This document shows, in pieces, positions 1 to 64,000 of a stretch of 64,000 bases of DNA. Source of the DNA: Acidimicrobiia bacterium (GTDB lineage: Bacteria; Actinomycetota; Acidimicrobiia; IMCC26256; PALSA-610); the NCBI GenBank assembly GCA_038323195.1, contig JBBQGQ010000005.1, positions 99,217 through 163,216 on the forward strand. Reading direction: 5' to 3'. The notes under the pieces are model-generated. The model saw only the letters and a program-made list of their open reading frames with translations. It did no database searches and was not told the origin of the DNA. How positions within the stretch are numbered: position 1 is the stretch's first letter; every line of letters starts with the position of its first letter. Made by a program: the position numbers and the translations under genes.

Positions 1-571
1 TCGCAATCTGCTCGGGTTCCGCCGCGATCTCCTGACCGCGGCCGCGTACGGCGTCGATCAATTCCTCTTCGTGTACGGCGACCGTCCGAGCCTCGGCGCA
101 CGCACCGGTCAGCTCAACGTGCAGTCGATGATGCGCGAGCTGCGCACGTTTCCGGAGACGCACGATTACATCGGTGAGCGCCCGTTTCGCGCCGGGGTGT
201 CGGCCGGCCCGGGCAAGCTGCCGGTGTGGAAGCGTGAGGCCGACTTCTTGTTCGCGCAGGTGCGCTTCTCGCTGGACGAGCTGCTCGATTGGCGCGCCGG
301 CATCGAGTTCGACGGTCCCGTCTACGCGGGCGTCATGGTCGTCCCGAGCGTGCCGATGGCGCGCAAGATCACTGCCGAGATCCCACAGCTCGCCGTGCCC
401 GACGCGTGGTTGCGCGCGATCGAACGCGATCCTCTGGCCGGAGTGGAGCTGGCCTGCGACCTCGTCGCCGGTATTCGCGCGTCCGGCGCGTTCGACGGCG
501 TGCACCTCATTCCGGTGAGCCGGTATCGCGAGGTCGCCGCGCGGCTCGAGGCGCGACTCGCCTCCGGCTGA
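1..571 (+). CDS. methylenetetrahydrofolate reductase-family protein, C-terminal part (5' end outside window)
   Basis: Frame 2 is open from the window edge to TGA 569-571. Translation (RNLLGFRRDLLTAAAYGVDQFLFVYGDRP...GVHLIPVSRY) resembles the C-terminal half of MetF/MTHFR-like proteins. High GC3. Confidence 0.6.
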   Translation, partial: RNLLGFRRDLLTAAAYGVDQFLFVYGDRPSLGARTGQLNVQSMMRELRTFPETHDYIGERPFRAGVSAGPGKLPVWKREADFLFAQVRFSLDELLDWRAGIEFDGPVYAGVMVVPSVPMARKITAEIPQLAVPDAWLRAIERDPLAGVELACDLVAGIRASGAFDGVHLIPVSRYREVAARLEARLASG

Positions 572-619
572 CGATCCCGAGAATGACGATGTGATATCGG
601 GGCGTGTACCGTCCGCGCC

Positions 620-1855
620 ATGAAAGCCTTGCTGTACGGCGTGAAGCCCGAACCCGTCCCGGAACCGGACACCGAGAACCCCTTGCTGCGCAGCCTCGCG
701 CACACTCCGATGAAGCTCGTCGACATGGACGAGCCGGGATTCTTCCTGCCCGACTGGGTCGTGACGCGCCCCCGCCTCACGGGGATATGCGGGTCGGACT
801 CGAAGCAGGTGTTCATGGACTGGGGCGAGGTGGGGTCGCCCGACAACCCCATGAAGGGGTTCTTCTCGCTGCCGCAGGTGCTCGGTCACGAGGTCGTCGC
901 CGACGTCGTCGCGGTCGGCCCGGAAGCCGAAGGTTTGCAGCCGGGTGATCGCGTCGTGCTGAACCCGTGGCTCTCGTGCGGCCCGCGCGGCGTGTCGCCG
1001 GTGTGCCCGGCGTGCGAAGTTGGCGACTTCAGCCTCTGCTTTTCCTTCGATGTCGGACCGATCCCGCCCGGCATCCACATCGGCACGGCACGCGACGTGA
1101 ACGGTGGGTACGCGCAAGTGATGTCGGCGCACGACTCGCAGCTCTTCAAGGTGCCCGACAACGTCTCCGATGAGCTCGCGGTGTTCGCCGACCCGTTCGC
1201 GGTCTCGTTGCATTCGGTCACCCGCCACCCTCCGACGCCGGGCGGCAAGGTGATGGTGTACGGCGCCGGCGCACTCGGGACCTGCGCGACCGCGATCCTG
1301 CGCGCGTTGTACCCCGACGTCGAAGTGCTCGTCGTCGCGCGCTTCGAGGCGCAGGCCGCGCTGGCTCGAAAGCTCGGCGCGAAGGTGATCGGGCACTCGC
1401 CCGCGTCGCGGGTCATCGAAGAGGCGGCGTCGTGGTCGGGGGGAGTGCTGCGCGCGAGCGACGGCCTGCCGATGGCCTTTCCCGGTTTCATCGACGTCGT
1501 GTACGACACCGTCGGCAAGCAGGAGACCTTCGAGGTCGGAACTCGGGTGCTCAAGGCGCGGGGCACGCTGGTAAAGGCCGGCGTACACGGACCGACGTGG
1601 TGGGAGGACACGCCGCTCTACTTCAAGGAGATCTCCATGGTCGGGTCGAACGCGTTCGGGTTCGAGGAGGTCGAAGGCGTGCGCAAGCACGGCATCCGCC
1701 ACTACCTCGACCTCGTATCGTCGGGCCGGATCGATCTCACGGGGATGCTCACGCACACCTTCGCGCTCGAGACCTGGCGCGACGCCTTCACCGCGCTCGC
1801 CACCCAGGACGACTCCGGCGCGATCAAGGTCGCCTTCGACTACCGGAGTGCGTGA
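620..1855 (+). CDS. zinc-dependent medium-chain alcohol/threonine-type dehydrogenase
   Basis: 411-aa ORF with a GHE motif (LGHEVVADVV), a Cys-rich structural-zinc loop (CGPRGVSPVCPACEVGDFSLC) and a Rossmann GAGALG. Its stop overlaps the next start (ATGA at 1853-1857). Confidence 0.85.
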   Translation: MKALLYGVKPEPVPEPDTENPLLRSLAHTPMKLVDMDEPGFFLPDWVVTRPRLTGICGSDSKQVFMDWGEVGSPDNPMKGFFSLPQVLGHEVVADVVAVGPEAEGLQPGDRVVLNPWLSCGPRGVSPVCPACEVGDFSLCFSFDVGPIPPGIHIGTARDVNGGYAQVMSAHDSQLFKVPDNVSDELAVFADPFAVSLHSVTRHPPTPGGKVMVYGAGALGTCATAILRALYPDVEVLVVARFEAQAALARKLGAKVIGHSPASRVIEEAASWSGGVLRASDGLPMAFPGFIDVVYDTVGKQETFEVGTRVLKARGTLVKAGVHGPTWWEDTPLYFKEISMVGSNAFGFEEVEGVRKHGIRHYLDLVSSGRIDLTGMLTHTFALETWRDAFTALATQDDSGAIKVAFDYRSA

Positions 1856-2649
1856 TGAGCGACGTCGTCCTCGTCGATATCGCGGATCGGGTCGCGGTCA
1901 TCACCTTGAACCGGCCCGATCAGCGGAACGCGCTGAATCGCGACGTCCGGCGCGAGCTGCCGGCGGCGATCACGCATTTCGACCGCGACGACGACGTCGA
2001 CGTGATGATTCTGACCGGCGCCGATCCGGCTTTCTCCGCGGGCGTCGACCTGAAGGAGTTCGGCTCGGGCCAAGTGCAGCAAGGCGAGAGCTTCGGCGCA
2101 GTCGCCGACAGCCGCGACACGTTCCGCGGCGCGCTCCCGCCGCACACCAAGCCGTTGATCGGCGCGGTCAACGGCGTCGCGGTGACCGGCGGATTCGAGG
2201 TTGCGCTGAATTGCGACTTCATCATTGCCTCGGATCGCGCCCGGTTCGCCGACACCCACGCGCGCGTCGGAGTGATGCCGGGTTGGGGTCTCACGGTGCT
2301 GCTCGCGCAGCGCATCGGCGTCGCCCGCGCCAAGCAGATGAGCGTCACCGGCAACTACCTCGACGCGCAGACGGCGTACGAGTGGTCACTGGTGAACGAA
2401 GTGGTTCCGCACGAGGAGTTGCTCCCGCACTGCCGGAGACTCGCGGCCGACATCGTCTCGAACGACCAGCTCGGCGTGCGCCGCATGCTGCGCACGTACG
2501 ACGAGGTGACCGCCACCACGGTCGGCGAGGGCTGGAAGATAGAGGCCCGCGTCAGCCGTGAATGGGAAGGCCCCGGGTTCGACCCCGCGAGCATCGAGTC
2601 CCGACGTATGAAGATCGTCGAACGCGGCCGCCGCCAAATCCAACCCTGA
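1855..2649 (+). CDS. enoyl-CoA hydratase/isomerase (crotonase family)
   Basis: ATG at 1855 inside the 1432..2649 ORF. Protein MSDVVLVDIADRVAVITLNRPDQRNALN...FSAGVDLKEF...GAVNGVAVTGGFEVALNCDFIIA is a typical crotonase fold. The upstream part of the ORF is Arg-rich noise overlapping the ADH gene. Confidence 0.9.
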   Translation: MSDVVLVDIADRVAVITLNRPDQRNALNRDVRRELPAAITHFDRDDDVDVMILTGADPAFSAGVDLKEFGSGQVQQGESFGAVADSRDTFRGALPPHTKPLIGAVNGVAVTGGFEVALNCDFIIASDRARFADTHARVGVMPGWGLTVLLAQRIGVARAKQMSVTGNYLDAQTAYEWSLVNEVVPHEELLPHCRRLAADIVSNDQLGVRRMLRTYDEVTATTVGEGWKIEARVSREWEGPGFDPASIESRRMKIVERGRRQIQP

Positions 2650-2680
2650 CCAGCTGTTGGTGCGGAATTGCGTGGTGTGA

Positions 2681-3658
2681 TCAGGGATCGGTGACGAGCA
2701 CGGGTGCGCGGTCAGTGACTCGGACGATGTCCTGGCGGACGCAGGTGTCGTCGCGATGCTCGATCGCGGCCATGAGCCCGGGAACCAGGACCAAGTCGTC
2801 GGGCCAGGCTTCGACGCCGCGGCCGGCGCCGTGGACTGTTGCTCCCCGCCGCCGGAGCGCGCCCGCCGTCGCGCCCGGAACGCACGCGGCCACGAGCTCG
2901 TCCCAACCTGCCGGCGCGCGTTGTTCGATCGACGGCGACCCGATCAGGTAGGTGCGGGCGAGGGATGCCTCCCAGCCGTCGCGTAGCGCGCCGGCGCGGA
3001 GCACGACCCGCTCGCCTGCAGCGAGCAGGCGCTCGGCTGCCAGCCACGTGGAGGTTCCGGGGTCGAGGGGCGCGGCGACGGCTTCGAATGCCGGGGTCGT
3101 GACGCCCTGCGACGCGAACGCAGCCGCGCACGCGCCGCGCAACGTGCCGGGCCGCACGCCGGGCCGGAGCGCGTCCACGATCGCCGTGAGCCCGGCTCGG
3201 GCAACGAGCGCAGCCCGTTCGACACCGGAGACCTTCTCTGGATCTGCAGTCCGCCACAGCACCGCGAACAGCGGCGCGGCGTCGACGATCTCGGCTCCAG
3301 GCGCCGCCTGTGTGACCAACGCGCCGAGCGCAGGGGTCATACCGTCGACGCCCACGCGCCGAGCGTCGCGCACGCCGTCGATCGCGGTGAGGGACGCGAG
3401 CAGCTTCTCCGGGTTCCACGTGATCCCGAAGAGATGCTCGACCGGAAAGTCGGTCGCGACGACCGCGTCGGTGTTCGAGAGAAGGTGCACGGCGGCGCGG
3501 CGGCGCACGACGACGCATCCGGGAGCGAACGCCCGGGTGCCGGCCAGCCAGAGTCGCGACACCCTGGTGACGGTCCGTGCGTTCGCCTCTCGTCCGAGCA
3601 GCAACACGTCGACCTCATCTCGTTCCATCAGGTCGATACACGCCGCGAGCCGGCTCAC
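2681..3658 (-). CDS. M24 (creatinase/prolidase) fold protein with degenerate metal site
   Basis: C-terminal 325 aa of ORF 2681..4111. A GTG at 3658 forms a GTGA overlap with the upstream stop; an alternative ATG lies at 3628. Aligned by eye with the neighbouring M24 gene, 3 of 5 metal ligands are replaced (D to R in VLRAG, D to S in GWEASLART, E to Q in RQDIVRVT). Confidence 0.75.
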   Translation of the reverse strand: MSRLAACIDLMERDEVDVLLLGREANARTVTRVSRLWLAGTRAFAPGCVVVRRRAAVHLLSNTDAVVATDFPVEHLFGITWNPEKLLASLTAIDGVRDARRVGVDGMTPALGALVTQAAPGAEIVDAAPLFAVLWRTADPEKVSGVERAALVARAGLTAIVDALRPGVRPGTLRGACAAAFASQGVTTPAFEAVAAPLDPGTSTWLAAERLLAAGERVVLRAGALRDGWEASLARTYLIGSPSIEQRAPAGWDELVAACVPGATAGALRRRGATVHGAGRGVEAWPDDLVLVPGLMAAIEHRDDTCVRQDIVRVTDRAPVLVTDP

Positions 3659-4830
3659 GAGGCGGCCCCGCCGTCGAGCTCGGCGCGCGCCGAGAGCCGC
3701 GCGTAGCCGTCTGCGGTCACGGCGACGATCTCCTCCGAGCGATGGCCGGCGCGGCCGTCGTCCCACACGACGGGCTCGAACACGAGAACCATGCCGGGTT
3801 GCAGGGTCAGGCCCGCGTCGAACGCGCGACCGAGATCGGTACCCACGAACGGCATCTCGGCGCTGTCGGTGCCGATTCCGTGGGCCAGGTAGAAATACGA
3901 CAGCCAGGGGCGCTCTCCGTGGTCGAGGCCGGCCGCGTCTGCGACTTCCGCCGCCGTCGCGCCCGGCTTCACCCGCTCGAGCGCGCGGTCGACGATCGCC
4001 CGCCAGCGCGCGAACTGATCGCGTTCGACGTCGTCGGGTTCGCGTCCGATGATCCATGTCGCGCCGAAGTCCGATGCGTAGCCGTGCAAATTGATCCCGG
4101 TGTCGATCCACATGACGTCGCCCGGTCCCAGCTCGTCGGCGCGGGTCGGGATCGGGAAGACCGGCTCACCGGTGACGGTGTACGGACCGGTGGCAACCGA
4201 ACGCGGCATCACCTGGAACACGGGGTCGACGGTGTTGGCGGTCGCGCCGAGCTCGGCGATCGCGCGGAGGAACATGCCCGAGAGGTCGGTCGCGCGCACG
4301 CCCGGCGCCGCGGCCGGCCGGACCGTCCGGATTGCCTCCTCGTTCAGCGCCTGCGCCCGGCGAATGCACTCGAGCTCGTCCGCGGTCTTCGTGAGCTTCG
4401 CCGGCACCATCACCGCGCCCGCGTCGACGACTTCGCGACGGCGCAACGCGTCCCAAAGCGGCATCGACGCGTCGTCGACGGCGACGCGGCTCCCGCCGAT
4501 CCTTCCGGCGAGCTCGCCCGCGCCCGCCGCGGTCTCGACTTCGATCGCCCGATGGAGGAATTCGTCCGGGAGCTCGGCCGGCGCGCCCTCGGGGAAGGCA
4601 GTGAACAGATGCGGCCACGGCGCGCCCCGCTCGAGCACCGCAACCGCGCGCCACAACGATGCGCGTACGTGATCGGCTGCCGGCACGCGGGCCCCCGACG
4701 CATAGGAGACGTTCTGCTGCCCACAGAGGACGAGCGTGTCGACGCCTGCGACACCCATGGCCGCGTCGAGCTTCGCGAGCCGGTCTCGGCGCATGCGCGC
4801 GAGGTCGAGCGCGCAGACGGGTTCGGTCAT
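3655..4830 (-). CDS. M24 family metallopeptidase/amidohydrolase (Xaa-Pro aminopeptidase / creatinase-like)
   Basis: ATG at 4830 (MTEPVCALDL...) inside ORF 3655..5649. All five pita-bread metal ligands are recognisable (WIDTG, YASDFGAT, AHGIG, FEPVVW, RSEEIVAVT). ATGA overlap with the upstream gene. Confidence 0.85.
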   Translation of the reverse strand: MTEPVCALDLARMRRDRLAKLDAAMGVAGVDTLVLCGQQNVSYASGARVPAADHVRASLWRAVAVLERGAPWPHLFTAFPEGAPAELPDEFLHRAIEVETAAGAGELAGRIGGSRVAVDDASMPLWDALRRREVVDAGAVMVPAKLTKTADELECIRRAQALNEEAIRTVRPAAAPGVRATDLSGMFLRAIAELGATANTVDPVFQVMPRSVATGPYTVTGEPVFPIPTRADELGPGDVMWIDTGINLHGYASDFGATWIIGREPDDVERDQFARWRAIVDRALERVKPGATAAEVADAAGLDHGERPWLSYFYLAHGIGTDSAEMPFVGTDLGRAFDAGLTLQPGMVLVFEPVVWDDGRAGHRSEEIVAVTADGYARLSARAELDGGAAS

Positions 4831-5780
4831 GCCTTGCCCGGCCGGCGACGATCGGAGGTCTGGAGGTAGACGGCGACCCGTGAGATGAGGCCGTCGGCGA
4901 CATCGAACACGACGGTCTCGTCGGTGTGCAGCCGATCGTCGCCGTCGTCGACCGTCTCGCTCAGCTCGACGGCGACGCGGTTGCCGTCGGCGATCACGTC
5001 GGCGACGACGAGCACGTAGCCCGAGAGTGCACTGATCGTGTTCCGAAGGAACTCGGCGTACCGCTCCCTCCCGCTGACCGCGTCGCGATACGGGCCGACG
5101 CGCTCGACGTCCGGCGCGAGCGACGCGGCCACCGCGTCCCAGTCGGCCGCGGCGAGCCCATCCAGGTATCGCTGCACGACATCGCGCGCGAATGCCTCGT
5201 CGAGCATCCGGCGCGCACCGGGACCAAGCGGCACCTCGGCAATCCGGGCGATGCCGGCGGCGCTCATCTTGCGCGCGGTCTTGGTGATCACACCCGGAAG
5301 CTTCTCCGGATCGAGGCGGGCCGCGATCTCGACGAGCTGCGTCTCGAGGAACACGAGGCAAAGCGCGTCCTCGAGCACTTGCACGTCGTCGTGCTCGCCG
5401 GCGCGGGCGAGTCCGTCCTTGCGGACGATCGCCTGTACGCGTCGGGTCGTCGCCTCGTCGTAGCCCGCGTCGCCGAGCAGGACGCCGAGCTCGTTCGCGT
5501 GTTGCGCGTGCAGGTCCTTGCGCCAGCGTAGGTAGCCCGCGCGCCCGGCCGGATAGCTCGCGCGCGGCACGGTCCAGCGGCGGAAGTGATGTCCGCGCGC
5601 GGCGAGCAGCAATGCATCGTCGGCATCGGGCTGGAGGCGCAACACCCATTCGGTGACGAGATCGGCGTGGACGATCTCCTTGGGTCCGGTGCGTTCGCCG
5701 ACCGTCACGATCGTCGGATCGGCCCGATTCGCATTGTCGATCGCGGCGAGGGCAGCGCGCAAGCGGGCGGACTGGGCCAT
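4827..5780 (-). CDS. DUF4202-like domain fused to SnoaL/NTF2-like domain, function unknown
   Basis: 317-aa ORF. The N-terminal two thirds (HHFRRWTVPRASYPAGRAGYLRWRKDLHAQHA) match my memory of the DUF4202 family. The C-terminal ~110 aa (VVQRYLDGLAAADWDAVAASL...ISRVAVYLQ) looks NTF2/SnoaL-like. Confidence 0.7.
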   Translation of the reverse strand: MAQSARLRAALAAIDNANRADPTIVTVGERTGPKEIVHADLVTEWVLRLQPDADDALLLAARGHHFRRWTVPRASYPAGRAGYLRWRKDLHAQHANELGVLLGDAGYDEATTRRVQAIVRKDGLARAGEHDDVQVLEDALCLVFLETQLVEIAARLDPEKLPGVITKTARKMSAAGIARIAEVPLGPGARRMLDEAFARDVVQRYLDGLAAADWDAVAASLAPDVERVGPYRDAVSGRERYAEFLRNTISALSGYVLVVADVIADGNRVAVELSETVDDGDDRLHTDETVVFDVADGLISRVAVYLQTSDRRRPGKA

Positions 5781-5789
5781 CAGCCGCAG

Positions 5790-5825
5790 CCTACGCAGCC
5801 ACTAGTGCCTACGCAGCCACTAGTG
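5790..5825. repeat. perfect 18-bp tandem duplication (CCTACGCAGCCACTAGTG x2) spanning a stop codon
   Basis: Copies at 5790-5807 and 5808-5825 are identical. The second copy contains the last codon and TAG stop of the 5820..6554 gene (minus strand). Confidence 0.95.
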
Positions 5826-6554
5826 AAGGTGCGACGCGAACCAGTCGAGGGCCCGCCGCCACGCGTCGGCCGCGTCGTCGGCGCGGTAGTCGGAACGCCG
5901 ATCGCAATGGAACCCGTGACCGGCGTCGGCGTAGCGCACGATATCCGTGTCGACCTTGGCGTCGCGTAGCGCGACGCGGAGCTGTTCGACGTCGTCGACG
6001 GGAATCGATGCGTCCTGGTCGCCGAACAGACCGAGCCACGGCGCCTGCAGTGAGGACGTCTCTTCGACGAGCGGCGGGAACTGTGGGAATCGGCCGGTCA
6101 CGATGCCGCCCCCGTAGAAACCGACGGCCGCGCCGAGGGGCCGGCGCAGGGCGACCAGGAACGACACGCGCCCGCCGAAGCAGAAGCCGACGATGCCGAT
6201 CCGGCTGTCGGCGTGGCCGGCGGCGTGCAGATGGGCGAGGGCGGCGTCGACGTCGGCGAGGACGGCGTCGTCGTTCGCCACGTCCCTGAAGTACTCCATC
6301 ACCTTCTCGAAGTCGCCGTACTCGACGACCGAGCCCGGACCCGAACGGTGGAAGAGGTCGGGCGCGACCGCGTGGTAGCCCGCCGCCGCGGCGCGACGGG
6401 TCACGTCTTCGATGTGGGGATTCACGCCGAAGGCTTCCTGAATGACGACGATCGCGCCCCGGTCGTCACCCGGCGGCCTCGCTTCGTACAACCGCATGGG
6501 ACCGTCGGCCGTCTCGACCGTGACGTCGTTGCCGGAAATATTGGCGTCGCTCAT
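5820..6554 (-). CDS. dienelactone hydrolase family protein (carboxymethylenebutenolidase-like)
   Basis: 244-aa ORF with a nucleophile elbow GFCFGG and a C-terminal HGF motif. Typical DLH length. Confidence 0.85.
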   Translation of the reverse strand: MSDANISGNDVTVETADGPMRLYEARPPGDDRGAIVVIQEAFGVNPHIEDVTRRAAAAGYHAVAPDLFHRSGPGSVVEYGDFEKVMEYFRDVANDDAVLADVDAALAHLHAAGHADSRIGIVGFCFGGRVSFLVALRRPLGAAVGFYGGGIVTGRFPQFPPLVEETSSLQAPWLGLFGDQDASIPVDDVEQLRVALRDAKVDTDIVRYADAGHGFHCDRRSDYRADDAADAWRRALDWFASHLH

Positions 6555-6659
6555 CTCCGGGAACCTAATGGGGTTCGACCGTCTTGCTCGGATGTTCGGG
6601 GGAGAATGGTTCCGAGCCGCCGGCGGGTCAGCACTCGTGGCACCCGAATTGTTGGAGTT

Positions 6660-8040
6660 CTACGTCTAGATCGTGCGCCTATCGGTCGGTGAGGTTGACC
6701 TTGGATGGCTGCTGGGATGACGTGCTTCGAGCACTGAACCATTAGGACGCTGCTGGTCGCCTCGGGCTCAAGGATCCGACGACGAGGAGGTGCTGGTGAG
6801 GAAAGTGTTCGTTGGTCATGACTGGGCTGAAGTCCATCACGATGTGCATGTCGAGGGCGAGACCGGTCAACGTCTCGCCGCAAGGCGATTGCCGGAGGGC
6901 ATCGAAGGGGTGCGCCGGTTCCACGAGCTGGTCGCGACGTATGTGGATGAACCCGCGGATGTGACGGTCGCGACCGAGACCGACCGCGGGCTGTTCGTCG
7001 GCGCGCTGGTCGCGTCGGGTTATCGGGTATTGGCGGTGAACCCGATGTCGACGTCGCGTTATCGGGAACGGCACTCGAGTTCGGGTGCGAAATCTGATCC
7101 GGGTGACGCGAAAGTGTTGGCCGAGCTTGCCCGCCTCGATGGCCACAACCATCGACCGATCGCGGGTGACAGCGATCTCGCGGACGCGGTCAAGGTGCTC
7201 GCCCGTGCACATCACGCGATGATCTGGAGTCGGCAACGTCAAACCAACCAGCTTCGCTCGACCCTGCGCGAATTCTTCCCCGCCGCCCTTGGGGCATTTG
7301 ACGATCTCGCTTCTGGTGACGCACTCGCAGTGCTCGCAATCGCGCCGACACCAACCCAAGGCCGAGCACTGTCGCGATCGAAGATCGCATCCGCATTGCG
7401 GCGCGGGGGACGCCAACGACGTATCGAGGAACGCACGATCGAGATCCAGACCGCGCTGCGGTCTGAGCAACTCGAGGCCCCACCCGTCGTCGCCCAGGCG
7501 ATGGGCGCATCGGTCGCTGCGCTGGTCGCGGTGATCGCCGAGCTCGTCACCCAGACCGGCCGACTCGAAACCGGCCTGGCCGACCGTTTTGAACAGCACC
7601 CGGACGCCAAGATCATCCGTTCCCTGCCAGGACTGGGGATGATCCTCGGCGCCCGGGCGCTCGGCGAGTTCGGGGATGACCCGAACCGCTACCTGAACGC
7701 CAAGTCTCGCAAGAACTACGCCGGCACGTCACCCATCACCAGAGCCTCCGGCAAACAACGCGTCGTGCTCGCCCGCTACGCCCGCAACCGCCACCTCGCC
7801 GACACCTGCCGAATGTGGGCCTTCGCCACCATCACCAACAGCCCCGGAGCCAGAGCCTTCTACGACGAACGCCGCGCCAACGGCGACACCCACAACCGCG
7901 CACTCCGAGCACTCGCGAACCGGCTCGTCGGCATCCTCCACGGCTGCCTAGCCAACAACACCCTCTACGACGAACACATCGCCTGGGGACACAGAATCAC
8001 CCTCGCCGCTTGACACCCACGAACCCTGGGATGTCTAGAC
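6660..8040 (+). mobile_element. IS110-family insertion sequence (boundaries approximate)
   Basis: A single transposase ORF flanked by non-coding sequence, lying between a hydrolase gene and a regulator gene. GTCTAGA occurs at 6664-6670 and 8033-8039, and CTGGGATG at 6711-6718 and 8025-8032. No terminal inverted repeats seen, as is usual for IS110. Confidence 0.6.
6790..8013 (+). CDS. IS110 family transposase
   Basis: 407 aa. N-terminal DEDD-type domain (VFVGHDWAEVHHDV...ATETDRGL...) and C-terminal Transposase_20-type helix-hairpin-helix (IRSLPGLGMILGARALGEFGDDPNRY). Start may be the GTG at 6796. Confidence 0.9.
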   Translation: MLVRKVFVGHDWAEVHHDVHVEGETGQRLAARRLPEGIEGVRRFHELVATYVDEPADVTVATETDRGLFVGALVASGYRVLAVNPMSTSRYRERHSSSGAKSDPGDAKVLAELARLDGHNHRPIAGDSDLADAVKVLARAHHAMIWSRQRQTNQLRSTLREFFPAALGAFDDLASGDALAVLAIAPTPTQGRALSRSKIASALRRGGRQRRIEERTIEIQTALRSEQLEAPPVVAQAMGASVAALVAVIAELVTQTGRLETGLADRFEQHPDAKIIRSLPGLGMILGARALGEFGDDPNRYLNAKSRKNYAGTSPITRASGKQRVVLARYARNRHLADTCRMWAFATITNSPGARAFYDERRANGDTHNRALRALANRLVGILHGCLANNTLYDEHIAWGHRITLAA

Positions 8041-8393
8041 GGTCACCGTCCGCGGCCCGGAATAAGGCATCTGCCCGATGTGCGGACAGGCCTCTTAGGT
8101 CGATCCTCGACCTGTACCAACAGGCAGAGAGGGCGTCATGTTCGACAACCCCGAGATCATGCGACAACTCGTAGACGCTCGACTCGAGCAGCGCCGTCGC
8201 CAAGCGGCGGTCGGTCGGGTCGCGGGCCGGGCCCGGCGCCGGCGCCGGCACCTTCATTGGCTGCGGGTGCCACCCGCGACCTGGTTCGGCCGGCGGCGCG
8301 TGCCCGGTGCTTCGAAGCCCGCAACCGCGTAACGGTGAGCACGCGTCCGAATCCGGCCGCGGCGCGCTCGGAGGCTGGACCAAACTGAACGCC

Positions 8394-11381
8394 GTGCCCA
8401 CCCGCGTCTCGAGCTCCCGGTTCGTCGGACGCCGGGCCGAGCTGACTCGGCTCGAAGCGAGCTGGAAGGCAGCGGTCGTCGACGAGCGTGCGGCGACCGT
8501 GCTCCTGTCCGGCGAGGCGGGCGTCGGCAAGTCGCGGCTCGTGGCCGAGCTCGTCGCTCGTATTCCGGAGCCGTCGCTGGTGTTGTTCGGTCAATGCTTC
8601 GACCTCGTCGATCGCGCGATGCCATTCGGGCCGATCGTGCAGGTGATGCGCACGTTGCATCGCACGCTCGACGAGGCGACGCTCGAATCGGTCATCGGGC
8701 CGGGACGCGACGAGCTCGCGGTTCTGCTGCCCGCGCTCCACACGCCGGCGCGCGAGGGCATCGTCTCCGGCGCGCTGTTCGAGCAGCTGCTCGGCGCGTT
8801 CGAGCGGTTGGCCGAGCGCGTTCCCACCTTGCTGGTGCTCGAGGATCTGCACTGGGCCGATCGGTCGACACGCGAGCTGTTTGCGTATCTCGCTCGAAGT
8901 CTGCGCACGGCGTCGATGGTGCTGTTGGGAACGTATCGTTCCGACGATCTCCACCGGCGACATCCTTTGCGGGGTGTGCTGGCAGAGCTCGACCGCTCGG
9001 GCGCGGTCGAGCGGATCGAGCTTGCTCGCTTCGATCGTGACGAGGTGCGCGAGCTCATCTCGGCGATCGTCGGGAGCGAGCCGTCGACCGAGCTGGTCGA
9101 GCGGACGTATCGCCGCTCCGACGGCAACGCCTTCTTCGCCGAGGAGCTTCTCGCCGTCGACGCCACATACCACGCCACGTACCACGCGTCCATGCCATCG
9201 ACGTTGCGGGAGATCGTGCTCGCGCGCGTCGACGGGCTCTCCGAACCGGCGCAAAACGTGCTCCGTTGCGCGGCGGTCATCGGGCGTTCCGCCGATCACC
9301 GGCTCCTGGAGGCCGCGGCCGGCATTCCTCGCGAGGATCTGCTCGCCGGTCTGCGCGACGCGGTCGAGCACCAGATTCTCGTCACCGACGTCGACGGCCT
9401 GGAATACCGGTTTCGACACGCGCTCGTGCGCGAGGCCGTCGAGGACGACCTGTTACCCGGCGATCGCGTTGCATTGCACTCGCGCGTCGCGGAGGTGCTC
9501 GCCGAGCAACCGGTCTGGTTCGACGGGGGCGCGGCGCAGCTCCTGGCCGAGCTGGCCTGCCACTGGGACAGCGCACGCGATGCGCCGCGCGCGCTCGTCG
9601 CCGCGCTCGACGCCGCGCGCGCCGCCGAGCAGATCTATGCGTACGGCGATGCCCTCGACCACGCCGAACAGGTCCTCGCGTTGTGGGCGCAGGTTCCCGA
9701 CGCCGAGGATCGCACCGGCATGCGCCACGTCGACATGATGCGCTACGCGGCGACGCAGGCGGAGATGTCCGGGAGCACCGACCGAGCCCTCGACTACACC
9801 CGCTCGGCCATCGCTGAGATCGATCCCGTCGACGATCCGATCGTTGCCGGCCTGTTGCACGAGCGCTTCGGCCGGTACCTCTGGATGCTCGCGCGATCCT
9901 GGTCGGACATTCTCGAACATTGCCGCGAAGCCGTACGTCTCGTGCCGGTCGAGCCCAGCGCGGCGCGGGCGAAGGTGCTCGCCACCCTCGGCCAACAGTT
10001 GATGCTCGCGGGCCGCGACGACGAGGCCATGTCCGTCTGTGAGCAGGCGATCGCGGTGGCACAGGCGGTCGGTGAGCCGGTCATCGAGGGTCATGCGCAC
10101 AACTCCCTCGGAACGATCCTCGCCGGCATCGGGCGGTTGGACGAGGGACTCGCCGAGCTGCACCGCGCGCGAGCGCTCGCGCTCGAGACCGAGTCGTGGG
10201 CCGACGTCGCCCGCGCCGCGGTCAACGAGGGCGGCGCGCTCCAGACAACGGCCCGTGACGAGGAGGCGTTGGCGATCTCACTCGAAGGCGCCGAGATCGC
10301 GCGTGCCCACGGGCTCGACCGCGCCTTCGGCGCGTTCCTGCGGTTGAACGCAGTCGAGGCTCTTCGTGCGCTCGGCCGGTGGGACGAGGCCGACGAGCAA
10401 CTGCAGGAAGTCGAGAGTGTCGATCCGCTCGGCATCGACGCCTGGCGCCTCGCCGAGCACCGATGCCTGTTGGCGGTGGGGCGCGCGCAGTTCGAGACCG
10501 CGCGCGCCGAGGCGGCGCGGATGGAGCAGTTGGTCGGCCATGCGGGCGCAGTGCGCGACCACCTCGCGATCGAGCACGCGCACATTGCGATCGCGGGATG
10601 GAGCGGCGACGAGGCCGGGGCGTTCGAGCAGGCGCTCGCGGCCCTGCGCGAGCCGGTCGAGGATCTCCGGTTGTGCTCCGACGTCAGCGTCGAGGTCATC
10701 GTCGAAGGGCTCGCGGCCGGGGCGTCGGTCGCGGCGCGCACGCGGGAGCCCGAAGCTCGCGCCGAGTACCTGGAGCGCGTGCGCGAGCTGGGCGGCCAGC
10801 TCGACGACGGGGTAGCCGCCGATCGGTGGGGCGGCGGTCACCCCGGAGCCCTGGACGCGCTCCGCTGCCACATTGCCGCGGAGACCGCGCGCGCCGCTCG
10901 GAGTGACGACGGGCCGAGCTGGCTCGCGGTCGCCGAGATGTGGTCGGGCTACGCCATGCTCCCGCGTGAAGCGTACGCGCGCTTCCGCGCGACCGAGGCG
11001 TTCGTGCGCGACGACGACCGCGACGCCGCGGCGTCGAGCGCTCGTGATGCGTACGCGCTTGCCGCCGACATCGGCTGGATCTGTGTACGCGACGCGGTCG
11101 CAAGCCTGGCGCGCCGGGCGCGCCTTGATCTGGGCGCGGTCGCCAGTGCGGTGGCCTCGCCCGCGGATCGGTACGGTCTCACGGCCCGCGAGCTCGACGT
11201 CGTCGCGCTCGTGGCCGAGGGTCGCACGAATCGCCAGATCGCCGACGCGCTCTTCATCTCGGCCAAGACGGCGAGTGTGCACGTGTCGAACATCTTGGCC
11301 AAGCTCGGGGTGACCAATCGGGGCGAGGCGGCCGCCGCCGCCCGGCGTCTGGGTCTCGACCTCGGTGCCGCGGGCGCGTAG
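8394..11381 (+). CDS. large ATP-binding LuxR-family (LAL/MalT-like) transcriptional regulator
   Basis: P-loop GEAGVGKS near the N-terminus, a long helical/TPR-like middle and a C-terminal LuxR HTH (LTARELDVVALVAEGRTNRQIADALFISAKTASVHVSNILAKLGV). Start is uncertain (GTG 8307 or GTG 8394). Confidence 0.85.
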   Translation: MPTRVSSSRFVGRRAELTRLEASWKAAVVDERAATVLLSGEAGVGKSRLVAELVARIPEPSLVLFGQCFDLVDRAMPFGPIVQVMRTLHRTLDEATLESVIGPGRDELAVLLPALHTPAREGIVSGALFEQLLGAFERLAERVPTLLVLEDLHWADRSTRELFAYLARSLRTASMVLLGTYRSDDLHRRHPLRGVLAELDRSGAVERIELARFDRDEVRELISAIVGSEPSTELVERTYRRSDGNAFFAEELLAVDATYHATYHASMPSTLREIVLARVDGLSEPAQNVLRCAAVIGRSADHRLLEAAAGIPREDLLAGLRDAVEHQILVTDVDGLEYRFRHALVREAVEDDLLPGDRVALHSRVAEVLAEQPVWFDGGAAQLLAELACHWDSARDAPRALVAALDAARAAEQIYAYGDALDHAEQVLALWAQVPDAEDRTGMRHVDMMRYAATQAEMSGSTDRALDYTRSAIAEIDPVDDPIVAGLLHERFGRYLWMLARSWSDILEHCREAVRLVPVEPSAARAKVLATLGQQLMLAGRDDEAMSVCEQAIAVAQAVGEPVIEGHAHNSLGTILAGIGRLDEGLAELHRARALALETESWADVARAAVNEGGALQTTARDEEALAISLEGAEIARAHGLDRAFGAFLRLNAVEALRALGRWDEADEQLQEVESVDPLGIDAWRLAEHRCLLAVGRAQFETARAEAARMEQLVGHAGAVRDHLAIEHAHIAIAGWSGDEAGAFEQALAALREPVEDLRLCSDVSVEVIVEGLAAGASVAARTREPEARAEYLERVRELGGQLDDGVAADRWGGGHPGALDALRCHIAAETARAARSDDGPSWLAVAEMWSGYAMLPREAYARFRATEAFVRDDDRDAAASSARDAYALAADIGWICVRDAVASLARRARLDLGAVASAVASPADRYGLTARELDVVALVAEGRTNRQIADALFISAKTASVHVSNILAKLGVTNRGEAAAAARRLGLDLGAAGA

Positions 11382-11412
11382 GCCGAGGAACTTCGCGGGT
11401 CAGGACCGGTCG

Positions 11413-12309
11413 TTACGTCGACAACTCGATCGGCTCGCCTTCGCGACCGACGGTCACGCCGGCGTCGTCGAGCACGATCGTCATGCCCTCGAAGGCGAGG
11501 CAGACGCGGTCCTCCGCCCCGGGCCAGTTTTTCCGCGCTTCCACGAGCAACGCCTCGAGCTCGTCGTCGGTGTGGTACGGATCGTGGTGGAACAGGACGA
11601 GATTGTCGACGCCCGCCTTGTCGGCGAACCTCATGGCATCCCCGATGCTCGAGTGCCCCCAGCCGATGTGCGCGCCGTACTCGTGATCGCGGTACTGCGC
11701 GTCGTGTAACAACACGTCGGCGTGGTGAGCGATGTCGTGACCGCTCATCCACGTCGCGGGAACATTCACGAGATCGCCGCCGATCGATGGCTCGTGATCA
11801 GGGAGGTAGACGAGCGTGTGCCCGTTCTCCTCGATTCGATAGCCGACCGTGGGGCCTTGGTGCGTCACCTTGGCGGCTCGAATCGTCGCCGACCCGACGG
11901 TCACCGGCTCTTCGGGTGCGTCGTGGAACGTGAGGTGCGACGGCACGTCTTCGAGGCGTACCGGGAACAACGGCGGCGAGAGATACATCGCGATGCGTTC
12001 GGCCAAATGCTGCACCGGCGATGTCGGACCCCAGATGTGGATGTCGAGCGCGGGTGCGAACAGAGGCCGGAAGAACCCGAGACCCTGCAAATGGTCCATG
12101 TGCAGATGTGTGAGCAGGATGTGCAGTTCGACGGGAAGATCGTCTTGCATCGACACGCCGAGCGGCCGCATTCCGGTCCCGGCGTCGAGGACCAGTACGT
12201 GACCGCTGTCGAGGCGCACCTCGACACACGACGTGTTGCCGCCGTACTTGACGGTATCGGCACCCGGCACCGCGACAGACCCTCGACATCCCCACACGCG
12301 GGCGCGCAT
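11413..12309 (-). CDS. MBL-fold metallo-hydrolase
   Basis: ATG at 12309 (MRARVWGCRGS...) with an HxHxDH motif (LTHLHMDHLQG). Its start overlaps the upstream stop (TGATG). Confidence 0.85.
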   Translation of the reverse strand: MRARVWGCRGSVAVPGADTVKYGGNTSCVEVRLDSGHVLVLDAGTGMRPLGVSMQDDLPVELHILLTHLHMDHLQGLGFFRPLFAPALDIHIWGPTSPVQHLAERIAMYLSPPLFPVRLEDVPSHLTFHDAPEEPVTVGSATIRAAKVTHQGPTVGYRIEENGHTLVYLPDHEPSIGGDLVNVPATWMSGHDIAHHADVLLHDAQYRDHEYGAHIGWGHSSIGDAMRFADKAGVDNLVLFHHDPYHTDDELEALLVEARKNWPGAEDRVCLAFEGMTIVLDDAGVTVGREGEPIELST

Positions 12310-12740
12310 CAGTGATCGTATTCCCCGGGTTCGCCCTCCCAAAACACCGCGACCACGCCGTGCATCTCACCGTTCCCGCCGAGCAACGGATACGCGGTGG
12401 CCTCGTACTCGCGTCGCGCGCCGTCGAACGCGGTGGCGACGAGCCGCTTGTGCGCGGGCCGGCGCTCGTAATACGCGATGCCGGATGGCGAGTCGCGCCG
12501 GCGAACCGGCTCTCCGTCGGGCGTCGCGAGCTGCAGGGCGGTGCCGAACTCACCGGAGGGAATCTCTCCGAGCTCGGCAAACGGCTTGCCGAGCAGCATT
12601 GCCGCCGCATCGTTGTAGAAGACGAGCATGCCCCCGGGATCCATCAAGAACATCGGCGTCGCGAGGTTCGACGCGAGCTCGCGCGCCAGGATCAACGGCA
12701 AGCTCTTGGGCGAGCCCGGCGTGCCCAGCGAGTCACTCAC
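12309..12740 (-). CDS. stand-alone PAS-domain protein
   Basis: C-terminal 143 aa of ORF 12309..13058 (LILARELASNLATPMFLMDPGGMLVFYNDAAAMLLGKPF...) looks like a PAS fold. The GTG at 12740 is the first start downstream of the carbonic anhydrase gene, so the start is uncertain. Confidence 0.6.
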   Translation of the reverse strand: MSDSLGTPGSPKSLPLILARELASNLATPMFLMDPGGMLVFYNDAAAMLLGKPFAELGEIPSGEFGTALQLATPDGEPVRRRDSPSGIAYYERRPAHKRLVATAFDGARREYEATAYPLLGGNGEMHGVVAVFWEGEPGEYDH

Positions 12741-12831
12741 CTCGCGCCGGTCCCTCGAGCCTGCTCGTCCACACGGGACCCATCGTTGCCGCGTCCGCCA
12801 GAGATCGCCAAACACGCCCCCCGTCCGGCCC

Positions 12832-13326
12832 TTACGGGTCGGGTACAGGGAGGAGCTCACCGCTGTGCACGTCGAAGATGAACCCACCGACGTGGAGGTC
12901 GGGAGGTAACAGCGGGCACGACGCGATGAGCTCCATGTCGCCGCGCAACGTCGCCAGCTGGTCCGTGCTCGCCAAGAAGTCCCAACCCCCGGCGTCGACA
13001 CCGCGGATCGCGCCGATACGCGTTCGCAGCTCGTCGTCGGTCGAGCCGACCATGGCACAGTCGGTGTGCTGTACGACGCAGACGCGCGTCACGCCGAGCA
13101 GGTTCACTGCGAGCACGAGCGAGCGCAGCGCGTCGGTGGTCACGCGTGCGCCCGCGTTGCGGATGATCTTCGCGTCGCCGGCACGCAACCCGGCCAGCGC
13201 GAGGGGATCGATGCGGGAATCGATGCACGTCAGCACGGCCAAGCCCTTCGCGGCGACGCCGGCTACGCCCGAATCGTGGAACTCGCGACGGTAGTGGCGG
13301 TTGGCGGCGAGCAGATCATCGAACAT
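12832..13326 (-). CDS. beta-class carbonic anhydrase
   Basis: 164 aa with zinc-ligand motifs CIDSR and HTDCAM. Confidence 0.9.
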   Translation of the reverse strand: MFDDLLAANRHYRREFHDSGVAGVAAKGLAVLTCIDSRIDPLALAGLRAGDAKIIRNAGARVTTDALRSLVLAVNLLGVTRVCVVQHTDCAMVGSTDDELRTRIGAIRGVDAGGWDFLASTDQLATLRGDMELIASCPLLPPDLHVGGFIFDVHSGELLPVPDP

Positions 13327-13600
13327 CGACCACTTCTTCTAGCAGGTCCCGTCTTCTAGCAGGCTGCGTCCGGGCCGTTCGATGATCCGTCGATCATCCC
13401 GTAGTCGAGCGTTCGCCGTCCTTCAGGATCCGTTCCACCGTCTCCCCGGTAAGTGGGTCTCGTACGAGGCGAGCGAGACGGCCGGCGGGTGGTGTTCCGA
13501 CTCACGCCCGGTTCTTTCACCGAAGCCGCCGGATGGATGCACGACGTCGGCGCGCGTGGGATCGGCGACTCGACAAGTTGGCGCGCCGGGTGACGTGAAA

Positions 13601-13649
13601 CCGCTGACGAGACCCCGCTGACGAGACCCCGCTGACGAGACCCCGCTGA
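13601..13649. repeat. 14-bp tandem repeat CCGCTGACGAGACC x3.5
   Basis: Three perfect copies (13601-13614, 13615-13628, 13629-13642) plus a 7-nt partial copy, in the divergent intergenic region upstream of the ferredoxin gene. Confidence 0.95.
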
Positions 13650-13713
13650 GGCCCGAAGCCCGGTGACGCGCGTGCGCTACGGTGCCGCCCGTCAGTGTGA
13701 ACGGGAGGAACCC

Positions 13714-13917
13714 ATGAGCTTCCGGGTCGTCGTCGACTTCGACAAGTGCGAGAGCAACGCGTTGTGCATGGCCGCCGCGCCCGAGGTGTTCGAGGTGCGC
13801 GAGGACGACTTCTTGTACGTGCTCCAAGAGGAGCCCGCCGACGACCTGCGCGCCAAGTGCGAGGAAGCGGTCCGCGTCTGCCCGAAGCAGGCGATCTCGA
13901 TCGTCGACGCTTCCTGA
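13714..13917 (+). CDS. small single-cluster ferredoxin
   Basis: ATG at 13714 preceded by GGGAGGAA. The 67-aa protein MSFRVVVDFDKCESNALCMAAAPEVF...RVCPKQAISIV has the Cys-x5-Cys...Cys-Pro pattern of actinobacterial 3Fe-4S/4Fe-4S ferredoxins. Confidence 0.85.
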   Translation: MSFRVVVDFDKCESNALCMAAAPEVFEVREDDFLYVLQEEPADDLRAKCEEAVRVCPKQAISIVDAS

Positions 13918-13926
13918 GCCGGGCCG

Positions 13927-14724
13927 ATGCCCGGCATGGAGGGTACGGCCGTGCTCGTCACGGGCGGAGGAAGCGGCATCGGGCTCGGATGCGCGCGGCG
14001 GTTCGCGGCCGACGGAGCGCACGTGACGATCGCGGGTCGCACCGAGGCGCGCCTCTCGGAAGGAGCGTTGGACATCGCGGCCATCGCCGCGCCCGGCGCC
14101 AGGGTCCAGTACGTCGTGAGCGACGTCACGAGGGAACCCGACGTGCAGCGCGCGGTGGCAGCTGCCGCGGAGCCGACCGGAAAGCTCGACGTGTTGTTCG
14201 CGTGCGCGGGAGGGTCGCTGCACGGTGGCCCGATCATCGCATCGGACGCCGACGCGTGGCGCGCCACCGTCGACCTGAACCTCGTCGGTACGTTCCTATG
14301 CATCAAGCACGCCGCTCCCGTGATGATCCGCGGCGGTGGCGGCTCGATCGTTGGTATGTCGTCGATCGCCGGACACACGACGCACCGCTTCATGAGCGCG
14401 TACTGCGCGAGCAAAGCCGGGATCGAGATGCTGGTGAAGTGCGCAGCGGACGAGCTGGGTGAGCACAACATCCGCGTCAATGCGGTGCAACCGGGCATCG
14501 TCGACACCGAGCTCATGAGCTTCATCACCGCCGGCGGGCCGATCCTCGACAGCTACCACGCGAACATGCCCGTGGCGCGCGTCGGGACGGTCGACGACAT
14601 CGCCGCCGCGGTGCGCTATCTCGGCGGTCCGGAGTCGACGTGGATAACCGGGCAGATGCTGGGGATCGACGGCGGCCATCAACTTCGCTGCGGCCCCGAC
14701 TACGGCTCAGTGCTGGGCGGTTGA
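13927..14724 (+). CDS. SDR family oxidoreductase
   Basis: TGGGSGIG Rossmann motif and a YCASK catalytic motif. 265 aa. Confidence 0.9.
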   Translation: MPGMEGTAVLVTGGGSGIGLGCARRFAADGAHVTIAGRTEARLSEGALDIAAIAAPGARVQYVVSDVTREPDVQRAVAAAAEPTGKLDVLFACAGGSLHGGPIIASDADAWRATVDLNLVGTFLCIKHAAPVMIRGGGGSIVGMSSIAGHTTHRFMSAYCASKAGIEMLVKCAADELGEHNIRVNAVQPGIVDTELMSFITAGGPILDSYHANMPVARVGTVDDIAAAVRYLGGPESTWITGQMLGIDGGHQLRCGPDYGSVLGG

Positions 14725-14727
14725 GCA

Positions 14728-15948
14728 GTGGACTTCGAGGAAACCGAAGACGAACGCGCGTTCCGAGTGGAGGTACGCGCGTGGCTCGACGCGCACGCGA
14801 AGCGGCGGGAGGCCGGAGAACGGTCCGATCACTCGTACATGCCGGGCGACGGCAATCCCGAGGCGGACGCCGCGCATGTGCGCGCGTGCAAGGAATGGCA
14901 GCGCATTCTCTACGACGGTGGCTGGGCCGGCATCACGTGGCCCGTGGCGGCCGGCGGGCGCGGTGGTCCGGGCTGGCAGCAACGGATCTTCAACGAGGAA
15001 CAGTCGCACTACAACGCCGCGGTCGGCGTGTTCGCGGTCGGCATCGCCATGGCCGGACCCACGATCATCGCGTGGGGCACTCCCGAGCAGCAGGAGCGGT
15101 TCCTGCCCTCGATGTTGCGGGGCGACGACGTGTGGTGCCAGCTGTTCTCCGAGCCGGGCGCGGGCTCCGACCTCGCGGGCCTGCGGACGCGTGCCGAGCG
15201 CGACGGCGACGAGTGGACGATCAACGGGCAGAAGGTCTGGACGTCGGGCGCGCACTACAGCGACTGGGGCCTCTTGCTCGCGCGCAGCGATCTCGACGCG
15301 CCGAAGCACAAGGGCATCACCGCGTTCCTGCTCGACATGCGTACGGCGGGGATCGACGTGCGCCCCTTGCGCCAGATCAACGGCGCGTCGCACTTCAACG
15401 AGGTGTTCCTCACCGACGTCCGGATCCCCGACGCGATGCGCCTGGGTCCGCCCGGAGGTGGTTGGCGGGCGGCGAACACGATGCTGTCGAACGAGCGGGC
15501 GATGATCGGCGGCGGCGGCCGGGTCGGCTTTCGCGATCTGCTCGCGCTCGCCAAGCGGTGTGGCGCGACCGGGGATGCGGTGCTGCGCCAGGAGCTCGTC
15601 CGGAGCTATACCCGGACCCAGATCATCAAGTGGCTCGGCTTGCGGGCGCGCAGCCGCAAGGATCAGGGCCTCGGTCCCGAGGCCTCGGTGCTGAAGCTGG
15701 CGGCGTCGCGCCGGCTCGAGCACGACGCCAACCTGGTGATGGAGCTCCAGGGCCCGCAATCGATGCTCTACGACGACGACGCGATCCAGCACGGGTACTG
15801 GCAGCAGCAGTTCCTCGGGCAGTGGAGCAGCCGCATCGGCGGTGGCACCGAGCAGATCCAGCGCAACGTGATCGGCGAACGGGTGCTCGGCTTGCCGAGC
15901 GAGCCGCGGCCCGGCAAGGACACGCCCTTCCGCGAGCTTCCTTCCTAA
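14728..15948 (+). CDS. acyl-CoA dehydrogenase family protein
   Basis: GTG start 3 nt after the SDR stop. 406 aa with typical ACAD N-terminal, middle and C-terminal layout (WCQLFSEPGAGSDLAGL...INGQKVWTSGA...). The C-terminal motif reads IGGGTEQIQ rather than YEGT. Confidence 0.9.
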   Translation: MDFEETEDERAFRVEVRAWLDAHAKRREAGERSDHSYMPGDGNPEADAAHVRACKEWQRILYDGGWAGITWPVAAGGRGGPGWQQRIFNEEQSHYNAAVGVFAVGIAMAGPTIIAWGTPEQQERFLPSMLRGDDVWCQLFSEPGAGSDLAGLRTRAERDGDEWTINGQKVWTSGAHYSDWGLLLARSDLDAPKHKGITAFLLDMRTAGIDVRPLRQINGASHFNEVFLTDVRIPDAMRLGPPGGGWRAANTMLSNERAMIGGGGRVGFRDLLALAKRCGATGDAVLRQELVRSYTRTQIIKWLGLRARSRKDQGLGPEASVLKLAASRRLEHDANLVMELQGPQSMLYDDDAIQHGYWQQQFLGQWSSRIGGGTEQIQRNVIGERVLGLPSEPRPGKDTPFRELPS

Positions 15949-15952
15949 CGGT

Positions 15953-16028
15953 CCGCGCTCGGCCCGCGGCCGGCGCGCAGTGCGCGCCAGCCGCGCTCGG
16001 CCCGCGGCCGGCGCGCAGTGCGCGCCAG
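15953..16028. repeat. perfect 38-bp tandem duplication containing a GC-rich palindrome
   Basis: CCGCGCTCGGCCCGCGGCCGGCGCGCAGTGCGCGCCAG occurs at 15953-15990 and again at 15991-16028. Each copy carries the inverted repeat GGCGCGCA-G-TGCGCGCC. Confidence 0.95.
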
Positions 16029-16037
16029 ACTCGGCGT

Positions 16038-16319
16038 ATGCAGCTCGACGATTTCCAACAGTTGATGGCCGACACGTTCGGCGCGCGTGATCGGGCCCGC
16101 GGCATCGACGCGACGATTGCCTGGCTCGCCGAAGAGCTGGGCGAGCTGGCGCGAGCCGTACGCAAGGGCACGCGCGACGAGCAGCTCCACGAGGTCGGCG
16201 ACGTCCTCGCCTGGTTGGCTTCCCTGACCGATCAGCTCGGCCTGTCGCTCGACGCCGCGGCGGCTCGCTACGAGTCGGGCTGCCCGCACTGTCACGCCCT
16301 GCCGTGCTCGTGCCCGTGA
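16038..16319 (+). CDS. MazG-like nucleotide pyrophosphohydrolase domain protein
   Basis: ATG at 16038. The 93-aa protein carries EELGELARAV...EVGDVLAWLASL helices (MazG EExxE/D type) and a Cys/His-rich tail GCPHCHALPCSCP. Confidence 0.8.
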   Translation: MQLDDFQQLMADTFGARDRARGIDATIAWLAEELGELARAVRKGTRDEQLHEVGDVLAWLASLTDQLGLSLDAAAARYESGCPHCHALPCSCP

Positions 16320-16327
16320 CCCGTGAC
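16314..16327. repeat. 7-bp tandem duplication CCGTGAC x2 spanning a stop codon
   Basis: Copies at 16314-16320 and 16321-16327. The first contains the TGA of the MazG-like gene. Confidence 0.8.
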
Positions 16328-16439
16328 CTGCGGTAGAGCGCGATAGCGCGCGACGCGCGCGATCCGCTCGACGCCGGTCGCCACGAATCCGGACGGTACC
16401 CTCGCTCGGAGCTCGTGCGCACGCCTCCGGGAGGAACGG

Positions 16440-17843
16440 TTGCGGATCATCGTTGTGGGCGGCGGGATCGCGGGTCTGGGCACCGCGCTCGCATGCGCGC
16501 GCGACGGACACCAGGTGACCGTCCTCGAGCGCGACGACACTCCGATGCCGACCGATGCCGACGCGGCGTTCGCGTGGCAGCGCACTGGCGCACCACAGGT
16601 GCGCCACTCGCACGCGTTCCTCGCCCGCCTGCGCAACCTGTTGCGCGACCGCGCGCCCGACGTACTCGACGCGCTGCTCCGTGCCGGCGCGACGGAGATC
16701 CCGTTCACTGAGCACCTACCTCCGACGCTCACCGATCAGTCGGCGCGCCCGGGCGACGCCGACCTCGTCGCCATCGCGTGCCGGCGCACGACGTTCGAGT
16801 GGGTCCTGCGCCGGCTGGTGCTCGACGAGCCGGGCGTCGAGCTCGGCCACGGCGCGGCCGCGAGGTCGCTCGATGCGCGCCCGGGAACGATCCCACGCGT
16901 CGTCGGTGTCGACGGCGCCCGGGCCGAACTTGTGGTCGACGCCCGCGGCCCGCGTTCGTCGTCCGCCGAATGGCTCGCCGCGATGGGTGCCCCACCCGTC
17001 CGCGAGGAACTGCACGAGAGCGGCATCGTCTACTACTCGCGGTTCTACCGCGTTCGGACCGGCATCGAGGCACCGCCCTACTCGGGTCCGACCGCCGCCG
17101 ATCTCGGCTACCTCAAGTACGCGATCTTCCTGGGTGACAACCGCACCTTCTCGATCACCTACGCGATCGAGAGCGACGACGAGCAGCTCCGCCGGGCTCT
17201 CGCCGCCTCCGATGGCTTCGAGACCGTCGCGGGGTCGCTCGTCGCGACCGCGCCCTGGCGCGTCGACGGTGTCGCCGATCCGATCACCGACGTGCACATG
17301 ATGGCCGGGCTCCGCAACCGCTACCGTCCCCTCGTCGACGACGAAGGCCGGCCGATCGTGTACGGCTACGTCGCAGTCGGCGACGCGGCGGTGTGCACGA
17401 ACCCGCTCTACGGACGCGGTTGCAGCCTCGCGTTCGTGCACGCGTTCGGCTTGGCCGACGCGTTGCGCGAGCACGGCGGCGATCTCGACGCGCTGTCGCG
17501 TACCTTCGCCGCCTTCACCGATCGCGAGGTAGTGCCGTGGTTCCGCTCGGCGGTGCTGCAGGACGCGCAGGCACGCGCGCTGCACGAGGAGCTGCCGTCC
17601 GAAGACCCGCGCGCGTTCGCGCAGGAGATCTTTCGTGAGGGACTCTTGCCCGCGATGCGCACCTCGCCCGTCGTGTTCCGGGCGTTCCTGCGGTGGTTCA
17701 ACCTCTTGGTCACGCCCGATGCGCTCATGGCCGACGCCGAGATCGTCGGCGAGGTGCTCGCCGCCTACCAGGATCGCGAGAACCGTCCCGGGCCACCGGT
17801 GCTCGGTCTCGACCGCGAGGCGTTGCTGCGCGAGCTCGCCTGA
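16440..17843 (+). CDS. FAD-dependent oxidoreductase (monooxygenase / geranylgeranyl-reductase-like)
   Basis: TTG start preceded by GGGAGGAA. N-terminal dinucleotide-binding motif IIVVGGGIAGLGTALA. 467 aa. Confidence 0.8.
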   Translation: MRIIVVGGGIAGLGTALACARDGHQVTVLERDDTPMPTDADAAFAWQRTGAPQVRHSHAFLARLRNLLRDRAPDVLDALLRAGATEIPFTEHLPPTLTDQSARPGDADLVAIACRRTTFEWVLRRLVLDEPGVELGHGAAARSLDARPGTIPRVVGVDGARAELVVDARGPRSSSAEWLAAMGAPPVREELHESGIVYYSRFYRVRTGIEAPPYSGPTAADLGYLKYAIFLGDNRTFSITYAIESDDEQLRRALAASDGFETVAGSLVATAPWRVDGVADPITDVHMMAGLRNRYRPLVDDEGRPIVYGYVAVGDAAVCTNPLYGRGCSLAFVHAFGLADALREHGGDLDALSRTFAAFTDREVVPWFRSAVLQDAQARALHEELPSEDPRAFAQEIFREGLLPAMRTSPVVFRAFLRWFNLLVTPDALMADAEIVGEVLAAYQDRENRPGPPVLGLDREALLRELA

Positions 17844-17858
17844 CCGGCGGGGCCGAGC

Positions 17859-19952
17859 TCAGTAGGCGAGGAGCGCCCGGAGGTCGCGCGCGATGTCATC
17901 GACCTGGGGGAGCGTCGCGTTCTCGAGGGTCGGCTCGTACGCGCAGAAGGTGTCGGTCGCGGCGAGGCGCCACACCGGCGCGTCGAGGTGCTCGAAGCAC
18001 TCGTCGGCGACGAACGCGGCAATCTCCGCGCCGAATCCGCACGTGAGCGTGTCCTCGTGCAGCACGAGCACACGGCCGGTCTTACGCACGGATTCGCCCA
18101 CGATGTCGCGGTCCCACGGCGCGATCGTGCGCAGGTCGACGATCTCGACGCCGCCGTCGTCGCCCAGCTCCTTGACCGCGAGCTGCGCGCGGTGCACGGT
18201 CGCGCCCCACGTGACGACGGTTGCCCGATCGCCGCGCGTCACGTAGGTGCCCTTGCCGAACGGCAGCATCCAATCCGCGGGAGGCAGCGGATCGCGGTTG
18301 TAACCCTGCCGGTACAGGTGCTTGTGCTCGAGGAAGAGGACGGGATCGTCGCAACGAAACGCGGTGCGCAACAAGCCGGCTGCGTCCCGCGCTCGGGACG
18401 GAAACGCGATCAGGAGTCCCGGAACGTGGGCGAAGACCGATTCGCCCGACTGGCTGTGGAACAGCGCGCCGCCCTGCAGGTAACCGCCGATCGGGATGCG
18501 CACGACCATGGGGCAGCTGAACGCGCCGTTCGAACGCCAACGCGTCGTTGCCGCCTCCGATCGGAGCTGGTTCATCGCCGGCCAGACGTAGTCGAAGAAC
18601 TGGATCTCCGCGCACGGCCGGAGTCCGCGCATTGCCTGCCCGACGGCGCGGCCGATGATGTTCGCCTCCGCCAGCGGCGTGTTGAAGCACCGGGCGTCTC
18701 CGAACGCGCGCTGGAGGCCGAAGGTGATCCCGAACACCCCGCCTTTGCCGGGTACTTCGTCGATGACGTGCGAGTCGGCGTCGGCCACGTCCTCACCGAA
18801 CACCCGGATCCGTTCGTCGAGCGCCATCTGCTCGTGCAATGTGAGGCGGATCGCCTCGCCGAACGTGACGACCTCGGGGGGCGGGTCGGGCTGCGCCGGC
18901 TCGCCGGGGTCGGCGGTCACCGGCGTGGGCCCGAACACGTGGTCGATGACCGACACGGGAGCCGGCCTCGGCAACGCGAGCGCGGCTTCGGCTGCCGACC
19001 GCACGGTCTCCTTGGCTTCGGCGCGCATCTGCTCGGCGGCCTCGACCGTGAGCGCGCCGGCCGCGAGCAGTCGTTGCTCGAGCGCGGTGATCGGGTCGTG
19101 TTCGCGCTCGTCGTCGAGCTCTTCGGCCGCGCGGTACTTCTTCTGGTCGTCGGAGAGCGAGTGTGAGTACGGGCGCGTGACGACCGCGTGCACGAGGCAC
19201 GGGCCCGCGCCGGCCCGCACGTGTGCGATCGCATTCGCGCCCTTGCTGCGAACCTCGAAGTAGTCGCGTCCGTCGATGTTCACGACGTGGAGCCCGCGAA
19301 TGCCACGCACCATCTCCGAAATCGGCGCGGGATGCTGATCGGTCGATCGCACCGAGATCGCGTAGCCGTTGTCGGCAACGACGAACAGCACCGGGAGATG
19401 GAGACGAGTTGCGGTGTTGAGCGCTTCCCAGAACTCGCCTTCGGAGGTCGCGCCCTCGCCGAGCGACACGTACGTAACCTCGTCGCCGTGTGCGGTGCAG
19501 CCGGGCAGATGCGGGCGCCGGCCGATGTAGCGCGCCGCCTCCGCGCAGCCGACCGCGGGCAGGCACTGACTCGCGGTGACCGACGTCTGGCTCACGATGT
19601 TGAGCCGGGCCGAGCCCCAGTGGCACGGCATCTGCCGGCCACCCGATGCCGGGTCGGCCGCCGCGCCGACGGCCTGCATCAACATCTCGAGCGGCGTGAC
19701 GCCGAGGGCCAACGCGAGCGCCCGATCGCGGTAGTAGGGGAAGAACCAGTCGTAGCCGGCGCGCAGGGAGCGCGCGAGGCCGAGCAGCAGCGCCTCGTGC
19801 CCGGCGCCCGAGATCTGGAAGAAGGCGCGGTTCTGCTGGCGGAGCGCGATCTCGCGGTCGTCGCAAAAGCGCGACACGAGCGCGAGGCGGAAATCGTCGA
19901 GCGCGTCGTCGAGGTATGCGTCGAGCGGTCGGTCGAGTGCGGCGTCGTGCAC
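17859..19952 (-). CDS. 2-oxoacid dehydrogenase E1 component, fused alpha and beta subunits
   Basis: One frame encodes the TPP-binding alpha part (SLGEGATSEGEFWEALN...VADNGYAIS) and the transketolase-like beta part (FGEDVADA...FNTPLAEANIIG...). Start is uncertain: GTG at 19952 chosen, ORF is open to 20123. Confidence 0.85.
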   Translation of the reverse strand: MHDAALDRPLDAYLDDALDDFRLALVSRFCDDREIALRQQNRAFFQISGAGHEALLLGLARSLRAGYDWFFPYYRDRALALALGVTPLEMLMQAVGAAADPASGGRQMPCHWGSARLNIVSQTSVTASQCLPAVGCAEAARYIGRRPHLPGCTAHGDEVTYVSLGEGATSEGEFWEALNTATRLHLPVLFVVADNGYAISVRSTDQHPAPISEMVRGIRGLHVVNIDGRDYFEVRSKGANAIAHVRAGAGPCLVHAVVTRPYSHSLSDDQKKYRAAEELDDEREHDPITALEQRLLAAGALTVEAAEQMRAEAKETVRSAAEAALALPRPAPVSVIDHVFGPTPVTADPGEPAQPDPPPEVVTFGEAIRLTLHEQMALDERIRVFGEDVADADSHVIDEVPGKGGVFGITFGLQRAFGDARCFNTPLAEANIIGRAVGQAMRGLRPCAEIQFFDYVWPAMNQLRSEAATTRWRSNGAFSCPMVVRIPIGGYLQGGALFHSQSGESVFAHVPGLLIAFPSRARDAAGLLRTAFRCDDPVLFLEHKHLYRQGYNRDPLPPADWMLPFGKGTYVTRGDRATVVTWGATVHRAQLAVKELGDDGGVEIVDLRTIAPWDRDIVGESVRKTGRVLVLHEDTLTCGFGAEIAAFVADECFEHLDAPVWRLAATDTFCAYEPTLENATLPQVDDIARDLRALLAY

Positions 19953-20008
19953 TGTCCGGCAGTGTACGACGTAGCCTGGGTCGCGGTGACACAGCCGGCG
20001 AGTGAGAC

Positions 20009-20908
20009 GTGAGCGAGTCCGCGACCCTTCCTTGGCGCCGGCGCGCCGCGCGCGACACGCGCGGCTTCGTGTCGCCCGCGGTGCGGAATCTCGGGCGCGA
20101 GCTCGGCGTCGATCCGGCTTCACTACTGGGCCGAGGGACGGGAGCCCGTGTCACACTCGCCGACGTGCGGGTTGCCGGAATGGGAGCCGATCGTGCTTCT
20201 GCCGCTGGCACTTCTGCCGCGGGCGAGACCGGGTGCGACGAGGTCGTGCCGTTCGACAACGTCCGGCGCCGGACTGCTGTCGGGCTGCTTGCGTCGAAGC
20301 GCACGATCCCGCACGCGCTGGAGGTCGTCGCGGCCGACTACGGGGCGATCGACGGAGCGCGCGCCGTCGCGGGGCTCACCGCGTTGCCGTTCGTGGCGCG
20401 GGCAGTGGTCGACGCGCTCCGCGAATTCCCGCTGATGAACGCGACGGTGGCCGAGGACGGGTTGTCGCTCGTGACGCACCGCGCCGTGCACCTCGGGATC
20501 GCGGTCGACCTCGACTTCCACGGGCTCGTGGTACCGGTCGTGCACGGTGCCGACGGCCTGCGCTTGCGCGCCCTCGCCGCGGCCATCCGCGAGGTCGCCG
20601 GGCGCGCTCGCGCCCGGAAGCTGGTCCCCGACGACCTTGCGGGCGGAACGTTCACGATCACCAACCCGGGTGCGTCGGGCACGTGGATCTCGTTCCCGGT
20701 GATCAATCGACCTCAGGTCGGGATCCTCGCAACCGACGGCGTCTCCAAGCAGGTGGTCGCCGGCGACGACAGCCGGCTCGGCATCGCGTCGGTCGGTCGT
20801 CTCTGCTGCGCGTTCGACCATCGTGCGCTCGACGGCGCGTACGCGGGCGCGTTCCTCCGGCGCGTCCGGCACATCATCGAGCACCGCGACTGGCTCAGGG
20901 AGCTTTGA
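20009..20908 (+). CDS. 2-oxoacid dehydrogenase E2 acyltransferase lacking a lipoyl domain
   Basis: 299 aa. It begins directly with a peripheral-subunit-binding motif (VSPAVRNLGRELGVDPASLLGRGTGARVTLADV), followed by the catalytic domain with DHRALDG. There is no room upstream for a lipoyl domain. Confidence 0.8.
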   Translation: MSESATLPWRRRAARDTRGFVSPAVRNLGRELGVDPASLLGRGTGARVTLADVRVAGMGADRASAAGTSAAGETGCDEVVPFDNVRRRTAVGLLASKRTIPHALEVVAADYGAIDGARAVAGLTALPFVARAVVDALREFPLMNATVAEDGLSLVTHRAVHLGIAVDLDFHGLVVPVVHGADGLRLRALAAAIREVAGRARARKLVPDDLAGGTFTITNPGASGTWISFPVINRPQVGILATDGVSKQVVAGDDSRLGIASVGRLCCAFDHRALDGAYAGAFLRRVRHIIEHRDWLREL

Positions 20909-22043
20909 CGGCCAGCTTCGCCGGATCCTCGACGTCGGTCGGCGTGCAGCCCGGTGGGGCCGTGACCGGATCGCAGCGCGCCGGCGTACCACCCGGAATC
21001 TTGGTCACGTAGCCGTTGCCGAGCTTCGGGTCGGGCTGCTCGTAGTCGGTGCTCACGAGCTGTGCGCCGCCGCTCAACGCGACCTGTTCGTCGTGGTGGT
21101 TGTTCGCGCGGGCTTCGACGGTGTCGGCGTCGGCGCGCGTGCGCACGATCATGTGCGCCGCCAGCGCGGCCTTGATCTTCGCCGCGTCGCCGACGGGATC
21201 GTTCAGCTTCGCGAACGCGGCATCGTCTTGTCCGGGTGCCGACGGAGTGAAGATCAACCGGCCGCGGAGCGACGGATGGCCGACGAGGTAGGCGGCGCGG
21301 AAGCTTCCTTCGTTGTCGAGCGTGAAGTAGACCTTGCCGCGCACGGTGCCGAGCGTCGGCCAGCCGTGCGCGCGAACGGCCGCTCCCAATGTCGGCGCGT
21401 TGGCGCGCACGTCGTCGGGAGTGATGATCTGCGTGCGATCGAACACCGAGGTGATCTCGTGCTCGAGCTCCTGGAACATCGGCTCGGTCGCCTTGTCGTC
21501 TTTCATCTCGATGTGGACGTCCATCGGCACATGACCCGGGTGCGCATCGGACCACGTGCGAACGAGGCGGAGGCACAGCACGAAGGTGAGGCATGTCGAG
21601 TTCGTGTCGACGTCGGCCTGGTGGATGATCTTGAAGCCCGGCTCGTTCATCACGGGGTTGTTCGGGATGTGGACACCCTCTTGGAGCGGAAAGGACGGTT
21701 TCGCGTATTTGCCGCCGCGCGGGTCGTACCAGACGTCGAGCTCGATCTGGCGAACGCCGATGTCGAACTGCTTCGGGAGCGGCGCGTGCGCGTAGTCGAG
21801 TGTTCGGGCCAGTGCGGGAGTCGATTTGTAGAGCGCGTCGAGAACCTGCGGATAGGGCCGGCCGTGGTAGCTGTTGTGCGACCCGAGTACTTGTACCTGG
21901 TCGAGCCGGAGCGTGTCGTCGAGCCGGTACGCGGGGGCGGTCGTCGTCGATGCGGGTGCCGTGCCGTTGTGGCCACCGCTACTGCTGCAAGCCGTTGCCG
22001 CGAGCGCGACGAGACACATTGATGCCAACATGCGGGGCCGCAT
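20895..22043 (-). CDS. secreted lipoprotein, PLC-like phosphodiesterase (PI-PLC X-domain type)
   Basis: ATG at 22043 gives MRPRMLASMCLVALAATAC (signal peptide plus lipobox). VLGSHNSYH and the rest resemble Ca-dependent PI-PLC-like proteins. The 3' end overlaps the convergent E2 gene by 14 nt. Confidence 0.75.
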   Translation of the reverse strand: MRPRMLASMCLVALAATACSSSGGHNGTAPASTTTAPAYRLDDTLRLDQVQVLGSHNSYHGRPYPQVLDALYKSTPALARTLDYAHAPLPKQFDIGVRQIELDVWYDPRGGKYAKPSFPLQEGVHIPNNPVMNEPGFKIIHQADVDTNSTCLTFVLCLRLVRTWSDAHPGHVPMDVHIEMKDDKATEPMFQELEHEITSVFDRTQIITPDDVRANAPTLGAAVRAHGWPTLGTVRGKVYFTLDNEGSFRAAYLVGHPSLRGRLIFTPSAPGQDDAAFAKLNDPVGDAAKIKAALAAHMIVRTRADADTVEARANNHHDEQVALSGGAQLVSTDYEQPDPKLGNGYVTKIPGGTPARCDPVTAPPGCTPTDVEDPAKLAVKAP

Positions 22044-22080
22044 GACCCGGAGCATAGGATCTCCGTCGTCCATCCGGCCT

Positions 22081-22106
22081 GCCCGAGCGGTAGGCCCGAG
22101 CGGTAG
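22081..22106. repeat. perfect 13-bp tandem duplication GCCCGAGCGGTAG x2
   Basis: Copies at 22081-22093 and 22094-22106, in the divergent region between the PLC-like gene and the ferredoxin gene. Confidence 0.95.
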
Positions 22107-22179
22107 ATATGTCTCGATGCGTCTCGAGCGAGTCGAAACACTGCCCACTGCGAGTGAGAACCCGAGGAGAAGCGTCGTC

Positions 22180-22371
22180 GTGAAGGTGCGTGTCGACCCC
22201 GATCTGTGCGTCGGCCATGGCCGCTGCTACGTGCTGGCTCCCGACGTGTTCGCCCCTGACGACTTCGGCCACTGCGAGATCGTCGCCTCCGAGGTCGGCG
22301 GAGCCCTTGCCGAACAGGCGCGCATCGGCGCCGAGAACTGCCCGGAACGAGCCATCTCCTTGGAGGATTGA
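22180..22371 (+). CDS. small single-cluster ferredoxin
   Basis: GTG at 22180 preceded by GAGGAGAA. VKVRVDPDLCVGHGRCYVLAPDVF...ENCPERAISL has the Cys-x5-Cys...Cys-Pro pattern. Confidence 0.8.
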   Translation: MKVRVDPDLCVGHGRCYVLAPDVFAPDDFGHCEIVASEVGGALAEQARIGAENCPERAISLED

Positions 22372-22374
22372 CGG

Positions 22375-23205
22375 ATGAACGACGTGCTGCAGTACGAGGG
22401 CAAGCGCGTGATCGTGACGGGCGCAGCTTCGGGGATGGGCGCCGCGACTGCGCAGATCCTCGTCGATCTCGGCGCCGAGGTGCACGCGATCGACATCAAG
22501 AAGCCCGAGGTGACGGGGCTGGCCAGCTTCAGTCAGTGCGATCTGCGCGATCCCGCACAGATCGACGAAACGATCGGGAAGATCGGCAAGATCGTGAACG
22601 CGCTCTTCAATTGCGCGGGTCTGCCGAACACGTTCCCGAACCTCGACGTGATGCTCGTCAACTTCTGCGGACTCCGCCAGGTGACCGAGTCGGTGATCCC
22701 GCTCATGATCGAGGGTTCGTCGATCGCGAGCATCGCGTCGACCGCGGGGATCGGTTGGATGCAGAACATGGAGCTTTTGTTCGGGCTCATGATGACTCCC
22801 GACTTCGCCGGGGCACGCGCGTGGTGCGAAGCGCACCCGAAGGAGCTCGCGAACGCGTACGGCCTGTCGAAGGAAGCGATCAACGCGTACACCGCGTTTC
22901 GTTCGTTCAACCTCGCCCAGGACGGGCTCCGCATCAACTGCGTCAACCCCGGCCCCACCGACACGCCGATGATGCCCGAGTTCGAGAAGGCCGTCGGCAA
23001 GAAGTACATGGACGACTTCCCGGTTCCCCTCGGCCGCCATGCCGTCGCGGAGGAGCAGGCTTGGCCCATGGTGTTCCTCAACAGCCCGCGCTCGTCGTTC
23101 GTCACGGGCTTGCAGTTCGACTGCGACGGCGGGTTCAAGGGCGGACTTTTCACCGGCCAGATCGACCCGACCGTGCTGATGCCCGAAGGTATGGGCGACG
23201 CATGA
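22375..23205 (+). CDS. SDR family oxidoreductase
   Basis: VIVTGAASGMGAATA Rossmann motif. 276 aa. Starts 3 nt after the ferredoxin stop, and its own stop overlaps the bioB start (ATGA). Confidence 0.85.
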   Translation: MNDVLQYEGKRVIVTGAASGMGAATAQILVDLGAEVHAIDIKKPEVTGLASFSQCDLRDPAQIDETIGKIGKIVNALFNCAGLPNTFPNLDVMLVNFCGLRQVTESVIPLMIEGSSIASIASTAGIGWMQNMELLFGLMMTPDFAGARAWCEAHPKELANAYGLSKEAINAYTAFRSFNLAQDGLRINCVNPGPTDTPMMPEFEKAVGKKYMDDFPVPLGRHAVAEEQAWPMVFLNSPRSSFVTGLQFDCDGGFKGGLFTGQIDPTVLMPEGMGDA

Positions 23206-24185
23206 CCGACGCGCGGCGAAGCGACTGGACGATCGACGAGGTGCAGGCGCTGTTCGAGCTACCCCTCATGGCGTTGGTACGCCGGGCCGGCCGGGTGTAC
23301 GAACAGTTCCACGACACCGACGTCGTGCACGTGAACCAACTGTTGTCGATCAAGACCGGGGCGTGTCCCGAGGACTGCGGGTATTGCTCGCAGTCGGCGC
23401 ATCACGACACCGGCGTCAAACCACAGCCGTTGATGGCCGTCGACGAGGTGGTGCGCACCGCGACGCGAGCCAAAGCCCAGGGCGTCACCCGGTTCTGCAT
23501 GGGTGCCGCATGGCGCGACGTGAAGGACAATGCGCAGTTCGACCGAGTGCTCGACATGGTTCGCCAGGTGAACGACCTCGGGCTCGAGGTGTGCGCGACG
23601 CTCGGCATGCTCACCGCCGACCAGGCGCGTCGGCTCGACGAAGCCGGGCTCTACGCCTACAACCACAACCTCGACACTTCACCCGAGTACTACGAGTCGG
23701 TGATCACCACCCGGACCTACCAGGACCGTCTCGACACGATCGACAACCTGCGGACGACGAACATCACCGTGTGCTGTGGCGGAATCATCGGGATGGGCGA
23801 ATCGGTCGCGGATCGCATCTCGTTCCTGCACCGGCTGGCGACCCTCGATCCCCACCCGGAGTCGGTACCGATCAACGTGCTGTCACGCGTTCCGGGTACG
23901 CCGCTGGAGGGGGCGGACGACGTCGAGATCCACGAGACGGTCCGCATGATCGCGACCGCACGGGTGCTCATGCCCACCTCGGTGGTCCGCATTGCCGCGG
24001 GGCGGCACCTCATGACCTTCTCCGACCAGGCGCTGTGCTTCCTCGCCGGGGCCAACTCGATCTTCACGAGCGAGCGCAACATGATGCTCACCGCGACGAC
24101 GCCGTGCGCCGACCACGCGACCGACCGCTCGATGCTCGCGACGATGGGATTGCGAGCCCGGGTGCTCGAGCCGACCGATCGTTGA
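23202..24185 (+). CDS. bioB: biotin synthase
   Basis: ATG at 23202. Radical-SAM CPEDCGYCSQS motif, then YNHNLDTS and CCGGIIGMGE, characteristic of BioB. Confidence 0.95.
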   Translation: MTDARRSDWTIDEVQALFELPLMALVRRAGRVYEQFHDTDVVHVNQLLSIKTGACPEDCGYCSQSAHHDTGVKPQPLMAVDEVVRTATRAKAQGVTRFCMGAAWRDVKDNAQFDRVLDMVRQVNDLGLEVCATLGMLTADQARRLDEAGLYAYNHNLDTSPEYYESVITTRTYQDRLDTIDNLRTTNITVCCGGIIGMGESVADRISFLHRLATLDPHPESVPINVLSRVPGTPLEGADDVEIHETVRMIATARVLMPTSVVRIAAGRHLMTFSDQALCFLAGANSIFTSERNMMLTATTPCADHATDRSMLATMGLRARVLEPTDR

Positions 24186-24218
24186 CCCGTTCTCGGTCGC
24201 GTCATCGAACGAAGCGCG

Positions 24219-24980
24219 TCAGCCGGTCGTCACCTCGCCGTGGGCGGTGTCGCACAGCCGTGCCTGCCCGGCGGGCACCTGGCCGGCACCGATCCCCTCG
24301 AGCGCGGCGAACGGCCCGCACACATTGGGTACGACCCAGACGTGCAGCATCGGGATGTCGGCTGCCTTCGACGACCCCGCCGGGCACTGGCCATTGATCG
24401 CGGTGAAGCCCGACAGTGTCTTTTGCACCGAGTCGTCCGTCAGACAGAGATCGCCGTGCACGTGCCATTGCGTGAGCGCGCCGCCGACGTCGGGCGCGTC
24501 GGTGAAGCGGCTCTTGAACGGCAGCATGTACATCGCGGCCGCGATCTGCTGCGTACCGTTGCGGACCTCGTAGACCAGTGACTCGGGTCGTGTCGGGTCG
24601 AGGATGTGGCCGTCGTCGACGTCGGCCCACTTGATGTAGTGCTCGTCGCCGGTGAGGCGGTCGCCGATCGAGCGATACCCGGCTGCGAAGGCCTCCGCTG
24701 GATACGTGTACTTGCGCAGGTCGACGATCGTCTCGCGTACCAGGGTCTCGGCGCGGTGCTGCTCGGCCGGCGTCACACCCGGTGTTCCCCCGAGGTCGAT
24801 CGGCTTGGTCGGGTCGTACGGCTTGGGCTTCTCGAGCGTGGTCGGGGTCGGCTTGCTCGTGGAAGACGCAACCGGCGCCGGCGCGGCGGACGGGTGCGCA
24901 CCCGACGATGCACCGCACGCGCTCATCACCAGCGCCAACGCGCACGCGGTGATCGCGACATTGCCCCCCGACACTGTCAT
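24219..24980 (-). CDS. lipoprotein of unknown function
   Basis: ATG at 24980 gives MTVSGGNVAITACALALVMSACG (lipobox), then a Pro/Thr/Ser linker and a ~200-aa globular part. It is the C-terminal part of the long ORF 24219..27134. Confidence 0.75.
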   Translation of the reverse strand: MTVSGGNVAITACALALVMSACGASSGAHPSAAPAPVASSTSKPTPTTLEKPKPYDPTKPIDLGGTPGVTPAEQHRAETLVRETIVDLRKYTYPAEAFAAGYRSIGDRLTGDEHYIKWADVDDGHILDPTRPESLVYEVRNGTQQIAAAMYMLPFKSRFTDAPDVGGALTQWHVHGDLCLTDDSVQKTLSGFTAINGQCPAGSSKAADIPMLHVWVVPNVCGPFAALEGIGAGQVPAGQARLCDTAHGEVTTG

Positions 24981-25012
24981 CCGGTCAGGATATCGACCGG
25001 CCGAGTCCTGGG

Positions 25013-26917
25013 TTACTGAGGTAGCGCGCGGAGGAACCCGGCGGCCAGGGGCGCGGCGACGCGGCCGCCCACACCGCCATCCTCGACGATCACCGCGAAT
25101 GCGACGTCGCCGCGGAAGCCGATGAACCACGCGTGGGTCCGGGGCGGGTTTGCGTTGCCGAACTCGGCCGTGCCCGTCTTGCCGAACGTGCCGGGAGGCA
25201 TACCCGCGCCGGCTGCCGTTCCGCCGGGTCGAACGACGCTCGCCATGAACGACTTCAGTGTCGAGTCGATACCCGGGTCGAGCGGGGCGACGACCGGGCC
25301 GGCGGCCGGTGCCGGCGCGGTGACGAGCGTCGGTGCGCGCCACCGCCCGTTGGCGACCGCCGCCGCGACCGACGCCATCTGAACGGGACTGGCGAGCACG
25401 CGTGCCTGCCCGATCGCCGACGCGGCGCGTTCGGCGCGGTCGCTGGGCGTCGGGTACGAACCGCCGGCCGCGTCGATGCCGAGTGACCAGTGCGCATTGA
25501 ACCCGAACGACGTCGCCGCCTTGCCGAGCGCGTCTGCGGGCAGTGCATCGGCCAGGCCGATGAACGCGTTGTTGCACGAGATCGCGAACGCGCCCGCGAG
25601 ATCGAGCGCGCCCGACGCCTCGCCCTCGAAGTTCGCGAACGACCGGCCGTCGACCGTGATCTTCGGCGGGCAGGGCGCGGGCGTCGAGCCGGTGTCGCCG
25701 GCGGCGAGCAGTCCCGCGGACGTGATGACCTTGAAGGTCGATCCCGGCGGGTACGTGCCCGCGAGCGCACGATCGAATCCGCCGTCGGGCTTCGAGACGA
25801 CGGCCCGGATCGCGCCCGTCGACGGGTCGATTGCAACCAGGGCCGCGTTGTTGGCGGTGACCCCGGCGAGGGCTGCTTCCGCGGCCTTCTGAGTTGCGGG
25901 ATCGATCGTCAGCCGCACCGATTGCCCCGCCTTGCCCGCGAAGCGCTCGAGCGTGCGTACGGTCGCGCCCTTGCCGTCGACGATCACGACGTCCGTGCTC
26001 GGCGTCCCGGCGAGCCGCCTCTCGTACACCGATTCCAGGCCGGAGAGCCCGACTCGATCGCCGACCGCGTAGGGCGAGCCGAGCTGGTGGAGCCGATCGG
26101 CCGTGATGTCGCCGACACTGCCGAGGATCTCCGCGCCGAGCGCCGTGTCGACCGTGACGACGCCCTGGGCGGCCCGGAAGATGATCCCGTTGATCGGAAC
26201 CAGTTGATCGTGGATGCGTTTGTAGCGGTCGGCCGGGAGCCGCGAGACCGTGACCACGGGCAGGAAGTAGAACGGGCGTACTCCGGGCGCGTGGAGCACG
26301 TTGTCGATGGTCGCCGGGTCGACCCCGAGCAACGACTTCATACCGAACTTCACGGCTGCGAGATCGGCCGGGGTCTTGATGTGATCGGGTTCGAGGCCGA
26401 CCTGCACGATTGCCTGGTCGCCGGCGAGCACGCTGCCGTCGGCGCCGAGGATCGGGGCGCGCGCGGGCCAGACTCGGTCGACCGTCAGGTGCTGGCCGGC
26501 GCCCAGACCCGGATAGAGATCGCTCGGATTCCACTTGATGCGCCAGCCCGCCTTCGAGTGGACGAGCGCGAGCGAACCGTCCCACTGGATCGCGCCCAAG
26601 CCCTTGAGCGCGACCTTGGCGTGGTACGTCGCGCTCGCCTCGGTTGCAGTGCCGGTGAGGCCAGTTCGCGTGTAGATCGCCGAACTGCCGGGAACCGCCC
26701 GCACCAGCCCGGACACCGCGGCGGCGAGATCGGTCGGCGGCGCGTCGAGGAGGGTGGCCATGTCGGCCGGGTCGCCGCGTGCCCAGGCGTGCAGGAAGGT
26801 GTCGACCTCCCGGCTCGGGAGCGTGAGCTTGTCCTTGTGGGTCTTCGCGACGACGACGCCCACGATGGTGCCGGCGACGACGAGGAGCGCCGCGAAGAAG
26901 ACGAGAGCGCGCTTCAT
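25013..26917 (-). CDS. class B penicillin-binding protein (transpeptidase) with NTF2-like N-terminal domain
   Basis: N-terminal TM helix and the motifs STFKV (SxxK), SCN (SxN) and KTGTAE (KTG). Confidence 0.9.
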   Translation of the reverse strand: MKRALVFFAALLVVAGTIVGVVVAKTHKDKLTLPSREVDTFLHAWARGDPADMATLLDAPPTDLAAAVSGLVRAVPGSSAIYTRTGLTGTATEASATYHAKVALKGLGAIQWDGSLALVHSKAGWRIKWNPSDLYPGLGAGQHLTVDRVWPARAPILGADGSVLAGDQAIVQVGLEPDHIKTPADLAAVKFGMKSLLGVDPATIDNVLHAPGVRPFYFLPVVTVSRLPADRYKRIHDQLVPINGIIFRAAQGVVTVDTALGAEILGSVGDITADRLHQLGSPYAVGDRVGLSGLESVYERRLAGTPSTDVVIVDGKGATVRTLERFAGKAGQSVRLTIDPATQKAAEAALAGVTANNAALVAIDPSTGAIRAVVSKPDGGFDRALAGTYPPGSTFKVITSAGLLAAGDTGSTPAPCPPKITVDGRSFANFEGEASGALDLAGAFAISCNNAFIGLADALPADALGKAATSFGFNAHWSLGIDAAGGSYPTPSDRAERAASAIGQARVLASPVQMASVAAAVANGRWRAPTLVTAPAPAAGPVVAPLDPGIDSTLKSFMASVVRPGGTAAGAGMPPGTFGKTGTAEFGNANPPRTHAWFIGFRGDVAFAVIVEDGGVGGRVAAPLAAGFLRALPQ

Positions 26918-27034
26918 CGGCCGCCAGTCTGGCCCAGGGGAGCCCGGAGCCGGGGGCGCGACCCGTCGGCCCGACCCGTCGAGATGCCGGGAGTGGGGCC
27001 GTCGTTCGACACGTCACGGCTCCGGGGACGAAGA

Positions 27035-27048
27035 TGGAACACGTTCTA
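27035..27048. promoter_or_regulatory. candidate TetR/KstR-type palindromic operator TGGAACACGTTCTA
   Basis: Matches the published KstR pattern TnnAACnnGTTnnA. It lies 60 nt upstream of the first gene of an acyl-CoA dehydrogenase pair. No kstR/TetR gene is present in the window. Confidence 0.35.
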
Positions 27049-27107
27049 TCCTGCGACCCCGCGACCCCTATCCCCCCGACCCTGTGTCGAGTAGTGCCGG
27101 AGGCCAG

Positions 27108-28286
27108 ATGTACGTCGGCTTGAGCAAGGAGCAAGAGGCGCTGCGCGACGAGCTACGCGCGTACTACGACGGACTGCTCACGCCGGAGGTCGAAGACGAT
27201 CTGCGCAAGGGCGAGGGAGTCGGTCAGGTCTCGAAGGACGTCTGGAAGCAGATGTGCCGCGACGGCTGGGCCGGCGTCGGATGGCCCAAGGAGTGGGGCG
27301 GCCGCGGCATGACGCCGATCGAGCAGTTCGTGTTCTTCGACGAGTCGATGCGCGCCGGCGCGCCGGTCCCGATGCTCACGATCAACTCGGTCGCGCCGAC
27401 GATCATGCGGTATGGCTCGGAGGAACAGAAGCGGTTCTTCGTCGACAAGATCCTGAAGGGCGAGATCCACTTCGCGATCGGCTACACGGAGTCCGACGCG
27501 GGTACCGACCTCGCGTCCTTGAAGACCCGCGCGGTGCGCGACGGCGACGAATACGTCATCAACGGCCAGAAGGTCTTCACGAGCTTGGCGAGCGGCGCCG
27601 ATTACGTCTGGCTCGCGGTCCGCACCAGCCAAGAGGCGAAGAAGCACAAGGGCATCTCGATCATCATCGTGCCCACCGACACGCCCGGGTTCTCGTACAA
27701 GAAGATCGACAACTTCGGCGACACCAACACGAACATCACCTATTACGAAGACGTTCGGGTCCCCGTCGGGAATCTGGTGGGCGAGGAGAACCAGGGTTGG
27801 TCGCTCATCACCAACCAGCTGAACCACGAGCGCGTGACGTTGTGCTCGTCGGGCGTCGTCGAGCGTCAACTCGACGACGTGCGTGACTGGGCGCAACACA
27901 CGAAGCTCGCCGACGGTCGCCGTGTGATCGACCAGGAATGGGTACAGGTCAATCTCGCCCGCGTGCACGCCAAGCTCGAGTTCCTGAAGCTCGCGAACTG
28001 GCGGGTGGCGTGGCTCGCGCAGAACGGTGAGGCGCTGAACCCGGCCGACGCGTCGTCGATCAAGGTGTACGGCACGGAGTTCTACATGGAAGCCGCACGC
28101 CTGCTGATGGAGATCATGCGCGATCAGGCGCCGCTGTCGGGCACGTCGCCCGGGGCAGTCGTGCGCGGACGGGTCGAGCGCATGCTGCGCGGGATGCACA
28201 TCTTGACCTTCGGCGGCGGCACCAACGAGATGCAACGAGACCTGATCGCGATCTTCGGGCTGAACATGCCCGGAAGCCCGCGCTGA
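27108..28286 (+). CDS. acyl-CoA dehydrogenase family protein (first of an adjacent pair)
   Basis: ATG at 27108 (MYVGLSKEQEALRDELRAYY...). ACAD fold. The C-terminal motif is FGGGTNEMQ, so there is no canonical YEGT glutamate. Confidence 0.9.
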   Translation: MYVGLSKEQEALRDELRAYYDGLLTPEVEDDLRKGEGVGQVSKDVWKQMCRDGWAGVGWPKEWGGRGMTPIEQFVFFDESMRAGAPVPMLTINSVAPTIMRYGSEEQKRFFVDKILKGEIHFAIGYTESDAGTDLASLKTRAVRDGDEYVINGQKVFTSLASGADYVWLAVRTSQEAKKHKGISIIIVPTDTPGFSYKKIDNFGDTNTNITYYEDVRVPVGNLVGEENQGWSLITNQLNHERVTLCSSGVVERQLDDVRDWAQHTKLADGRRVIDQEWVQVNLARVHAKLEFLKLANWRVAWLAQNGEALNPADASSIKVYGTEFYMEAARLLMEIMRDQAPLSGTSPGAVVRGRVERMLRGMHILTFGGGTNEMQRDLIAIFGLNMPGSPR

Positions 28287-28302
28287 CCCCAGGAGACGCA
28301 CC

Positions 28303-29424
28303 GTGGACTTCGCACTTTCCGAGGAACAGCAGGAGCTCGCCGGTCTGGCCGCGCGCATCCTCGAGGACCGGATGACGTTGCCGCACCTGAAGGAGCGCGA
28401 CCGGTCCGACGACTGGTACGACCTCGACACCTGGCGCGAGTTCGCGAAGGCGAACCTGCTGGGCATCGCGTTGCCCGAAACCGTCGGCGGGCTCGGGTTC
28501 GGCTTCGTCGACCTGTGCATGGTGTTGCGCGAGGTCGGCCGCAACGTCGCGCCGCTCCCGATGATCCCTACCCTCGTCAGCGCGGCGATGCCCATCGCGC
28601 GTTTCGGTACCGACGCGCAGCGCGCGGTGCTGTCGAAGGTCGTGGCGGGCGACCTGTTGCTCACCGCCGCACTCGTCGAGTACGGCAGCGAGTCGGACCA
28701 GCCGGCCACCACCGCGACGCGTGACGGCGACGGTTGGCGACTCGACGGGTTGAAGGGGAGCGTGCCCGGAGCCGGCGCCGCCGAGCTGATCGTGGTGCCC
28801 GCCCGCGTCGACGGCGGCGTCGGCATCTTCCTCGTCCCCGCCAACGCGGCCGGCGTCACGCTGCAACGCCAGCAGATCATGAACCACGAGCCGCTTTTCG
28901 AGCTCCGGCTCGACGGTGTGCGCGTCGCTGACGACGCCCGGCTCGGATCCGCCGAGCAGGGCCGCGAGATCCTCGCGTTCATGCTCAATCGCACAACGGT
29001 CGCGACCTGCGCCGTGGTCTCCGGTGTCGCCGACAAGGCGCTGCGCCTGACTGCCCACTACACGACGGAGCGCAAGCAGTTCGACCGCGCGATCGGGACG
29101 TTCCAGGCCGTCGGCCAGCGCATGGCCGACTGTTACATCGACAATCAGGCGATCGAGCTCACGATGCTGCAGGCGGCGACGCACCTCGACGAGGGCCGCG
29201 ACGACCCGCTCGAGGTCGCGACCGCGAAGTTCTGGGCGGCCGACGGCGGGAACCGGATCGCGCACGCCGCGCTCCACATCCACGGCGGGGTGAGCATCGA
29301 CGTCGACTTCCCGATCCACCGGTACTTCCTGTGGCTGAAGCGCTACGAGTTCTCGCTCGGGTCGGCCACGCCGGAACTGCTCCGCATCGGCGAGGTCCTC
29401 GCCGACACGCCCGTCTCCCACTGA
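28303..29424 (+). CDS. acyl-CoA dehydrogenase family protein (second of the pair)
   Basis: GTG start 16 nt after the previous stop. 373 aa with an ACAD fold (MDFALSEEQQELAGLAARIL...). Confidence 0.85.
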   Translation: MDFALSEEQQELAGLAARILEDRMTLPHLKERDRSDDWYDLDTWREFAKANLLGIALPETVGGLGFGFVDLCMVLREVGRNVAPLPMIPTLVSAAMPIARFGTDAQRAVLSKVVAGDLLLTAALVEYGSESDQPATTATRDGDGWRLDGLKGSVPGAGAAELIVVPARVDGGVGIFLVPANAAGVTLQRQQIMNHEPLFELRLDGVRVADDARLGSAEQGREILAFMLNRTTVATCAVVSGVADKALRLTAHYTTERKQFDRAIGTFQAVGQRMADCYIDNQAIELTMLQAATHLDEGRDDPLEVATAKFWAADGGNRIAHAALHIHGGVSIDVDFPIHRYFLWLKRYEFSLGSATPELLRIGEVLADTPVSH

Positions 29425-29444
29425 ACGGCGCCTCGAGCAGTGCG

Positions 29445-30206
29445 TCAGTCGCGGGCGGCGCGCAAGAGTCGTTCTACCGGCGCAAGATCGAACGGGGGTC
29501 CGACCATCACGATCAGGTGGTCGGCACGCGCGTCGAGATACGCGGGCCACGTGTCGACCTCGGTGGTGTTGATGGCGACGGTGCGCTCGACCTGACTCGG
29601 CTTGCGGTCGAGGCGGGCGCACCACTCGTCGAGCACCTGGTTCTTGCGTGCGAAGCTCTCGGGCGGCCCGAAGGTGTTCCACGCGTCGGCGTACTCCGCG
29701 ACGAGCCGCAACGTCACCTTCTCGCCGCTCCCACCGATCAGGATCGGGAGCCGGCCACGGGGCGGCGGTTCGAGGCGGCTCAAACGATCCATGATGACCG
29801 GCAGATCGCGGTTCAGGTCGCGCAACCGTGATGGCCCCGTCCCGAACTCGTAGCCGTAGACGCGGTAATCGCGTTCGAACCAGCCCGAGCCGATGCCGAG
29901 CACGAAGCGCCCGTCGCTGATGTGGTCGATGGTGCGGGCCATGTCGGCGAGCAGGTTCGGATTGCGATACGAGTTGCACGTGACGAGTGCGCCGAGCTGC
30001 GCGTGATGCGTGTCGGCGGCCATCGCGGCGAGCAATGTGTACGCCTCGAAGTGGGCGGCGTCGGGATCGCCGTAGAGCGGGAAGAAGTGGTCCCAGAGCC
30101 AGATGCTGTCGACCTCGAGCGCGTCGGCGGCGTTCCACGCGGCGCGTAGTTGCTCGACGGTCGTGGCTTGCGGGTGCAGCTGTACACCAACCTTGAATCG
30201 AGCCAT
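29445..30206 (-). CDS. LLM-class (luciferase-like) F420-dependent oxidoreductase
   Basis: 253 aa. MARFKVGVQL...DSIWLWDHFF...LGIGSGWFERDY is typical of the short LLM F420 subfamily. Confidence 0.8.
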   Translation of the reverse strand: MARFKVGVQLHPQATTVEQLRAAWNAADALEVDSIWLWDHFFPLYGDPDAAHFEAYTLLAAMAADTHHAQLGALVTCNSYRNPNLLADMARTIDHISDGRFVLGIGSGWFERDYRVYGYEFGTGPSRLRDLNRDLPVIMDRLSRLEPPPRGRLPILIGGSGEKVTLRLVAEYADAWNTFGPPESFARKNQVLDEWCARLDRKPSQVERTVAINTTEVDTWPAYLDARADHLIVMVGPPFDLAPVERLLRAARD

Positions 30207-30224
30207 GGGCCCGACGCTACCCTC

Positions 30225-30268
30225 GACTACCGATCTTGCAGCTCGTGACTACCGATCTTGCAGCTCGA
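30225..30268. repeat. 22-bp tandem duplication (21/22 identical) spanning a stop codon
   Basis: GACTACCGATCTTGCAGCTCGT occurs at 30225-30246 and again, with one change, at 30247-30268. The second copy holds the last codons and TAG of rnd (minus strand). Confidence 0.95.
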
Positions 30269-31388
30269 TGCGGCGTCCGCCGTCTCGCAGCAGGAGCGCG
30301 GCATCGCCGCGCAGCAGTCGTTGCAATGGCTCGCCGACCAGATCGGCTCGCCAGCCCGTCGCCAGCCGGCTCGGTCGATCCTGCAACATCTGCGTGAGCT
30401 CGGCCCGCGTTGCGAGCAACGCGGGGTCGAGATCCAGCTCGGACGCGCGTTGGGCCAACCACGCACCGAGCACCGTTACCGCCGGTGCGAGCGACCGATC
30501 GATCCGGTCGGACTCGGGAAGCCGCAGCTCCGACGCCGGGAGCTCGATGCCGGCCGCGATCGCGCTGAGCAGCTCCTTGGCCGTGTTGTCTCGCAACCGT
30601 CCGTCGATGCCGCGGATGCCCGTGAGATCGTCACGGTTGCGCGGCGGGCGCTGTACGACACCCGCCAGCGCGAGGTCGGAGAGCACGTAGCGGGCAGGTA
30701 CATCGAGACCCTCGGCCGTCCGTTCGCGCCACGCCGCGACCTTCTGCGCGACACCGCGTCCGCTGCCGCGTAACTGGCGTGCGCCCTTGATCCGCCACCA
30801 CGCAGTCTCGGCGTCGGGTCGCGTTCGGATGCGCTGCCGCCGCTCCTCGCACTCGTCGGTGGCCCACTCGAGCCGGCCGACCGCGTCGAGTCGACGTACG
30901 AGCTCGTCGTGCAACGGCAAGAGGTGCTCGACGTCGGCCGCCGCGTACACGCGCTGGTCGGCGCTCAGAGGCCGGCGCGTCCAATCGGTGAGCCGGTCGC
31001 CCTTGGTGAGCCGGGTGCCGAGCAACCGCTCGACGGTCGCCGCCAGCGAAGGGGTTCCCATCCCGATGAAGCCCGCGGCGACCTGCGTGTCGAACAGCTT
31101 CGAAGGCGCGCATCCGCACGCGCGCTCGAGGATCGTCAGATCCTGGTCGGCGGCGTGCGCGACCATGCAGCCGTCTCCGGCGAGGAGCTCGCCGAGGGGA
31201 GAAGGGTCGACCGACAGCGGGTCGACCAGCGCGACACCTTCAGGCCAGGCGATCTGGATCAGCGCGAGATGGGGCCAGTACGAGCGCTCGCCGTGGAACT
31301 CGGTGTCGAGCGCGTAGCGCGGCTCGCGGGCGAGGGTGCGGACGAGCTCGGCCAGCTCGGCCTGAGCGTCGATCCAGAGGAGTTCCAC
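30249..31388 (-). CDS. rnd: ribonuclease D
   Basis: 379 aa with a DEDD exonuclease motif (YALDTEF), followed by an HRDC-like region. Confidence 0.85.
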   Translation of the reverse strand: MELLWIDAQAELAELVRTLAREPRYALDTEFHGERSYWPHLALIQIAWPEGVALVDPLSVDPSPLGELLAGDGCMVAHAADQDLTILERACGCAPSKLFDTQVAAGFIGMGTPSLAATVERLLGTRLTKGDRLTDWTRRPLSADQRVYAAADVEHLLPLHDELVRRLDAVGRLEWATDECEERRQRIRTRPDAETAWWRIKGARQLRGSGRGVAQKVAAWRERTAEGLDVPARYVLSDLALAGVVQRPPRNRDDLTGIRGIDGRLRDNTAKELLSAIAAGIELPASELRLPESDRIDRSLAPAVTVLGAWLAQRASELDLDPALLATRAELTQMLQDRPSRLATGWRADLVGEPLQRLLRGDAALLLRDGGRRIELQDR

Positions 31389-31466
31389 GGCACAAGCTTG
31401 CCTCGCGAGCAGGCCCGCCCGCCGCCTTGCCCACGCGTCCCGCGCGGCGGGTGGTTGCCCCGGCCC

Positions 31467-32375
31467 TCATCGGAGCTCGGACCGCACCGCCGCGAGTTGC
31501 TCGAACGACCGCAACACCGGCGCCTGGTCGTCGGCGAGGTGACGCACGATGACGTCGGTGCAACCCGACGCCTGCAGGCCCTCGAACGCGTCGGCCACTC
31601 GGCTCGGTCCGCCGACGACCACCGCGGACGGGTCGAAGCCGCGATACCCACCGGCGATGATCGGATCGGCGACTGCGGCCGCCTCTTCGTCGGTCGCGGC
31701 GACGTGCACGTCCCGGCGCACCGCGATGCGGTTCGGTGCACGGCCGTGCCGCTCACATGCTTCGCGGTAGCTCTGTACGAGCGCCCCGACCTCGGTCGGG
31801 GTCGCCTCGGGCCCGATCAGGAAGGCATCACCGAGTCGGGCGGCGCGATCGATCGCGGGCGGAGACGCCGCGCCGATCCAGACCTCCAGCGGTTCCGGCG
31901 GCACCGGAGCGATGTGCGCCCGGTCGATCTTCCATAGTCCGTCGAGGGCCGTCACCGCCTCACCTCGGCACAACGCCCGCACGATCTCGAGCGCGGCCTC
32001 GAAACGCCGGGCGCGCTCGCGCAACGAGGTGTCGAAGACGCGGAACTGCTCGTCGCCCGCTCCGACCGCGCACTGCAGGACGAAGGGCCCGCGAGCGATC
32101 GCGGCGAGCGTGCCGATCTGCTCCGCGAGCAGCACTGGATGCCACAACGGCAACAGGAACAGCGCGCCCGCAGGCCGGTCGTCCCACTCGGCGAGTAGCC
32201 GTCCGAGGATCGGGACGTTCTGGTAGTAGGGCACGGGGACGTTGTGGTGGTCGCCGACGAAGAGGCTGTCGAGGCCGGCGTCGGCCGCGGCTCGCGCCCG
32301 TTCGACCATCCACCGCGCCCCGACCCGGGCGTCCATGGGCGCATACCCGCTCCGCAACGACACGCCTACTCGCAT
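31467..32375 (-). CDS. LLM-class flavin/F420-dependent oxidoreductase
   Basis: 302 aa. MRVGVSLRSG...DSLFVGDHH... indicates a luciferase-like TIM barrel. Confidence 0.8.
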   Translation of the reverse strand: MRVGVSLRSGYAPMDARVGARWMVERARAAADAGLDSLFVGDHHNVPVPYYQNVPILGRLLAEWDDRPAGALFLLPLWHPVLLAEQIGTLAAIARGPFVLQCAVGAGDEQFRVFDTSLRERARRFEAALEIVRALCRGEAVTALDGLWKIDRAHIAPVPPEPLEVWIGAASPPAIDRAARLGDAFLIGPEATPTEVGALVQSYREACERHGRAPNRIAVRRDVHVAATDEEAAAVADPIIAGGYRGFDPSAVVVGGPSRVADAFEGLQASGCTDVIVRHLADDQAPVLRSFEQLAAVRSELR

Positions 32376-32545
32376 GGCTCCCTCGCTGCGGCAAACCCTT
32401 CGGCCTGGCTCCGCTGCGTCCGCACGGTTTTCATGGCTCCCTCGCTGCGGCGCGCCCTTCGGCGCGCCTCCGCTGCGTCCGCACGGTTTTCATGGCTTCC
32501 TCGCTGCGGCGCGCCCTTGGGCGCGCCTCCGCTGCGTCCGCACGG
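32373..32545. repeat. 59-bp tandem repeat x3 beginning at the start codon of the LLM gene
   Basis: Units at 32373-32431, 32432-32490 and 32491-32545 (the last lacks ~4 nt). Units 2 and 3 carry the hairpin GGCGCGCC-CTTC/CTTG-GGCGCGCC. On the minus strand each unit ends with AGGGAGCC-ATG. Confidence 0.95.
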
Positions 32546-32571
32546 GTGCAGCCTCGCGCGAAGATGCATGC

Positions 32572-33084
32572 ATGGCGACTCTCGAACGTGATCTCACAGC
32601 CCTCGCGAAGCGTCGCGCCGAGCTGCGCGCGCAGTTCCTACGGGACGAGCGGCCCGAATCGAACGGTGGCGGCGTGCATCACCTTGCTTTGATCTGCGCC
32701 GATCCGGAGCGGACGATTCGCTTCTACCAGGAAGTGCTCGGCTTTCCCCTCGTCGAGCTCTTCGAGAACCGCGACTACGAAGGCTCGTCCCACTTCTTCT
32801 TCGACATCGGTGCGGGCAACATGCTCGCATTCTTCGACTTCCCGGGCCTGGGCCTCGAGCCCGTGCCCGAAGGACTCGGCGGGGTGCAGCACGTCGCCAT
32901 CTCGGTGACGCCGCCGACGTTCGAGATGCTGAAGCGCAGGCTCGACGACGCGGGCGTCGCGTACATCGGGCCCGACCGCGGCATCAAGGAGTCGGTGTAC
33001 TTCAAGGATCCGGACGGCATTCAGGTCGAGCTCATTCGCCAGCCGTTGATGGAAGTGCCCGAGAGCGCGCCGACGGAGGGTTGA
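32572..33084 (+). CDS. VOC (glyoxalase/bleomycin-resistance/dioxygenase) family protein
   Basis: ATG at 32572. GVHHLALICADPERTIRFYQEVLGF...GVQHVAISV...SVYFKDPDGIQVEL shows the paired beta-alpha-beta-beta-beta modules. Confidence 0.85.
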   Translation: MATLERDLTALAKRRAELRAQFLRDERPESNGGGVHHLALICADPERTIRFYQEVLGFPLVELFENRDYEGSSHFFFDIGAGNMLAFFDFPGLGLEPVPEGLGGVQHVAISVTPPTFEMLKRRLDDAGVAYIGPDRGIKESVYFKDPDGIQVELIRQPLMEVPESAPTEG

Positions 33085-33099
33085 TTCCGGGCGTCAGAG

Positions 33100-33888
33100 C
33101 TAGCCGAGCTCGACGAGCCATTTGAGGTGCGCGTCGGTGAGCCACGTCTGCAGATGCAGGCTCAGGCGCGACAACTCGTCGAACATCAGCAGCAATCCGA
33201 AGGCGCCGATGATCACCGCGGAGCCGCCGACGATGAGCACGAAGTGGCGCTTCACCCAGCCGAGCGCTCCGCCGAGCCGGCCGAGCAGCAAACCACTGAG
33301 CAGGAACGGCAAGCCGAGACCGAGCGAGTAGACCGCGAGCAGGGTGCCGCCGGCCCAGACCCGGTGCTGGTTCGCGGCGATGCCGAGTATCGAGCCCAGG
33401 ATCGGGCCGATGCACGGAGACCAACCGAAGCCGAACGCCACGCCGGCGATCGCCGGCGCCGCGTTGCCGAAACGCCCGAGCTGCGGATGGAAGCGCTTCT
33501 CCTGGTACAGCCAGGGCGCGCGGAGGAACAGCGACCCGAGGAGGAACAACGCCATCGAGAGCATCACGGTGCCCGACAGGCGCGTCAGCACGCTCTGGTG
33601 ATCTCTCAGCAATTGACCGAGTCCGGTAGCCGACAACCCGAGGGCGACGAACACCGCGCCGAATCCGGCGACGAACCACGCAGTGGTCGTGACGATGCGC
33701 CCGGCGTGCACGCGCGAATGGTCTTGTAGCTCGGCGAGGTCGAGACCCGTGACCATCGAGAGATAGCCGGGGACGAGCGGGAGCACGCACGGCGACAGGA
33801 ACGACACGACCCCGCCGCCGAACGCCGCAAGGTATGCGAGCACGTTGACGTCGCTGAAGCGAGCGCCGAGCGCGAGGAGCGCCATCAC
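33100..33888 (-). CDS. ccdA: cytochrome c biogenesis protein CcdA (DsbD-family thiol-disulfide transporter)
   Basis: 262 aa, polytopic, with the conserved LSPCVLPLVPGYL and WSPCIGPILG motifs. Confidence 0.9.
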   Translation of the reverse strand: MMALLALGARFSDVNVLAYLAAFGGGVVSFLSPCVLPLVPGYLSMVTGLDLAELQDHSRVHAGRIVTTTAWFVAGFGAVFVALGLSATGLGQLLRDHQSVLTRLSGTVMLSMALFLLGSLFLRAPWLYQEKRFHPQLGRFGNAAPAIAGVAFGFGWSPCIGPILGSILGIAANQHRVWAGGTLLAVYSLGLGLPFLLSGLLLGRLGGALGWVKRHFVLIVGGSAVIIGAFGLLLMFDELSRLSLHLQTWLTDAHLKWLVELG

Positions 33889-34068
33889 CGGGTTCCCGTC
33901 ACCAGTCGCCCTTCACACGATCCCGAGCACTCGATCCCCAACACCCGTTCATTGTGGGCGATTGGTCGTGCGCCCGGCGCACCAGAGCGACCGGGCCGCA
34001 CGGGCACGGCCGCGGGCCGGTTGCGTAGGCTCCCGGGCGGTTTTCGCCGGACGATCGAAAGGTGTCAC

Positions 34069-34872
34069 GTGACACGCGTGCAGGAGCTGTTCGACTTGTC
34101 CGGGCAGGTCGCGGTGCTGACCGGCGTTGCGAGCGGGATCGGCAAGGCATCCGCGCGCATGCTCTCGGCGGCCGGCGCGACGATCGTCGGAGGCGACATC
34201 GACGAGCCCGGCGCGCAGGTGACGGCCGACGAGATCGCCGCGGAGGGCGGTACGGCTCGGGCCCAGCGCGTCGACGTCACCCAGCGCGCCGACGTCGACG
34301 CCCTGGTCGACCGCGCGCAGTCCGAGTTCGGTCGCGTCGACATCATGGGAAACATCGCCGGCATCCCGCACAACAAGATGGTCGCCGAGTGCAGCGACGA
34401 GGAGTTCGAACGGGTCTTGGCGATCAATCTGAAGAGCGTCTTCTACGGATGCCAGGCCGCGATCCGGCACATGATTCCGCAGGGCTCCGGCAATATCGTC
34501 AACATCTCCTCGGGCGCGATCGACACGCCGGCGCCGACGCTCGCGTGCTACGGGATGACGAAGGCGGCGGTGGCGATGCTCACCAAGACGCTCGCGACCG
34601 AGGTCGGTCGCAACGGCATCCGCGTGAACGCGATCGCGCCGGGAATGATCCTGACGAATTTCTCGCGCCACAACTTCACCGACGCCGACGGCAACGTCGT
34701 GCCCGAGAAGCTCGAGCAGTACCACAAGCGCGCCGGCGCGATGGCACCGCTCGGGCGCGCTGGTGAGGCCGAGGATGTCGCCCGCGCGTTCCTGTACCTC
34801 GTCTCCGAGGCGGCCGCGTTCGTGACGGGTCAGATCGAACGCCCCAACGGTGGCGTGTCGATGCCCTGGTAG
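34069..34872 (+). CDS. SDR family oxidoreductase
   Basis: GTG at 34069 preceded by GAAAGG. TGVASGIG Rossmann motif and YGMTK catalytic motif. Confidence 0.85.
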   Translation: MTRVQELFDLSGQVAVLTGVASGIGKASARMLSAAGATIVGGDIDEPGAQVTADEIAAEGGTARAQRVDVTQRADVDALVDRAQSEFGRVDIMGNIAGIPHNKMVAECSDEEFERVLAINLKSVFYGCQAAIRHMIPQGSGNIVNISSGAIDTPAPTLACYGMTKAAVAMLTKTLATEVGRNGIRVNAIAPGMILTNFSRHNFTDADGNVVPEKLEQYHKRAGAMAPLGRAGEAEDVARAFLYLVSEAAAFVTGQIERPNGGVSMPW

Positions 34873-34895
34873 TTCAGGGCCACTGGTAGGTCAGG
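34866..34895. repeat. 13-bp direct repeat (12/13, period 17) carrying the stops of two convergent genes
   Basis: CTGGTAGTTCAGG at 34866-34878 and CTGGTAGGTCAGG at 34883-34895. Copy 1 supplies the TAG of the SDR gene. Copy 2 supplies the TCA (TGA on the minus strand) of the carboxypeptidase gene. Confidence 0.85.
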
Positions 34896-36213
34896 CGGTC
34901 CCGCGATCGGGGCGACGCACCGGGCGCACGCGGACGTGTGACTCGACCGGAGGGCCGATGCGCGTACCGGAGCGATAACGACCGTCGACCACCGGCAGGC
35001 CACCGCTGCGCATCGCGCTGATGCGCTGCCGACGCCGGGCGAGCCGCTGGATTCGCTGTCGCTTCACCGCGCGCCGGCGAAACACGATCGCGACCGCCGA
35101 GAGGAGTATCAACAAGATGACGATGTTGCGCGGACGCAGGAGTCCGGCCGAATGATGCGTGGTGCTCACTGAGGCGGTCCGCGCGTGTGTGGTCGCGGCC
35201 GCGAGCGGCGGCGAGTCGAGCACGGGGACCACGGCGGGCACAGTGACCACCGTCGGTGTGGTCGGCTTCGAGGCGTTACCGAGCTTCGCGAATGCGGTCT
35301 GGTCGGCGGCTCGGTCCGAGCAGCGCGAGACCGCGACGGGCGGCACGGAGCCGCCGGTGCCGGCCGCGCCCGGCGCCATCGCGAATCCGGCGTCGAGCAA
35401 CGACGCGGCCTCCTGGTAGCCGGCGTCGGGCGCGCCGAGGATGACCGCGATGAGCGTGCGCCCGTTGCGGGTCGCCGCCGCGACCAACGCGTGCTGCGAA
35501 AGGTTGGTGAAACCGGTCTTGAAGCCGATCGCGCCCAGATAGTCGTAGCCCCCACCCGGGAGCATCTTGTTGTGGTTGATCAGATGATGCGACACGCCGG
35601 TGGGGTCGACGAACGAGTACTCGTGCCGCGCCGCCCACTTTGCGATGTCGGGTACGGCGAGCGCGTTGCGGGTGGCGATCGCGAGGTCGTACGCGCTCAT
35701 GAACGGACCGCCCTTGAACGACGTCGTGTCGTCGAGGCCGGCCGGGTCGCCGAGCGTGCTGTCGCGCAATCCCAGTTGACGCGCGGTCGCGGCGAGATCC
35801 GTCGCGAACCCGTCGAGGCTCCCGCCGACGGTGTCGGCAATCGCATAGGCCGCGTCGTTTGCCGAGACCATCATCATCGACGCCATGATCTGGTCGAGCG
35901 GCCACGGCTTGTCGACCGGGAGACCGATGCGCATCGTCTCGACGGTCGCGTCCCTCGCGTTCGCCGTCACCATCGCGCCGGGGCACAGCCGCTCGACCGC
36001 GGTAAGGGCGGTAATGATCTTGGCGGTGCTCGCAGGGTGGATCGCCTGGTGGATGTTGTCGCCGATGAGGATCCGGCCGGTGCCGGCGTCGACGACGATG
36101 TCGGCCTTGGGCGAGGGGAGCCCCGCAGCCGCCGCCGGACCCGCCGCGGTGACCATGGCGACCACGACCGTGGCCGCGCCGGCAAACGCGGCGAAGCGGC
36201 GGGGGCGGCACAT
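34891..36213 (-). CDS. D-alanyl-D-alanine carboxypeptidase (S11, low-molecular-weight PBP)
   Basis: Signal peptide, ASTAK (SxxK), SAND (SxN) and KTGFT (KTG) motifs, plus a C-terminal TM anchor and a basic tail. Confidence 0.9.
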
Positions 36214-36305
36214 GGCCCTCCAGCGTAGGCGCTACCTGTTCCCAGGGGACGGCTCGCGCCGGAAGCGCCTGGGGCTCGTACGCGCCGACGTGCCACCATG
36301 GAGTC

Positions 36306-37508
36306 GTGCCCAACTCCGCGTCTCGCATCTCGGCTCGCATCGCCGCCATCCAGGAGTCCGCGACCCTCGCGGTCGACGCGAAGGCCAAGGCGCTCAAGGC
36401 CGCGGGCGAGAACGTCATCGGCTTCGGGGCCGGCGAGCCCGACTTCCCGACACCCGCGAACGTCGTGGAGGCGGCGATCGCGGCATGCCGCGACCCCCGC
36501 TACCACCACTACTCGCCGACTCCGGGTCTGCCCGAGCTGCGCGAGGCGATCGCGTTCAAGACCAAGCGCGACTCCGGCGTCGATTGCTCCGCTGCGCAGG
36601 TCTTGGTCACGAACGGTGGCAAGCACGCGGTGTACAACACCTTCCAGGCGCTGTGCAACGACGGCGACGAAGTGCTCGTGCCGGCGCCGTACTGGACGTC
36701 CTACCCCGAGGTCATCACCTTGGCGGGAGGTGTGCCGGTCGTGCTGGCGACCTCGGAGGCCGACGGCTTTCGCGTCACGATCGATCAGCTCGACGCGGCG
36801 TGCACGTCCCGCACCAAGGCGTTGCTCTTCGTCTCGCCGAGCAACCCGACCGGCGCGGTCTATCCGCCCGAGGCCGTCGAGGCGATCGGCCGCTGGGCGC
36901 TCGAGCGCGGCATCTGGGTGGTCACCGACGAGATCTACGAGCACCTCACGTACGACAGTCACGTGTTCTCCTCGATGCCCGGCCTCGTTCCGGAGCTGCT
37001 GGATCGTTGCGTGATCGTGAACGGCGTCGCGAAGACGTACGCCATGACCGGCTGGCGCGTCGGATGGATGATCGGGCCCCCCGACGTGATCACCGCCGCG
37101 ACCAACCTTCAGTCGCATTCGACCTCGAACGTCTCGAACGTCGCGCAGGCTGCCACGCTCGCCGCGGTGAGCGGCGACCTTTCAGCCGTGGCCGAGATGC
37201 GGGCGGCATTCGCGCGACGCGGCCACACGATGTACGAGCTCTTGTCGAAGATCGAAGGTGTGAGCGTGCTCGCGCCGCAGGGTGCGTTCTATTGCTTCCC
37301 GTCCTTCGAGGGCGTGCTCGGGCGCGAGATCGCCGGGCGTACCCCGCAGACGACGCTCGATCTGTGCGCGCTGTTGCTCGATGTCGCCAAGGTCGCGATC
37401 GTTCCCGGCGAGGCGTTCGGCGCGCCCGGCTACGCCCGGTTGTCGTTCGCGCTCGGCGACGACGACCTCGGTGAGGGCGTGCGCCGGATCGCCGACCTCC
37501 TGGCGTAA
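36306..37508 (+). CDS. pyridoxal-phosphate-dependent aminotransferase (aspartate aminotransferase-like, class I)
   Basis: 400 aa. [13 protein letters not shown] and a PLP-lysine region [16 protein letters not shown]. Confidence 0.9.
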
Positions 37509-37510
37509 TT

Positions 37511-37528
37511 TTCCGAGGGTTCCGAGGG
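37511..37528. repeat. perfect 9-bp tandem duplication TTCCGAGGG x2
   Basis: Copies at 37511-37519 and 37520-37528, 3 nt after the aminotransferase stop. A related GGTTCGAGGG lies at 37541-37550. Confidence 0.9.
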
Positions 37529-37580
37529 CGATGCTGCAGGGGTTCGAGGGCCACGGCCGGCGGCCGTCTACCCTCGGGCG

Positions 37581-39158
37581 ATGGCAGCGCGCGTTCTCGT
37601 CTCCGAAGCCCTCGCCGAGCGCGGCCTCGTCGCCATGCGCACCGCCGGCCTCGACGTCGACGTGCAGATCGGCCTCTCCGCCGAGCAGCTGCTCCTGGCG
37701 GTGAAGGGCGTGCGGGCGCTCGTGATCCGCAGTGCGACCCAGGTGACGGCCGAGGTGCTGGAGGCGGCCGCGGACCTGGTCGTCGTCGGAAGGGCGGGGA
37801 TCGGACTCGACAACGTCGACGTCACCGAGGCGACCCGGCGCGGTGTCATGGTCGTCAACGCGCCCCAGTCGAACATCCTGTCGGCGGCCGAGCACACGCT
37901 CGCGCTGTTGCTCGCGCAGGCGCGCAACGTGCCCCAGGCCAACGCCGACCTGAAGGCCGGCGCCTGGAACCGTTCGAAATGGGAAGGCGTCGAGCTACAC
38001 GGCAAGACGCTCGGCATCGTTGGCCTCGGGCGGGTCGGCGTGCTCGTCGCGCAGCGCGCGCACTCGTTCGGCATGCGGCTCATCGCGTACGACCCGTTCG
38101 TGAGTCCCGATCGGGCTCGCCAGCTCGGCGTAGCGCTCGTTCCGACCATCGACGAGCTGTTCACGATCTCCGACTTCGTCTCCATCCATGCGACGAAGAC
38201 GCCGGAGACGGTCGGGCTCGTCAACGCGTCCGTGCTCGCCCACGCCAAGCCCGGGTTGCGGCTCGTCAACGCGGGTCGCGGCGGCATCGTCGACGAGGAC
38301 GCGCTCGCGGCCGCGATCGCCGACGGGCGCCTCGGGGGCGCCGCGATCGACACGTTTGCCAAGGAACCGACCACCGAGTCGCCCTTGTTCTCCTTGGAGA
38401 ACGTCGTTGTCACCCCGCATCTGGGCGCCTCGACCGCCGAGGCCCAGGACAAAGCGGGCGAGACGATCGCGGAACAGGTGATCCTCGCGTTGCGCGGCGA
38501 CTTCGTGCCGTTCGCCGTCAACGTCGCCGCGTCCGAGGCGTCCGAGATCGTCCGCCCGTACCTCCCGTTGGCCGAGCGGGTCGGTCGGCTCTTCACGGGC
38601 CTGGCCGGGGGCGCACCCTCTACCCTCAACATCGAATACGAAGGCGAGATCGCCGACTACGACTGCCGCGTCCTCACCCTGTCGGTGTTGAAGGGCGTGC
38701 TCTCGCCCGTCGTCGCCGAACCGGTTTCGTTCGTCAACGCGCCACAGATCGCCGAGCAACGCGGCATATCAGTACGGGAGACCAAGTCGTCCGACGCGCT
38801 CGACTACGTGAATCTCATCGTCGTTCGCGGCGATCAGGGCACGCACGTCGCGGCCACGTTGTTCGGCAAGCACCAGGCGCCACGCATCGTCGGGATCGAC
38901 GGGCACCAGGTCGACCTCCCGCCGGCGCGGCACATGCTCGTGGTGCACAACGACGACCGCCCGGGCATGATCGGTCGCGTCGCGACCGTGCTCGGCAACA
39001 CCGAAATCAACATCTCGAACATGGACGTCGGCCAGAGCCCGAGCGGCGAGGCGGCCTTGATGGTGATCGCGACCGGAACAGCAGTACCGGCTCCGGTGGT
39101 CGAACAAGTGAGGCGTCAGCCGGGCGTGCAATCGGCGCGCGCGATCGACCTGGGCTGA
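37581..39158 (+). CDS. serA: D-3-phosphoglycerate dehydrogenase (long form with ACT domain)
   Basis: 525 aa with NAD-binding GIVGLGRVG, catalytic-domain motifs and a C-terminal ACT-like region. Confidence 0.95.
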   Translation: MAARVLVSEALAERGLVAMRTAGLDVDVQIGLSAEQLLLAVKGVRALVIRSATQVTAEVLEAAADLVVVGRAGIGLDNVDVTEATRRGVMVVNAPQSNILSAAEHTLALLLAQARNVPQANADLKAGAWNRSKWEGVELHGKTLGIVGLGRVGVLVAQRAHSFGMRLIAYDPFVSPDRARQLGVALVPTIDELFTISDFVSIHATKTPETVGLVNASVLAHAKPGLRLVNAGRGGIVDEDALAAAIADGRLGGAAIDTFAKEPTTESPLFSLENVVVTPHLGASTAEAQDKAGETIAEQVILALRGDFVPFAVNVAASEASEIVRPYLPLAERVGRLFTGLAGGAPSTLNIEYEGEIADYDCRVLTLSVLKGVLSPVVAEPVSFVNAPQIAEQRGISVRETKSSDALDYVNLIVVRGDQGTHVAATLFGKHQAPRIVGIDGHQVDLPPARHMLVVHNDDRPGMIGRVATVLGNTEINISNMDVGQSPSGEAALMVIATGTAVPAPVVEQVRRQPGVQSARAIDLG

Positions 39159-39163
39159 TCGCG

Positions 39164-39613
39164 TCAGACCTTCGAGGCCCGCAAGCCGTCGGCCTCCGCC
39201 GCCGGCTCGTCGACGTAGCAGCGGTCGGGCTTCGTCCGCGTATAGTTCGCGCCACCGGGCCGGTGGTAGATCCCGCTCGCGAGCTTCGCCTTGATCGGAT
39301 GCGTCGCCGGGCAGCTGCCGTCGGCGTTCGGCTCGACCCACGCGTGTGTCGGCGCGCGGCGTGCGGGAGCGCGTGCGGAAGGGAGTGCGGGAGGGCGTGC
39401 AGAAGAACGCGCGGGAGGACCGGCGGAAGGTGCCGCGGGTGTGGTGACCGGCTCCGGAGTGCTGCGCGGCACGGGCGGGAAGGGGAACGGCGCCGTCGAC
39501 CATTCCACGCCGCGCGCGGGGTCGGCGGTTCGAGCGCTCCAGGCGCGCCAAGCCGCGTACCCGATGCCGCCCAGGATTCCGGCGCCGAGCGCACGCTTCA
39601 GATGTTTATGCAT
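39164..39613 (-). CDS. membrane-anchored Pro/Ala-rich protein with a small C-terminal Cys-bracketed domain
   Basis: 149 aa with an N-terminal TM helix (ALGAGILGGIGYAAW), a low-complexity linker and the C-terminal module CPATHPIKAKLASGIYHRPGGANYTRTKPDRCY. From memory this resembles a small conserved actinobacterial domain; not verified. Confidence 0.65.
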   Translation of the reverse strand: MHKHLKRALGAGILGGIGYAAWRAWSARTADPARGVEWSTAPFPFPPVPRSTPEPVTTPAAPSAGPPARSSARPPALPSARAPARRAPTHAWVEPNADGSCPATHPIKAKLASGIYHRPGGANYTRTKPDRCYVDEPAAEADGLRASKV

Positions 39614-39712
39614 CGTGTTTAGCCATTGGGGGGTTTACCCATTGGGCCTCCGCATTTGTCCTCATCCGGCTGGATCTTCTCATGCGCGAGCCGCTCGCTG
39701 CCGACCAAAGGT

Positions 39713-39741
39713 TTGACCGGTGCCGTCGACACTGCCAGACT
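39713..39741 (+). promoter_or_regulatory. candidate promoter of the leuA leader (TTGACC - 17 nt - CAGACT)
   Basis: The -35-like hexamer at 39713-39718 and the -10-like hexamer (A2, T6) at 39736-39741 lie 10 nt before the leader ATG, which would make the leader peptide (nearly) leaderless. Confidence 0.35.
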
Positions 39742-39751
39742 GGCGGGACTT

Positions 39752-39805
39752 ATGCGCAAGGAGACAACGGCTTTCGCAGCTCTGCTGGGCCTCCTCCTTA
39801 TATAG
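39752..39805 (+). promoter_or_regulatory. Leu-rich leader peptide ORF (MRKETTAFAALLGLLLI) of a leuA attenuator
   Basis: ATG CGC AAG GAG ACA ACG GCT TTC GCA GCT CTG CTG GGC CTC CTC CTT ATA TAG. Five Leu codons fall in the last eight positions. It is followed by a hairpin, a terminator and then leuA. Confidence 0.7.
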
Positions 39806-39835
39806 GCGCGGGCGCCCACCGGTGCTCGCGCTCGA

Positions 39836-39866
39836 CCCTCCGTGCCGACCCGGCCGGGGGGTTTTT
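39836..39866 (+). terminator. intrinsic terminator of the leuA attenuator
   Basis: CCCTCCGTGCCG-ACC-CGGCCGGGGGG forms about 11 bp (one bulged T, one G-U pair) and is followed by TTTTT (39862-39866), about 105 nt upstream of the leuA ATG. Confidence 0.65.
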
Positions 39867-39972
39867 CGTTGCATAACGGTGCGGTGAACGGAGCCGACGG
39901 CGGAGTGAGCTCGCCAGCGAGCGAACGACAGCGGGACGGGTATCCCGGCCCGCAGAGAGTGAGCGAACAAAG

Positions 39973-41514
39973 ATGGACATGGTCAGGATCTTCGACACGA
40001 CCCTGCGTGACGGCGAGCAATCGCCCGGGATCTCGCTCGACGTCACCGAGAAGCTCGAGATCGCCGACCAGCTCGCACGCCTCGGGGTCGACGTGATCGA
40101 AGCGGGCTTCCCGATCGCGTCCGACGGCGATTTCGAGTCGGTCGAGGCCATCGCCAAGGTGGTGAAGGGGCCGATCATCACCGCCTTGTCGCGTACCGGC
40201 TTCAAGGACGTCGACCGGGCGTGGGAGGCGGTGCGGCACGCCGAGAGGCCCCGCATCCACGTGTTCATCGCGACGTCGAAGATCCACATGGAGAAGAAGC
40301 TCCGCATGACCCCGGAGCAGGTGAAGCACGAGGCCGAGGTGGCGGTGGCGCGCGCCAAGGGTTACGTGGACGACGTCGAGTTCTCGCCCGAGGACGGGTA
40401 CCGCTCCGATCCCGACTTCATGTGCGAGGTGTGCCAGATCGCGGTCGACAACGGCGCGACGACGCTCAACATCCCCGACACCGTCGGCTTCGCGGTGCCG
40501 GACGACTACGGCCGGCTGATCAAGCTCGTCATCGACACCGTGAAGGGCGATTTCGTCGTGTCGACGCACTGCCACAACGATCTCGGCCTTGCAGTCGCGA
40601 ACTCGCTCGCCGGCGTCGCGAACGGCGCCCGCCAGGTCGAGTGCGCGATCAACGGGCTCGGCGAGCGTGCCGGCAACGCCGCGCTCGAAGAGGTCGTGAT
40701 GGCGATCCGCACTCGGCGCGATTACTTCCACACGGTCGACGTGAACGTCCGCACGGAAGAGTTGGCCCGAACCTCGCGCATGGTCGCGCGGCTCACCGGC
40801 TACCACGTGCAGTACAACAAGGCGGTCGTCGGCCGCAACGCGTTCGCGCACGAGGCCGGCATCCACCAGCACGGCGTGTTGGCCGACCGGGAGACCTACG
40901 AGATCATCGACGCGTCGACGGTGGGTCAGGAGGCCGCCCAGATCGTGCTCGGCAAGCACTCGGGTCGCCACGCGTTCGCCGACACGCTCGAGAAGATGGG
41001 AATCCATGTTCAGGGCGACGCGCTGAACAGTGCGTTCGTGCGCTTCAAGGAGCTCGCCGACAAGAAGGTCGAGATCACCGACGCCGACCTCGAGGCGATC
41101 ATCGCCGAGGAGCTCGGCAGTGGCATGGTGCACCGTTACGGCTTGCACGAGCTCGAGGTGCGCGGTGGTACGAGCATTCCGCCGGTCGCCCGCGTCGTGC
41201 TGACCGATGCGGACGGCAAGATCGAGGCGACCGGCACCGGAGACGGCATGATCGACGCCGCGATCGCCGCGATCGGAACGGCGACGGGGGTGCAGGGAAA
41301 GCTCGGCAACTTCCAGGTGTCGTCGGTGACGGGCGGCGCCGACGCGCTCGGTGCGGTCGCGGTGACGGTCGACGCGGAAGGGCGCAAGGTGACGGGTCGC
41401 GGTGTCGCGACCGACGTCGTGGAGGCCTCCGCGCGTGCGTATCTCAACGCCGTGAACAAGCTCGTCCGCATGCGCGGCCGCGGCGAGGTCGACGTGTCCA
41501 CGGTCGGACCGTGA
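39973..41514 (+). CDS. leuA: 2-isopropylmalate synthase
   Basis: 513 aa. [29 protein letters not shown] and a C-terminal LeuA dimerisation/regulatory domain. Confidence 0.95.
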
Positions 41515-41515
41515 C

Positions 41516-42175
41516 ATGACGGTCAATCTCTGGGTCAACGAGGAACATGCGGTGGCCTACCTGCGGGAGCGGGACACGCTCCCGCACCGCGTCGATGCGC
41601 TCGAGGTGTTGTGCGAGCTGTTACCCGAGCGGGTGGGCCGCGTCCTCGATCTCGGGACCGGTGACGGCGTCACGCTCGCACTCGTGCTCGCGGCCCGGCC
41701 CGAGGCGAGCGGCGTGGGCCTCGATTTCGGCGAGGAGATGCTCCGCCGCGCGCAGGACCGCTTCGCGGTCGAGCCGCGGGTCGAGATCGACCGGCACGAT
41801 CTCGACCGGTCCCTGCCGCCTAGCTTGGGTGACTTCGACGTCGTGGTGTCGAGCTTTGCGATCCATCACCTTGCACCGGCCCGCCAGCACGCGCTCTACC
41901 GAGAGGTGTTCGCAGTCTTGCGTCCGGGTGGACGCTTCGTGAACGCCGAGCACGTTGCGTCGCCGACCGAGGAGTTGCACCAGGAGTTTCTCGCCGCGCT
42001 CGGACGCACGCCCGCCGAGGACGATCCATCCAACCAGCTCGTCGCCGTCGAACAGCATCTGAGCTGGTTGAACGAGGTCGGTTTCGTGAATTCTGAGTGC
42101 TTTTGGAAATGGCGCGAGCTTGCGGTCGTCTCGGGGACGCGGCCGCGGGAACAATCAGGAGGCCTCGAACCTTGA
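41516..42175 (+). CDS. class I SAM-dependent methyltransferase
   Basis: ATG 1 nt after the leuA stop. Motif I VLDLGTGDG, and post-I/II motifs (VVSSFAIHHL, LRPGGRF). Confidence 0.85.
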   Translation: MTVNLWVNEEHAVAYLRERDTLPHRVDALEVLCELLPERVGRVLDLGTGDGVTLALVLAARPEASGVGLDFGEEMLRRAQDRFAVEPRVEIDRHDLDRSLPPSLGDFDVVVSSFAIHHLAPARQHALYREVFAVLRPGGRFVNAEHVASPTEELHQEFLAALGRTPAEDDPSNQLVAVEQHLSWLNEVGFVNSECFWKWRELAVVSGTRPREQSGGLEP

Positions 42176-42227
42176 AACACACGACGACACCGCAGACATC
42201 AGGACACGACATCAGTGGAGGCGTGGG

Positions 42228-42350
42228 ATGAGCGTCATCGATTTCTTCGAGTATCTGGTCGCGAGTGAGCAGACGGTCGACCTGGCGCACGATCTCGCCG
42301 ACCTGTGGGTCGCTCGTCAGCTGGTCGACGTGTTCGAACCCGCCGCCTGA
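42228..42350 (+). CDS. candidate 40-aa acidic small protein (MSVIDFFEYLVASEQTVDLAHDLADLWVARQLVDVFEPAA)
   Basis: ATG preceded by GGAGG with a 6-nt spacer. No similarity that I recognise. It sits between convergent genes. Confidence 0.35.
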   Translation: MSVIDFFEYLVASEQTVDLAHDLADLWVARQLVDVFEPAA

Positions 42351-42366
42351 GTGCAGTCGAGCGGGT

Positions 42367-42969
42367 TCAGGCGGACGGGCCGGCCGTCGGCAGCCACGTC
42401 GGCCGCGTCGACTCGTAGGCATCGATCGCGTGGGCGTGTCGCAACGAGAGTCCGACATCGTCGAGCCCGTTGAGCAGCCGATACTGCGTGAAGTCGTCGA
42501 GCTCGAATCCGACATCGAGGTCGATCGCCGGTGCCGCGACCCGCTTGCGTTCCACGTCGACGACGATCTCGAGGTTCGGATCTTCTTCGATCGCCTCCCA
42601 GAGCCGGTGGACCGCCGCCTCGGGGATCGCCGCCACGACGAGGCCCATCTTTCCGGAGTTGTTGCGGAAGATGTCGGCGAAGCGCGTCGAGACCACGGCT
42701 TCGAAGCCGTAGTCCATGAGTGCCCAGACCGCGTGCTCACGCGACGAGCCGGTGCCGAAGTTGGGCCCGGCCACGAGCACGTTCGCGCCCCGGTAGCGCT
42801 CCTGGTTGAGCACGAAGTCGGAGTTCTCGCGCCACTCGGAGAACAGACCCTCGCCGAAGCCCGTGCGCTCGACGCGCTTCAGCCAGTCGCTCGGGATGAT
42901 CTGGTCGGTGTCGACATCGGAGCGCACCAGCGGCACTCCGCGCCCGGTGATCACACTCACCTTCTCCAT
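42367..42969 (-). CDS. leuD: 3-isopropylmalate dehydratase small subunit
   Basis: ATG at 42969 ([26 protein letters not shown]...GPNFGTGSSREHA). TAATG overlap with the leuC stop. Confidence 0.95.
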   Translation of the reverse strand: MEKVSVITGRGVPLVRSDVDTDQIIPSDWLKRVERTGFGEGLFSEWRENSDFVLNQERYRGANVLVAGPNFGTGSSREHAVWALMDYGFEAVVSTRFADIFRNNSGKMGLVVAAIPEAAVHRLWEAIEEDPNLEIVVDVERKRVAAPAIDLDVGFELDDFTQYRLLNGLDDVGLSLRHAHAIDAYESTRPTWLPTAGPSA

Positions 42970-44393
42970 TACTCCAGGTCCTCCGGGGTCGAGAAGTGGC
43001 CGGCGATCGCGGTCGCGGCCGCGACGGCCGGGGAAACGAGGTGTGTGCGCCCGCCTTTGCCCTGGCGGCCTTCGAAGTTGCGATTCGACGTGGACGCGCA
43101 CCGTTCGCCCGGCGCCAGCTTGTCCGGGTTCATCGCCAGGCACATCGAGCAGCCCGGCTCCCGCCAGTCGAAACCGGCGTCGCGGAACACGCGATCGAGC
43201 CCTTCCGACTCGGCTTGGACCTTTACCGCGGCCGAACCCGGGACCACGAGTGTGCGTACGCCGGACTTGACCTTGCGGCCGCGCGCGACACCCGCCGCGA
43301 CGCGCAGGTCTTCGATCCGCGAGTTGGTGCAAGAACCGATGAAAACGGTGTCGACGGCGATGTCGCGCATCGGCGTGCCGGCCTTCAGCCCCATGTACAC
43401 GAGTGCGCGTTTTGCGGATTCGCGAGCCGACTCGTCGGTGAACGCGTCGGGGTCGGGAACGGTGTCGTCGATCGGGATCGTCTGAGCGGGATTCGTCCCC
43501 CACGACACGTGCGGGCGCAGCGTCGCCGCGTCGATGAAGACTTCCTTGTCGAAGGTGGCGTCGGGATCGGTCACGAGCGCGCGCCAGTCGTCGAGCGCGT
43601 GCTCCCACTCGGATCCTTTCGGCGCGAAGCGCCGCCCTTCGAGGTATGCGAACGTCGTGTCGTCGGGGGCGACGAGGCCCGCGCGGGCGCCGGCTTCGAT
43701 CGACATGTTGCAGACCGTCAGCCGACCTTCGATGGACAATCCCCGGATGGCCGAACCTCGGTACTCGATCACGGACCCGATACCGCCGCCGGTTCCGATC
43801 CGGGCGATGATCGCGAGCACGATGTCCTTGGCCGACACGCTCGAGGGCACTTCGCCGTCGACGGTGATCGCCATCGTTCCCGGCCGCATCTGCGGCAGCG
43901 TCTGCGTGGCCAAGACGTGCTCGACCTCACTCGTGCCGATGCCGAACGCCAGCGCGCCGAACGCGCCGTGGGTCGAGGTGTGGCTGTCGCCGCACACGAT
44001 GGTCATGCCCGGCTGCGTGAGACCCTGCTCAGGCCCGATGACGTGCACGATGCCTTGGCCCGGATCGCGCATCCCGTAGAGCCGGATGCCGAACTCTTCG
44101 CAGTTGCGGGCCAGCACGTCCATCTGTTTCGCCGAGATCGGATCGGCCAACGGCAGGTCGAGGCCGGCGGTCGGGACGTTGTGGTCCATCGTCGCGACCG
44201 TGAGATCGGGCCGCCGCACGCGCCGTCCCGCGGCTCGCAGGCCGTCGAACGCCTGCGGCGACGTCACTTCGTGGACGAGATGCAAGTCGACGTACAGGAG
44301 ATCGGGCTCATCGGCGGCGGAGTAGACGACGTGGCGATCCCAGAGCTTCTCGGACAACGTCTTGGGGGCATTCGTCTTGGGGGGCTTCGCCAT
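42969..44393 (-). CDS. leuC: 3-isopropylmalate dehydratase large subunit
   Basis: ATG at 44393 ([21 protein letters not shown]...). Aconitase-family motifs GDSHT, GSCTNSR and CSMCLAMN. The upstream part of ORF 42969..45164 is non-coding noise. Confidence 0.95.
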
Positions 44394-44435
44394 GCGCTTC
44401 TCCTGTCTCAGCAGATGAGACGCTAGTATCGCTCC

Positions 44436-45161
44436 GTGGTCAGTGTAACAAGTGGCATCCAGGTGGTCGATCGCGCCGTGCTGGTGCTCGACGCGGTGGC
44501 GAACGGAGGACCGTGCTCTCTCGCTGAGCTCCAGCGCGCGACCGGTCTTCCGCGCCCGACCGCGTATCGGCTCGCGGTTGCACTCGTTCGCCACGGCGTG
44601 CTGGCGCGCGACGCCGACGGGCGCTTCGTGCTCGGCCGGCGCCTCGCGGCATGGGGTGCAGTGGCAGGCCGAGGGCTGCCCGATTCCGCACGCCCGCTGC
44701 TCGCTCGACTGAGTGAGACAACCGGCGAGAGTGCGCAGCTCTACGTGCGGGAGGGCGACCACCGCGTGTGCGTCGCCGTCCACGAGCGTCCGAGCGGGCT
44801 GCGCGACACCGTTCCCCTGGGAGCGGTCCTGCCGCTCGATCGGGGCTCGGGAGGCAAGGTGCTCCTGGCCTGGTCGAGTGACGCGGCGAGGTTCGAGGTG
44901 GCTCCCCGCGAGCTCGAAACGGTACGACGGCGGGGCTGGGCCGCGAGCGTGGGCGAGCGGGAGGCCGGCGTGGCCAGTGTGAGCGCGCCCGTCTTCGCCG
45001 GGCCCCACGTGGTGGTTGCCGCGGTCAGCGTGAGCGGTCCGATCGACCGGCTCGGACAGCATCCGGGCCGGCGGTTGGCGGCAGCCGTCACCGGCGCCAG
45101 CGAGGCCCTTTCGGCCGCGCTCGGCGGCCCCGACGGCGACTCGCACGTCACGGCGGAGTAA
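44436..45161 (+). CDS. IclR-family transcriptional regulator divergent from leuCD (LtbR/NdgR-like position)
   Basis: N-terminal wHTH ([23 protein letters not shown]) plus an IclR effector domain. The divergent arrangement with leuCD matches that known for Corynebacterium LtbR and Streptomyces NdgR. Confidence 0.85.
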
Positions 45162-45196
45162 CAAGGGCGTAACAAAGTGGCCCTAGCGTCGGCTCC

Positions 45197-45697
45197 GTGA
45201 ACGTCGAGGTCGTCCGATGGCCAGCTGACGCGCAGCGGCTGGCCGAGCTTCGGGAGATGCGCATTCCGCGGCTGTTGGTGGTGGCCGACGGCGACGGTGA
45301 GCTGCCGTTGCCGGTCGACTGTCTCGAGGACTGGGTGACGTCGGGCGCGCCCGAATGGGAGGTCGACGCCCGCCGGCGCGCCCTCCTGCTTCGGTCCGGA
45401 CAGCACGCGGTGCGGCCGCTGCTCGACGAGGACGGTCTGCTCCATCACCGCGACGCCTGGGTATCGCTCTCACCGGTCGAGCAGGCGCTCGCCGCGGTGT
45501 TGCTCGATCGCTTCGGCGCGGTCGTCACCCGCGAGATGCTCGCCGATCGCGCGTGGCCGGCCGGTGTGCCGACGCGCAACGCGCTCGACGTGCATGTGCT
45601 GCGCCTGCGCCGCCGCATCGCCCCCGTGGGTCTCGAGATCCGCACGGTCCGCTCACGCGGCTATCTCATGCAATCGCGCGAAGTCGTGCTGCAGTAG
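45197..45697 (+). CDS. OmpR/PhoB-type winged-helix DNA-binding protein with short atypical N-terminal domain
   Basis: C-terminal trans_reg_C-like region (LSPVEQALAAVLLDRFGAVVTREMLADRAW...LDVHVLRLRRRIAPVGLEIRTVRSRGYLM). The N-terminal ~75 aa is too short for a full receiver domain. Confidence 0.75.
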   Translation: MNVEVVRWPADAQRLAELREMRIPRLLVVADGDGELPLPVDCLEDWVTSGAPEWEVDARRRALLLRSGQHAVRPLLDEDGLLHHRDAWVSLSPVEQALAAVLLDRFGAVVTREMLADRAWPAGVPTRNALDVHVLRLRRRIAPVGLEIRTVRSRGYLMQSREVVLQ

Positions 45698-45738
45698 CTC
45701 ACCTCTTCCCTCGGAGGGTCCCGAGTAGCGTCGCGCGT

Positions 45739-47511
45739 GTGCGACTCGGGATCGACAGCGGCGGCACGTTCACCGACGTCGTCGCCGGCGACGGCCGGGT
45801 CGCCAAGGTCGCGTCGACGCCCGACGATCCCGCCCGCGCGGTGGAGCGCGCGGCCGACGCCGTCGGGGAGCGAGGCCGGATCGACGTGCTCGCGCACGGC
45901 ACGACGGTGGCCACCAACGCGCTCCTCGAGCGGCGGGGTGCCCGCGTCGCGCTGATCTCGACGCGCGGCTTCGTCGACGAGATCGAGATCGCGCGCCAGG
46001 TCCGGCCGTCGCTGTACGACCCGTTCGCCGATCGGCCGCCGCCGCTCGTGGGGCGCGACATGCGGTTCGAGGTCGCCGGCCGGCTCGACGCGCGCGGCGT
46101 GGAGATCGAGGCCTTCGACGGGACGCTGCCCGAGATCGCAGGCGCGGTCGACGCAATCGCGGTCTGTTTGCTGCATGCCGACCTCGACCCGCGACACGAG
46201 CGCGAGGTCGGCGACGCGCTGCGCGCGGTGCGGTCGGAGCTCGTCGTGTGCTCGCACGAGGTCAGCCCGGAGTTCCGCGAGTACGAACGCATGGTCACGA
46301 CGGTCGTGGAGGCGTTCCTCGAGCCGGTCTGCACGCCGTATCTGACACAGCTCGCGTCCATGGCACCCGAAGCGCTGGTGATGACCTCGGCCGGCGGCCT
46401 CGTACCCGTGGCCGCCGGCGCGCGGCTCGCCGCGTCGTTGTTGCTCTCGGGCCCCGCCGGCGGTGTACGGGCGGCGGCGGAGATCGCCGCCGCGTGCGGA
46501 TTCGTCGACGCGGTCAGCTTCGACATGGGTGGGACGAGCACCGATGTTTGTCTCGTGCGCGGGCGCGTTCCCGAACCGGCGTCGGAACGCGTCGTCGCCG
46601 GGTTCCCGATCCGGCTGCCGGCGCTCGACGTGCACACCGTGGGCGCGGGCGGCGGTTCGATCGCGCGCGTCGACGCGGGCGGCGCGTTGGCCGTCGGGCC
46701 GCGGAGCGCGGGAGCGGTCCCGGGACCCGCGTGCTACGGGCGCGGCGGTGCGGAGTCGACGGTCACCGACGCGGATCTGGTGCTCGGCCGGATCCCCGCC
46801 GACTCCGTCTTCCCCGATCTCGGCCGCCTCGACGTCGCCGCGGCGCGGCGCGCGCTTGAGCGAGCCGGCGTGACCGCCGAGGGCGTCGTGCGCGTCGTCG
46901 ACGCCGCAATGGAACGCGCGGTACGGGTCGTGACCGTCGAGCGTGGTGTCGATCCGCGTGAGCTCGCGCTCGTCGCGTTCGGAGGTGCCGGACCCATGCA
47001 TGCGTGTGCGATCGCCGAAGCGTTGGGCATGCGCGCAGTGGTGGTGCCCCCGCGCGCCGGCGTGTGCTCCGCCGCCGGCCTGCTGTGCGCGCCGAAGTCG
47101 CGCGAGGTAGTGCACAGCCTCGGCCGCGCGTCACTGGCCGACGCGCTCACCCGGGTCGAACGCGAGGCGCGGGCACGCGCCGGCGCCGGCGCGATCGTCG
47201 AGACGGCGGTCGATTGTCGCTACGCCGGCCAGAGTCACGAGCTGACCGTGGCGTCCCCCGACGACTTCCCGGCCGAGCACCAGCGCCGCAACGGACACGC
47301 GCGCCCGGGCGCGCCGATCGAGGTGATCGCGGTTCGCGCCCGAGCGTCGATCCCGGCGCCGCTGCGCATCACCGACCTGCCCGACGTCGAACGGTCCCGA
47401 GTGGTCGGGCCGGCGGTCGTCGCCGAGCCCGACTGCACGATGTGGGTTCCCGAAGGTTGGCAGGCCGAGCCCCGCGAGCTCGGGGCCTGGGTCGTCAGAC
47501 GGCGGAGATAG
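45739..47511 (+). CDS. hyuA: hydantoinase/oxoprolinase family protein, A subunit
   Basis: GTG at 45739 (VRLGIDSGGTFTDVV...). The ASKHA-fold hydantoinase_A pattern is present. The ORF upstream of this start overlaps the preceding gene. Confidence 0.85.
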   Translation: MRLGIDSGGTFTDVVAGDGRVAKVASTPDDPARAVERAADAVGERGRIDVLAHGTTVATNALLERRGARVALISTRGFVDEIEIARQVRPSLYDPFADRPPPLVGRDMRFEVAGRLDARGVEIEAFDGTLPEIAGAVDAIAVCLLHADLDPRHEREVGDALRAVRSELVVCSHEVSPEFREYERMVTTVVEAFLEPVCTPYLTQLASMAPEALVMTSAGGLVPVAAGARLAASLLLSGPAGGVRAAAEIAAACGFVDAVSFDMGGTSTDVCLVRGRVPEPASERVVAGFPIRLPALDVHTVGAGGGSIARVDAGGALAVGPRSAGAVPGPACYGRGGAESTVTDADLVLGRIPADSVFPDLGRLDVAAARRALERAGVTAEGVVRVVDAAMERAVRVVTVERGVDPRELALVAFGGAGPMHACAIAEALGMRAVVVPPRAGVCSAAGLLCAPKSREVVHSLGRASLADALTRVEREARARAGAGAIVETAVDCRYAGQSHELTVASPDDFPAEHQRRNGHARPGAPIEVIAVRARASIPAPLRITDLPDVERSRVVGPAVVAEPDCTMWVPEGWQAEPRELGAWVVRRRR

Positions 47512-47513
47512 CG

Positions 47514-49058
47514 GTGGACCCGGCGACGTTGCAGGTGTGGATCTCGCGACTCGCGGGCATCGCCGACGAGATGGGCGCGGTGCTACGCCGGGCCGCGTAC
47601 AGCCCCAACATCAAAGAGCGCGCCGACTGCTCGTGTGCGTTGTTCGCGCCCGACGGCACCCTGTTGGCCCAAGCCGAGCACATCCCCGTGCATCTCGGTT
47701 CCATGCCGGCGGCCGTGCGCGCCGCGATCGACGCGTGCGGTGACCGGATCGCGCCCGGTGATCAGGTCGTCGTGAACGACCCGTTCGCCGGAGGTACGCA
47801 TCTGAACGACGTCACGTTCGTCGCGCCCGCGTTCGCCGACGACGGGACCCTGCTCGGTTGGGCCGCGAACCGCGCACACCACGCCGACGTCGGTGGGATG
47901 GCGCCCGGATCGTTGCCGCCCGACGCGACGGAGATCTATCAGGAGGGACTGCGCATCCCGCCCGTCCGCTGGACACCCGAGGTCGAGGCGCTCGTCGTCG
48001 CCGCGTCGCGCACGCCCGACGAACGACGCGGCGATCTCGACGCGCAGCTGGGCGCGAACCACTTGGGCGTGGCCAGGCTGCGCGAGCTCCCGGTCGCGCC
48101 TGAGATCATGATCGAGATCGTCGAATACGGAGAGCGCCGCACTCGTGCCGCGATCCACGAGCTTGCCGACGGCACGTTTCGCTTCGTTGACGTCCTCGAC
48201 TCGACCGGCGGCCCCGGCGACGCGCGACCGGCGCGGATCTGTGTGGCGGTCACCGTGCTCGGCGACACCATCACATTCGACTTCGCGGGTACCGACCCGC
48301 AACGAGCCGGATCGGTGAACGCGGTGGAAGCCGTGACGATCAGCGCGGTCGTGTTCGCGTTGCGATCCGTCGCCGATCCCGATCTCCCGGCGAACGGTGG
48401 CGTGCTGCGGCCGTTGCGCGTGCTCACACCCGCCGGCTCGGTGGTCTCGGCCCGGATGCCGGTGGCGGTCGGTGCCGGCAACGTCGAGGTGAGTCAACGG
48501 GTTGCCGACGTGTGCCTGGGCGCCCTCGCGCAAGCCGCGCCGGAGCGCGTCGGCGGTGCGTCGCAGGGAACGATGAACAACGTGCTCGTGGGCGGCGAGG
48601 GTTGGGTGTACTACGAGACGATCGGCGGCGGCCAGGGCGGGCGGCCGAACGGGCGAGCGGGAATGAACGGCGTGCACACCGCGATGACCAACACGCGCGA
48701 CACGCCGGTCGAAGCGCTCGAGCGCGCGTACCCCATGCGGGTACGGCGCTACGCGTTGCGGACGAACAGCGGCGGGGCCGGCTTCGCCGCGGGCGGTGAC
48801 GGCATCGTCCGCGAGCTCGAGATGCTCGACGACGCGACCGTCTCGCTCATCACCGAACGGCGATCGTCTCGCCCATGGGGCATCGCGGGTGGCGAGCCGG
48901 GCGCGGTCGGCGAGAACTGGTTGCTTCCCGGCGGCGACGAGACGCGAGCCCGCCGGCTCGCCGACAAGTGCACGACTCGGCTGCGACGCGGCGACGTCGT
49001 GCGGATCCTGACGCCGGGTGGCGGCGGCTTCGGCCCGCCGACACCACCTCGAGGCTGA
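47514..49058 (+). CDS. hyuB: hydantoinase B/oxoprolinase family protein
   Basis: GTG at 47514, 2 nt after the hyuA stop. RAAYSPNIKERADCSCALF...NDPFAGGTHLNDV is typical of hydantoinase_B. Confidence 0.85.
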   Translation: MDPATLQVWISRLAGIADEMGAVLRRAAYSPNIKERADCSCALFAPDGTLLAQAEHIPVHLGSMPAAVRAAIDACGDRIAPGDQVVVNDPFAGGTHLNDVTFVAPAFADDGTLLGWAANRAHHADVGGMAPGSLPPDATEIYQEGLRIPPVRWTPEVEALVVAASRTPDERRGDLDAQLGANHLGVARLRELPVAPEIMIEIVEYGERRTRAAIHELADGTFRFVDVLDSTGGPGDARPARICVAVTVLGDTITFDFAGTDPQRAGSVNAVEAVTISAVVFALRSVADPDLPANGGVLRPLRVLTPAGSVVSARMPVAVGAGNVEVSQRVADVCLGALAQAAPERVGGASQGTMNNVLVGGEGWVYYETIGGGQGGRPNGRAGMNGVHTAMTNTRDTPVEALERAYPMRVRRYALRTNSGGAGFAAGGDGIVRELEMLDDATVSLITERRSSRPWGIAGGEPGAVGENWLLPGGDETRARRLADKCTTRLRRGDVVRILTPGGGGFGPPTPPRG

Positions 49059-49078
49059 TCGGCCTCGAGGCTGATCCG
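49047..49078. repeat. 16-bp tandem duplication (15/16) spanning a stop codon
   Basis: CCTCGAGGCTGATCGG at 49047-49062 and CCTCGAGGCTGATCCG at 49063-49078. Copy 1 contains the last three codons and TGA of hyuB. Confidence 0.95.
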
Positions 49079-49094
49079 GGGATGAGTCGGGCGG

Positions 49095-49568
49095 TTAGTC
49101 GGGGAGCCGTACCGCGACGACGGTCACCGACATCTCGCGTTTCGGACCTTGGTACGTGACGGTGGCCTCGGGTCCTTTGCCGATGATGGCCTGCCCGAGG
49201 GGTGAGTTGGTCGACAGCACGTCGTACTTCTCGTGGCGTTCCTCGATGGAGCCGACGAGATACGTGACGAGGTCGTCGTCGCCGGCGTAGCGCAGGTCGA
49301 CGAGTGTGCCCGGCTCCACCACGTCGCCGGCGGTGTTGGTGTCGATCACGACCGCGTTCTTCAGCATCTGCTCGAGCTGGCGGACCCGGGCCTCGTTGTG
49401 GCCCTGCTCGTTCTTCGCGGCGTCGTAGTCGGCGTTCTCGGAGATGTCGCCGTGCTCTCGGGCTCTTTCGATCCAAAGCGAGAGCTCGCGACGGCGCGTC
49501 GTCGTCCGTTCTTCCAATTCCGCCTTCAGGCGTGCGTGGGCCTGCGGCGAGAGGTGGGGCTCGCTCAT
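49095..49568 (-). CDS. greA: transcription elongation factor GreA
   Basis: 157 aa with a coiled-coil N-terminal region (DISENADYDAAKNEQ) and the GreA C-terminal domain. Confidence 0.95.
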   Translation of the reverse strand: MSEPHLSPQAHARLKAELEERTTTRRRELSLWIERAREHGDISENADYDAAKNEQGHNEARVRQLEQMLKNAVVIDTNTAGDVVEPGTLVDLRYAGDDDLVTYLVGSIEERHEKYDVLSTNSPLGQAIIGKGPEATVTYQGPKREMSVTVVAVRLPD

Positions 49569-49668
49569 GACCGGCAGGGTACTTCGGTCGCCCGGCCGAA
49601 TCCGTCGACAGGGGCACTTTTCGGCGCACGGTGTCGACCTCCGAGGTCACCGGGGACCGCGGTGTCGT

Positions 49669-49697
49669 TTGACAATGTTGTGATCTGCTGCGATCCT
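49669..49697 (+). promoter_or_regulatory. candidate promoter of the leuB-operon leader (TTGACA - 17 nt - GATCCT)
   Basis: Perfect -35 hexamer at 49669-49674 and a -10-like hexamer at 49692-49697, 9 nt before the leader ATG. The geometry is the same as at the leuA leader. Confidence 0.4.
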
Positions 49698-49706
49698 GGT
49701 CGTCTC

Positions 49707-49742
49707 ATGTCCGTGCATCTCTCAGTCGTCGTCATTCGATAA
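49707..49742 (+). promoter_or_regulatory. Val/Ile/Leu-rich leader peptide ORF (MSVHLSVVVIR) of an attenuator
   Basis: ATG TCC GTG CAT CTC TCA GTC GTC GTC ATT CGA TAA. It is followed at once by a perfect 9-bp hairpin (49743-49765) and a terminator, then leuB. Confidence 0.7.
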
Positions 49743-49770
49743 GCGAACGCCGCACCGGCGTTCGCTGCAA

Positions 49771-49798
49771 CCGTCCACCTCCGCGTGGGCGGTTTTTT
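49771..49798 (+). terminator. intrinsic terminator of the leuB-operon attenuator
   Basis: CCGTCCAC-CTCCGC-GTGGGCGG forms 8 bp (one G-U pair) and is followed by TTTTTT (49793-49798), 34 nt upstream of the leuB GTG. Confidence 0.7.
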
Positions 49799-49831
49799 CG
49801 TGAACGCACCTGATCGGAAAGGAAACAGCCC

Positions 49832-50824
49832 GTGGCCCATCGGGTCGGGATCATCGGCGGCGACGGCATCGGCCCCGAAGTCGTGCACGAAGCGTTGAAG
49901 GTCGTGCGCGCCGCGGGCGTCGAGCTCGACCCGATCGAATACGACCTCGGCGGACGTCGCTATCTTGCGACCGGCGAGGTGTTGCCCGACGCCGTGCTCG
50001 AGGAGTTGCGCGGCCTCGACGCGATCTTGCTCGGCGCGGTCGGGACACCCGACGTTCCGCCGGGCGTGCTCGAGCGAGGTCTGCTGCTGAAGATGCGCTT
50101 CGCGCTCGACCTCTACGTGAACCTGCGGCCGTTCAAGGCCGGTCCCGGACGCCACAACGAGGGTGTCGATTTCGTCGTGGTGCGCGAGAACACCGAAGGA
50201 ACGTACGCGGGCGAGGGTGGTTTCCTGCGCAGGGGCACACCGCACGAGGTCGCGACCCAAGGCTCGGTGAACACGCGCATGGGCGTAGAACGTTGCGTGC
50301 GTTTCGCGTTCGACCTCGCCCGATCTCGCGACCGTAAGCATCTCACGCTCGTGCACAAGACGAACGTGCTCACCTTCGCCGGCGACCTCTGGCAACGCAC
50401 GTTCGACGACGTGGCCCGCTCGTTCACCGACGTCGGCACCGCGTACAACCACGTCGACGCGGCGTGCATCTATTTCGTACAGGACCCGCAGCGCTACGAC
50501 GTGGTCGTCACCGACAACCTGTTCGGAGACATCCTTACCGACCTCGGCGGCGCGATCGGCGGCGGTATCGGGCGGGCTGCGTCGGCGAACCTCAACCCCG
50601 ACCGGACCGGCCCATCGCTCTTCGAGCCGGTCCACGGATCGGCTCCCGACATCGCCGGCACCGGGCAGGCCGACCCCCGGGCTGCGGTGATCTCGGCCGC
50701 GCTGATGTGTGATTTCCTCGGTGAGAGCGATGCTCTGGCCCGAATCCAAAAGGCACTGGACACGACGGACGATGTAAAAGGCACGACTTCACAGATCGGC
50801 GACGCGATCGCCGCCGCCTGCTGA
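49832..50824 (+). CDS. leuB: 3-isopropylmalate dehydrogenase
   Basis: GTG start preceded by [20 protein letters not shown] and the NLFGDILTD motif. Confidence 0.95.
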
Positions 50825-50851
50825 CGACGCAGCTCGACGAAAGGCTCTGCG

Positions 50852-51766
50852 ATGCCCATCACCCCGACCGACAAGATCTGGATGAACGGCGAGCTCGTTC
50901 CGTGGGCGGACGCGCGGATCCACGTCCTCACGCACACGTTGCACTACGGCACCGGAGTCTTCGAGGGCATCCGCGCGTACGAGACGGAACGGGGCCCGGC
51001 GGTCTTCCGCCTCACCGAGCACATCACGCGGTTGTTCGACTCCGCGCGGATCATGATGATGGAGATCCCGTACACCGTCGACCAGCTCGTACAGGCGACG
51101 AAGGACACCGTGCGCGCGACCGGACTCGCGTCGTGCTACGTCCGGCCGATCGCGTACTACGGGTACGGCGAGATGGGCCTCAACACGTTGCCGTGTGAGG
51201 TGGACGTCTCGATCGCGTGTTGGCCGTGGGGCGCGTACCTCGGTGCGGACGCCGTCTCCAAGGGCGTGCGCATGAAGATCTCGAGCTGGACGCGCCACGA
51301 CCACAACACGATGCCGCCCCTGTCGAAGACGACCGGCAACTACGTCAACTCGTCGCTCGCGAAGGTCGAAGCGCTCAAAGCGGGATACGACGAGGCGATC
51401 ATGCTCAATCCGGATGGCCTCGTCTCCGAGTGCACCGGTGAGAACATCTTCGCCGCGCGTCGCGGTGTGCTGGTCACGCCGCCGGTCTCCGCCGGCGCGC
51501 TGCCGGGCATCACCCAGGATTCGGTGACGACGATTGCCCGCGACCACGGCTTCGAGGTCCGCGTCGACGACTTGTCGCGCAGCGATCTCTACGTCGCCGA
51601 AGAGATGTTCGTGTGCGGCACTGCGGCCGAGGTCAGCGCCGTGAACTCCGTCGACGACCGCGCCATCCCGTGCCCCGGTCCGATGACCCAAGTCATCGCC
51701 GCCGAGTACGCCAAAGCCGTCCGCGGCGAGATCGACAAATACAAAGACTGGTGCGAATTGGTATGA
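50852..51766 (+). CDS. ilvE: branched-chain amino acid aminotransferase (class IV)
   Basis: 304 aa. HTLHYGTGVFEGIRAY and the rest of the fold-type IV pattern. Confidence 0.95.
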   Translation: MPITPTDKIWMNGELVPWADARIHVLTHTLHYGTGVFEGIRAYETERGPAVFRLTEHITRLFDSARIMMMEIPYTVDQLVQATKDTVRATGLASCYVRPIAYYGYGEMGLNTLPCEVDVSIACWPWGAYLGADAVSKGVRMKISSWTRHDHNTMPPLSKTTGNYVNSSLAKVEALKAGYDEAIMLNPDGLVSECTGENIFAARRGVLVTPPVSAGALPGITQDSVTTIARDHGFEVRVDDLSRSDLYVAEEMFVCGTAAEVSAVNSVDDRAIPCPGPMTQVIAAEYAKAVRGEIDKYKDWCELV

Positions 51767-53481
51767 GTGAGTCTGGAAGTGGCGGAGTCCCGAGCGCCCG
51801 CGAGGTGGGTATCCCGCCGAGCAGCGAGGGCGACAAAGCAAGCATCGTGGGTATCCCGCCGAGCAGCGAGGGCGACAAAGCAAGTATCGAAATTTACGAC
51901 ACGACGTTGCGGGATGGCTCGCAGCTCGAGGGGATCTCGCTGACCGTCGAGGACAAGCTGCGGATCGCGGAGCAACTCGACTGGCTCGGTGTGCACTACA
52001 TCGAAGCCGGTTGGCCGGGCGCGAACCCGAAGGACGACGAGCTGTTCCGGCGCGTGCCGAACGAGCTGAGGCTCGAGACCAGCACCCTCGTCGCGTTCGG
52101 GTCGACGCGTCGAGTCAAGGGCAAGGTCGACAGCGACGACACACTCCGCCACCTCGTCGAGGCGAATGTCGGGACCGTCTGCATCGTGGGCAAGTCTTGG
52201 GACTACCACGTCACCGAGGCACTGGGCACGACGCTCGACGAGGGTGTGGCGATGGTCGGCGATTCGGTCGAATTCCTGCGCGGCGCCGGGATGCAGGTGC
52301 TCTTCGACGCCGAGCACTTCTTCGACGGCTTCAAGCGCAATCCCGAGTTCTCGCTGCGCGTGCTCGAAGCCGCGGCGACGAACGGCGCGAGCCATCTCGT
52401 GCTCTGCGACACCAACGGCGGAGCGCTGCCACGCGAGGTCGAGCAGGCCGTGGCAGATGTCGTGCGTTACTTCGGTGCCGACGTCAAGATCGCGGTGCAT
52501 CTCCACGACGATGCCGGCACTGGAGTTGCGAACGCGCTCGCGGGGGTACTCGGGGGCGCCACACAGGTCCAGGGCACGATCAACGGTTACGGCGAGCGCA
52601 CGGGCAACTGCAATCTCACCACGATCATCCCGAATCTCACGCTCAAGATGGGCTACGAGACCATCCCGCTCGATCGCTTCGAGCGGCTCACTCCGGTTGC
52701 GCACCACATCGCCGAGCTTGTGAACATGCCCCTCAACCCGCAGGCCGCGTACGTGGGCCATTCCGCGTTCGCGCACAAGGCCGGGTTGCACACGAGCGCG
52801 ATCGCGAAGCGTCCCGACGCCTACGAGCACGTATCGCCCGAGGTCGTCGGGAACGGGACGCGGTTCGTGGTATCGGAGCTCGCGGGCAAGTCGACGCTCG
52901 GGCTCAAGGCCAAGGAGCTCGGCCTCGAGCTCGACGGACCGCAGCTGGCCGACGTGGTCGAGACGTTGAAGCGGCTCGAGCACGAGGGCTACCACTTCGA
53001 GGTTGCCGACGGCTCGTTGGAGTTGCTCATGCGCCGGGCAACGGGTTGGGAGCCCGGCTGGTTCCGAGTCGAGTCGTTCCGCGTGATCACCGACGACCTC
53101 GGCGGCGTCGACACCCTTACCGACAAGACCGGCGCGACCGTGATGACCGAAGCAACCGTCAAGGTCCACATTGGTGGTAGGCGAGTGGTGGCGACCGCCG
53201 AGGGCAACGGTCCGGTGAACGCGCTCGACACCGCGCTGCGAACCGCACTCGACGGCAATTTCCCCGCGCTCGAGCGAGTGCACCTGACCGACTACAAGGT
53301 GCGGGTGCTCGACACGAACAAGGGCACGGGCGCGGCGACTCGGGTGCTGATCGACTCCACCGACGGCAACGGCACGTGGACGACCATCGGCGTGAACGAG
53401 AACATCATCGAAGCCTCGTGGCAGGCGCTGCTCGACTCGATTCATTTCGGCCTGCTGCGCGCCGAGCTCGCCGGCGGCTGA
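51763..53481 (+). CDS. cimA: citramalate synthase-like LeuA paralogue
   Basis: ATG at 51763 in an ATGA overlap with the ilvE stop; alternative GTG starts lie at 51805 and 51847. IYDTTLRDGSQ, HLHDDAGTGVANALAGV and a C-terminal LeuA_dimer-type domain. From memory the layout resembles the TIGR00977 citramalate synthase class; the substrate is not proven. Confidence 0.8.
   Translation: MSESGSGGVPSAREVGIPPSSEGDKASIVGIPPSSEGDKASIEIYDTTLRDGSQLEGISLTVEDKLRIAEQLDWLGVHYIEAGWPGANPKDDELFRRVPNELRLETSTLVAFGSTRRVKGKVDSDDTLRHLVEANVGTVCIVGKSWDYHVTEALGTTLDEGVAMVGDSVEFLRGAGMQVLFDAEHFFDGFKRNPEFSLRVLEAAATNGASHLVLCDTNGGALPREVEQAVADVVRYFGADVKIAVHLHDDAGTGVANALAGVLGGATQVQGTINGYGERTGNCNLTTIIPNLTLKMGYETIPLDRFERLTPVAHHIAELVNMPLNPQAAYVGHSAFAHKAGLHTSAIAKRPDAYEHVSPEVVGNGTRFVVSELAGKSTLGLKAKELGLELDGPQLADVVETLKRLEHEGYHFEVADGSLELLMRRATGWEPGWFRVESFRVITDDLGGVDTLTDKTGATVMTEATVKVHIGGRRVVATAEGNGPVNALDTALRTALDGNFPALERVHLTDYKVRVLDTNKGTGAATRVLIDSTDGNGTWTTIGVNENIIEASWQALLDSIHFGLLRAELAGG
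51805..51888. repeat. 42-bp in-frame tandem duplication (41/42) in the 5' end of the cimA-like gene
   Basis: Copies at 51805-51846 and 51847-51888, each beginning with GTG. They encode VGIPPSSEGDKASI twice, directly before the conserved IYDTTLRDG core. Confidence 0.95.
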
Positions 53482-53493
53482 GGAGCGCCGGCC

Positions 53494-53523
53494 GGCGCGG
53501 GTCGGCGCGGGTCGGCGCGGGTC
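53494..53523. repeat. 10-bp tandem repeat GGCGCGGGTC x3
   Basis: Three perfect copies starting 13 nt after the cimA-like stop. Confidence 0.9.
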
Positions 53524-53554
53524 GGCCCGGCCGGGTCGAAATGCGATCCGAGTA

Positions 53555-54106
53555 ATGTCAGCGCTCGTGCCGACCGATCCGTTCGTCCCGTCCGATCCGA
53601 GTGCTCGGCCGCGCGAGCAGCAGAACCTGCCTCCCGGTGTGGCCCTGCCGGCCGCGGCCGACTGGCGATCCGATCGTCCGGGCGACCTCGGCCCCGACCA
53701 GCCCGAAGGCGCACTGTTCGGTCGTCCCGGCCCGAACGTCGGCTACGCGTACACCCTCGCGCAACGGGCCAAGGACCGGATGCGGCTGGGCCCGTTCGAG
53801 CACGCCGACGACGCCGTCGCGGTAGTCGCGGAGATCGCGGGCAAGCGAGCCGCGCTGTTCGGTCGCGCCCCGGTGATCGGTGATGTCGATCTCGCCCTCG
53901 CGGTGCTGGGATACGACGGCAATGTCAGCGACGACTTCGTCACGGCGCGCTCCGCGGTGGTACACGACGCGAACCACGACTACCACCGGCGGCGCACGCT
54001 CGTCGACGCGGTGCCGGACACGTTGTTGCGCATGCGGGCCGGCCAGGCCGGCGCGGAGATCGCAGCGTGGCGCGCGTCGATGCCCGCGCCGGCCGCCTCC
54101 GGTTAG
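53555..54106 (+). CDS. hypothetical protein
   Basis: 183-aa ORF with high GC3 and ordinary composition in its globular part (GPNVGYAYTLAQRAKDRMRLGPFEHADDAVAVVAEIAGKRAALFG). No family recognised. Confidence 0.6.
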   Translation: MSALVPTDPFVPSDPSARPREQQNLPPGVALPAAADWRSDRPGDLGPDQPEGALFGRPGPNVGYAYTLAQRAKDRMRLGPFEHADDAVAVVAEIAGKRAALFGRAPVIGDVDLALAVLGYDGNVSDDFVTARSAVVHDANHDYHRRRTLVDAVPDTLLRMRAGQAGAEIAAWRASMPAPAASG

Positions 54107-54133
54107 CGCCGGATCATCGCGGCGAAAGGCCGG

Positions 54134-55291
54134 ATGTTGACCAGTTTCACCCTGTCCGACGACCTCACCGAGTTGCGGGCATCGGTCCGGCGTCTCGCCG
54201 AGGACAAGATCGCCCCGCACGCCGCGCACGCCGACGAGTACGAGGAATACCCGTGGGACTCGTGGCACGCCTGGCGCGCAGCGGGATTCGCGGGCCTCGC
54301 GTTCCCCGAGGAGCTCGGCGGTCAGGGGGGCGGGTTCCTGGCGCACGCGATCTGCGTGGAGGAGGTGGCGCGGGTCTGCGCGTCGTCGTCGCTGTTCACC
54401 TTCATCTCGAAGCTGGCGATGACGCCGGTGCTCGACCACGGCGGCGACGGGCTCGGGCGGAAGTACGTCGCGCGCGTCGCGAGCGGAGAGTGCCAGGCGT
54501 CCTACTGCCTCTCGGAGGCCGACGCGGGAAGCGACGTGGCCGGCCTGCGCACCAGGGCGGTCCGCGACGGCGAGCACTACGTGTTGACGGGCCGCAAGCT
54601 CTGGATCACCAACGCGGGCATCAGCGACTTCTACACGGTGTTCGCCAAGACCGATCCCGAGGCGGGTCACCGCGGCATCAGCTGCTTCGTCGTCGAGAAG
54701 GACTTCGCCGGATTCTCGGTGTCGAAGCTCGAGCGCAAGATGGGCATACGGGGGTCGCCCACGGGCGAGGTCGTGCTCGACGAATGCGTCGTACCCGCGG
54801 AGAACTTGATCGGCGAACCCGGCCAGGGGTTCGCGTTCGCGATGGGCGCGCTCGACCGCTCGCGGCCGCTCGTCGGTGCGCAGGCCCTCGGCATTGCCCA
54901 GGGCGCGCTCGACCTGGCAACCGGCTACGTGCAGGAGCGCAAGCAGTTCGGACGGCAGATCGCCGACTTCCAGGGCTTGCAGTTCATGCTCGCCGACATG
55001 GCGACCGCCGTCGACGCGGCGCGCCTGCTCGTGTACCGGGCCTGCGCGTTGCTCGACGACGGGCTCGGCGGCACTCCGACGACCGCGAGCGCGTCGTCGA
55101 TGGCAAAGCTCTTCGCATCCGATACCGCGATGCGGGTGACGACCGATTGTGTGCAGCTCCTGGGGGGGATCGGCTACACGAAGGATGTCCCGGCGGAGCG
55201 GTTCATGCGCGATGCCAAGATCACCCAGATCTACGAGGGCACGAACCAGATCCAACGGGTCGTGATCGCCAAGCGCCTGCTCGGGGGCTGA
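54134..55291 (+). CDS. acyl-CoA dehydrogenase (short/branched-chain type, canonical YEGT)
   Basis: 385 aa. CLSEADAGSDVAGL and a C-terminal IYEGTNQIQR carrying the canonical catalytic Glu. Confidence 0.9.
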   Translation: MLTSFTLSDDLTELRASVRRLAEDKIAPHAAHADEYEEYPWDSWHAWRAAGFAGLAFPEELGGQGGGFLAHAICVEEVARVCASSSLFTFISKLAMTPVLDHGGDGLGRKYVARVASGECQASYCLSEADAGSDVAGLRTRAVRDGEHYVLTGRKLWITNAGISDFYTVFAKTDPEAGHRGISCFVVEKDFAGFSVSKLERKMGIRGSPTGEVVLDECVVPAENLIGEPGQGFAFAMGALDRSRPLVGAQALGIAQGALDLATGYVQERKQFGRQIADFQGLQFMLADMATAVDAARLLVYRACALLDDGLGGTPTTASASSMAKLFASDTAMRVTTDCVQLLGGIGYTKDVPAERFMRDAKITQIYEGTNQIQRVVIAKRLLGG

Positions 55292-55292
55292 C

Positions 55293-56636
55293 GTGAACGC
55301 GGTGACCGGCTACGCGAAGAACGGTGGCACGCACATCGCGTATTCGGTTCTCGGTGACGGTCCGGTCGACGTCCTCGCGGTGCAGTCGATGACTGTCGCG
55401 ACAGAAGCGTTCGCGGAGGAGCCGCATGCAGCCGCGTTCGATCGGCGGCTTGCATCGTTCTGCCGTCTCATTCGCTTCGATCTACGCGGGATCGGGCTTT
55501 CGGATCCAATCGATCTCGCCGTGGGTATGAAGCTCTCCGATATCGCCGGCGACGCGCTGGCCGTGCTCGACGCCGTCGGAGTTCCGAGCGCGACACTTCT
55601 CGGCACCGAGGGAGGGGTCGTCGCGGCGATCACGCTGGCCGCGACCGCGCCGGATCGGATCGACCGGCTGGTCCTCATCAACGGCTTTGCCCGGGTCATC
55701 AGGTCCGACGACTATCCCCACGGCCATGCACCGGAGGTCGTCTCGGCGTTCGTCGAGACCAACATCGATCCCGACGCCGAATGGTCCCTCGACGGCGCGG
55801 ACGATCTCGCGTTGATCGCACCGTCGCTCAAGGACGATCCGGCGTTCGTCGCCTGGTGGGTGCGATCGTCGCGCCGGGGTGCGAGCCCCGCGACCGCGCT
55901 CGCGATGTTGCGATTGACCAGCCAGTCCGACGTGCGCGACCTGCTTCCGACGATCAGCGTGCCGACGCTCGTTCTTCACCGCCGCGCCAACTTCTTTGCT
56001 CCTGTCGGTTGCGGGCGATACCTGGGTGAGCACATCGCGGGCGCCAAGTACGTCGAGCTGGCCGGCGCCGATCACCTTCCGTGGGCGGGTGACGCCGATG
56101 CGATCCTCGACGAGATCGAGGAGTTCCTGACCGGGCAGCGTGGCGGAACGGGCGAGCGCGTGCTCGCGACCGTGCTGTTCACCGACATCGTGGACTCGAC
56201 CCAACAGGCCGCCGCGCTCGGCGACCGGGCGTGGCGCGCCCGGCTCGAGAATCACGACGCGATCGTGCGCCAGGAATTGCGGCGCTACGGCGGTCGCGAG
56301 GTCAACACCACCGGAGACGGATTCTTCGCGGCGTTCGACAGCCCGACGCAGGCGGTGCGCTCCGCGCGCGCGATCATCGACGCTTCGGCCGCAGCCCAAC
56401 TCGATGTGCGTGCGGGAATACACACGGGTGAGTGCGAGCGGCGCGGCGATGATCTCGCGGGGCTCGCCGTCCACATCGCGGCGCGGGTGGCGGCGGCGGC
56501 GGGTGCGGGCGACGTGGTCGTGTCGCGGACGGTGCGCGACCTCGTCGGCGGCTCGGAGATGCGATTCGTGGATCGCGGCGAGCACGAGCTGAGGGGCGTG
56601 CCCGAACATTGGCAGCTGTACGCGCTGGAACGGTGA
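55293..56636 (+). CDS. alpha/beta-hydrolase domain fused to class III adenylate/guanylate cyclase domain
   Basis: GTG start 1 nt after the previous stop. The N-terminal ~270 aa has an alpha/beta-hydrolase layout. The C-terminal part (VLFTDIVDSTQ...NTTGDGFFAAF...GIHTGECE) is a class III cyclase. The architecture resembles mycobacterial LipJ (Rv1900c). Confidence 0.85.
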   Translation: MNAVTGYAKNGGTHIAYSVLGDGPVDVLAVQSMTVATEAFAEEPHAAAFDRRLASFCRLIRFDLRGIGLSDPIDLAVGMKLSDIAGDALAVLDAVGVPSATLLGTEGGVVAAITLAATAPDRIDRLVLINGFARVIRSDDYPHGHAPEVVSAFVETNIDPDAEWSLDGADDLALIAPSLKDDPAFVAWWVRSSRRGASPATALAMLRLTSQSDVRDLLPTISVPTLVLHRRANFFAPVGCGRYLGEHIAGAKYVELAGADHLPWAGDADAILDEIEEFLTGQRGGTGERVLATVLFTDIVDSTQQAAALGDRAWRARLENHDAIVRQELRRYGGREVNTTGDGFFAAFDSPTQAVRSARAIIDASAAAQLDVRAGIHTGECERRGDDLAGLAVHIAARVAAAAGAGDVVVSRTVRDLVGGSEMRFVDRGEHELRGVPEHWQLYALER

Positions 56637-56673
56637 GGACGACATCGGGCGGGCTCGTAGACTCGGAGATCCG

Positions 56674-58089
56674 ATGAGCCAGGTCCGCCTCCGTTTCTCG
56701 CCCGCTCCCACCGGGTCGCTCCACCTCGGCAACGTCCGCACGGCGCTCTACAACTGGTTGCACGCGCGCCACGTCGGCGGCACCTTCATCCTCCGGATCG
56801 AAGACACCGATGTCGTCCGCTCGACGCAGGAGTCGGTCGACGAGATCCAGTACGTGCTGCGCTGGTTGGGTCTCGACTGGGACGAGGGCTCCTACCTGCA
56901 GAGCGCGCGTTTGGACGTGTACCTCGCGGCGGCCGCCCGCCTGGTCGACGAGGGGCTCGCTTACGAGTGCTACTGCACCGAGTCCGAGGTCAAGGAGCGC
57001 AACGAGCAGGCGATGCACCAGGGTCGGCCGCCCGGCTACGACGGGCGCTGTCGAGATCTGAGCGCCGACGAGCGGGCCGCGCGCGCGGCCGAGGGTCGAC
57101 CCGTGTCGCTCCGGTTCCGCACACCCGACGAGGGCCACAGCTCCTTCACGGATCTGATCCGCGGCGAGGTCACCGTCGAGTGGTCGACGATCTCCGACTT
57201 CGTGATCGTGAGGTCGAACGGCACGCCGGTGTTCTTCCTCGCGAACGCGGTCGACGACATCGACATGCAGATCACGCACGTACTACGCGGCGAGGATCTC
57301 ATCGACTCGACCCACCGCGTTCTCGCGCTCCGGCGTGCGCTCGGTCACGACGATCAGCCCGTATACGCGCACATGCCGATGATCCTCGGACCCGGCGGCG
57401 GGAAGCTGTCGAAGCGCCACGGGTCGGTCTCGATCGAGGAATACCGCGACGCCGGTTACCTTCCGAGCGCACTGGTCAACTATCTCACCTTGCTCGGTTG
57501 GGGCCCGGAGGACGGCCGCGAGGTTCTGAGCACCGACGAGCTCGTCGCCGAGTTCGAGCTGAAGCGCGTCATCAGCTCTTCCGCAACGTTCGACGCCAAG
57601 AAGCTCGAGTGGATGAACGGCGAGCACATCCGGGCTCTTCCTCCGTCGGAGCTGGTGTCGGCCGTGTTGCCGTTCGCCCGCATCCGGTACGGCGACCGTC
57701 TCGAAATCCGGCGGTTCGAGGCGGCGGTTCGCCTGGCGCAGGTGCGGGCGACGACCCTCGTACAGATTGCCGAGCAGATGGCGTTCCTCTTCACCCCCGA
57801 CGACGCGCTCGAGATCGAGGCGGCGTCGTGGGAGAAGCTGACAAAGGTGGAGGCGGCGGCCGACATCCTCGATGCCGCCGCCGAATTCGTTGCAACATGC
57901 GACTGGACCGACGAGATCGATCCGCGTCCGGCCATCGAGGCGCTCGGGCTCAAGCCGGGCAAGGTCATGCACGTCCTGTACACCGCGATCGAGGGTCGCA
58001 GTCAAGGGCTGCCGCTGTTCGACTCGATCAGTCTGCTCGGCCGCGAGTCGGCGCTCCACCGGCTACGTGCTGCCCGCGCCCGCCTGTGA
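56674..58089 (+). CDS. gltX: glutamate--tRNA ligase
   Basis: 471 aa. RFSPAPTGSLHLGN (HIGH-type) and KLSKRHG (KMSKS-type) motifs. Confidence 0.95.
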   Translation: MSQVRLRFSPAPTGSLHLGNVRTALYNWLHARHVGGTFILRIEDTDVVRSTQESVDEIQYVLRWLGLDWDEGSYLQSARLDVYLAAAARLVDEGLAYECYCTESEVKERNEQAMHQGRPPGYDGRCRDLSADERAARAAEGRPVSLRFRTPDEGHSSFTDLIRGEVTVEWSTISDFVIVRSNGTPVFFLANAVDDIDMQITHVLRGEDLIDSTHRVLALRRALGHDDQPVYAHMPMILGPGGGKLSKRHGSVSIEEYRDAGYLPSALVNYLTLLGWGPEDGREVLSTDELVAEFELKRVISSSATFDAKKLEWMNGEHIRALPPSELVSAVLPFARIRYGDRLEIRRFEAAVRLAQVRATTLVQIAEQMAFLFTPDDALEIEAASWEKLTKVEAAADILDAAAEFVATCDWTDEIDPRPAIEALGLKPGKVMHVLYTAIEGRSQGLPLFDSISLLGRESALHRLRAARARL

Positions 58090-58820
58090 GACGGTGGATC
58101 AAGATCTCGCTGCGCATCGCGATCGGTCTGTTCGTCGTCGTCTTCGCGTATCTGTCGGTCGTGTTCGTACAGGTGTGGTTGGCTGCGCGCCGAGATGACG
58201 CCCGACCGTCCGACGCGATCATCGTCCTCGGAGCCGCGGAGTTCGACGGCCGGGCGTCGGCGATTCTCGCGGCCCGGCTCGACCATGCGATCGACCTGTA
58301 CCGCCGCGGCATCGCCCCGGTCGTCGTGGTGACGGGCGGCAGACAACCCGGAGATCGCTTCACCGAGGCGAGCGTCGGTGCGAGCTACCTGAACGATCGT
58401 CACGTCCCCGAGCGCGCGATCTTGCGCGAGACGACCGGGCGTTCGTCGTGGCAGTCGCTCGCCGCGGCGGCCCGCTTCTTGAAGGCGCGCAACCTCACAC
58501 GAGTCGTGCTCGTCTCGGATCCGTACCATTCGGCGCGCATCGAGGACGTTGCGCACGACGTCGGTCTGAAAGCCGTGACATCGCCCACCCGCACGAGTCC
58601 GATCAAGGGGACAAGTGAGTGGCGGCGATTCGTCACCGAAACGATCCGCGTCGGCGCGGGACGGATCTTCGGTTACGGACGCCTCGACCGGCACCGCCAG
58701 GTGGAGAGGCTCGTTCCCGGACTCGCTACAATATGCCCTTCGTTGCGGCGGCCGGATCGGCGATTCGGTCGACGGCGATGCGGTCGACGTCGCAACGGCA
58801 CCCATTCGGGGGTGGTGTAA
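58086..58820 (+). CDS. DUF218/YdcF (SanA/ElyC-like) membrane-anchored protein
   Basis: GTG in a GTGA overlap with the gltX stop. N-terminal TM helix, then AIIVLGAAEFDG...VVVTGG...VLVSDPYHSARI. The last ~45 codons are Arg-rich and the stop lies 15 nt inside tRNA-Gln, so the 3' part may be fortuitous. Confidence 0.75.
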   Translation: MRRWIKISLRIAIGLFVVVFAYLSVVFVQVWLAARRDDARPSDAIIVLGAAEFDGRASAILAARLDHAIDLYRRGIAPVVVVTGGRQPGDRFTEASVGASYLNDRHVPERAILRETTGRSSWQSLAAAARFLKARNLTRVVLVSDPYHSARIEDVAHDVGLKAVTSPTRTSPIKGTSEWRRFVTETIRVGAGRIFGYGRLDRHRQVERLVPGLATICPSLRRPDRRFGRRRCGRRRNGTHSGVV

Positions 58821-58877
58821 TCGGCAACACGACAGGTTCTGGCCCTGTTATTGGGGGTTCGAGTCCTCCCCCCCGAG
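58806..58877 (+). tRNA. tRNA-Gln (anticodon CTG)
   Basis: Hand-folded cloverleaf: acceptor TCGGGGG/CCCCCGA, D stem GTGT/ACAC, anticodon stem ACAGG/CCTGT with loop TTCTGGC, T stem GGGGG/CCTCC with loop TTCGAGT. No encoded CCA. Confidence 0.9.
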
Positions 58878-58892
58878 CGCAGCCGGAGACTT

Positions 58893-58968
58893 GCCCCGTT
58901 CGTCTAGCGGCCCAGGACGCCAGGTTCTCATCCTGGTAACACGGGTTCAAATCCCGTACGGGGTGCCA
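58893..58968 (+). tRNA. tRNA-Glu (anticodon CTC)
   Basis: Hand-folded cloverleaf: acceptor GCCCCGT/ACGGGGT, D stem GTCT/GGAC, anticodon stem CCAGG/CCTGG with loop TTCTCAT, T stem ACGGG/CCCGT with loop TTCAAAT. Encoded CCA. Confidence 0.9.
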
Positions 58969-59007
58969 TGTGGCCCGAGCAATACCGCTCGGGCCACATT
59001 TCTTTTC
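58969..59007 (+). terminator. intrinsic terminator after the tRNA pair
   Basis: Perfect 12-bp stem TGTGGCCCGAGC / GCTCGGGCCACA with loop AATACC, followed by TTTCTTTTC. Confidence 0.85.
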
Positions 59008-59146
59008 TGGACGCTTTCTCGGCGCGCGCGGTCACGCTGGGCGCGCATCACGACAAACCTCGTCTGCGTACATATACACGCGCCGACATCGACGAGAACG
59101 TGTCGCGCGCGCCTCGTCGCGTCGATCGCAAGCGACGCGATGTCGA

Positions 59147-59365
59147 TCACTGCGCGACGCGGATCTCGTCGTCGCGCACGATGAGCGTGCACGCCAAACC
59201 GACGAGTGAAAGTGGATCGCGCGCGACAAAACTGCTGGTCACGATGTTGATGACGTCACCACGATGCACGCCCGACGTGATCGTGCACTCGAGCATGATG
59301 CCGTCGTCGCGTTGCTCCGCCCAGATGATGAATGCGTCGTACGTTCCATCGCCGAGTCTCGTCAT
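59147..59365 (-). CDS. hypothetical small protein
   Basis: 72 aa from the internal ATG of ORF 59147..59443 (MTRLGDGTYDAFIIWAEQRDDGIMLECTITSGVHRGDVINIV...). Non-repetitive composition, in a stretch that looks lower in GC. No family recognised. Confidence 0.45.
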   Translation of the reverse strand: MTRLGDGTYDAFIIWAEQRDDGIMLECTITSGVHRGDVINIVTSSFVARDPLSLVGLACTLIVRDDEIRVAQ

Positions 59366-59552
59366 GAGCGTGGTATCGCGTGTGCACGCGTCATCGACAG
59401 GCGATCCGCATGCGCGCTTCCGCGCAGCCAACAATCTTGACACGAGTCGCGCAACGAGTGGTGGATGCTACGCGCGTTCCGTGAGAAGTGCTTGACGTGG
59501 CCGTGTGAATACGTTCTCATAACACGAACACACGCGGTGCGTGGAGGTTTAC

Positions 59553-59831
59553 GTGAACAAGGGCGAGCTCGTCGACGCGATCGCGAACGACGCGAACATC
59601 AGCAAGACGGATGCCGAGAGCGCGCTCAACGCATTCATCAACTCGGTGCAGTCGTCGATCTCGTCGGGCGAGAAGGTGACGCTCCCGGGCTTCGGGACGT
59701 TCTCGCCTGCGCTGCGCAAGGCGCGCACAGGTATGGATCCGCGCACGCGTGAGCCGGTGCAGATCCCCGAGCGCAAGAGCGCCAAGTTCTCCGTGGGCTC
59801 GAAGTTCAAGGCCCAGGTACAAGGATCCTGA
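59553..59831 (+). CDS. hup: HU family DNA-binding protein (core domain only)
   Basis: GTG at 59553 preceded by GGAGG (5-nt spacer). VNKGELVDAIA...LPGFGTF...RTGMDPRTREPVQIPE is a canonical HU fold. It ends at a TGA after 92 aa. Confidence 0.9.
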   Translation: MNKGELVDAIANDANISKTDAESALNAFINSVQSSISSGEKVTLPGFGTFSPALRKARTGMDPRTREPVQIPERKSAKFSVGSKFKAQVQGS

Positions 59832-59916
59832 TCGCGTAGGGCGTGGGGTCGCACTCCCTCGCGCACCGAGTTACCTAAGAAGTTCGAACTTCCCCGAGTG
59901 AGAGCTCTCAGGAAAG

Positions 59917-60270
59917 GTGGTGACCGTGCCTCCGGCTAAAAAGGCAACGAAGAGAAGGGCTGCCAAGAAGGCTCCGGCCAAGCGCAAGGCCGTGAAGAAG
60001 GCGCCCGCGAAGCGGAAAGCAGCTAAGAAGCGGACCGCGAAGAGAAAAGCACCGGCCAAGCGCAAGGCGGCGAAGAAGACCGTCAAGCGCAAGGCGGCGA
60101 AGAAGACCGTCAAGCGCAAGGCGGCCAAGAAGCGCAAGGCTCCGGCCAAGCGCAAGGCAGCCAAGAAGCGTAAGGCTCCGGCGAAGAAGCGTCGCAAAGC
60201 CGCGAAGAAGGCGCCGGCCAAGCGTGCCGTGCGTCGCACAACGCGCAAGCGCACAACGAAGAAGAAATAG
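59917..60270 (+). CDS. Lys/Ala/Arg-rich histone-H1-like basic protein (PAKRKAAKK repeats)
   Basis: GTG preceded by AGGAAAGG. 117 aa, almost entirely K/A/R/P/T repeats, like the C-terminal tails of mycobacterial HupB or Streptomyces HupS. The DNA has internal 27-36-bp repeats. Confidence 0.75.
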   Translation: MVTVPPAKKATKRRAAKKAPAKRKAVKKAPAKRKAAKKRTAKRKAPAKRKAAKKTVKRKAAKKTVKRKAAKKRKAPAKRKAAKKRKAPAKKRRKAAKKAPAKRAVRRTTRKRTTKKK

Positions 60271-60287
60271 CTTCGCTTCCGAAGTCT

Positions 60288-60322
60288 CGAAGAAGGGCCC
60301 GGGCAACCGGGTCCTTTCTTCG
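60288..60322. terminator. hairpin between convergent genes (possible bidirectional terminator, no U-tract)
   Basis: CGAAGAAGGGCCCGG-GCAA-CCGGGTCCTTTCTTCG forms a stem of about 15 bp with one bulge. Confidence 0.5.
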
Positions 60323-60344
60323 CGTTAGGACCGCGAGCATTTTC

Positions 60345-61070
60345 TCAGAGGTTGTCGATGCGGGCGAACGACTCGGCCGCGCGCAGCCCGGCCCGGAGGG
60401 CAGCGGCGCGGGTCTCGGCGTGGACCTTCTCCGCGAACGCGGCGCGCTCCTCGTCGGGGCGCTCGTCGATCGCCATCGTGGAGCGCCACTGACTCCGATG
60501 CGCGAGCAACGCCTCGATCTTGCGATCGACGTAACCGTCGACGTTCTCGACGTGATCGACCCGGCCCGGCTCGAAGCAGAGCAAGGTCGACGGCCGGTGC
60601 GGTGCCACTCCTTGCTCGGGGAAGAAATGCGGGTCGCGCGCGGCGACGATCCCGGAAGTGACGAGCAACCCCGCGTGGTGATGGTCGGGATGGATCCGGT
60701 ACGGGTGCCACGGGTCGTGTCCGAGCACGACGTCGGGGCGAGCCTGACGGATCACGCGGCAGACGGCGGCGCGCGGTGCCAGCGTGCTGTCGAGCTCACC
60801 GTCGACGAAGCGCAGGAACACGACGTCGACGGCTCCGAGGATGGCGACGGCGTCGCGTTGCTCGTCTTCGCGCTTCGCGATGAGCGCCGCGAGGTCGGCG
60901 GCACCGTCCCAAGTGCCCTTGGAGCCGTCGGTGCAGACGCAGAGGGTCACCTGCGTGCCGGCGGCCGCCCACTTCGCGAGCGTCGCACCACAGCCGAACT
61001 CGATGTCGTCGGCGTGGGCACCGATTGCCAGCGCGCGCCGCGGGATCGGGAGGTTGACGGCGATCGTCAT
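60345..61070 (-). CDS. PIG-L family deacetylase (LmbE/MshB-like)
   Basis: 241 aa. AIGAHADDIEFGCGATLAKW and the downstream HPDHHH motif. Confidence 0.85.
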   Translation of the reverse strand: MTIAVNLPIPRRALAIGAHADDIEFGCGATLAKWAAAGTQVTLCVCTDGSKGTWDGAADLAALIAKREDEQRDAVAILGAVDVVFLRFVDGELDSTLAPRAAVCRVIRQARPDVVLGHDPWHPYRIHPDHHHAGLLVTSGIVAARDPHFFPEQGVAPHRPSTLLCFEPGRVDHVENVDGYVDRKIEALLAHRSQWRSTMAIDERPDEERAAFAEKVHAETRAAALRAGLRAAESFARIDNL

Positions 61071-61137
61071 GGCGCAGATGTCATGGCGCGGATGTCGTGG
61101 GCGCGGATGTCTTGGGCGCGATTGTCATGGCGCGGGC
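61066..61137. repeat. 14-15-bp tandem repeat x5 spanning a start codon and the upstream stop codon
   Basis: Plus-strand units are GTCATGGCGCAGAT, GTCATGGCGCGGAT, GTCGTGGGCGCGGAT, GTCTTGGGCGCGATT and GTCATGGCGCGGGC. On the minus strand units 1, 2 and 5 read ..GCGCC-ATGA-C. Confidence 0.9.
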
Positions 61138-61727
61138 GTACGCCGGAGCGTTTCGAGCGCGTCGAGGTCGGCGGGGGTGTCGACGTCGAACCCCAACGCC
61201 GCGTCTCGCACTATCCGAACCGTGAGCGATCGGCGCCGGGCTTCGTCGGCATGACGAGCGGCGGAACGAGGCCCGTACGCGAAGGTGAAGGGCTCGGCCG
61301 TCGGAAGCGAAAGCACCGGAGTGCCGTCGTCGCGATGGTCCGGAACGATGACCGCGACCAGTGCGGAGCCGTCGGCGACGACGGCGTCGAGCGAGTGGGC
61401 GAGCGGGAGATCGGCGTGGACGACGGCATAGCGCGTCAGCGAGCGGCCGATCGCCCAGGTTCTTCCGGCCGCCGCCGCGGCGTCGAGCGAGCCGGGGTCG
61501 TCGAGCACGTCGAACTCGCGGTCTCGGGCCCAGGCAACGACCTCGGGCGCGCTCGAGACGACCACCACCGGACGCGTGCCGGCGGCATTGGCGACGCATT
61601 CCGCCATCGATCGCGCGAGCGTCTCGCGTTCGTGCTCGGAGAGTGTCTCGGCGAGCCGCGCCTTGCCCAAGGTGAACGACCGGAGCGGGACGACGATCCC
61701 CGCATCGTCTTGGGATCCACTCGGCAT
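61125..61727 (-). CDS. cofC: 2-phospho-L-lactate guanylyltransferase (F420 biosynthesis, CofC/FbiD)
   Basis: 200 aa. GIVVPLRSFTLGKARL...VVHADLPL... is the typical CofC layout. Confidence 0.75.
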   Translation of the reverse strand: MPSGSQDDAGIVVPLRSFTLGKARLAETLSEHERETLARSMAECVANAAGTRPVVVVSSAPEVVAWARDREFDVLDDPGSLDAAAAAGRTWAIGRSLTRYAVVHADLPLAHSLDAVVADGSALVAVIVPDHRDDGTPVLSLPTAEPFTFAYGPRSAARHADEARRRSLTVRIVRDAALGFDVDTPADLDALETLRRTPAP

Positions 61728-61736
61728 TCGCTGCGT

Positions 61737-62453
61737 ATGCTACCGACCGTGGACGCGGTGTATCCCGCCGCGAAGGCGGTGTTCTGGCCCTGGTTGCGCT
61801 TCGGCTTGCGTTGGACGATCGAAGGCGAGGCGAACATCCCGGCGCACGGCCCGGCGATCCTCGCGAGCAATCACATCTCGTATCTCGACCCGCTCACGCT
61901 GGCCTGGGTGGCGAACCAGCACAAGCGGCGCATCCGCTTCCTGGCCAAGGCCGAGCTCTTCCGGAACCCGGCGCTCGGTGTGTTGTTGCGAGCCGCGCAC
62001 CAGATTCCCGTGTACCGCGGAACGGCCGATTCTTCGGGCGCGCTCTCGGCCGCGGTCTCGGCGTTGCGGAACGGCGAGTGCGTCGCCGTGTTCCCCGAGG
62101 GCACGATCTCCGAGGACCTCGAGCCCATGCGGGGCAAGTCGGGTACGGCTCGCCTTGCCCAAGAATCCGGAGTGCCGGTCGTCCCGGTTGGCCTCTGGGG
62201 AACCCATCGGTTGATGACGAAGGGCCGCAAGCCCCACTTCTCGTGGGGGATCGCGCAGGTCGCGGTCGTGGGCGATCCGGTGCACATAACCGAAGGTGAG
62301 CGTCCGAGAGACGCGACGCTGCGCGTCATGGACGCCATCACGGCGTGCGTCGCCCGGGCGCGCGAGATCTACCCGCAGCGGCCCGAGGCGGGCAGCGACG
62401 CATGGTGGTGGCGCGATCCGGGGACGGCGACCGCGCACCGGAGACCGGCATGA
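61737..62453 (+). CDS. plsC: 1-acyl-sn-glycerol-3-phosphate acyltransferase
   Basis: ATG at 61737 inside ORF 60420..62453. HX4D motif (SNHISYLD) and FPEGT motif. Confidence 0.9.
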   Translation: MLPTVDAVYPAAKAVFWPWLRFGLRWTIEGEANIPAHGPAILASNHISYLDPLTLAWVANQHKRRIRFLAKAELFRNPALGVLLRAAHQIPVYRGTADSSGALSAAVSALRNGECVAVFPEGTISEDLEPMRGKSGTARLAQESGVPVVPVGLWGTHRLMTKGRKPHFSWGIAQVAVVGDPVHITEGERPRDATLRVMDAITACVARAREIYPQRPEAGSDAWWWRDPGTATAHRRPA

Positions 62454-63460
62454 CGCGCATCGCGGTCGTCGGGGCGGGATCGTGGGGCACGGCCGTGGCT
62501 GCGATCGCCGCCGGCAACGTCGCGACCACGTTGTGGGCGCGTCGGCCGGAGCTCGCGGCGCAGATCCGCGACGCGCACGAGAACCCCGCGTATCTGCCCG
62601 GCATCCGGTTGCCCAGTCGCCTCCACGCCACCGATTCGCTCGAAGAGGCTTGCACCGGCGCCGATGTGCTCGTGTTGGGCCTGCCGTCACACGGACTGCG
62701 GGCGGTGCTCGGTGAAGCACGTTCGTTCATCGGGCCGCGGGTCCCGGTTGTGAGTCTCGCCAAAGGCATCGAGCAGGGAACGCTCGCGCGTATGACCGAG
62801 GTCGCCTGTGAGGTCCTCGCCGGCCACGAAGCTGCGTGCGTCGGCGTCCTCACCGGCCCAAACCTCGCGCGCGAGGTCGCAGCCGGCCAACCCACCGCGT
62901 CGGTGGTCGCGATGGCCGACCCGGCGGTCGCCGAGGAGATGCAGCAACTGTTCTTCGCGCCGACGTTACGCGTCTATACCAATCCCGACGTCGTCGGCTG
63001 CGAGATGGCGGGCGCACTCAAGAACGTGCTCGCGATCGGTGCCGGTATCGCCGACGGCCTGGGCTATGGCGACAACACGAAGGCCGCGCTGATGACACGT
63101 GGTCTGGCCGAGCTGGCGCGCCTGGGCGCCACCATGGGCGGCGATCCGCTGACGTTCGCCGGGCTGGCGGGGATGGGCGATCTGATCGCGACGTGCAGCA
63201 GCCCGCAGAGCCGCAACCGCCACGTCGGAGTCGAGCTCGGCAAAGGTCGTGCCCTCGACGAGATCATCAACGAGATGAACATGGTTGCCGAAGGCGTGAA
63301 GACGACGGCCGCGGTCCTGGAGCTCGCGGCGCGGCACAAGGTCGAGATGCCGCTCGCATCCTTCGTCCAACGGGTGCTCTACGAAGGGGCGCGTCCTGCC
63401 GATCTCGTTCCCGAGCTGATGCTGCGCAAGGCGAAACCCGAGCTTCACGGGATGCGGTGA
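62450..63460 (+). CDS. gpsA: NAD(P)H-dependent glycerol-3-phosphate dehydrogenase
   Basis: ATG in an ATGA overlap with the plsC stop. IAVVGAGSWGTA, GALKNVLAIGAG and GDLIATC motifs. Confidence 0.95.
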   Translation: MTRIAVVGAGSWGTAVAAIAAGNVATTLWARRPELAAQIRDAHENPAYLPGIRLPSRLHATDSLEEACTGADVLVLGLPSHGLRAVLGEARSFIGPRVPVVSLAKGIEQGTLARMTEVACEVLAGHEAACVGVLTGPNLAREVAAGQPTASVVAMADPAVAEEMQQLFFAPTLRVYTNPDVVGCEMAGALKNVLAIGAGIADGLGYGDNTKAALMTRGLAELARLGATMGGDPLTFAGLAGMGDLIATCSSPQSRNRHVGVELGKGRALDEIINEMNMVAEGVKTTAAVLELAARHKVEMPLASFVQRVLYEGARPADLVPELMLRKAKPELHGMR

Positions 63461-64000
63461 CGGATCGCGCGATGGTCGGCGTCGGCACGTTGGCGACCGG
63501 GGTCGCAGCCGAGGTCGACGCATGGGGCACGGTGCACCAAGGCTCGTTGCGGCTCGGTTGGCGGATACGTAGCGGGAACGACTGGTTGGTGCCGGGGCGC
63601 GACGCGCCGGCCCGTCGTTCGCGGCCACGCGCGGCGCCGGTGGTGGAGACGGCGATCCGCGTCCCCGGCGGCGACGCGATCGAGCGCGTGTACGCGGTCG
63701 GTGACGGCGACGACGGAATCGTCGTCGCCGAGGTCCAGAACGATTCGCCCGAGGCGATCGCCGTCGCGTTCGTGGTCGACGCACCCGGTCTCGTGGCCGT
63801 CGACGGCACCGGCATACGGGTCGACGGGATCCCCGTCGTCGCGTTCGCATCCCGCCCGGGCGCGATCGAGGGCGACAATCGACTCGTGTTCCCGGTTCCG
63901 CACCGCACGACGGTTCGCGTCGCGCTCACCGGCGCCCCGGTCGACGTGCGTGCCCTTCCCGACGCCGACGCGGTCGGCCGAGCATGGGATCGGGTGCTCG
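63457..64000 (+). CDS. hypothetical protein, N-terminal part (3' end outside window)
   Basis: GTG in a GTGA overlap with the gpsA stop. The frame stays open to the window end (VTDRAMVGVGTLATGVAAEVDAWGTVHQGSLRLGWRIRSGNDW...) with high GC3. It is absent from the ORF track because it has no stop. Confidence 0.5.
   Translation, partial: MTDRAMVGVGTLATGVAAEVDAWGTVHQGSLRLGWRIRSGNDWLVPGRDAPARRSRPRAAPVVETAIRVPGGDAIERVYAVGDGDDGIVVAEVQNDSPEAIAVAFVVDAPGLVAVDGTGIRVDGIPVVAFASRPGAIEGDNRLVFPVPHRTTVRVALTGAPVDVRALPDADAVGRAWDRVL

Follow-up and report, generated by a model that had tools for sequence, protein, structure and literature searches.

A dispersed, probably mobile family of mini-cistron repeats with MIRU-like architecture at start codons in soil Acidimicrobiia

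INTRODUCTION

MIRUs have been used in the strain typing of tuberculosis for 25 years and are usually regarded as a mycobacterial peculiarity. To our knowledge, neither how these elements move nor why their insertion at start codons is tolerated has been settled. The description of MIRUs originates with Supply et al. (1997), as summarized in PMC12548453 and PMC3184786. They are 40 to 100 bp long, are present in 40 to 50 copies, contain ORFs that overlap the adjacent genes, and are accompanied by tetranucleotide direct repeats at filled sites (PMC3184786). They lie at start codons and operon junctions and read in the same direction as the genes, and the stop codon of their small ORF overlaps the start codon of the host gene (-4, NTGA) (PMC12548453, PMC3184786).

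Three other kinds of systems invite comparison. REP, BIME, and REPIN (RAYT) elements are short, G+C-rich, hairpin-forming, extragenic, and dispersed, can cluster, and have a family-specific sequence in each genome; REPs are typically found after genes, in inverted pairs, and without a Shine-Dalgarno (SD) sequence, start codon, or ORF (PMC3184786 and general knowledge). MITEs such as Correia/NEMIS, ERIC, and RUP are small, nonautonomous, dispersed elements with target-site direct repeats, some of which are cotranscribed with their neighbors and alter neighbor expression. In bicistronic designs and NTGA gene pairs, a short leader ORF carries the SD sequence of the next cistron and its stop overlaps the start of that cistron. 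Coupling through a bicistronic leader ORF delivers ribosomes to the next cistron and frees it from local mRNA structure (PMC12548453). A literature search returned no description of MIRU-like elements outside mycobacteria, nor of the family reported here in Acidimicrobiia.

RESULTS AND DISCUSSION

A tandem array between two divergent genes

The stretch of DNA analyzed here (the window, 64 kb) contains a gene of the luciferase-like monooxygenase (LLM) family and a divergent gene of the VOC/glyoxalase family, separated by an array of short repeats. The features of the locus are as follows.

31467..32375, minus strand: LLM gene, 302 aa, Pfam Bac_luciferase
32366..32434, minus strand: mini-ORF B, MKTVRTQRSQAEGFAAAREPCE and stop; its TAG falls 10 nt into the LLM gene, in another frame
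32376..32425, minus strand: proximal unit core, chimeric between short type (CCAGG) and long type (CCGAAGGG); nhmmer E=1.7e-13
32390..32409, minus strand: proximal unit hairpin, 7/8 pairs when read on the sense strand (one A-U and two G.U among them)
32426..32434, minus strand: linker ATGAAAACC between middle and proximal units; its ATG opens mini-ORF B and shares an ATGA with the stop of mini-ORF A
32431..32493, minus strand: mini-ORF A, MKTVRTQRRRAEGRAAAREP and stop; ATGA overlap with mini-ORF B
32435..32484, minus strand: middle unit core, long-hairpin type, SD-like AGGGAG near the 3' end; nhmmer E=1.9e-16
32449..32468, minus strand: middle unit hairpin, perfect GGCGCGCC-N4-GGCGCGCC
32485..32493, minus strand: linker ATGAAAACC between distal and middle units; its ATG, which shares nucleotides with the TGA of mini-ORF 0, opens mini-ORF A
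32490..32543, minus strand: mini-ORF 0, GTG 32543 to TGA 32490-32492, 17 codons, VRTQRRRAQGRAAARKP and stop; the stop overlaps the ATG of mini-ORF A
32494..32543, minus strand: distal unit core, long-hairpin type, GTGCGGACGCAGCGGAG-GCGCGCCCAAGGGCGCGC-CGCAGCGAGGAAGCC; nhmmer long-type profile E=5.8e-14
32508..32527, minus strand: distal unit hairpin, 8-bp G+C stem and 4-nt loop, perfect GGCGCGCC-N4-GGCGCGCC
32544..32571, minus strand: ancestral divergent spacer gcatgcatcttcgcgcgaggctgcaccc, 28 nt, the entire spacer in element-free relatives
32572..33084, plus strand: VOC/glyoxalase-family gene, divergent, 170 aa

Positions 32376 to 32543 hold three 59-bp units arranged head to tail. Every unit contains an SD-like AGGGAG, a G+C hairpin, and an ATG. 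The first-pass annotation had already described a 59-bp unit in three copies, and both TRF (32373-32545, period of 59 nt, 2.9 copies, 92% matches) and a repeat search (in-register copies at 32373-32431, 32432-32490, and 32491-32549) agree with it; the central hairpins were the only inverted repeats recovered by the latter. Adjacent units are 81 to 90% identical. The copy number of three is that of the assembly, and the contigs of the two closest relatives (L001 and L002) end inside the array. The ORFs bear out the starts assigned to the LLM gene (ATG at 32375) and the VOC gene (32572). Most of the closest LLM orthologues among the matches listed are likewise 302 aa long, which supports the ATG at 32375.

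Mini-ORFs A and B, with the ATGA between them, had been identified in the first-pass annotation with the same translations, but the chain has a third, distal member that had been missed, mini-ORF 0. Its GTG (32543) is preceded at 8 nt by an SD-like GAGG (32552-32555) inside the ancestral spacer, which the distal unit core directly adjoins without the usual 5' ATG linker. Mini-ORF 0 shares its frame with a 35-aa ORF of the ORF list. At the gene-proximal end, the last junction of the array, where mini-ORF B runs into the LLM gene, has a spacing of -10, not -4. The LLM ATG follows the AGGGAG of the proximal unit (32378-32383) at 2 nt and its GAGG at 5 nt, a spacing that is short for a canonical SD. 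In L001 and L002, an upstream ATG is in frame with the LLM gene. Precise coupling to the LLM gene is therefore not conserved in the lineage of the window and these two relatives.

The hairpins are perfect in the distal and middle units, as annotated before. The gene-proximal one is not simply degenerate, as it had been called, since GCCAGGCC pairs with GGTTTGCC on the LLM-sense strand, where a local 6-bp hairpin is predicted by RNAfold. In its 5' half (CCAGG), the proximal hairpin agrees with the short-hairpin subtype present at the LLM site of relatives. Long subpatterns of the unit were not found elsewhere in the 64-kb window (shuffles, 0), and neither exact and mismatch patterns nor two nhmmer profiles detected further copies there beyond the three units. 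A promoter/terminator consensus scan of 32200-32900 found nothing, a result that is uninformative for this phylum.

A dispersed repeat family

The unit was detected at no fewer than 115 loci in 22 Acidimicrobiia/Actinomycetota MAGs in an exact-arm pattern scan, which covered one genome per species and used a pattern with perfectly conserved arms, so that the sample is biased to such copies. Among the matches listed there were 168 units in 124 arrays, of which 93 were single and 31 tandem (2 to 5 copies), with 21 arrays in one MAG of ~5.5 Mb and 18 in another. Units are 50 to 60 nt in size, and tandem periods include 50 nt (22 cases) and 59 nt (11 cases). Among the matches listed, 34 of 44 tandem periods equal 2 modulo 3, as a succession of -4 overlaps requires; the period classes of 51 and 60 nt give in-frame read-through.

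The census bears directly on the idea, raised in the first-pass annotation, of a neutral duplication. Both the similarity of adjacent units and the contigs of the closest relatives that break inside the array would fit a purely local duplication, in tandem, of the 5' region of the LLM gene or an artifact of assembly. However, the unit is found at at least 115 other loci, the three units differ from one another, the proximal one also in subtype, and arrays of two to three units are present at the same site in independent assemblies of other species (L019, L068, L126, and L127). We regard a local origin as hardly credible.

The conserved parts of the unit are two arms (GTGCGGACGCAGCGGAG and CGCAGCGAGGGAGCC) and a CCATG(TGA) tail, while the hairpin between the arms is variable. 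The commonest subtypes have a stem of only 3 to 4 bp (GCCA-GGGA-TGGC and GCC-ACGGAC-GGC). Each genome has its own dominant hairpin subtype, which suggests amplification or homogenization within genomes. In the long subtype, the 8-bp stem is 94.7% paired, with both-side changes in four pairs, and the covariation was reached by 0 of 500 shuffles. On the sense strand, G.T cells of the stem outnumber A.C cells (12 versus 4); as the cells are not independent, this wobble bias is suggestive of the strand on which the hairpin forms. A search of plasmids gave no match (blastn, distant mode), and neither did a search of viral contigs with the exact family pattern. The family is a dispersed, probably mobile repeat of 50 to 59 nt in soil Acidimicrobiia.

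Position at gene starts and overlapping mini-ORFs

The downstream gene is co-oriented with the element in 107 of 118 arrays and in the opposite orientation in 7. The upstream gene is found in either orientation (58 versus 42), and ~40% of the arrays occupy divergent intergenic regions. An in-frame ATG, GTG, or TTG is located 2 to 11 nt 3' of GGGAG in 86 of 107 arrays. Where the upstream gene is co-oriented, its stop lies 6 to 23 nt 5' of the core in 39 of 58 cases, mostly at -9, as TGACCGTGC; the commonest upstream-gene stop is TGACC, directly 5' of the core. By the first-pass annotation's own criterion, its reading would have failed if the unit were dispersed and unconnected with start codons at other sites; the copies are indeed dispersed but strongly tied to start codons.

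At 63 of 88 junctions, the stop codon of an upstream ORF (10 codons or longer) falls within -5 to +4 of the gene start, 50 of them with the 4-nt RTGA stop/start overlap; a coupled stop is absent at 25. The overlap is retained across subtypes that differ in length and frame. The termination-reinitiation cascade previously suggested for the LLM gene thereby gains ground as an intrinsic design of the whole family. Downstream genes are heterogeneous: 95 proteins matched 106 Pfam families, none of which was matched by more than four, and transposase families were absent among the 25 most frequent. A regulon was rejected because of this functional heterogeneity.

The position of the copies is also informative with respect to a REP/RAYT-type or other DNA-level hairpin element. 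Here the hairpin would be the functional part, for example, as the site of an HUH/Y1 transposase on single-stranded DNA, while the SD sequence, ATG, and mini-ORFs would be incidental and the effect on the host would be mRNA stabilization or nil. The G+C-rich covarying stem of the long subtype, the dispersed and tandem copies, and the genome-specific subtypes, with the amplification they suggest, could all be explained in this way, and G.T is the most tolerated mismatch in DNA hairpins too. However, it is the arms and the CCATG(TGA) tail that are conserved, not the stem, which has just 3 to 4 bp in the commonest subtypes. Furthermore, the copies are direct, head to tail, without inverted pairs, and lie in sense orientation 5' of starts (107 versus 7) and not after stops, and the stop/start overlap is kept in subtypes of differing length and frame. 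A DNA-level hairpin element is therefore considered unlikely.

Of the REP/MITE-like nature proposed in the first-pass annotation, the dispersed and probably mobile repeat stands, whereas the position and arrangement are unlike those of REPs. The family resembles MITEs in being small, dispersed, and flanked by direct repeats at filled sites, but it has no known parent IS and its position at start codons is very precise. Terminal inverted repeats were not found in the family unit, whose two ends, 5' GTGCGGACGC and 3' ...GAGGGAGCC, are not complementary.

Empty and filled sites

Two orthologous sites were compared in empty and filled forms. At the LLM site, the empty form reads CAT-28 nt-ATGAAAATC (L003, L005, and L006) and the filled form ATGAAGATC-(41-nt core)-ATGAACATT (L125), with ATGAARAYC duplicated at the filled LLM start. 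At an XdhC/CoxI operon junction, the empty form is ctgGTGAc (L129 to L132) and the filled form ctgGTGAC-C(core)AT-GTGAC (L081 and L084), a 50-nt insertion flanked by GTGAC repeats. In both comparisons, 50 nt is inserted exactly at the start codon, with flanking direct repeats. Presence or absence at orthologous sites differs between close relatives, even in genomes that carry the family elsewhere. A neighbor-joining tree is equally compatible with one old insertion and two precise losses. Family-wide, flank duplication is only ~2-fold above that of shuffled partners, and the direct repeats cannot be delimited unambiguously (5 to 9 nt); for these reasons, neither an exact target-site duplication nor a transposition chemistry is assigned.

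Relatives carry zero, one, two, or three units at the LLM site. L125 has one and L127 has two at 96% coding sequence identity, and unit types at the site differ between lineages. This variation could point to gene-specific, copy-number-tuned translational control (a contingency locus) of the LLM gene, and perhaps the VOC gene, in which the number of coupled mini-ORFs and hairpins would set expression. The array adds ~168 nt between the two divergent starts, so both promoters must have been rearranged, which would also fit such a role. However, the same element precedes ~100 unrelated genes and has no link to LLM function, and the frame relationships at the LLM site are not conserved, as in L001 and L002. 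Such tuning of the LLM gene is quite improbable, and the LLM-specific control device entertained in the first-pass annotation is not supported. The array did not arise by a local accident, nor is it a device particular to the LLM gene.

The 41-nt element is 100% identical in L125, L128, and L121, against 66 to 71% identity at third codon positions in the LLM gene next to it, a contrast that we count, with the genome-specific subtypes, toward amplification or homogenization within genomes. Conservation of the arms across species, extreme and well above that of synonymous sites in the neighboring gene, could reflect a conserved cis-regulatory RNA motif (a 5'-untranslated-region operator) bound by a global RNA-binding protein or small RNA and defining a posttranscriptional regulon. 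The covarying hairpin with its sense-strand wobble bias and the constant position beside the SD sequence would be in line with such a motif. In contrast, a permissive Rfam scan of 32250-32700 returned only noise (best E=6 to 9, far below gathering scores), the downstream functions are heterogeneous, and presence or absence at orthologous sites changes between close relatives. Identical units in tandem and genome-specific subtypes likewise count against it, and we consider this explanation very improbable.

A probable mini-cistron inserted at start codons

The best explanation is that the three 59-bp units of the window are a VNTR-like tandem array of a dispersed, probably mobile family of 50- to 59-nt mini-cistrons in soil Acidimicrobiia, a reading that we consider likely. 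It builds on what was observed of the family, namely, its positions, orientation, overlaps, empty and filled sites, and copy-number variation. Each unit is a self-contained mini-cistron, with a start codon in the short 5' linker, arms around a hairpin, an SD-like GAGGGAG, and an RTGA stop. It sits exactly at the start codon of a host gene, with direct repeats on both sides that include this codon. The original ribosome-binding site and start codon of the host gene would now open the mini-ORF. A translating ribosome could melt the hairpin, terminate at the overlapping stop, and reinitiate on the host gene, aided by the SD sequence of the element. We propose that, as the mini-ORF would deliver ribosomes to the host gene, insertion would cost little expression and be tolerated.

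Growth and shrinkage of arrays could result from reinsertion at the element's own start codon and/or from slippage or unequal recombination. For the array of the window, mini-ORF 0 would be opened by the ancestral SD sequence and GTG 32543 and would pass ribosomes through ATGA overlaps to mini-ORF A and then to mini-ORF B, which ends 10 nt into the LLM gene. From sequence we infer that the array is transcribed throughout and that its mini-ORFs are translated and coupled, as well as the mode of mobility.

A more far-reaching version is speculative and, in our judgment, doubtful. The family may be an active start-codon-homing mobile element whose arms and strand-specific hairpin are recognized at the RNA or single-strand level. 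Each insertion would restore the RTGA target, and arrays of mixed unit types would be accounted for in this way. MIRU-type, ribosome-delivering mini-cistrons would then be a general, independently evolved strategy of actinobacterial (Actinomycetota) repeats. If this is true, presence/absence profiling over the 22 or more genomes, which carry different subtypes, could reveal the machinery that moves MIRU-like elements.

Comparison with MIRUs and implications

The family matches the published description of MIRUs, with putative translational coupling and mobility. Its unit size (50 to 60 nt) falls within 40 to 100 bp, there are up to ~20 loci per genome among the matches listed, and units are single or in tandem arrays of variable copy number (VNTR). 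Like MIRUs, they are located at start codons and gene junctions and oriented like the downstream gene, and they contain an internal small ORF with a -4 overlap (50 of 88 junctions; -10 at the window's own last junction). Direct repeats accompany filled sites (GTGAC at XdhC and ATGAARAYC at LLM), and the hosts of both are high-G+C Actinomycetota. Cotranscription with the flanking genes, as in MIRUs, is predicted; the G.U wobbles of the stem on the sense strand (12 versus 4) are only suggestive in this respect. The family differs from MIRUs in its host class, Acidimicrobiia and not Mycobacteriales, in the 8-bp covarying hairpin of one subtype, and in that ~40% of its arrays lie in divergent intergenic regions and not inside operons. 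Likewise, bicistronic designs and NTGA gene pairs share the short leader ORF, but they are fixed gene-pair features or engineered parts, whereas the family is repeated and apparently mobile.

Comparison with one MIRU sequence, MIRU292 of M. avium (PMC7977185), by nhmmer with both family profiles and by local alignment revealed no significant similarity; only the 9-mer GCGCAGCGA is shared, and 8 to 18% of shuffles score equally well. Distant homology to other classes of MIRUs is possible. The design common to both, which combines a mini-ORF and an SD sequence with a stop/start overlap of -4 and is inserted at start codons, recurs in a sequence-unrelated family of a distant actinobacterial class, which suggests that it is either ancient or convergent. 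The family offers many genomes and subtypes for comparative study of the mechanism.

The arrays also have practical consequences. They break short-read assemblies, as in the L001 and L002 contigs that end within one, and they can mislead gene callers on start codons, as with the XdhC homologues, which are called at either 259 or 266 aa.

Repeat array at the LLM gene and empty sites in relatives

The spacer between the divergent VOC and LLM genes contains a repeat with a period of 59 nt, 2.9 copies and 92% matches (TRF; 32373-32545), which a repeat search resolved into three in-register copies (32373-32431, 32432-32490, and 32491-32549). The triplicate 59-bp unit of the first-pass annotation is thus real and had been accurately described, and its translations of two upstream ORFs, uORF-A and uORF-B, were matched exactly. 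A third mini-ORF accompanies these two; it runs from GTG 32543, encodes VRTQRRRAQGRAAARKP, and overlaps the uORF-A ATG with its TGA.

31467-32375, minus strand, LLM gene (302-aa luciferase-like monooxygenase)
32366-32434, minus strand, mini-ORF B (uORF-B)
32431-32493, minus strand, mini-ORF A (uORF-A)
32490-32543, minus strand, mini-ORF 0
From 32572, plus strand, VOC gene (glyoxalase/VOC family)

The ATG at 32375 is supported as the LLM start by most of the closest orthologues, which are also 302 aa long. Long sub-patterns of the unit had no second site in the 64-kb window (0 in shuffles), and two nhmmer family profiles detected no units there beyond the three of the array.

Three relatives (loci L003, L005, and L006; 86 to 87% protein identity) have the same divergent VOC-LLM pair with a spacer of just 28 nt, CAT-gccttcatcatcgcgcgaggctccaggc-ATG. 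The window retains those 28 nt (32544-32571), including a GAGG 8 nt before GTG 32543, and has ~168 extra nt before the LLM ATG; by this comparison, the array is an insertion. The closest relatives, L001 and L002 (97% LLM identity), are also repeat bearing. Their linker measures 10 nt and their proximal unit is 9 nt shorter than that of the window, which puts the upstream ATG and LLM in one frame; even the nearest relatives thus do not share the exact frame relation of the window. The contigs of these two loci (L001, 1-93; L002, 1-87) terminate within the array, as expected if arrays break short-read assemblies.

Empty LLM starts read ...ggc ATGAAAATC ggc, and the filled start of L125 reads ...agc ATGAAGATC [GTGC...GGGAGCC] ATGAACATT ggc. 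The filled plan recurs in L056, L062, L116, L121, and L128, whose middles belong to three subtypes, and arrays of 2 to 3 units occupy the site in L019, L068, L126, and L127. Except in L019, where the expected start codon of the gene-proximal mini-ORF is ATA instead of ATG, a mini-ORF terminates at the LLM start with the ATGA overlap in each of these loci. In the window lineage the overlap was lost, as the second codon of LLM there begins with C. In a neighbor-joining tree of LLM proteins, all major clades included occupied sites, and the empty sites fell into two nested clades, a distribution that would reflect either an old insertion precisely lost twice or a recurrent target. Across L125, L128, and L121, identity is 100% for the 41-nt element but just 66 to 71% at third codon positions of the neighboring gene, a contrast suggestive of constraint, of gene conversion, or of recent arrival.

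A dispersed repeat family

One genome per species was scanned with the pattern GGACGCAGCGGAG-N10-35-GCAGCGAGGRAG, a search biased to perfect-arm copies. It identified at least 115 loci in at least 22 genomes, all listed ones being Acidimicrobiia/Actinomycetota MAGs, and the best-sampled genomes contained at least 21, 18, and 12 arrays. The search for copies elsewhere, proposed earlier as a check for REP/MITE-like elements, therefore revealed a dispersed family. No copy was found on plasmids (blastn, distant mode) or viral contigs (exact family pattern). With up to two mismatches per arm, the matches listed comprised 124 arrays with 168 units, 93 of the arrays single and 31 tandem with 2 to 5 copies; among them, tandem periods were 50 (22 cases), 51 (6), 53 (1), 59 (11), 60 (3), and 67 nt (1). 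The consensus is (R)TGACC-GTGC-GGACGCAGCGGAG-[variable middle]-CGCAGCGAGGGAG-CC-ATG-TGA, and the dominant form of the middle differs genome by genome.

Forms of the variable middle
CCAGGGATGG
CCACGGACGG
CCAGGATGG
CCGCTCTTG
19-nt G+C hairpin (the type in the window)

Association with start codons

Family members are linked to start codons. Coding context was called by open frames with high GC3, without a gene caller, and the counts that follow are among the matches listed. The downstream gene shared the orientation of the element in 107 arrays and ran against it in 7, and upstream gene orientation was mixed (58 versus 42). An in-frame start lay 2 to 11 nt past GGGAG in 86 of the 107 arrays (GTG, 46; ATG, 37; TTG, 3), and of 58 co-oriented upstream genes, 39 ended 6 to 23 nt ahead of the core, most commonly with the TGA of TGACCGTGC. 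Of 88 junctions, 63 had an ORF of 10 or more codons that crossed the unit and stopped between -5 and +4 relative to the gene start; 50 of the 63 had the 4-nt RTGA overlap. Both size classes arrive at this overlap, via different frames: 50-nt units with a 36-nt core read GTG ACC GTG CGG ... GGA GCC ATG TGA (GTGA), and units with 35- and 44-nt cores read ATG ARA ACC GTG CGG ... AGG GAG CCA TGA (ATGA). Tandem periods were 2 mod 3, the condition for a chain of -4 overlaps, in 34 of 44 cases. About 40% of the arrays lie in divergent spacers, as in the window.

A regulon was also considered. As the 95 downstream proteins fell into 106 Pfam families, each matched by at most 4, their functions are unrelated and this explanation was rejected.

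The junction of an XdhC/CoxI operon presents, on sequence comparison, the same picture as the LLM site. Empty junctions (L129 to L132) read ctgGTGAc, a 4-nt stop/start overlap, and filled ones (L081 and L084) read ctgGTGAC-C[core]AT-GTGAC-tgtc, a 50-nt insertion between GTGAC repeats. Family members occupy eight other places in the L132 genome, yet the junction there is empty, while a relative at 94% identity has the site filled, indicating recent gain or loss. XdhC/CoxI homologues downstream of the element (L081/L084; proteins P0122, P0127, and P0128) are 266 aa in some records versus 259 aa in most, which suggests that gene callers chose a start within the element.

Hairpins and a possible route of translation

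In long-type units, 94.7% of stem cells were paired, both-sided changes occurred in 4 of 8 pairs, and the covariation score was matched by 0 of 500 shuffles; on these measures, covariation maintains the stem. The excess of G.T over A.C in sense-strand stem cells (12 versus 4) hints that it is relevant in the mRNA-sense strand. However, with a stem of only 3 to 4 bp in short subtypes, the hairpin cannot be what is essential to the element. The proximal hairpin, previously termed degenerate, has indeed diverged in sequence but has not lost pairing: 7 of 8 pairs remain on the LLM-sense strand (A-U, two G.U), and RNAfold drew the local hairpin in minus-strand but not in plus-strand RNA. In L001 and L002, G-to-A changes in both arms of the distal hairpin (GGCGCACC/GGCACGCC) disrupt pairing. 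The commonest short subtype (e.g., L012, L014, and L021) has the loop and stem GCCA-GGGA-UGGC, i.e., CAGGGAUG, which we take to resemble a CsrA/RsmA-type GGA-in-loop motif. Rfam returned no match for the family unit; the sole related match, RsmW, was noise (E=6).

The window array is mixed. Two of its units are of the long-hairpin type; the proximal one has the 5' half of a short subtype (CCAGG), the subtype adjoining LLM in L001, L019, L121, and L125. Mixed arrays fit better with repeated insertion at the start codon that the element itself carries, or with inter-unit conversion, than with simple slippage, and either process would explain the six symmetric substitutions noted earlier in the proximal hairpin.

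In the mechanism we consider most likely, the ancestral ribosome-binding site (GAGG, 32552-32555) and GTG 32543 would open mini-ORF 0, and ribosomes would move on to mini-ORFs A and B through termination-reinitiation at ATGA, unwinding the three hairpins on the way. Ribosomes would then stop 10 nt within LLM and re-initiate at ATG 32375, assisted by GAGGGAG. Coupling declines as the overlap exceeds -4 and in some systems works at ~-10 (PMC12548453); with its ~-10 overlap, the last step is therefore probably weaker in the window than in relatives that keep ATGA. A promoter scan of 32200-32900, with a consensus uninformative for the host phylum, found none.

Comparison with known repeats

MIRUs are 40 to 100 bp long, occur in 40 to 50 copies, have tetranucleotide direct repeats at filled sites, and contain ORFs overlapping adjacent genes (PMC3184786), and the Acidimicrobiia family shares each of these architectural features. 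However, comparison by family profiles and local alignment with one MIRU sequence, M. avium MIRU292 (PMC7977185), gave only a shared 9-mer, and 8 to 18% of shuffles scored equally. The element thus appears MIRU-like in its working but cannot be called a sequence member of the MIRU family. Of the REP/MITE-like option raised in the first-pass annotation, the dispersed repeat stands; the family differs from REP in position and arrangement, and the repeat search of the window found no terminal inverted repeats in the unit. Our literature search turned up neither an account of such elements in Acidimicrobiia nor one of "MIRU-like" elements elsewhere. The best explanation for the array is that it consists of tandem units from a hitherto undescribed family of MIRU-like mini-cistron repeats that is associated with start codons in Acidimicrobiia.

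Other repeats in the window

A perfect 38-nt x 2 tandem repeat (15953-16028) lies between the stop of a plus-strand ORF (14728-15948) and ATG 16039; each unit has a hairpin, GGCGCGC-AGT-GCGCGCC, and its sequence is unrelated to the LLM-site family. A 42-nt x 2 tandem repeat (51805-51889; 97%) is located directly 5' of the conserved N terminus of an ORF (EIYDTTLRDGSQ), in frame (14 codons), and has GAGCAGCGAGGGCGA, similar to the family 3' arm GCGCAGCGAGGGAGCC; from its N-terminal motif, the ORF is presumably isopropylmalate/citramalate-synthase-like. Neither repeat was found in the 132 family/relative loci compared. Again near a start codon, a perfect 22-nt x 2 repeat (GACTACCGATCTTGCAGCTCGT; 30225-30267) joins an RNase D-like gene (stop, 30249-30251) and a second LLM gene (start, 30206). 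Overlapping 18/27/30/36-nt coding repeats at 59965-60191, AAG/GCG rich (KRKAAKK-like), are probably the lysine/alanine-rich tail of a DNA-binding protein. Shorter repeats are a perfect 14-nt x 3.5 repeat (CCGCTGACGAGACC; 13601-13649) and a 15-nt x 4.9 repeat (GTCATGGCGCGGAT; 61060-61135).

What the first reader, a model, noticed from the sequence alone, without database searches (positions are those of the whole stretch)
39620..39972. Leucine-codon leader peptide and terminator: a transcription attenuator in front of leuA
The 360-bp spacer upstream of leuA contains, in order: (1) a promoter-like TTGACC-17nt-CAGACT (39713-39741); (2) 10 nt later a 17-codon ORF, MRKETTAFAALLGLLLI (39752-39805), with five Leu codons (CTG CTG .. 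CTC CTC CTT) packed at its end; (3) immediately after the TAG an 11-bp hairpin (39806-39831, GCGCGGGCGCC-CACC-GGTGCTCGCGC); (4) a GC-rich stem followed by TTTTT (39836-39866); (5) about 105 nt later the leuA ATG. This is the textbook layout of ribosome-mediated attenuation. Leader-peptide attenuators are established for enterobacterial leu operons and, as far as I recall, have been described for Corynebacterium glutamicum leuA. The peptide is too short for the ORF track, and gene callers would miss it. The near-leaderless geometry fits actinobacterial transcription. I could not work out a convincing antiterminator pairing by eye.
Basis: partly seen in the sequence, partly recalled or inferred. 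Interest (0 to 1): 0.6.

Follow-up and report, generated by a model that had tools for sequence, protein, structure and literature searches.

The report
Leucine-sensing leader attenuator without antiterminator
A 17-codon leucine-rich mini-gene, a hairpin and a transcription terminator sit in front of the leucine-synthesis gene leuA and are conserved across a whole class of Actinobacteria, but they lack the competing "antiterminator" RNA fold that textbook attenuators use, so how the switch flips is still open.

Summary
All 77 orthologous leuA upstream regions that could be examined (Acidimicrobiia, LeuA 67-97% identical) carry the same element: a promoter 9-10 nt before an ATG, a short ORF ending Leu-Leu-Leu-X-stop, a GC-rich hairpin (P2) 0-2 nt after the stop, and a hairpin plus U-tract terminator (T) 1-5 nt further on. 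The third Leu codon is always the rare CTT. Both hairpins show compensatory base changes. A sister element with Val/Ile codons (MSVHLSVVVIR*) and the same geometry precedes leuB-ilvE-cimA 10 kb downstream and is also widely conserved. It is not the textbook layout. No alternative pairing competes with the terminator. A test that recovers the antiterminators of E. coli leuL, thrL, trpL and hisL (-6 to -14 kcal/mol) gives about -1 to -3 kcal/mol here, and more when the ribosome is at the stop codon, which is the wrong direction. My preferred model is inferred, not shown: the ribosome stalled on CTT abuts P2, which holds it next to the terminator and hinders terminator folding, while a ribosome that reaches the stop codon unzips P2 and releases the terminator. 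No Rfam family matches. I rate it a new variant of a known kind.

The parts
39713..39718 (+). -35 hexamer TTGACC
   Evidence: Read. TTGAC at this position relative to the leader ATG occurs in 65 of 75 orthologous loci.
39736..39741 (+). -10 hexamer CAGACT (NANNNT type), 17 nt after the -35
   Evidence: The spacer is 17-18 nt in 66 of 69 loci. CAGACT and CACACT are the commonest hexamers. The hexamer ends 9-10 nt before the ATG in 64 of 69 loci. That implies a start near 39747-39749 and a 5' UTR of about 3-5 nt. The start position is inferred; there are no transcript data.
39752..39805 (+). Leader ORF MRKETTAFAALLGLLLI*, with no Shine-Dalgarno sequence
   Evidence: An ORF ending LLL-x-stop is present in 74 of 77 orthologous regions, against 0 of 77 on the reverse complement.
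39758..39763 (+). AAGGAG box in codons 3-4, complementary both to the Leu codons (CUCCUU) and to the terminator's 5' arm (CUCC at 39838-41)
   Evidence: The MFE fold pairs it with the Leu codons. In truncated transcripts with a stalled ribosome it pairs with 39838-45 (-10.6 kcal/mol). Codon 3 varies in amino acid but always ends in G in the closest clade. The box is not conserved in other clades.
39782..39799 (+). Control codons CTG CTG GGC CTC CTC CTT. The last, CTT (39797-99), is invariant across the family and is followed by one sense codon and the stop.
   Evidence: The CTT columns are invariant in 52 of 52 aligned sequences. CTT makes up only 3.5% of Leu codons in four BCAA genes of the window.
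39805..39832 (+). Hairpin P2 (11-12 bp, loop CACC), starting at the last base of the stop codon
   Evidence: Helix 1 is 98% paired across 52 sequences, with 3 of 9 pairs changed on both sides. G-U pairs are frequent, so this is an RNA hairpin and not a DNA palindrome. The stop-to-P2 gap is 0-2 nt in 75 of 75 loci.
39834..39866 (+). Intrinsic terminator T: a 13-bp stem with one bulge, loop ACC, and a U5 tract (39862-66) followed by CGUUGC
   Evidence: Seven of 10 pairs carry compensatory changes. It is one of only four hairpin+U-tract sites on either strand of the 64-kb window. The P2-to-T gap is 1-5 nt in all 75 loci.
39973..41514 (+). leuA, bacterial-type 2-isopropylmalate synthase (513 aa), the regulated gene
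   Evidence: NCBIfam NF002086 scores 713.7 bits (cutoff 532) and TIGR00973 scores 657.5 bits (cutoff 598.7).
49669..49798 (+). Sister attenuator of the same architecture in front of leuB-ilvE-cimA. Its parts are: -35 TTGACA at 49669-74; -10 GATCCT at 49692-97; ORF MSVHLSVVVIR* at 49707-49742; hairpin at 49743-49765; terminator at 49770-49792 plus U6.
   Evidence: The CM gives 26 bits, E about 1e-4. Sequence; fold z = -4.0. Downstream genes. The element was found in 42 of the 80 metagenome LeuB loci retrieved, with the stop-to-hairpin gap 0 in 42 of 42. Eight of 20 pairs are compensatory.

Best explanation
This is a ribosome-mediated transcription attenuator that ties leuA transcription to the supply of charged tRNA-Leu. 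It is built differently from the classical trp/leu/his type. Transcription starts about 3-5 nt before the ATG, so the leader is translated in the near-leaderless way. By default the RNA folds into P2 and the terminator T, and RNA polymerase stops at the U-tract near 39866. When leucyl-tRNA is plentiful, the ribosome runs through Leu-Leu-Leu-X to the stop codon, unzips P2 and leaves, so T still forms and leuA stays off. When leucyl-tRNA(GAG) is scarce, the ribosome waits with the rare CTT codon in its A site. At that point the base of P2 sits exactly at the mRNA entry port, 6-8 nt after the A-site codon. There is no RNA antiterminator. The step I favour is inference only, and I give it about 0.35 on its own. 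In this model the folded P2 collapses about 26 nt of RNA, so the stalled ribosome sits only 1-6 nt from the foot of T. That crowds the RNA exit channel of the polymerase, so the basal pairs of T cannot close, and the polymerase reads through. Moving two codons further to the stop melts P2 and puts about 20 nt of slack between the ribosome and T, which lets T form. Shown here: the parts, their conservation, covariation and fixed geometry, the sister element, and the absence of an alternative fold. Inferred: the transcription start, the leucine response and the way the terminator is overridden. The confidence figure of 0.75 applies to the core claim, a Leu-sensing leader-peptide attenuator without a classical antiterminator.
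For: Conservation. The element is found in 77 of 77 orthologous loci. The LLL-x-stop ORF occurs in 74 of 77 loci, against 0 of 77 and 0.1 of 77 in the controls.

Structure. P2 and T are 96.5% paired, against 41-48% when the partners are slid. Ten pairs carry double changes, and 0 of 500 shuffles reach the observed values.

Geometry in 75 loci. The stop-to-P2 gap is 0-2 nt, P2 has 9-11 bp, the P2-to-T gap is 1-5 nt, and the stop-to-U-run distance is 54-57 nt in 72 of 75. There is exactly one codon between the last Leu codon and the stop.

Codon choice. The last control codon is the rare wobble codon CTT in every sequence.

Independent replicate. A Val/Ile version of the same design precedes leuB-ilvE-cimA in the window and occurs in 42 metagenome loci. 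There the last control codon is usually ATT, followed by one codon, the stop, and the hairpin at gap 0.

No antiterminator. Only the A:B and C:D arm pairs beat shuffles. T persists in every ribosome-constrained fold. dG_anti averages -0.9, -1.6 and -3.2 kcal/mol with the ribosome on the Leu codons, and -4.6 at the stop. The E. coli controls give -6 to -14 on the control codons and 0 to -3 at the stop. The leuB family behaves the same way.

Promoter. It is conserved 9-10 nt before the ATG.

Precedent. Leaderless BCAA/Leu leader peptides are known in C. glutamicum and M. tuberculosis (PMC4046766, PMC3890552, PMC13236596).
Against: There is no transcript, Term-seq or reporter evidence of any kind; all of this is sequence inference from uncultured MAGs. 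The steric step has no direct support and no precedent that I could cite. In the predicted terminated folds of E. coli leuL, trpL and hisL an upstream helix also lies 2-3 nt from the terminator, so a neighbouring helix alone does not prevent termination. A ribosome at the stop codon is only 6 nt further along than the stalled one, so the proposed discrimination rests entirely on whether P2 is folded or melted. In this window's clade a long-range pairing of the AAGGAG box with the terminator's 5' arm exists (-10.6 kcal/mol, and -16.4 in L001) and could act as a conventional competitor. Thermodynamic folding cannot see kinetic, tertiary or protein-assisted alternatives.
Confidence: 0.75

Rival explanations
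1. It is a classical attenuator after all, and the antiterminator is a long-range helix between the AAGGAG box at the start of the ORF (39756-63) and the terminator's 5' arm (39838-45). Without a ribosome the box is held by the Leu codons (CUCCUU). A ribosome stalled on those codons frees the box, which then captures the terminator arm before the 3' arm is made.
For: The MFE fold pairs AAGGAG with CUCCUU. In transcripts truncated before the terminator's 3' arm, with the ribosome on the Leu codons, GCA-AGGAG pairs with CUCC-G-UGC in WIN, L003, L011, L019 and L044. Energies run from -10.6 to -16.4 kcal/mol in the closest clade, comparable to E. coli trp 2:3. GGAG is fixed at the nucleotide level while codon 3 changes its amino acid.
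Against: It is not general. Only 14% of sequences beat shuffles for this pairing, and only 9% reach -8 kcal/mol. Whole clades (MPCLTASQNLLLT, MTLVPHFNGLLLT, Acidimicrobiales) and the leuB family have no such box. No compensatory changes are seen, because the terminator arm is constant within the clade. The helix would have to close around a stalled ribosome plus P2, and in the 13-codon leaders the box lies only about 4-7 nt behind the ribosome.
Confidence: 0.15
2. P2 itself is the antiterminator although it does not overlap T. A rigid GC-rich helix 1-5 nt from the foot of T keeps the basal pairs of T out of the polymerase's RNA exit channel, so the default state is ON. Only a ribosome sitting on the stop codon, which melts P2, allows termination.
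For: The P2-to-T gap is always short: 1-5 nt in 75 leuA loci and 3-6 nt in 42 leuB loci. P2 starts at the stop codon, so a terminating ribosome must unwind it. The logic matches the one proposed for M. tuberculosis ilvB1, where a ribosome at the stop codon masks the antiterminator (PMC13236596).
Against: In the predicted terminated folds of E. coli trpL, hisL and leuL an upstream helix lies 2-3 nt from the terminator, yet those attenuators terminate. Repression would depend on the ribosome occupying the stop codon during the fraction of a second in which T is made. After release P2 would refold, which would make a leaky switch.
Confidence: 0.15
3. The terminator is controlled by something other than the leader ribosome, such as a protein or small molecule binding P2/T. 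In this case the short ORF is a by-product or encodes a functional micropeptide.
For: The P2 core GCG-GC/GC-CGC never varies in 52 leuA-family sequences although T covaries freely. No RNA alternative to T was found.
Against: The amino-acid run tracks the pathway: Leu in front of leuA, and Val/Ile in front of leuB-ilvE-cimA. The rest of the peptide is not conserved across clades, which argues against a functional peptide. The P2 core covaries in the leuB family (GCGAAC/GUUCGC, GCGCAC/GUGCGC, GCGGGC/GCCCGC), which argues against sequence-specific recognition. No riboswitch-like conserved unpaired bases are present, and there is no Rfam match.
Confidence: 0.05

Closest known systems
Classical leader-peptide attenuators of enterobacterial amino-acid operons (leuL, trpL, hisL, thrL; Rfam RF00512 and relatives)
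   Same: A short ORF with a run of codons for the end-product amino acid. A rare codon is used (CUA in E. coli leuL from my own knowledge; CTT here). An intrinsic terminator lies between the ORF and the biosynthetic gene, and a hairpin lies between the ORF and the terminator.
   Different: There is no antiterminator (2:3) pairing: dG_anti is about -1 to -3 kcal/mol against -6 to -14. The control codons lie just upstream of the first hairpin rather than inside its 5' arm, and exactly one codon before the stop. The start is near-leaderless, with no Shine-Dalgarno sequence. No Rfam model matches.
Actinobacterial leaderless BCAA/Leu leaders: C. glutamicum leuA and ilvBNC, and M. tuberculosis ilvB1 (PMC4046766, PMC3890552, PMC11857589, PMC13236596)
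   Same: The same phylum. The leader peptide is translated without a ribosome-binding site. There are runs of Leu or Leu/Val/Ile codons near the end of the ORF, and a terminator with a U-tract in a genome where such terminators are rare.
   Different: Those systems are described with overlapping terminator, antiterminator and (in C. glutamicum ilvBNC) anti-antiterminator hairpins. Here the two hairpins do not overlap and nothing competes with the terminator. The leuA here is the short bacterial type (TIGR00973), not the long TIGR00970 type, against which it scores only 119 bits (cutoff 697).
LEU element upstream of leuA in Actinobacteria (Seliverstov et al. 2005, PMC1262725)
   Same: An upstream ORF with a run of Leu codons in front of leuA in Actinobacteria. 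The Leu codons are CUC/CUU-rich, so they resemble the anti-Shine-Dalgarno sequence.
   Different: The LEU element is a pseudoknot whose base stem pairs the Leu-codon run with the leuA Shine-Dalgarno box. The paper describes no terminator for it and says other attenuator elements are missing upstream of the leucine operons. Here a terminator is present, the distance to leuA varies from about 22 to more than 400 nt, and Leu-run:SD pairing is no better than shuffles (mean z +0.21).
Ribosome-proximity attenuators of E. coli pyrBI and pyrE (my own knowledge, not checked here)
   Same: There is no RNA antiterminator. Whether the terminator hairpin forms depends on how close the leading ribosome is to the polymerase.
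   Different: In pyrBI/pyrE the ORF runs into or right up to the terminator, and the signal is UTP-dependent polymerase pausing. Here the ORF stops about 30 nt before the terminator, a hairpin fills the gap, and the signal is a hungry codon.

Membership tests
Classical ribosome-mediated (leader-peptide) transcription attenuator | Short translated ORF with tandem codons for the regulating amino acid, upstream of the cognate biosynthetic gene | tested here: met
   MRKETTAFAALLGLLLI* lies upstream of leuA. LLL-x-stop is conserved in 74 of 77 orthologous leaders. Translation itself was not tested.
Classical ribosome-mediated (leader-peptide) transcription attenuator | Intrinsic terminator (GC-rich hairpin plus U-tract) between the leader ORF and the structural gene | tested here: met
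   39834-39866. Seven of 10 stem pairs carry compensatory changes. Present in 77 of 77 loci.
Classical ribosome-mediated (leader-peptide) transcription attenuator | An antiterminator structure that excludes the terminator, forms when the ribosome stalls on the control codons, and is blocked when the ribosome reaches the stop codon | tested here: not met
   dG_anti is -0.9, -1.6 and -3.2 kcal/mol at the Leu codons and -4.6 at the stop, which is the reverse order. E. coli leuL, thrL, trpL and hisL give -6 to -14 at the control codons and 0 to -3 at the stop with the same script. Only the P2 and T arm pairs exceed shuffles. The result is the same in the leuB family.
Classical ribosome-mediated (leader-peptide) transcription attenuator | A polymerase pause hairpin that synchronises transcription with leader translation | not testable with these tools
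   P2 could serve this role. In the window a G(-10)...U(-1)G(+1) pause-like context lies 11-12 nt after P2 (39834/39843/39844), but the leuB element has no such match at that distance.
Classical ribosome-mediated (leader-peptide) transcription attenuator | Premature termination that is relieved on starvation for the amino acid | not testable with these tools
   No transcriptome or reporter data exist for these uncultured Acidimicrobiia.
Rfam Leu_leader (RF00512) and other curated leader families | Match to the family covariance model | tested here: not met
   No hit at gathering threshold in the window. At E<=10 on 39500-40100 only four weak matches to unrelated families appear, all far below their gathering scores (E 0.49-4.7, 15-21 bits).
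Actinobacterial LEU element (PMC1262725) | Base stem formed by the Leu-codon run pairing with the leuA Shine-Dalgarno box, enclosing a pseudoknot. The paper describes no terminator for this element. | tested here: not met
   Leu-run:SD duplex has mean z +0.21, and 1% of loci are significant. A terminator is present. The spacer to leuA is variable.

The most novel reading that the evidence does not exclude
Acidimicrobiia use a distinct class of amino-acid attenuators (at least leuA and leuB-ilvE-cimA) that works without any antiterminator RNA. A 'spacer hairpin' placed exactly at the mRNA entry port of a ribosome waiting on a rare NUU control codon converts a 6-nt difference in ribosome position into folded versus melted RNA. 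The resulting proximity of the ribosome to the polymerase, rather than an alternative RNA fold, decides whether the adjacent terminator can close.
Probability: 0.3. Interest if true: 0.8.

Novelty: new variant of a known kind. Interest (0 to 1): 0.6.

Why it matters
Leader-peptide attenuation is a textbook mechanism defined by competing RNA folds. This window shows a class-wide, strongly conserved pair of attenuator families. Together they hold 119 examples, each with covariation and almost invariant geometry. They keep the sensor (codon run) and the effector (terminator) but have no competitor fold. If the readout is physical proximity of ribosome and polymerase set by a collapsible hairpin, it would be a new way of coupling translation to termination. 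It would also be a compact, easily engineered part. Practically, the result gives a covariance model for an element that gene callers and Rfam miss. It predicts how leucine and isoleucine/valine synthesis is controlled in a poorly studied, largely uncultured soil and freshwater lineage. It also warns that attenuator finders which require terminator/antiterminator pairs will overlook such elements.

Tried and rejected
1. Programmed +1/-1 frameshift at CUU-A that would carry the ribosome through the terminator. Both alternative frames are open past T in 71 of 75 (+1) and 73 of 75 (-1) loci, as expected at 69% GC, so this is uninformative. Four loci have a +1 stop in the P2 loop. I rejected it as a conserved mechanism.

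2. P2 5' arm pairing with the T 5' arm (8 bp in the window: GGCGCGGG with UCCGUGCC). The mean is -9.7 kcal/mol but z is -0.23 against shuffles, and it is always out-competed by P2.

3. P2 3' arm pairing with the T 5' arm ('2:3'). It appears only when the whole 5' arm of P2 is masked, that is, with the ribosome at the stop codon (-1.6 to -8.8 kcal/mol, and absent in L037). That is the wrong direction for a biosynthetic gene.

4. Leu codons pairing with the T 3' arm. z is -0.64, the Leu region stays constant while the T arms covary, and the ribosome covers that region in the stalled state.

5. Leu codons pairing with the leuA SD (LEU element). z is +0.21.

6. P2 as a DNA palindrome or operator. 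Rejected, because G-U pairs are frequent on the + strand.

7. P2 as a sequence-specific protein or polymerase site. Weakened, because the leuB-family hairpin covaries.

8. Rfam at gathering and at E<=10: nothing relevant.

9. The generic sigma-70 scan missed the promoter, which was recovered by conservation.

10. A literature search for Acidimicrobiia attenuators listed no paper that mentions Acidimicrobiia.
Full report
OBSERVATION. TTGACC lies at 39713-18, followed by 17 nt and CAGACT at 39736-41. Ten nt later comes the ORF ATG CGC AAG GAG ACA ACG GCT TTC GCA GCT CTG CTG GGC CTC CTC CTT ATA TAG (39752-39805; MRKETTAFAALLGLLLI*). A hairpin follows at 39806-39831, then a GC-rich stem at 39834-39863 ending in TTTTT (39862-66), and 106 nt later the leuA ATG at 39973. 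RNAfold gives exactly these two hairpins downstream of the ORF (z = -2.9). The downstream gene is a bacterial-type 2-isopropylmalate synthase (NF002086, 713.7 bits against a cutoff of 532). No Rfam family matches, either at gathering threshold or at E<=10.

IS IT MORE THAN CHANCE? A scan of one genome per species returned 80 leuA loci with 67-97% LeuA identity, nearly all labelled Acidimicrobiia or Actinomycetota MAGs. The window therefore comes from this class. In 74 of 77 loci with upstream DNA there is an ATG-initiated ORF of 9-45 codons ending LLL-(x)-stop. The reverse complement of the same regions has 0 of 77, and shuffles average 0.1 of 77. A covariance model built from 52 non-identical sequences finds one copy in each of 77 of 77 loci that hold upstream sequence, always upstream of leuA on its strand (51-101 bits). 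The three without a hit are contigs cut inside leuA. One locus (L030) keeps the RNA element but has an in-frame TAA in the ORF.

Outside the Leu run the peptides are unrelated between clades: MRKETTASAALLGLLLM, MTKELRAQSLLLT, MPCLTASQNLLLT, MTLVPHFNGLLLT, MREYPLIQALLLT. So selection acts on the codon run and not on a peptide.

Both hairpins are supported by covariation. Cells are 96.5% paired, against 41-48% when partners are slid by 1-3 columns. Ten of 19 pairs carry changes on both sides, and 0 of 500 shuffles reach the observed values. Frequent G-U pairs show that P2 is an RNA structure and not a DNA operator.

ANATOMY AND ITS RIGIDITY. Measured in 75 loci:
- The stop-to-P2 gap is 0 nt in 60 loci, 1 nt in 12 and 2 nt in 3.
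- P2 has 9-11 bp with a 3-6 nt loop.
- The P2-to-T gap is 1-5 nt (mode 2).
- T has 10-14 bp, with the U-run starting inside or right at its foot.
- The distance from the stop to the U-run is 54-57 nt in 72 of 75.

The third Leu codon is CTT in every sequence. L1 and L2 vary at the wobble position (CTC, CTG, CTT, CTA), and exactly one sense codon (Thr, Met, Ile, Leu or Ser) separates CTT from the stop. CTT accounts for 3.5% of Leu codons in leuA, leuB, ilvE and cimA of this window. A -35 hexamer (TTGAC in 65), a 16-19 nt spacer (17 or 18 in 66) and a NANNNT hexamer is found in 69 of 75 loci, and the -10 ends 9-10 nt before the ATG in 64 of those. No Shine-Dalgarno sequence precedes the ATG. The inference is a 5' UTR of about 3-5 nt and leaderless-type initiation, as documented for the C. 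glutamicum ilvB leader and reported as common in mycobacteria (PMC4046766 citing Morbach 2000; bioRxiv 10.1101/834739). Only four hairpin+U-tract sites exist on both strands of the 64-kb window. Two of them are attenuators and one follows the tRNA genes.

A SISTER ELEMENT. The covariance model also hit 49725-49804 (26 bits). In order, this region holds:
- TTGACA at 49669-74 and GATCCT at 49692-97.
- Nine nt later, ATG TCC GTG CAT CTC TCA GTC GTC GTC ATT CGA TAA (49707-42; MSVHLSVVVIR*).
- A hairpin starting at the next base (49743-65).
- A 4-nt gap, then a terminator (49770-92) with U6.

Downstream lie leuB, ilvE and a citramalate synthase. Among the 80 metagenome LeuB loci retrieved, 42 carry the same element. 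Their peptides end VIVIP*, VVVIR*, IIVIP*, VIVIS* and similar. The last control codon is usually the rare ATT (6.2% of Ile codons). One codon precedes the stop in 41 of 42, the stop-to-hairpin gap is 0 in 42 of 42, and the gap to the terminator is 3-6 nt. Eight of 20 pairs are compensatory. The amino acid encoded by the run follows the pathway being controlled. This is the strongest argument available without experiments that these ORFs sense tRNA charging.

THE MISSING ANTITERMINATOR. Classical attenuators require a fold that competes with the terminator. I looked for one in four ways.

(i) Folds with 28 nt masked around a ribosome whose A site holds Leu1, Leu2, Leu3 or the stop codon keep the terminator in all 14 representatives folded.

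(ii) I computed duplex energies between all pairs of segments: the 5' part of the ORF, the Leu region, both arms of P2 and both arms of T. These were compared with shuffles in 56 non-identical sequences. Only the P2 arms (z -4.5) and the T arms (z -4.0) stand out, and every cross pairing has a mean z between -0.64 and +0.81.

(iii) The choice in real attenuators is kinetic, so I folded the transcript as it exists before the terminator's 3' arm emerges and asked how much energy depends on the terminator's 5' arm (dG_anti). For E. coli leuL, thrL, trpL and hisL (fetched) this gives -6 to -14 kcal/mol with the ribosome on most control codons, and 0 to -3 at the stop codon. The test therefore recovers known antiterminators and their direction. 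For the leuA family the means are -0.9, -1.6 and -3.2 at Leu1-3 and -4.6 at the stop. For the leuB family they are -0.4, -0.6, -1.1 and -3.3.

(iv) The weak pairing seen at the stop codon joins the top of the P2 3' arm (GGUGC) to the top of the T 5' arm (GUGCC). It gives -1.6 to -8.8 kcal/mol and is absent in L037. It would favour read-through when leucine is plentiful, so it cannot be the regulatory switch of a biosynthetic gene.

MECHANISM. What is established is a leader ORF with pathway-specific codon runs, a terminator, and a hairpin locked in register with both. With CTT in the A site, the P-site codon starts 12 nt before the first base after the stop, so P2 begins at +12 to +14 from the P site. 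From established knowledge of ribosome footprints and frameshift-stimulating structures, that is where an mRNA helix can first persist at the entry port. Two codons later, with the stop in the A site, the ribosome must have opened most of the 5' arm of P2. So the only things that distinguish a hungry ribosome from a finishing one are that the hungry ribosome persists and that P2 stays folded.

I therefore favour a proximity model. Folded P2 shortens the path from the stalled ribosome to the foot of T to a few nucleotides. The ribosome and P2 crowd the polymerase exit channel, and the basal pairs of T, which are needed for release, cannot form. A ribosome that reaches the stop melts P2, which inserts about 20 nt of slack, and then leaves, so T closes. 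The model explains the one-codon rule, the 0-2 nt and 1-6 nt gaps, the rare wobble codon, and the lack of any competitor. It is inference, and I give it about 0.35.

There are three rivals. The first is a long-range AAGGAG:CUCC-GUGC helix. It is real in this clade (-10.6 kcal/mol, and -16.4 in L001), but it is absent from other clades and from the leuB family. It lacks covariation, and in 13-codon leaders it is sterically awkward. The second is P2 alone blocking T, with default ON. It is weakened because in the predicted terminated folds of E. coli trpL, hisL and leuL an upstream helix lies 2-3 nt from the terminator. The third is an unknown trans factor. It is weakened because the P2 sequence covaries in the leuB family.

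COMPARISON WITH WHAT IS KNOWN. Leu leader peptides are known in enterobacteria and in C. glutamicum leuA (PMC4046766, PMC3890552). BCAA leaders with terminator and antiterminator are described for C. glutamicum ilvBNC (PMC11857589) and M. tuberculosis ilvB1 (PMC13236596). The actinobacterial LEU element pairs the Leu run with the leuA SD inside a pseudoknot, and the paper describes no terminator for it (PMC1262725). Here that pairing is at chance level and a terminator is present. A full-text search listed no paper that mentions Acidimicrobiia. The element works like a leader-peptide attenuator but fails the defining antiterminator test, so I class it as a new variant of a known kind.

LIMITS. 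All evidence is computational and from MAGs. The transcription start, the terminated transcript and the leucine response are untested. Thermodynamic models cannot exclude tertiary, kinetic or factor-assisted competitors. Two observations remain unexplained. In the leuA family the P2 core never varies while T covaries, and in the leuB family the reverse holds. The GGAG box is also fixed at the nucleotide level in the closest clade.

Noticed in passing
window 49669-49798 (+), upstream of 49832-53481: A second attenuator of identical architecture with a Val/Ile leader (MSVHLSVVVIR*) lies in front of leuB (NF002898, 496 bits), ilvE (NF005146) and a citramalate synthase (TIGR00977, 658 bits). It was found in 42 of the 80 metagenome LeuB loci retrieved.
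   Followed up: yes
window, both strands (11528, 39862, 49793, 58999): Only four hairpin+U-tract terminator-like sites occur in 64 kb. Two are the attenuators, one follows the tRNA-Gln/tRNA-Glu pair, and one (11528) is weak. Canonical intrinsic terminators therefore seem to be reserved for special uses in this genome.
   Followed up: partly
window 39760-39763: GGAG in codons 3-4 of the leader is fixed at the nucleotide level in the closest clade. Codon 3 encodes K, T, R, Q, L or M but always ends in G. The box is complementary both to the Leu codons and to the terminator's 5' arm. In L015 and L016 it sits 5 nt before an in-frame ATG, like a Shine-Dalgarno sequence.
   Followed up: partly
A1 columns 21-25/39-43 (window 39807-11 / 39826-30) and A2 columns 52-62/67-77: The pattern of constraint is opposite in the two families. 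The P2 core is invariant and T covaries in the leuA family. P2 covaries and the terminator ACCGUCCAC/GUGGGCGGU is nearly invariant in the leuB family. This is unexplained.
   Followed up: partly
window 41516-42175 (+): A class I SAM-dependent methyltransferase-like ORF (219 aa; only weak NCBIfam matches, all well below their cutoffs) starts 2 nt after the leuA stop, so it is probably co-transcribed with leuA and under the same attenuator.
   Followed up: no
window 39164-39613 (-): The gene divergent from the leuA leader encodes a 149-aa protein with a C-terminal 'sunset domain' (NF051437, 44 bits against a cutoff of 27).
   Followed up: no
window 7623-7704 (-): An Rfam hit above gathering to the Actinobacteria sRNA Ms_AS-4 (RF02464, 84 bits).
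   Followed up: no
window 8967-9054 (+): ARAGORN reports an odd tRNA-like gene with a 4-base anticodon (cggg) and undetermined identity. Rfam tRNA did not call it at gathering threshold.
   Followed up: no
L079 about 2680-2860 (upstream of leuA in an Acidimicrobiales MAG): A tandem array of CCAAGACACACCGAGAT-like units of about 17 nt lies between the leader element (2536-2622) and leuA. In Acidimicrobiales generally, about 85 to more than 400 nt separate the terminator from leuA (150-350 nt in most), and the U-tract is interrupted in most (UUUCUUCUU).
   Followed up: no
L030 about 2790-2850: The leader RNA element is intact, but the ATG ORF is interrupted by an in-frame TAA (ATG ACG ACC CGG ACG TAA ...). 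This could be a decaying leader, an assembly error, or use of another start codon.
   Followed up: no

Follow-up and report, generated by a model that had tools for sequence, protein, structure and literature searches.

A conserved leader element with adjacent, non-overlapping hairpins ahead of leuB or cimA in Acidimicrobiia: a putative isoleucine-sensing attenuator

In the Escherichia coli pyrBI and pyrE leaders, the proximity of the ribosome to the terminator decides the outcome with no RNA alternative, the signal being the pausing of RNA polymerase at low UTP, and the leader ORF either runs into the terminator or stops within about 10 nt of it. For the ilvB1NC attenuator of Mycobacterium tuberculosis, whose upstream ORF (uORF) carries LVVI codons, the model is that the antiterminator forms when the ribosome stalls at LVVI and is masked once the ribosome has reached the stop codon (Nat Microbiol 2026, PMC13236596). 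Seliverstov et al. (2005) described an actinobacterial ilvB leader peptide followed by a terminator with no obvious antiterminator and left the mechanism open; their survey covers neither Acidimicrobiia nor any leader of leuB or cimA, and it reports that mutation of the regulatory codons in the Streptomyces coelicolor ilvB leader had no effect on regulation (PMC1262725), a result from which it follows that actinobacterial leader peptides without clear antiterminators can mislead. The leaderless polycysteine sORFs of mycobacteria act on translation, through pairing of the codon run with a downstream Shine-Dalgarno sequence (Canestrari et al., bioRxiv 10.1101/834739). In the literature searched, neither a leader peptide of cimA or leuB nor attenuation in any of the Acidimicrobiia was described, and there was nothing specific on terminator-only attenuators matching the element described here.

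We analyzed a 64,000-nt stretch of DNA from an Acidimicrobiia bacterium (contig JBBQGQ010000005.1), referred to below as the window, along which all positions are counted; the whole analysis is comparative and thermodynamic. The proposed regulatory target is the operon leuB-ilvE-cimA (49832-53481, plus strand), which was assigned with NCBIfam profiles and consists of leuB (49832-50824; NF002898, 496 bits; GTG start at 49832), a class-I ilvE (50852-51766; TIGR01122) and the citramalate synthase gene cimA (start near 51805 or 51847, end at 53481; TIGR00977, 658 bits), all on the plus strand. The divergent greA lies on the minus strand (49095-49568), and a short bacterial-type leuA is found at 39973-41514. 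These NCBIfam and profile assignments agree with the names that the original prediction had given to all five genes. The ribosome-binding region of leuB, GGAAAGGA, and the GTG start (49816-49834, plus strand) were read from the sequence, as was the -35 hexamer TTGACA (49669-49674, plus strand), which takes the form TTGAC(A/T) in close relatives (L002-L006, L008 and L010). On the same strand, 17 nt past the -35 hexamer, stands the -10-like hexamer GATCCT (49692-49697; pattern nANNNT), and 9 nt beyond it begins the 11-codon leader ORF MSVHLSVVVIR (49707-49742; ATG at 49707, TAA at 49740-49742), which has no Shine-Dalgarno sequence and ends in the regulatory codons GTC GTC GTC ATT (Val-Val-Val-Ile, 49725-49736), the spacer codon CGA and the stop. 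Both hexamers, both intervals and the mini-ORF lie where they had been predicted.

Two hairpins follow on the plus strand. Hairpin H1, GCGAACGCC-GCACC-GGCGTTCGC, contains the perfect 9-bp core that had been predicted right behind the TAA (49743-49765), and RNAfold adds flanking A-U and G-C pairs to give 11 bp (49742-49766); the first base of the hairpin (49742) is the last base of the stop codon. Beyond a 2-nt spacer, GC (49767-49768), a terminator scan located the intrinsic terminator T, AACCGTCCAC-CTCCGC-GTGGGCGGTT (49769-49798). A terminator with a run of six T residues had been predicted here and is present (T6 at 49793-49798), with a stem of 10 bp (49769-49778/49785-49794) instead of the 8 bp first given; similarly, the leuB GTG is at 49832 as predicted, although it begins 33 and not 34 nt past the T run. 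The stop codon, which ends at 49742, is thus separated from the T stem, which begins at 49769, by 26 nt. RNA folding indicates that H1 and T share no nucleotides and both fold together in free RNA, and the fold z-score of the single leader sequence from the window was a modest -2.6.

To place this arrangement among relatives, a LeuB protein search restricted to one genome per species was used and gave 80 loci (LeuB identity 70-96%), all from Acidimicrobiia or unclassified Actinomycetota, the relatives all being metagenome-assembled genomes. A script that required a mini-ORF, a hairpin at its stop codon and a terminator picked out 48 of the 80 loci as having all three ahead of leuB, which makes 49 leaders counting the one in the window. 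A covariance model (R1) and an alignment (A1) were built from 45 leuB-type leaders, and with R1 53 of 80 loci had the element ahead of leuB, while eight further loci without a leuB leader had it directly ahead of a cimA gene detached from leuB (L054, L037, L049, L025, L021, L064, L061 and L035). Because the arrangement thus recurs in a total of 61 of 80 related genomes, with base-pair covariation, the sequence comparison indicates that it is beyond chance. Downstream of the leader, the order leuB-ilvE-cimA was found in 42 of the 48 leader-bearing loci; five of the remaining six are interrupted by a contig end, and one (L067) has leuB-cimA without ilvE. The leaders of the detached cimA genes end in pure Ile runs, for example IIIIC, IIIIR or GIIIP before the stop. 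Because cimA carries the element itself where it is detached from leuB, the comparison indicates that the element tracks cimA, the isoleucine-specific step, and the tie to the citramalate route to isoleucine is stronger than the original prediction had guessed.

Among the 49 leaders, the ORF varies from 9 to 26 codons, with a variable N terminus and a conserved C terminus of the pattern [I/V][I/V][I/V]-Ile-X-stop. Ile occupies position -2, counted from the stop, in 47 leaders (ATT in 33, ATC in 14), Val or Ile fills each of positions -3 to -5 in 44-45, and position -1 is unrestricted (P, R, S, V, G and others). Conservation of the mini-ORF in relatives, which the original prediction had put forward as a test of itself, was therefore found at the C terminus both in these leaders and in the eight cimA leaders. 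ATT supplies the last regulatory Ile codon in 33 of 47 leaders, against 4% of the Ile codons in the genes of the window. The rare Val codon GTA is likewise over-represented in the leaders. Across the ORF, conservation in the leader alignment follows a period of 3 nt, with T at the second position of the codon, which is what codon-level selection on the leader ORF predicts. Because Ile dominates position -2 to this extent and the cimA-only versions are purely Ile, the main sensed residue is, on these codon patterns, Ile, with Val secondary; the Ile/Val run originally described as Val/Ile-rich is present, and the emphasis shifts to Ile.

A generic sigma-70 scan did not call GATCCT as a promoter, and the -10 box was placed by comparison among relatives. 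Within 6-10 nt ahead of an in-frame leader start, a NANNNT hexamer is present in 48 of 49 leaders (7.2 expected) and a TANNNT hexamer in 27 of 49 (0.2 expected). Given that there is no Shine-Dalgarno sequence and that the start codon comes right behind the -10 box, the leader mRNA is probably translated as a leaderless or near-leaderless transcript, its 5' UTR being about 0-3 nt. Translation of leaderless mRNAs is common in Actinomycetota, and the ilvB leader peptide of Corynebacterium glutamicum is said, from work by Morbach and colleagues in 2000, to be translated without a ribosome-binding site.

Selection on the RNA structure itself was apparent in both hairpins. The H1 stem has 9-12 bp in 47 of 49 leaders (range 6-14), with a mean ΔG of -19.1 kcal/mol, and the alignment of 45 relatives contains compensatory changes in 9 of its 11 pairs; 93% of the alignment cells of H1 are paired, compared with 33-48% in slid-partner controls. 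The T stem is mostly 10-11 bp, with a loop that usually has 4 nt and is often UUCG-like, a U tract and a mean ΔG of -17.8 kcal/mol; its core, CCGUCC/GGGCGG, is almost invariant, and a U.G wobble is retained in 39 of 45 leaders. The spacing of the parts is tight: in all 49 leaders H1 begins to pair between -4 and +1 nt relative to the last base of the stop codon, and 1-6 nt separate H1 from T. The gap between T and the start of leuB, by contrast, ranges from 18 to 121 nt.

For a leader about 10 kb upstream, ahead of leuA, the original prediction had foreseen the same architecture with another amino acid, and the comparison bears this out. This sister element (39752-39866, plus strand) comprises the ORF MRKETTAFAALLGLLLI followed by a stop (39752-39805), an H1 that opens at the G of the TAG stop (39805-39832), a 1-nt spacer (39833) and a terminator T (39834-39863 plus U tract); it ends in LLL-X-stop, and R1, although built from leuB-type leaders only, matches it at 39776-39873 with 33.7 bits (E = 1.7e-8). 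A metagenome scan with LeuA yielded 55 distinct leuA leaders from relatives with the order LLL-X-stop-H1-T. In this family, for which the figures were read off the per-leader table, the last Leu codon is nearly always the rare CTT, the stop-to-H1 offset is -2 to +2 and the spacer is 1-5 nt, the exceptions to the latter (L094 and L146) being apparently artefacts of the script. R1 recognizes 44 leuA leaders at E < 1e-3, and the alignment of R1 matches, nearly all of them leuA-type, has covariation in 7 of 11 pairs of H1 and 7 of 9 pairs of T. A third type of leader was represented by a single example (L078), which ends in IVRVLIT before the stop and stands ahead of an ilvB-like gene. Sensing of an amino acid is supported by this apparent target logic, with Leu codons ahead of leuA, an Ile/Val/Leu mix ahead of the ilvB-like gene and Ile runs ahead of cimA.

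We compared the element with the described systems. As in M. tuberculosis ilvB1, an actinobacterial short ORF rich in branched-chain amino acid (BCAA) codons precedes a Rho-independent terminator with a U tract, and the post-stop hairpin would be free when the ribosome stalls at the regulatory codons and masked when it reaches the stop, at the helicase position assumed here. In the M. tuberculosis model, however, the post-stop hairpin and the terminator are described as mutually exclusive, whereas H1 and T are 1-6 nt apart and co-fold; the target also differs, being leuB-ilvE-cimA or cimA rather than ilvB, and the likeness of the two concerns their described logic. The ilvB elements of Seliverstov et al. 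share with ours a short ORF with an Ile/Val/Leu run ahead of a BCAA gene, a U-tract terminator and the lack of a clear antiterminator, but their ORFs overlap the terminator hairpin, while in the window 26 nt lie between the end of the ORF and T, and the ORF borders instead on H1, a hairpin distinct from T and with covarying pairs. Enterobacterial trpL, leuL, ilvL/ivbL, hisL and thrL likewise carry tandem regulatory codons, some of them rare, in a leader peptide that precedes an intrinsic terminator and the first gene of the pathway; the element differs from them in having no 2:3 antiterminator, no overlapping alternative helices, a leaderless ORF and no Rfam match. Like pyrBI and pyrE, it would decide by the nearness of the ribosome to the terminator rather than by an alternative RNA; in contrast to them, its stop lies 26 nt upstream of T, the ribosome is next to T only when H1 is folded, and the signal would be charged tRNA. 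With the polycysteine sORFs, it has in common a leaderless short ORF, a run of end-product codons near the 3' end and an actinobacterial operon downstream, although it has a U-tract terminator 18-121 nt from the gene start and no pairing to a Shine-Dalgarno sequence. Searches of Rfam gave no family at gathering score in the window and, at E up to 10, unrelated weak matches alone in 49500-49900 and 39700-39990; the leader families (Leu_leader, Thr_leader, His_leader, Trp_leader and others) did not match at either leader. Nor was there a T-box match in these Rfam scans that would suggest a T-box riboswitch for Ile, and the element is about 95 nt long.

We searched for an antiterminator by masking and by shuffling. 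With the ribosome masked in turn at each of the last five codons, the pair probability of T stayed at 0.93-0.98 in eight representative leaders. RNAalifold found H1 alone and no other consensus helix when the right arm of T was masked, and no consensus helix at all when the left arm of H1 was masked as well. The best alternative fold between the right arm of H1 and the left arm of T had a mean of -6.19 kcal/mol, indistinguishable from the -6.14 kcal/mol obtained with the right arm of H1 shuffled (n = 57, cimA-type leaders among them; p = 0.9). A duplex between the codon run and the right arm of T, a candidate prompted by the CUCCUC/GGAGG similarity in leuA leaders, was no better than chance (-6.05 vs. 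-6.54 in shuffles) and was rejected. An extension joining H1 and T, in which GTTCGC (49760-49765) would pair with GTGAAC (49800-49805), is not kept in close relatives and was put down to chance. Taken together, these data predict no competing antiterminator fold in the window or in its relatives. Of the attenuator reading in the original prediction, the leader-peptide, attenuator-like element is supported; the classical mechanism that it implied is not, the hairpins being non-overlapping and the antiterminator absent. By predicted folding, the element is therefore attenuator-like but lacks the antiterminator that defines the classical family.

Published biochemistry places the ribosomal helicase at +11 from the P site, and we took the helicase site as 11 nt downstream of the first P-site base. 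At this assumed position, the median number of H1 pairs opened in the 49 leaders is 0-1 while any codon from -5 to -2 occupies the A site and 7 of about 11 once the ribosome has reached the stop; at the spacer codon, 4 bp are opened. The assumed footprint matters, since lengthening it by 4 nt raises the opening from a stall at -2 to about 5 bp. Three of the four regulatory codons lie too far ahead of H1 for a ribosome waiting there to reach it, yet all four are conserved, so that the state in which H1 is intact would be the read-through state. That the element is an Ile/Val-sensing attenuator appears probable, and it is somewhat more likely than not that it acts as a ribosome-mediated transcription attenuator that senses isoleucine, and secondarily valine, and controls read-through into leuB-ilvE-cimA. 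We propose only tentatively, with something short of even confidence, that H1 acts in the modeled leaders as a non-overlapping, steric antiterminator.

According to this proposal, transcription would start a few bases ahead of the leader ATG and a 70S ribosome would translate the 11-codon ORF through the Val-Val-Val-Ile codons and then the spacer codon. When Ile-tRNA or Val-tRNA is scarce, the ribosome would wait at one of these four codons and open 0-1 bp of H1, which would stay folded with the ribosome parked at its foot; the folded H1, with or without the bulk of the ribosome, would then block completion of T in the exit channel of RNA polymerase and allow read-through. When amino acids are plentiful, the ribosome would move two codons on to the stop and melt about 70% or more of H1, and the approximately 20-25 nt of slack so freed would let T fold and transcription end at about 49798. 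The starved and fed states would thus differ only in whether a 70S ribosome is parked at a folded H1 or H1 is melted as the polymerase reaches the U tract. H1, which is suitably placed for this, may double as a pause hairpin that synchronizes the polymerase with the ribosome. A terminator stem, once complete, has to have its base far inside the RNA exit channel. We are aware of no experiment in which one hairpin sterically excluded another that it does not overlap, and because both hairpins fold together in free RNA the exclusion would rest wholly on the geometry of polymerase and ribosome. As a counterpoint, if H1 alone blocked T, an untranslated leader would read through, the opposite of classical super-attenuation.

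Several other explanations of the element were weighed against this proposal. Classical three-hairpin attenuation, in which the left arm of H1 is hidden beneath a stalled ribosome and its partner, the right arm, is released to form a 2:3 antiterminator with the left arm of T, would account for the order of ORF, hairpin and terminator, which is that of the trp, leu and ilv leaders, and RNAfold does pair at least 4 nt of the left arm of T in 39 of 49 leaders when the left arm of H1 is masked and the right arm of T is not yet made. These pairings, however, are weak (mean -6.2 kcal/mol, against -17.8 for T), equal to those of shuffles (-6.1, p = 0.9) and without a conserved register, RNAalifold being empty; T keeps a probability of at least 0.93 under all masks, the right arms of H1 in cimA-type leaders have no complementarity to the left arm of T, and ribosomes stalled at codons -5 to -3 never reach H1, all of which makes the classical scheme decidedly improbable. 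The part of H1 might instead be that of a termination helper, which stacks on T or shields it from flanking RNA until a stalled ribosome disturbs or partly melts it and so lowers termination. The 1-6 nt between H1 and T are compatible with coaxial stacking, and a ribosome stalled at -2 would open about 5 bp of H1 if its footprint were longer, but three of the four regulatory codons are too distant from H1, T is strong by itself (10-11 bp, often with a UUCG-type loop, plus the U tract) and there is no competing fold against which H1 would protect it; we regard a helper role as unlikely.

The remaining explanations dispense with control of T by H1. A stalled 70S ribosome could work outside termination, by shielding a leaderless mRNA against 5'-end-dependent decay, much as ermC mRNA is stabilized by a stalled ribosome, or by bridging to the polymerase through NusG, with T as a fixed partial terminator; the leader ORF begins right at the 5' end or close beside it, so that this end would be buried by a ribosome stalled at codons 7-10. 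We think this improbable, because it leaves unexplained the strict abutment of stop and H1, the short H1-T spacer and the structural selection on H1. An Ile-starved ribosome might also slip at a hungry codon, or read through the stop, and then translate through H1 and T and block the terminator. H1 stands at a distance typical of frameshift-stimulating structures, and the +1 and -1 frames are open past the terminator in 45-47 of 49 leaders, although such open frames are expected in GC-rich stems and are hence uninformative; with no conserved slippery heptamer, run nucleotides that differ (GTC, ATC, GTA and ATT) and a Leu version that would require another slip, frameshifting or stop read-through seems very improbable. 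There is, finally, hardly any likelihood that no amino acid is sensed and that the mini-ORF is fortuitous, H1 and T being tandem terminators or a stabilizing 3' structure of an upstream transcript. The single-sequence z-score of merely -2.6 would suit that account, but the upstream greA is divergent, so that nothing there needs termination, a promoter lies immediately ahead of the ORF, and the codon pattern is conserved in 49 plus 8 leaders, with the amino acid switching with the downstream gene.

Returning to the steric proposal, if it is true, a collapsible hairpin between stop and terminator would turn a two-codon shift of the ribosome into a gain or loss of about 20-25 nt of RNA slack, and the terminator would be gated by steric exclusion, in the RNA exit channel or at the ribosome-polymerase interface, rather than by competing base pairs. 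That such a non-overlapping steric antiterminator constitutes a mechanism new in kind we regard as doubtful, and it is similarly uncertain, tending to the unlikely, that Acidimicrobiia possess a distinct class of attenuator for leuA, ilvB, leuB and cimA in which the antiterminator would share no sequence with the terminator. The results sharpen a 20-year-old puzzle, that of actinobacterial leader peptides with terminators but without antiterminators, by adding comparative depth: the antiterminator is absent and the geometry is conserved (a codon run, one spacer codon, a stop abutting the hairpin and a 1-6 nt spacer), which makes a non-classical, position-sensing mechanism testable with few constructs. 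For a large and mostly uncultured actinobacterial class, the element would provide a conserved signal that regulates isoleucine synthesis by the citramalate route, and as the leader tracks cimA and reads Ile codons it can be used for annotating cimA as opposed to leuA paralogues and for predicting regulons in metagenome-assembled genomes. At least two uncatalogued families of cis-regulatory RNA, the leuB/cimA type and the leuA type, in addition to the one ilvB-type example (L078), appear to be represented, and alignments A1 and A2 and model R1 describe these leaders. A minor feature of the leuB-type set concerns the stop codon itself, which is TAG in 34 of 49 leaders, frequently in the context UAG-C; we conjecture that this context could lengthen the dwell of the ribosome at the stop.

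The alignments of both leader families show a rare codon with a final U at the last regulatory position, CTT for leucine in the leuA leader (39797-39799) and ATT for isoleucine in the leuB leader (49734-49736), and in the window's genes each makes up ~4% of its own synonymous set. This choice may reflect either slow wobble decoding or a constraint acting at the nucleotide level.

A third, ilvB-type leader was matched by R1, the covariance model built from leuB-type leaders, in L078, one of the related loci gathered by the LeuB protein search (3160-3255, minus strand, 32.3 bits). It has the same stop-hairpin-terminator design as the leuB and leuA leaders, its peptide has the C terminus IVRVLIT*, and the ORF downstream is ilvB-like, with a sequence beginning MAERLTGAQALVRS. 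Within the window, R1 also gave a weak, partial match at 10456-10508 on the minus strand (14.6 bits, E = 0.019), confined to the hairpin and terminator part and with several pairs broken; this is probably an unrelated GC-rich tandem hairpin.

Ilumatobacter-like genomes without a leuB leader (L017, L030, L035, L061, L077, and similar loci) conserve CTCTAGATT directly upstream of leuB. This conserved stretch ends about 7-8 nt before the leuB ATG, a spacing that suggests that the leuB mRNA of these genomes is leaderless. In several of them, the Ile leader instead precedes a cimA gene detached from leuB.

At the ilvE-cimA junction of the window lies a tandem duplication of 42 bp (51805-51889, 2.0 copies, 97% identical), in frame with cimA. 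With this duplication, cimA may start at GTG 51805, at GTG 51847, or later. The core of the duplication, GGGTATCCCGSC, has another copy at 39938-39949, 25 nt before the leuA start codon (ATG), and gave 5 matches in the whole window versus 0.8 expected. This sequence may represent a small repeat element, or else a signal common to the two LeuA-family genes, leuA and cimA.

Elsewhere in the window, two large plus-strand genes between leuA and greA (45355-49058) resemble the alpha and beta subunits of caprolactamase/acetophenone carboxylase (hydantoinase-type), both with scores far below the family cut-offs. Rfam gave a match to the actinobacterial sRNA Ms_AS-4 at 7623-7704 on the minus strand (84 bits, above the gathering score) and two adjoining tRNA genes at 58806-58965 on the plus strand (about 58 bits each).
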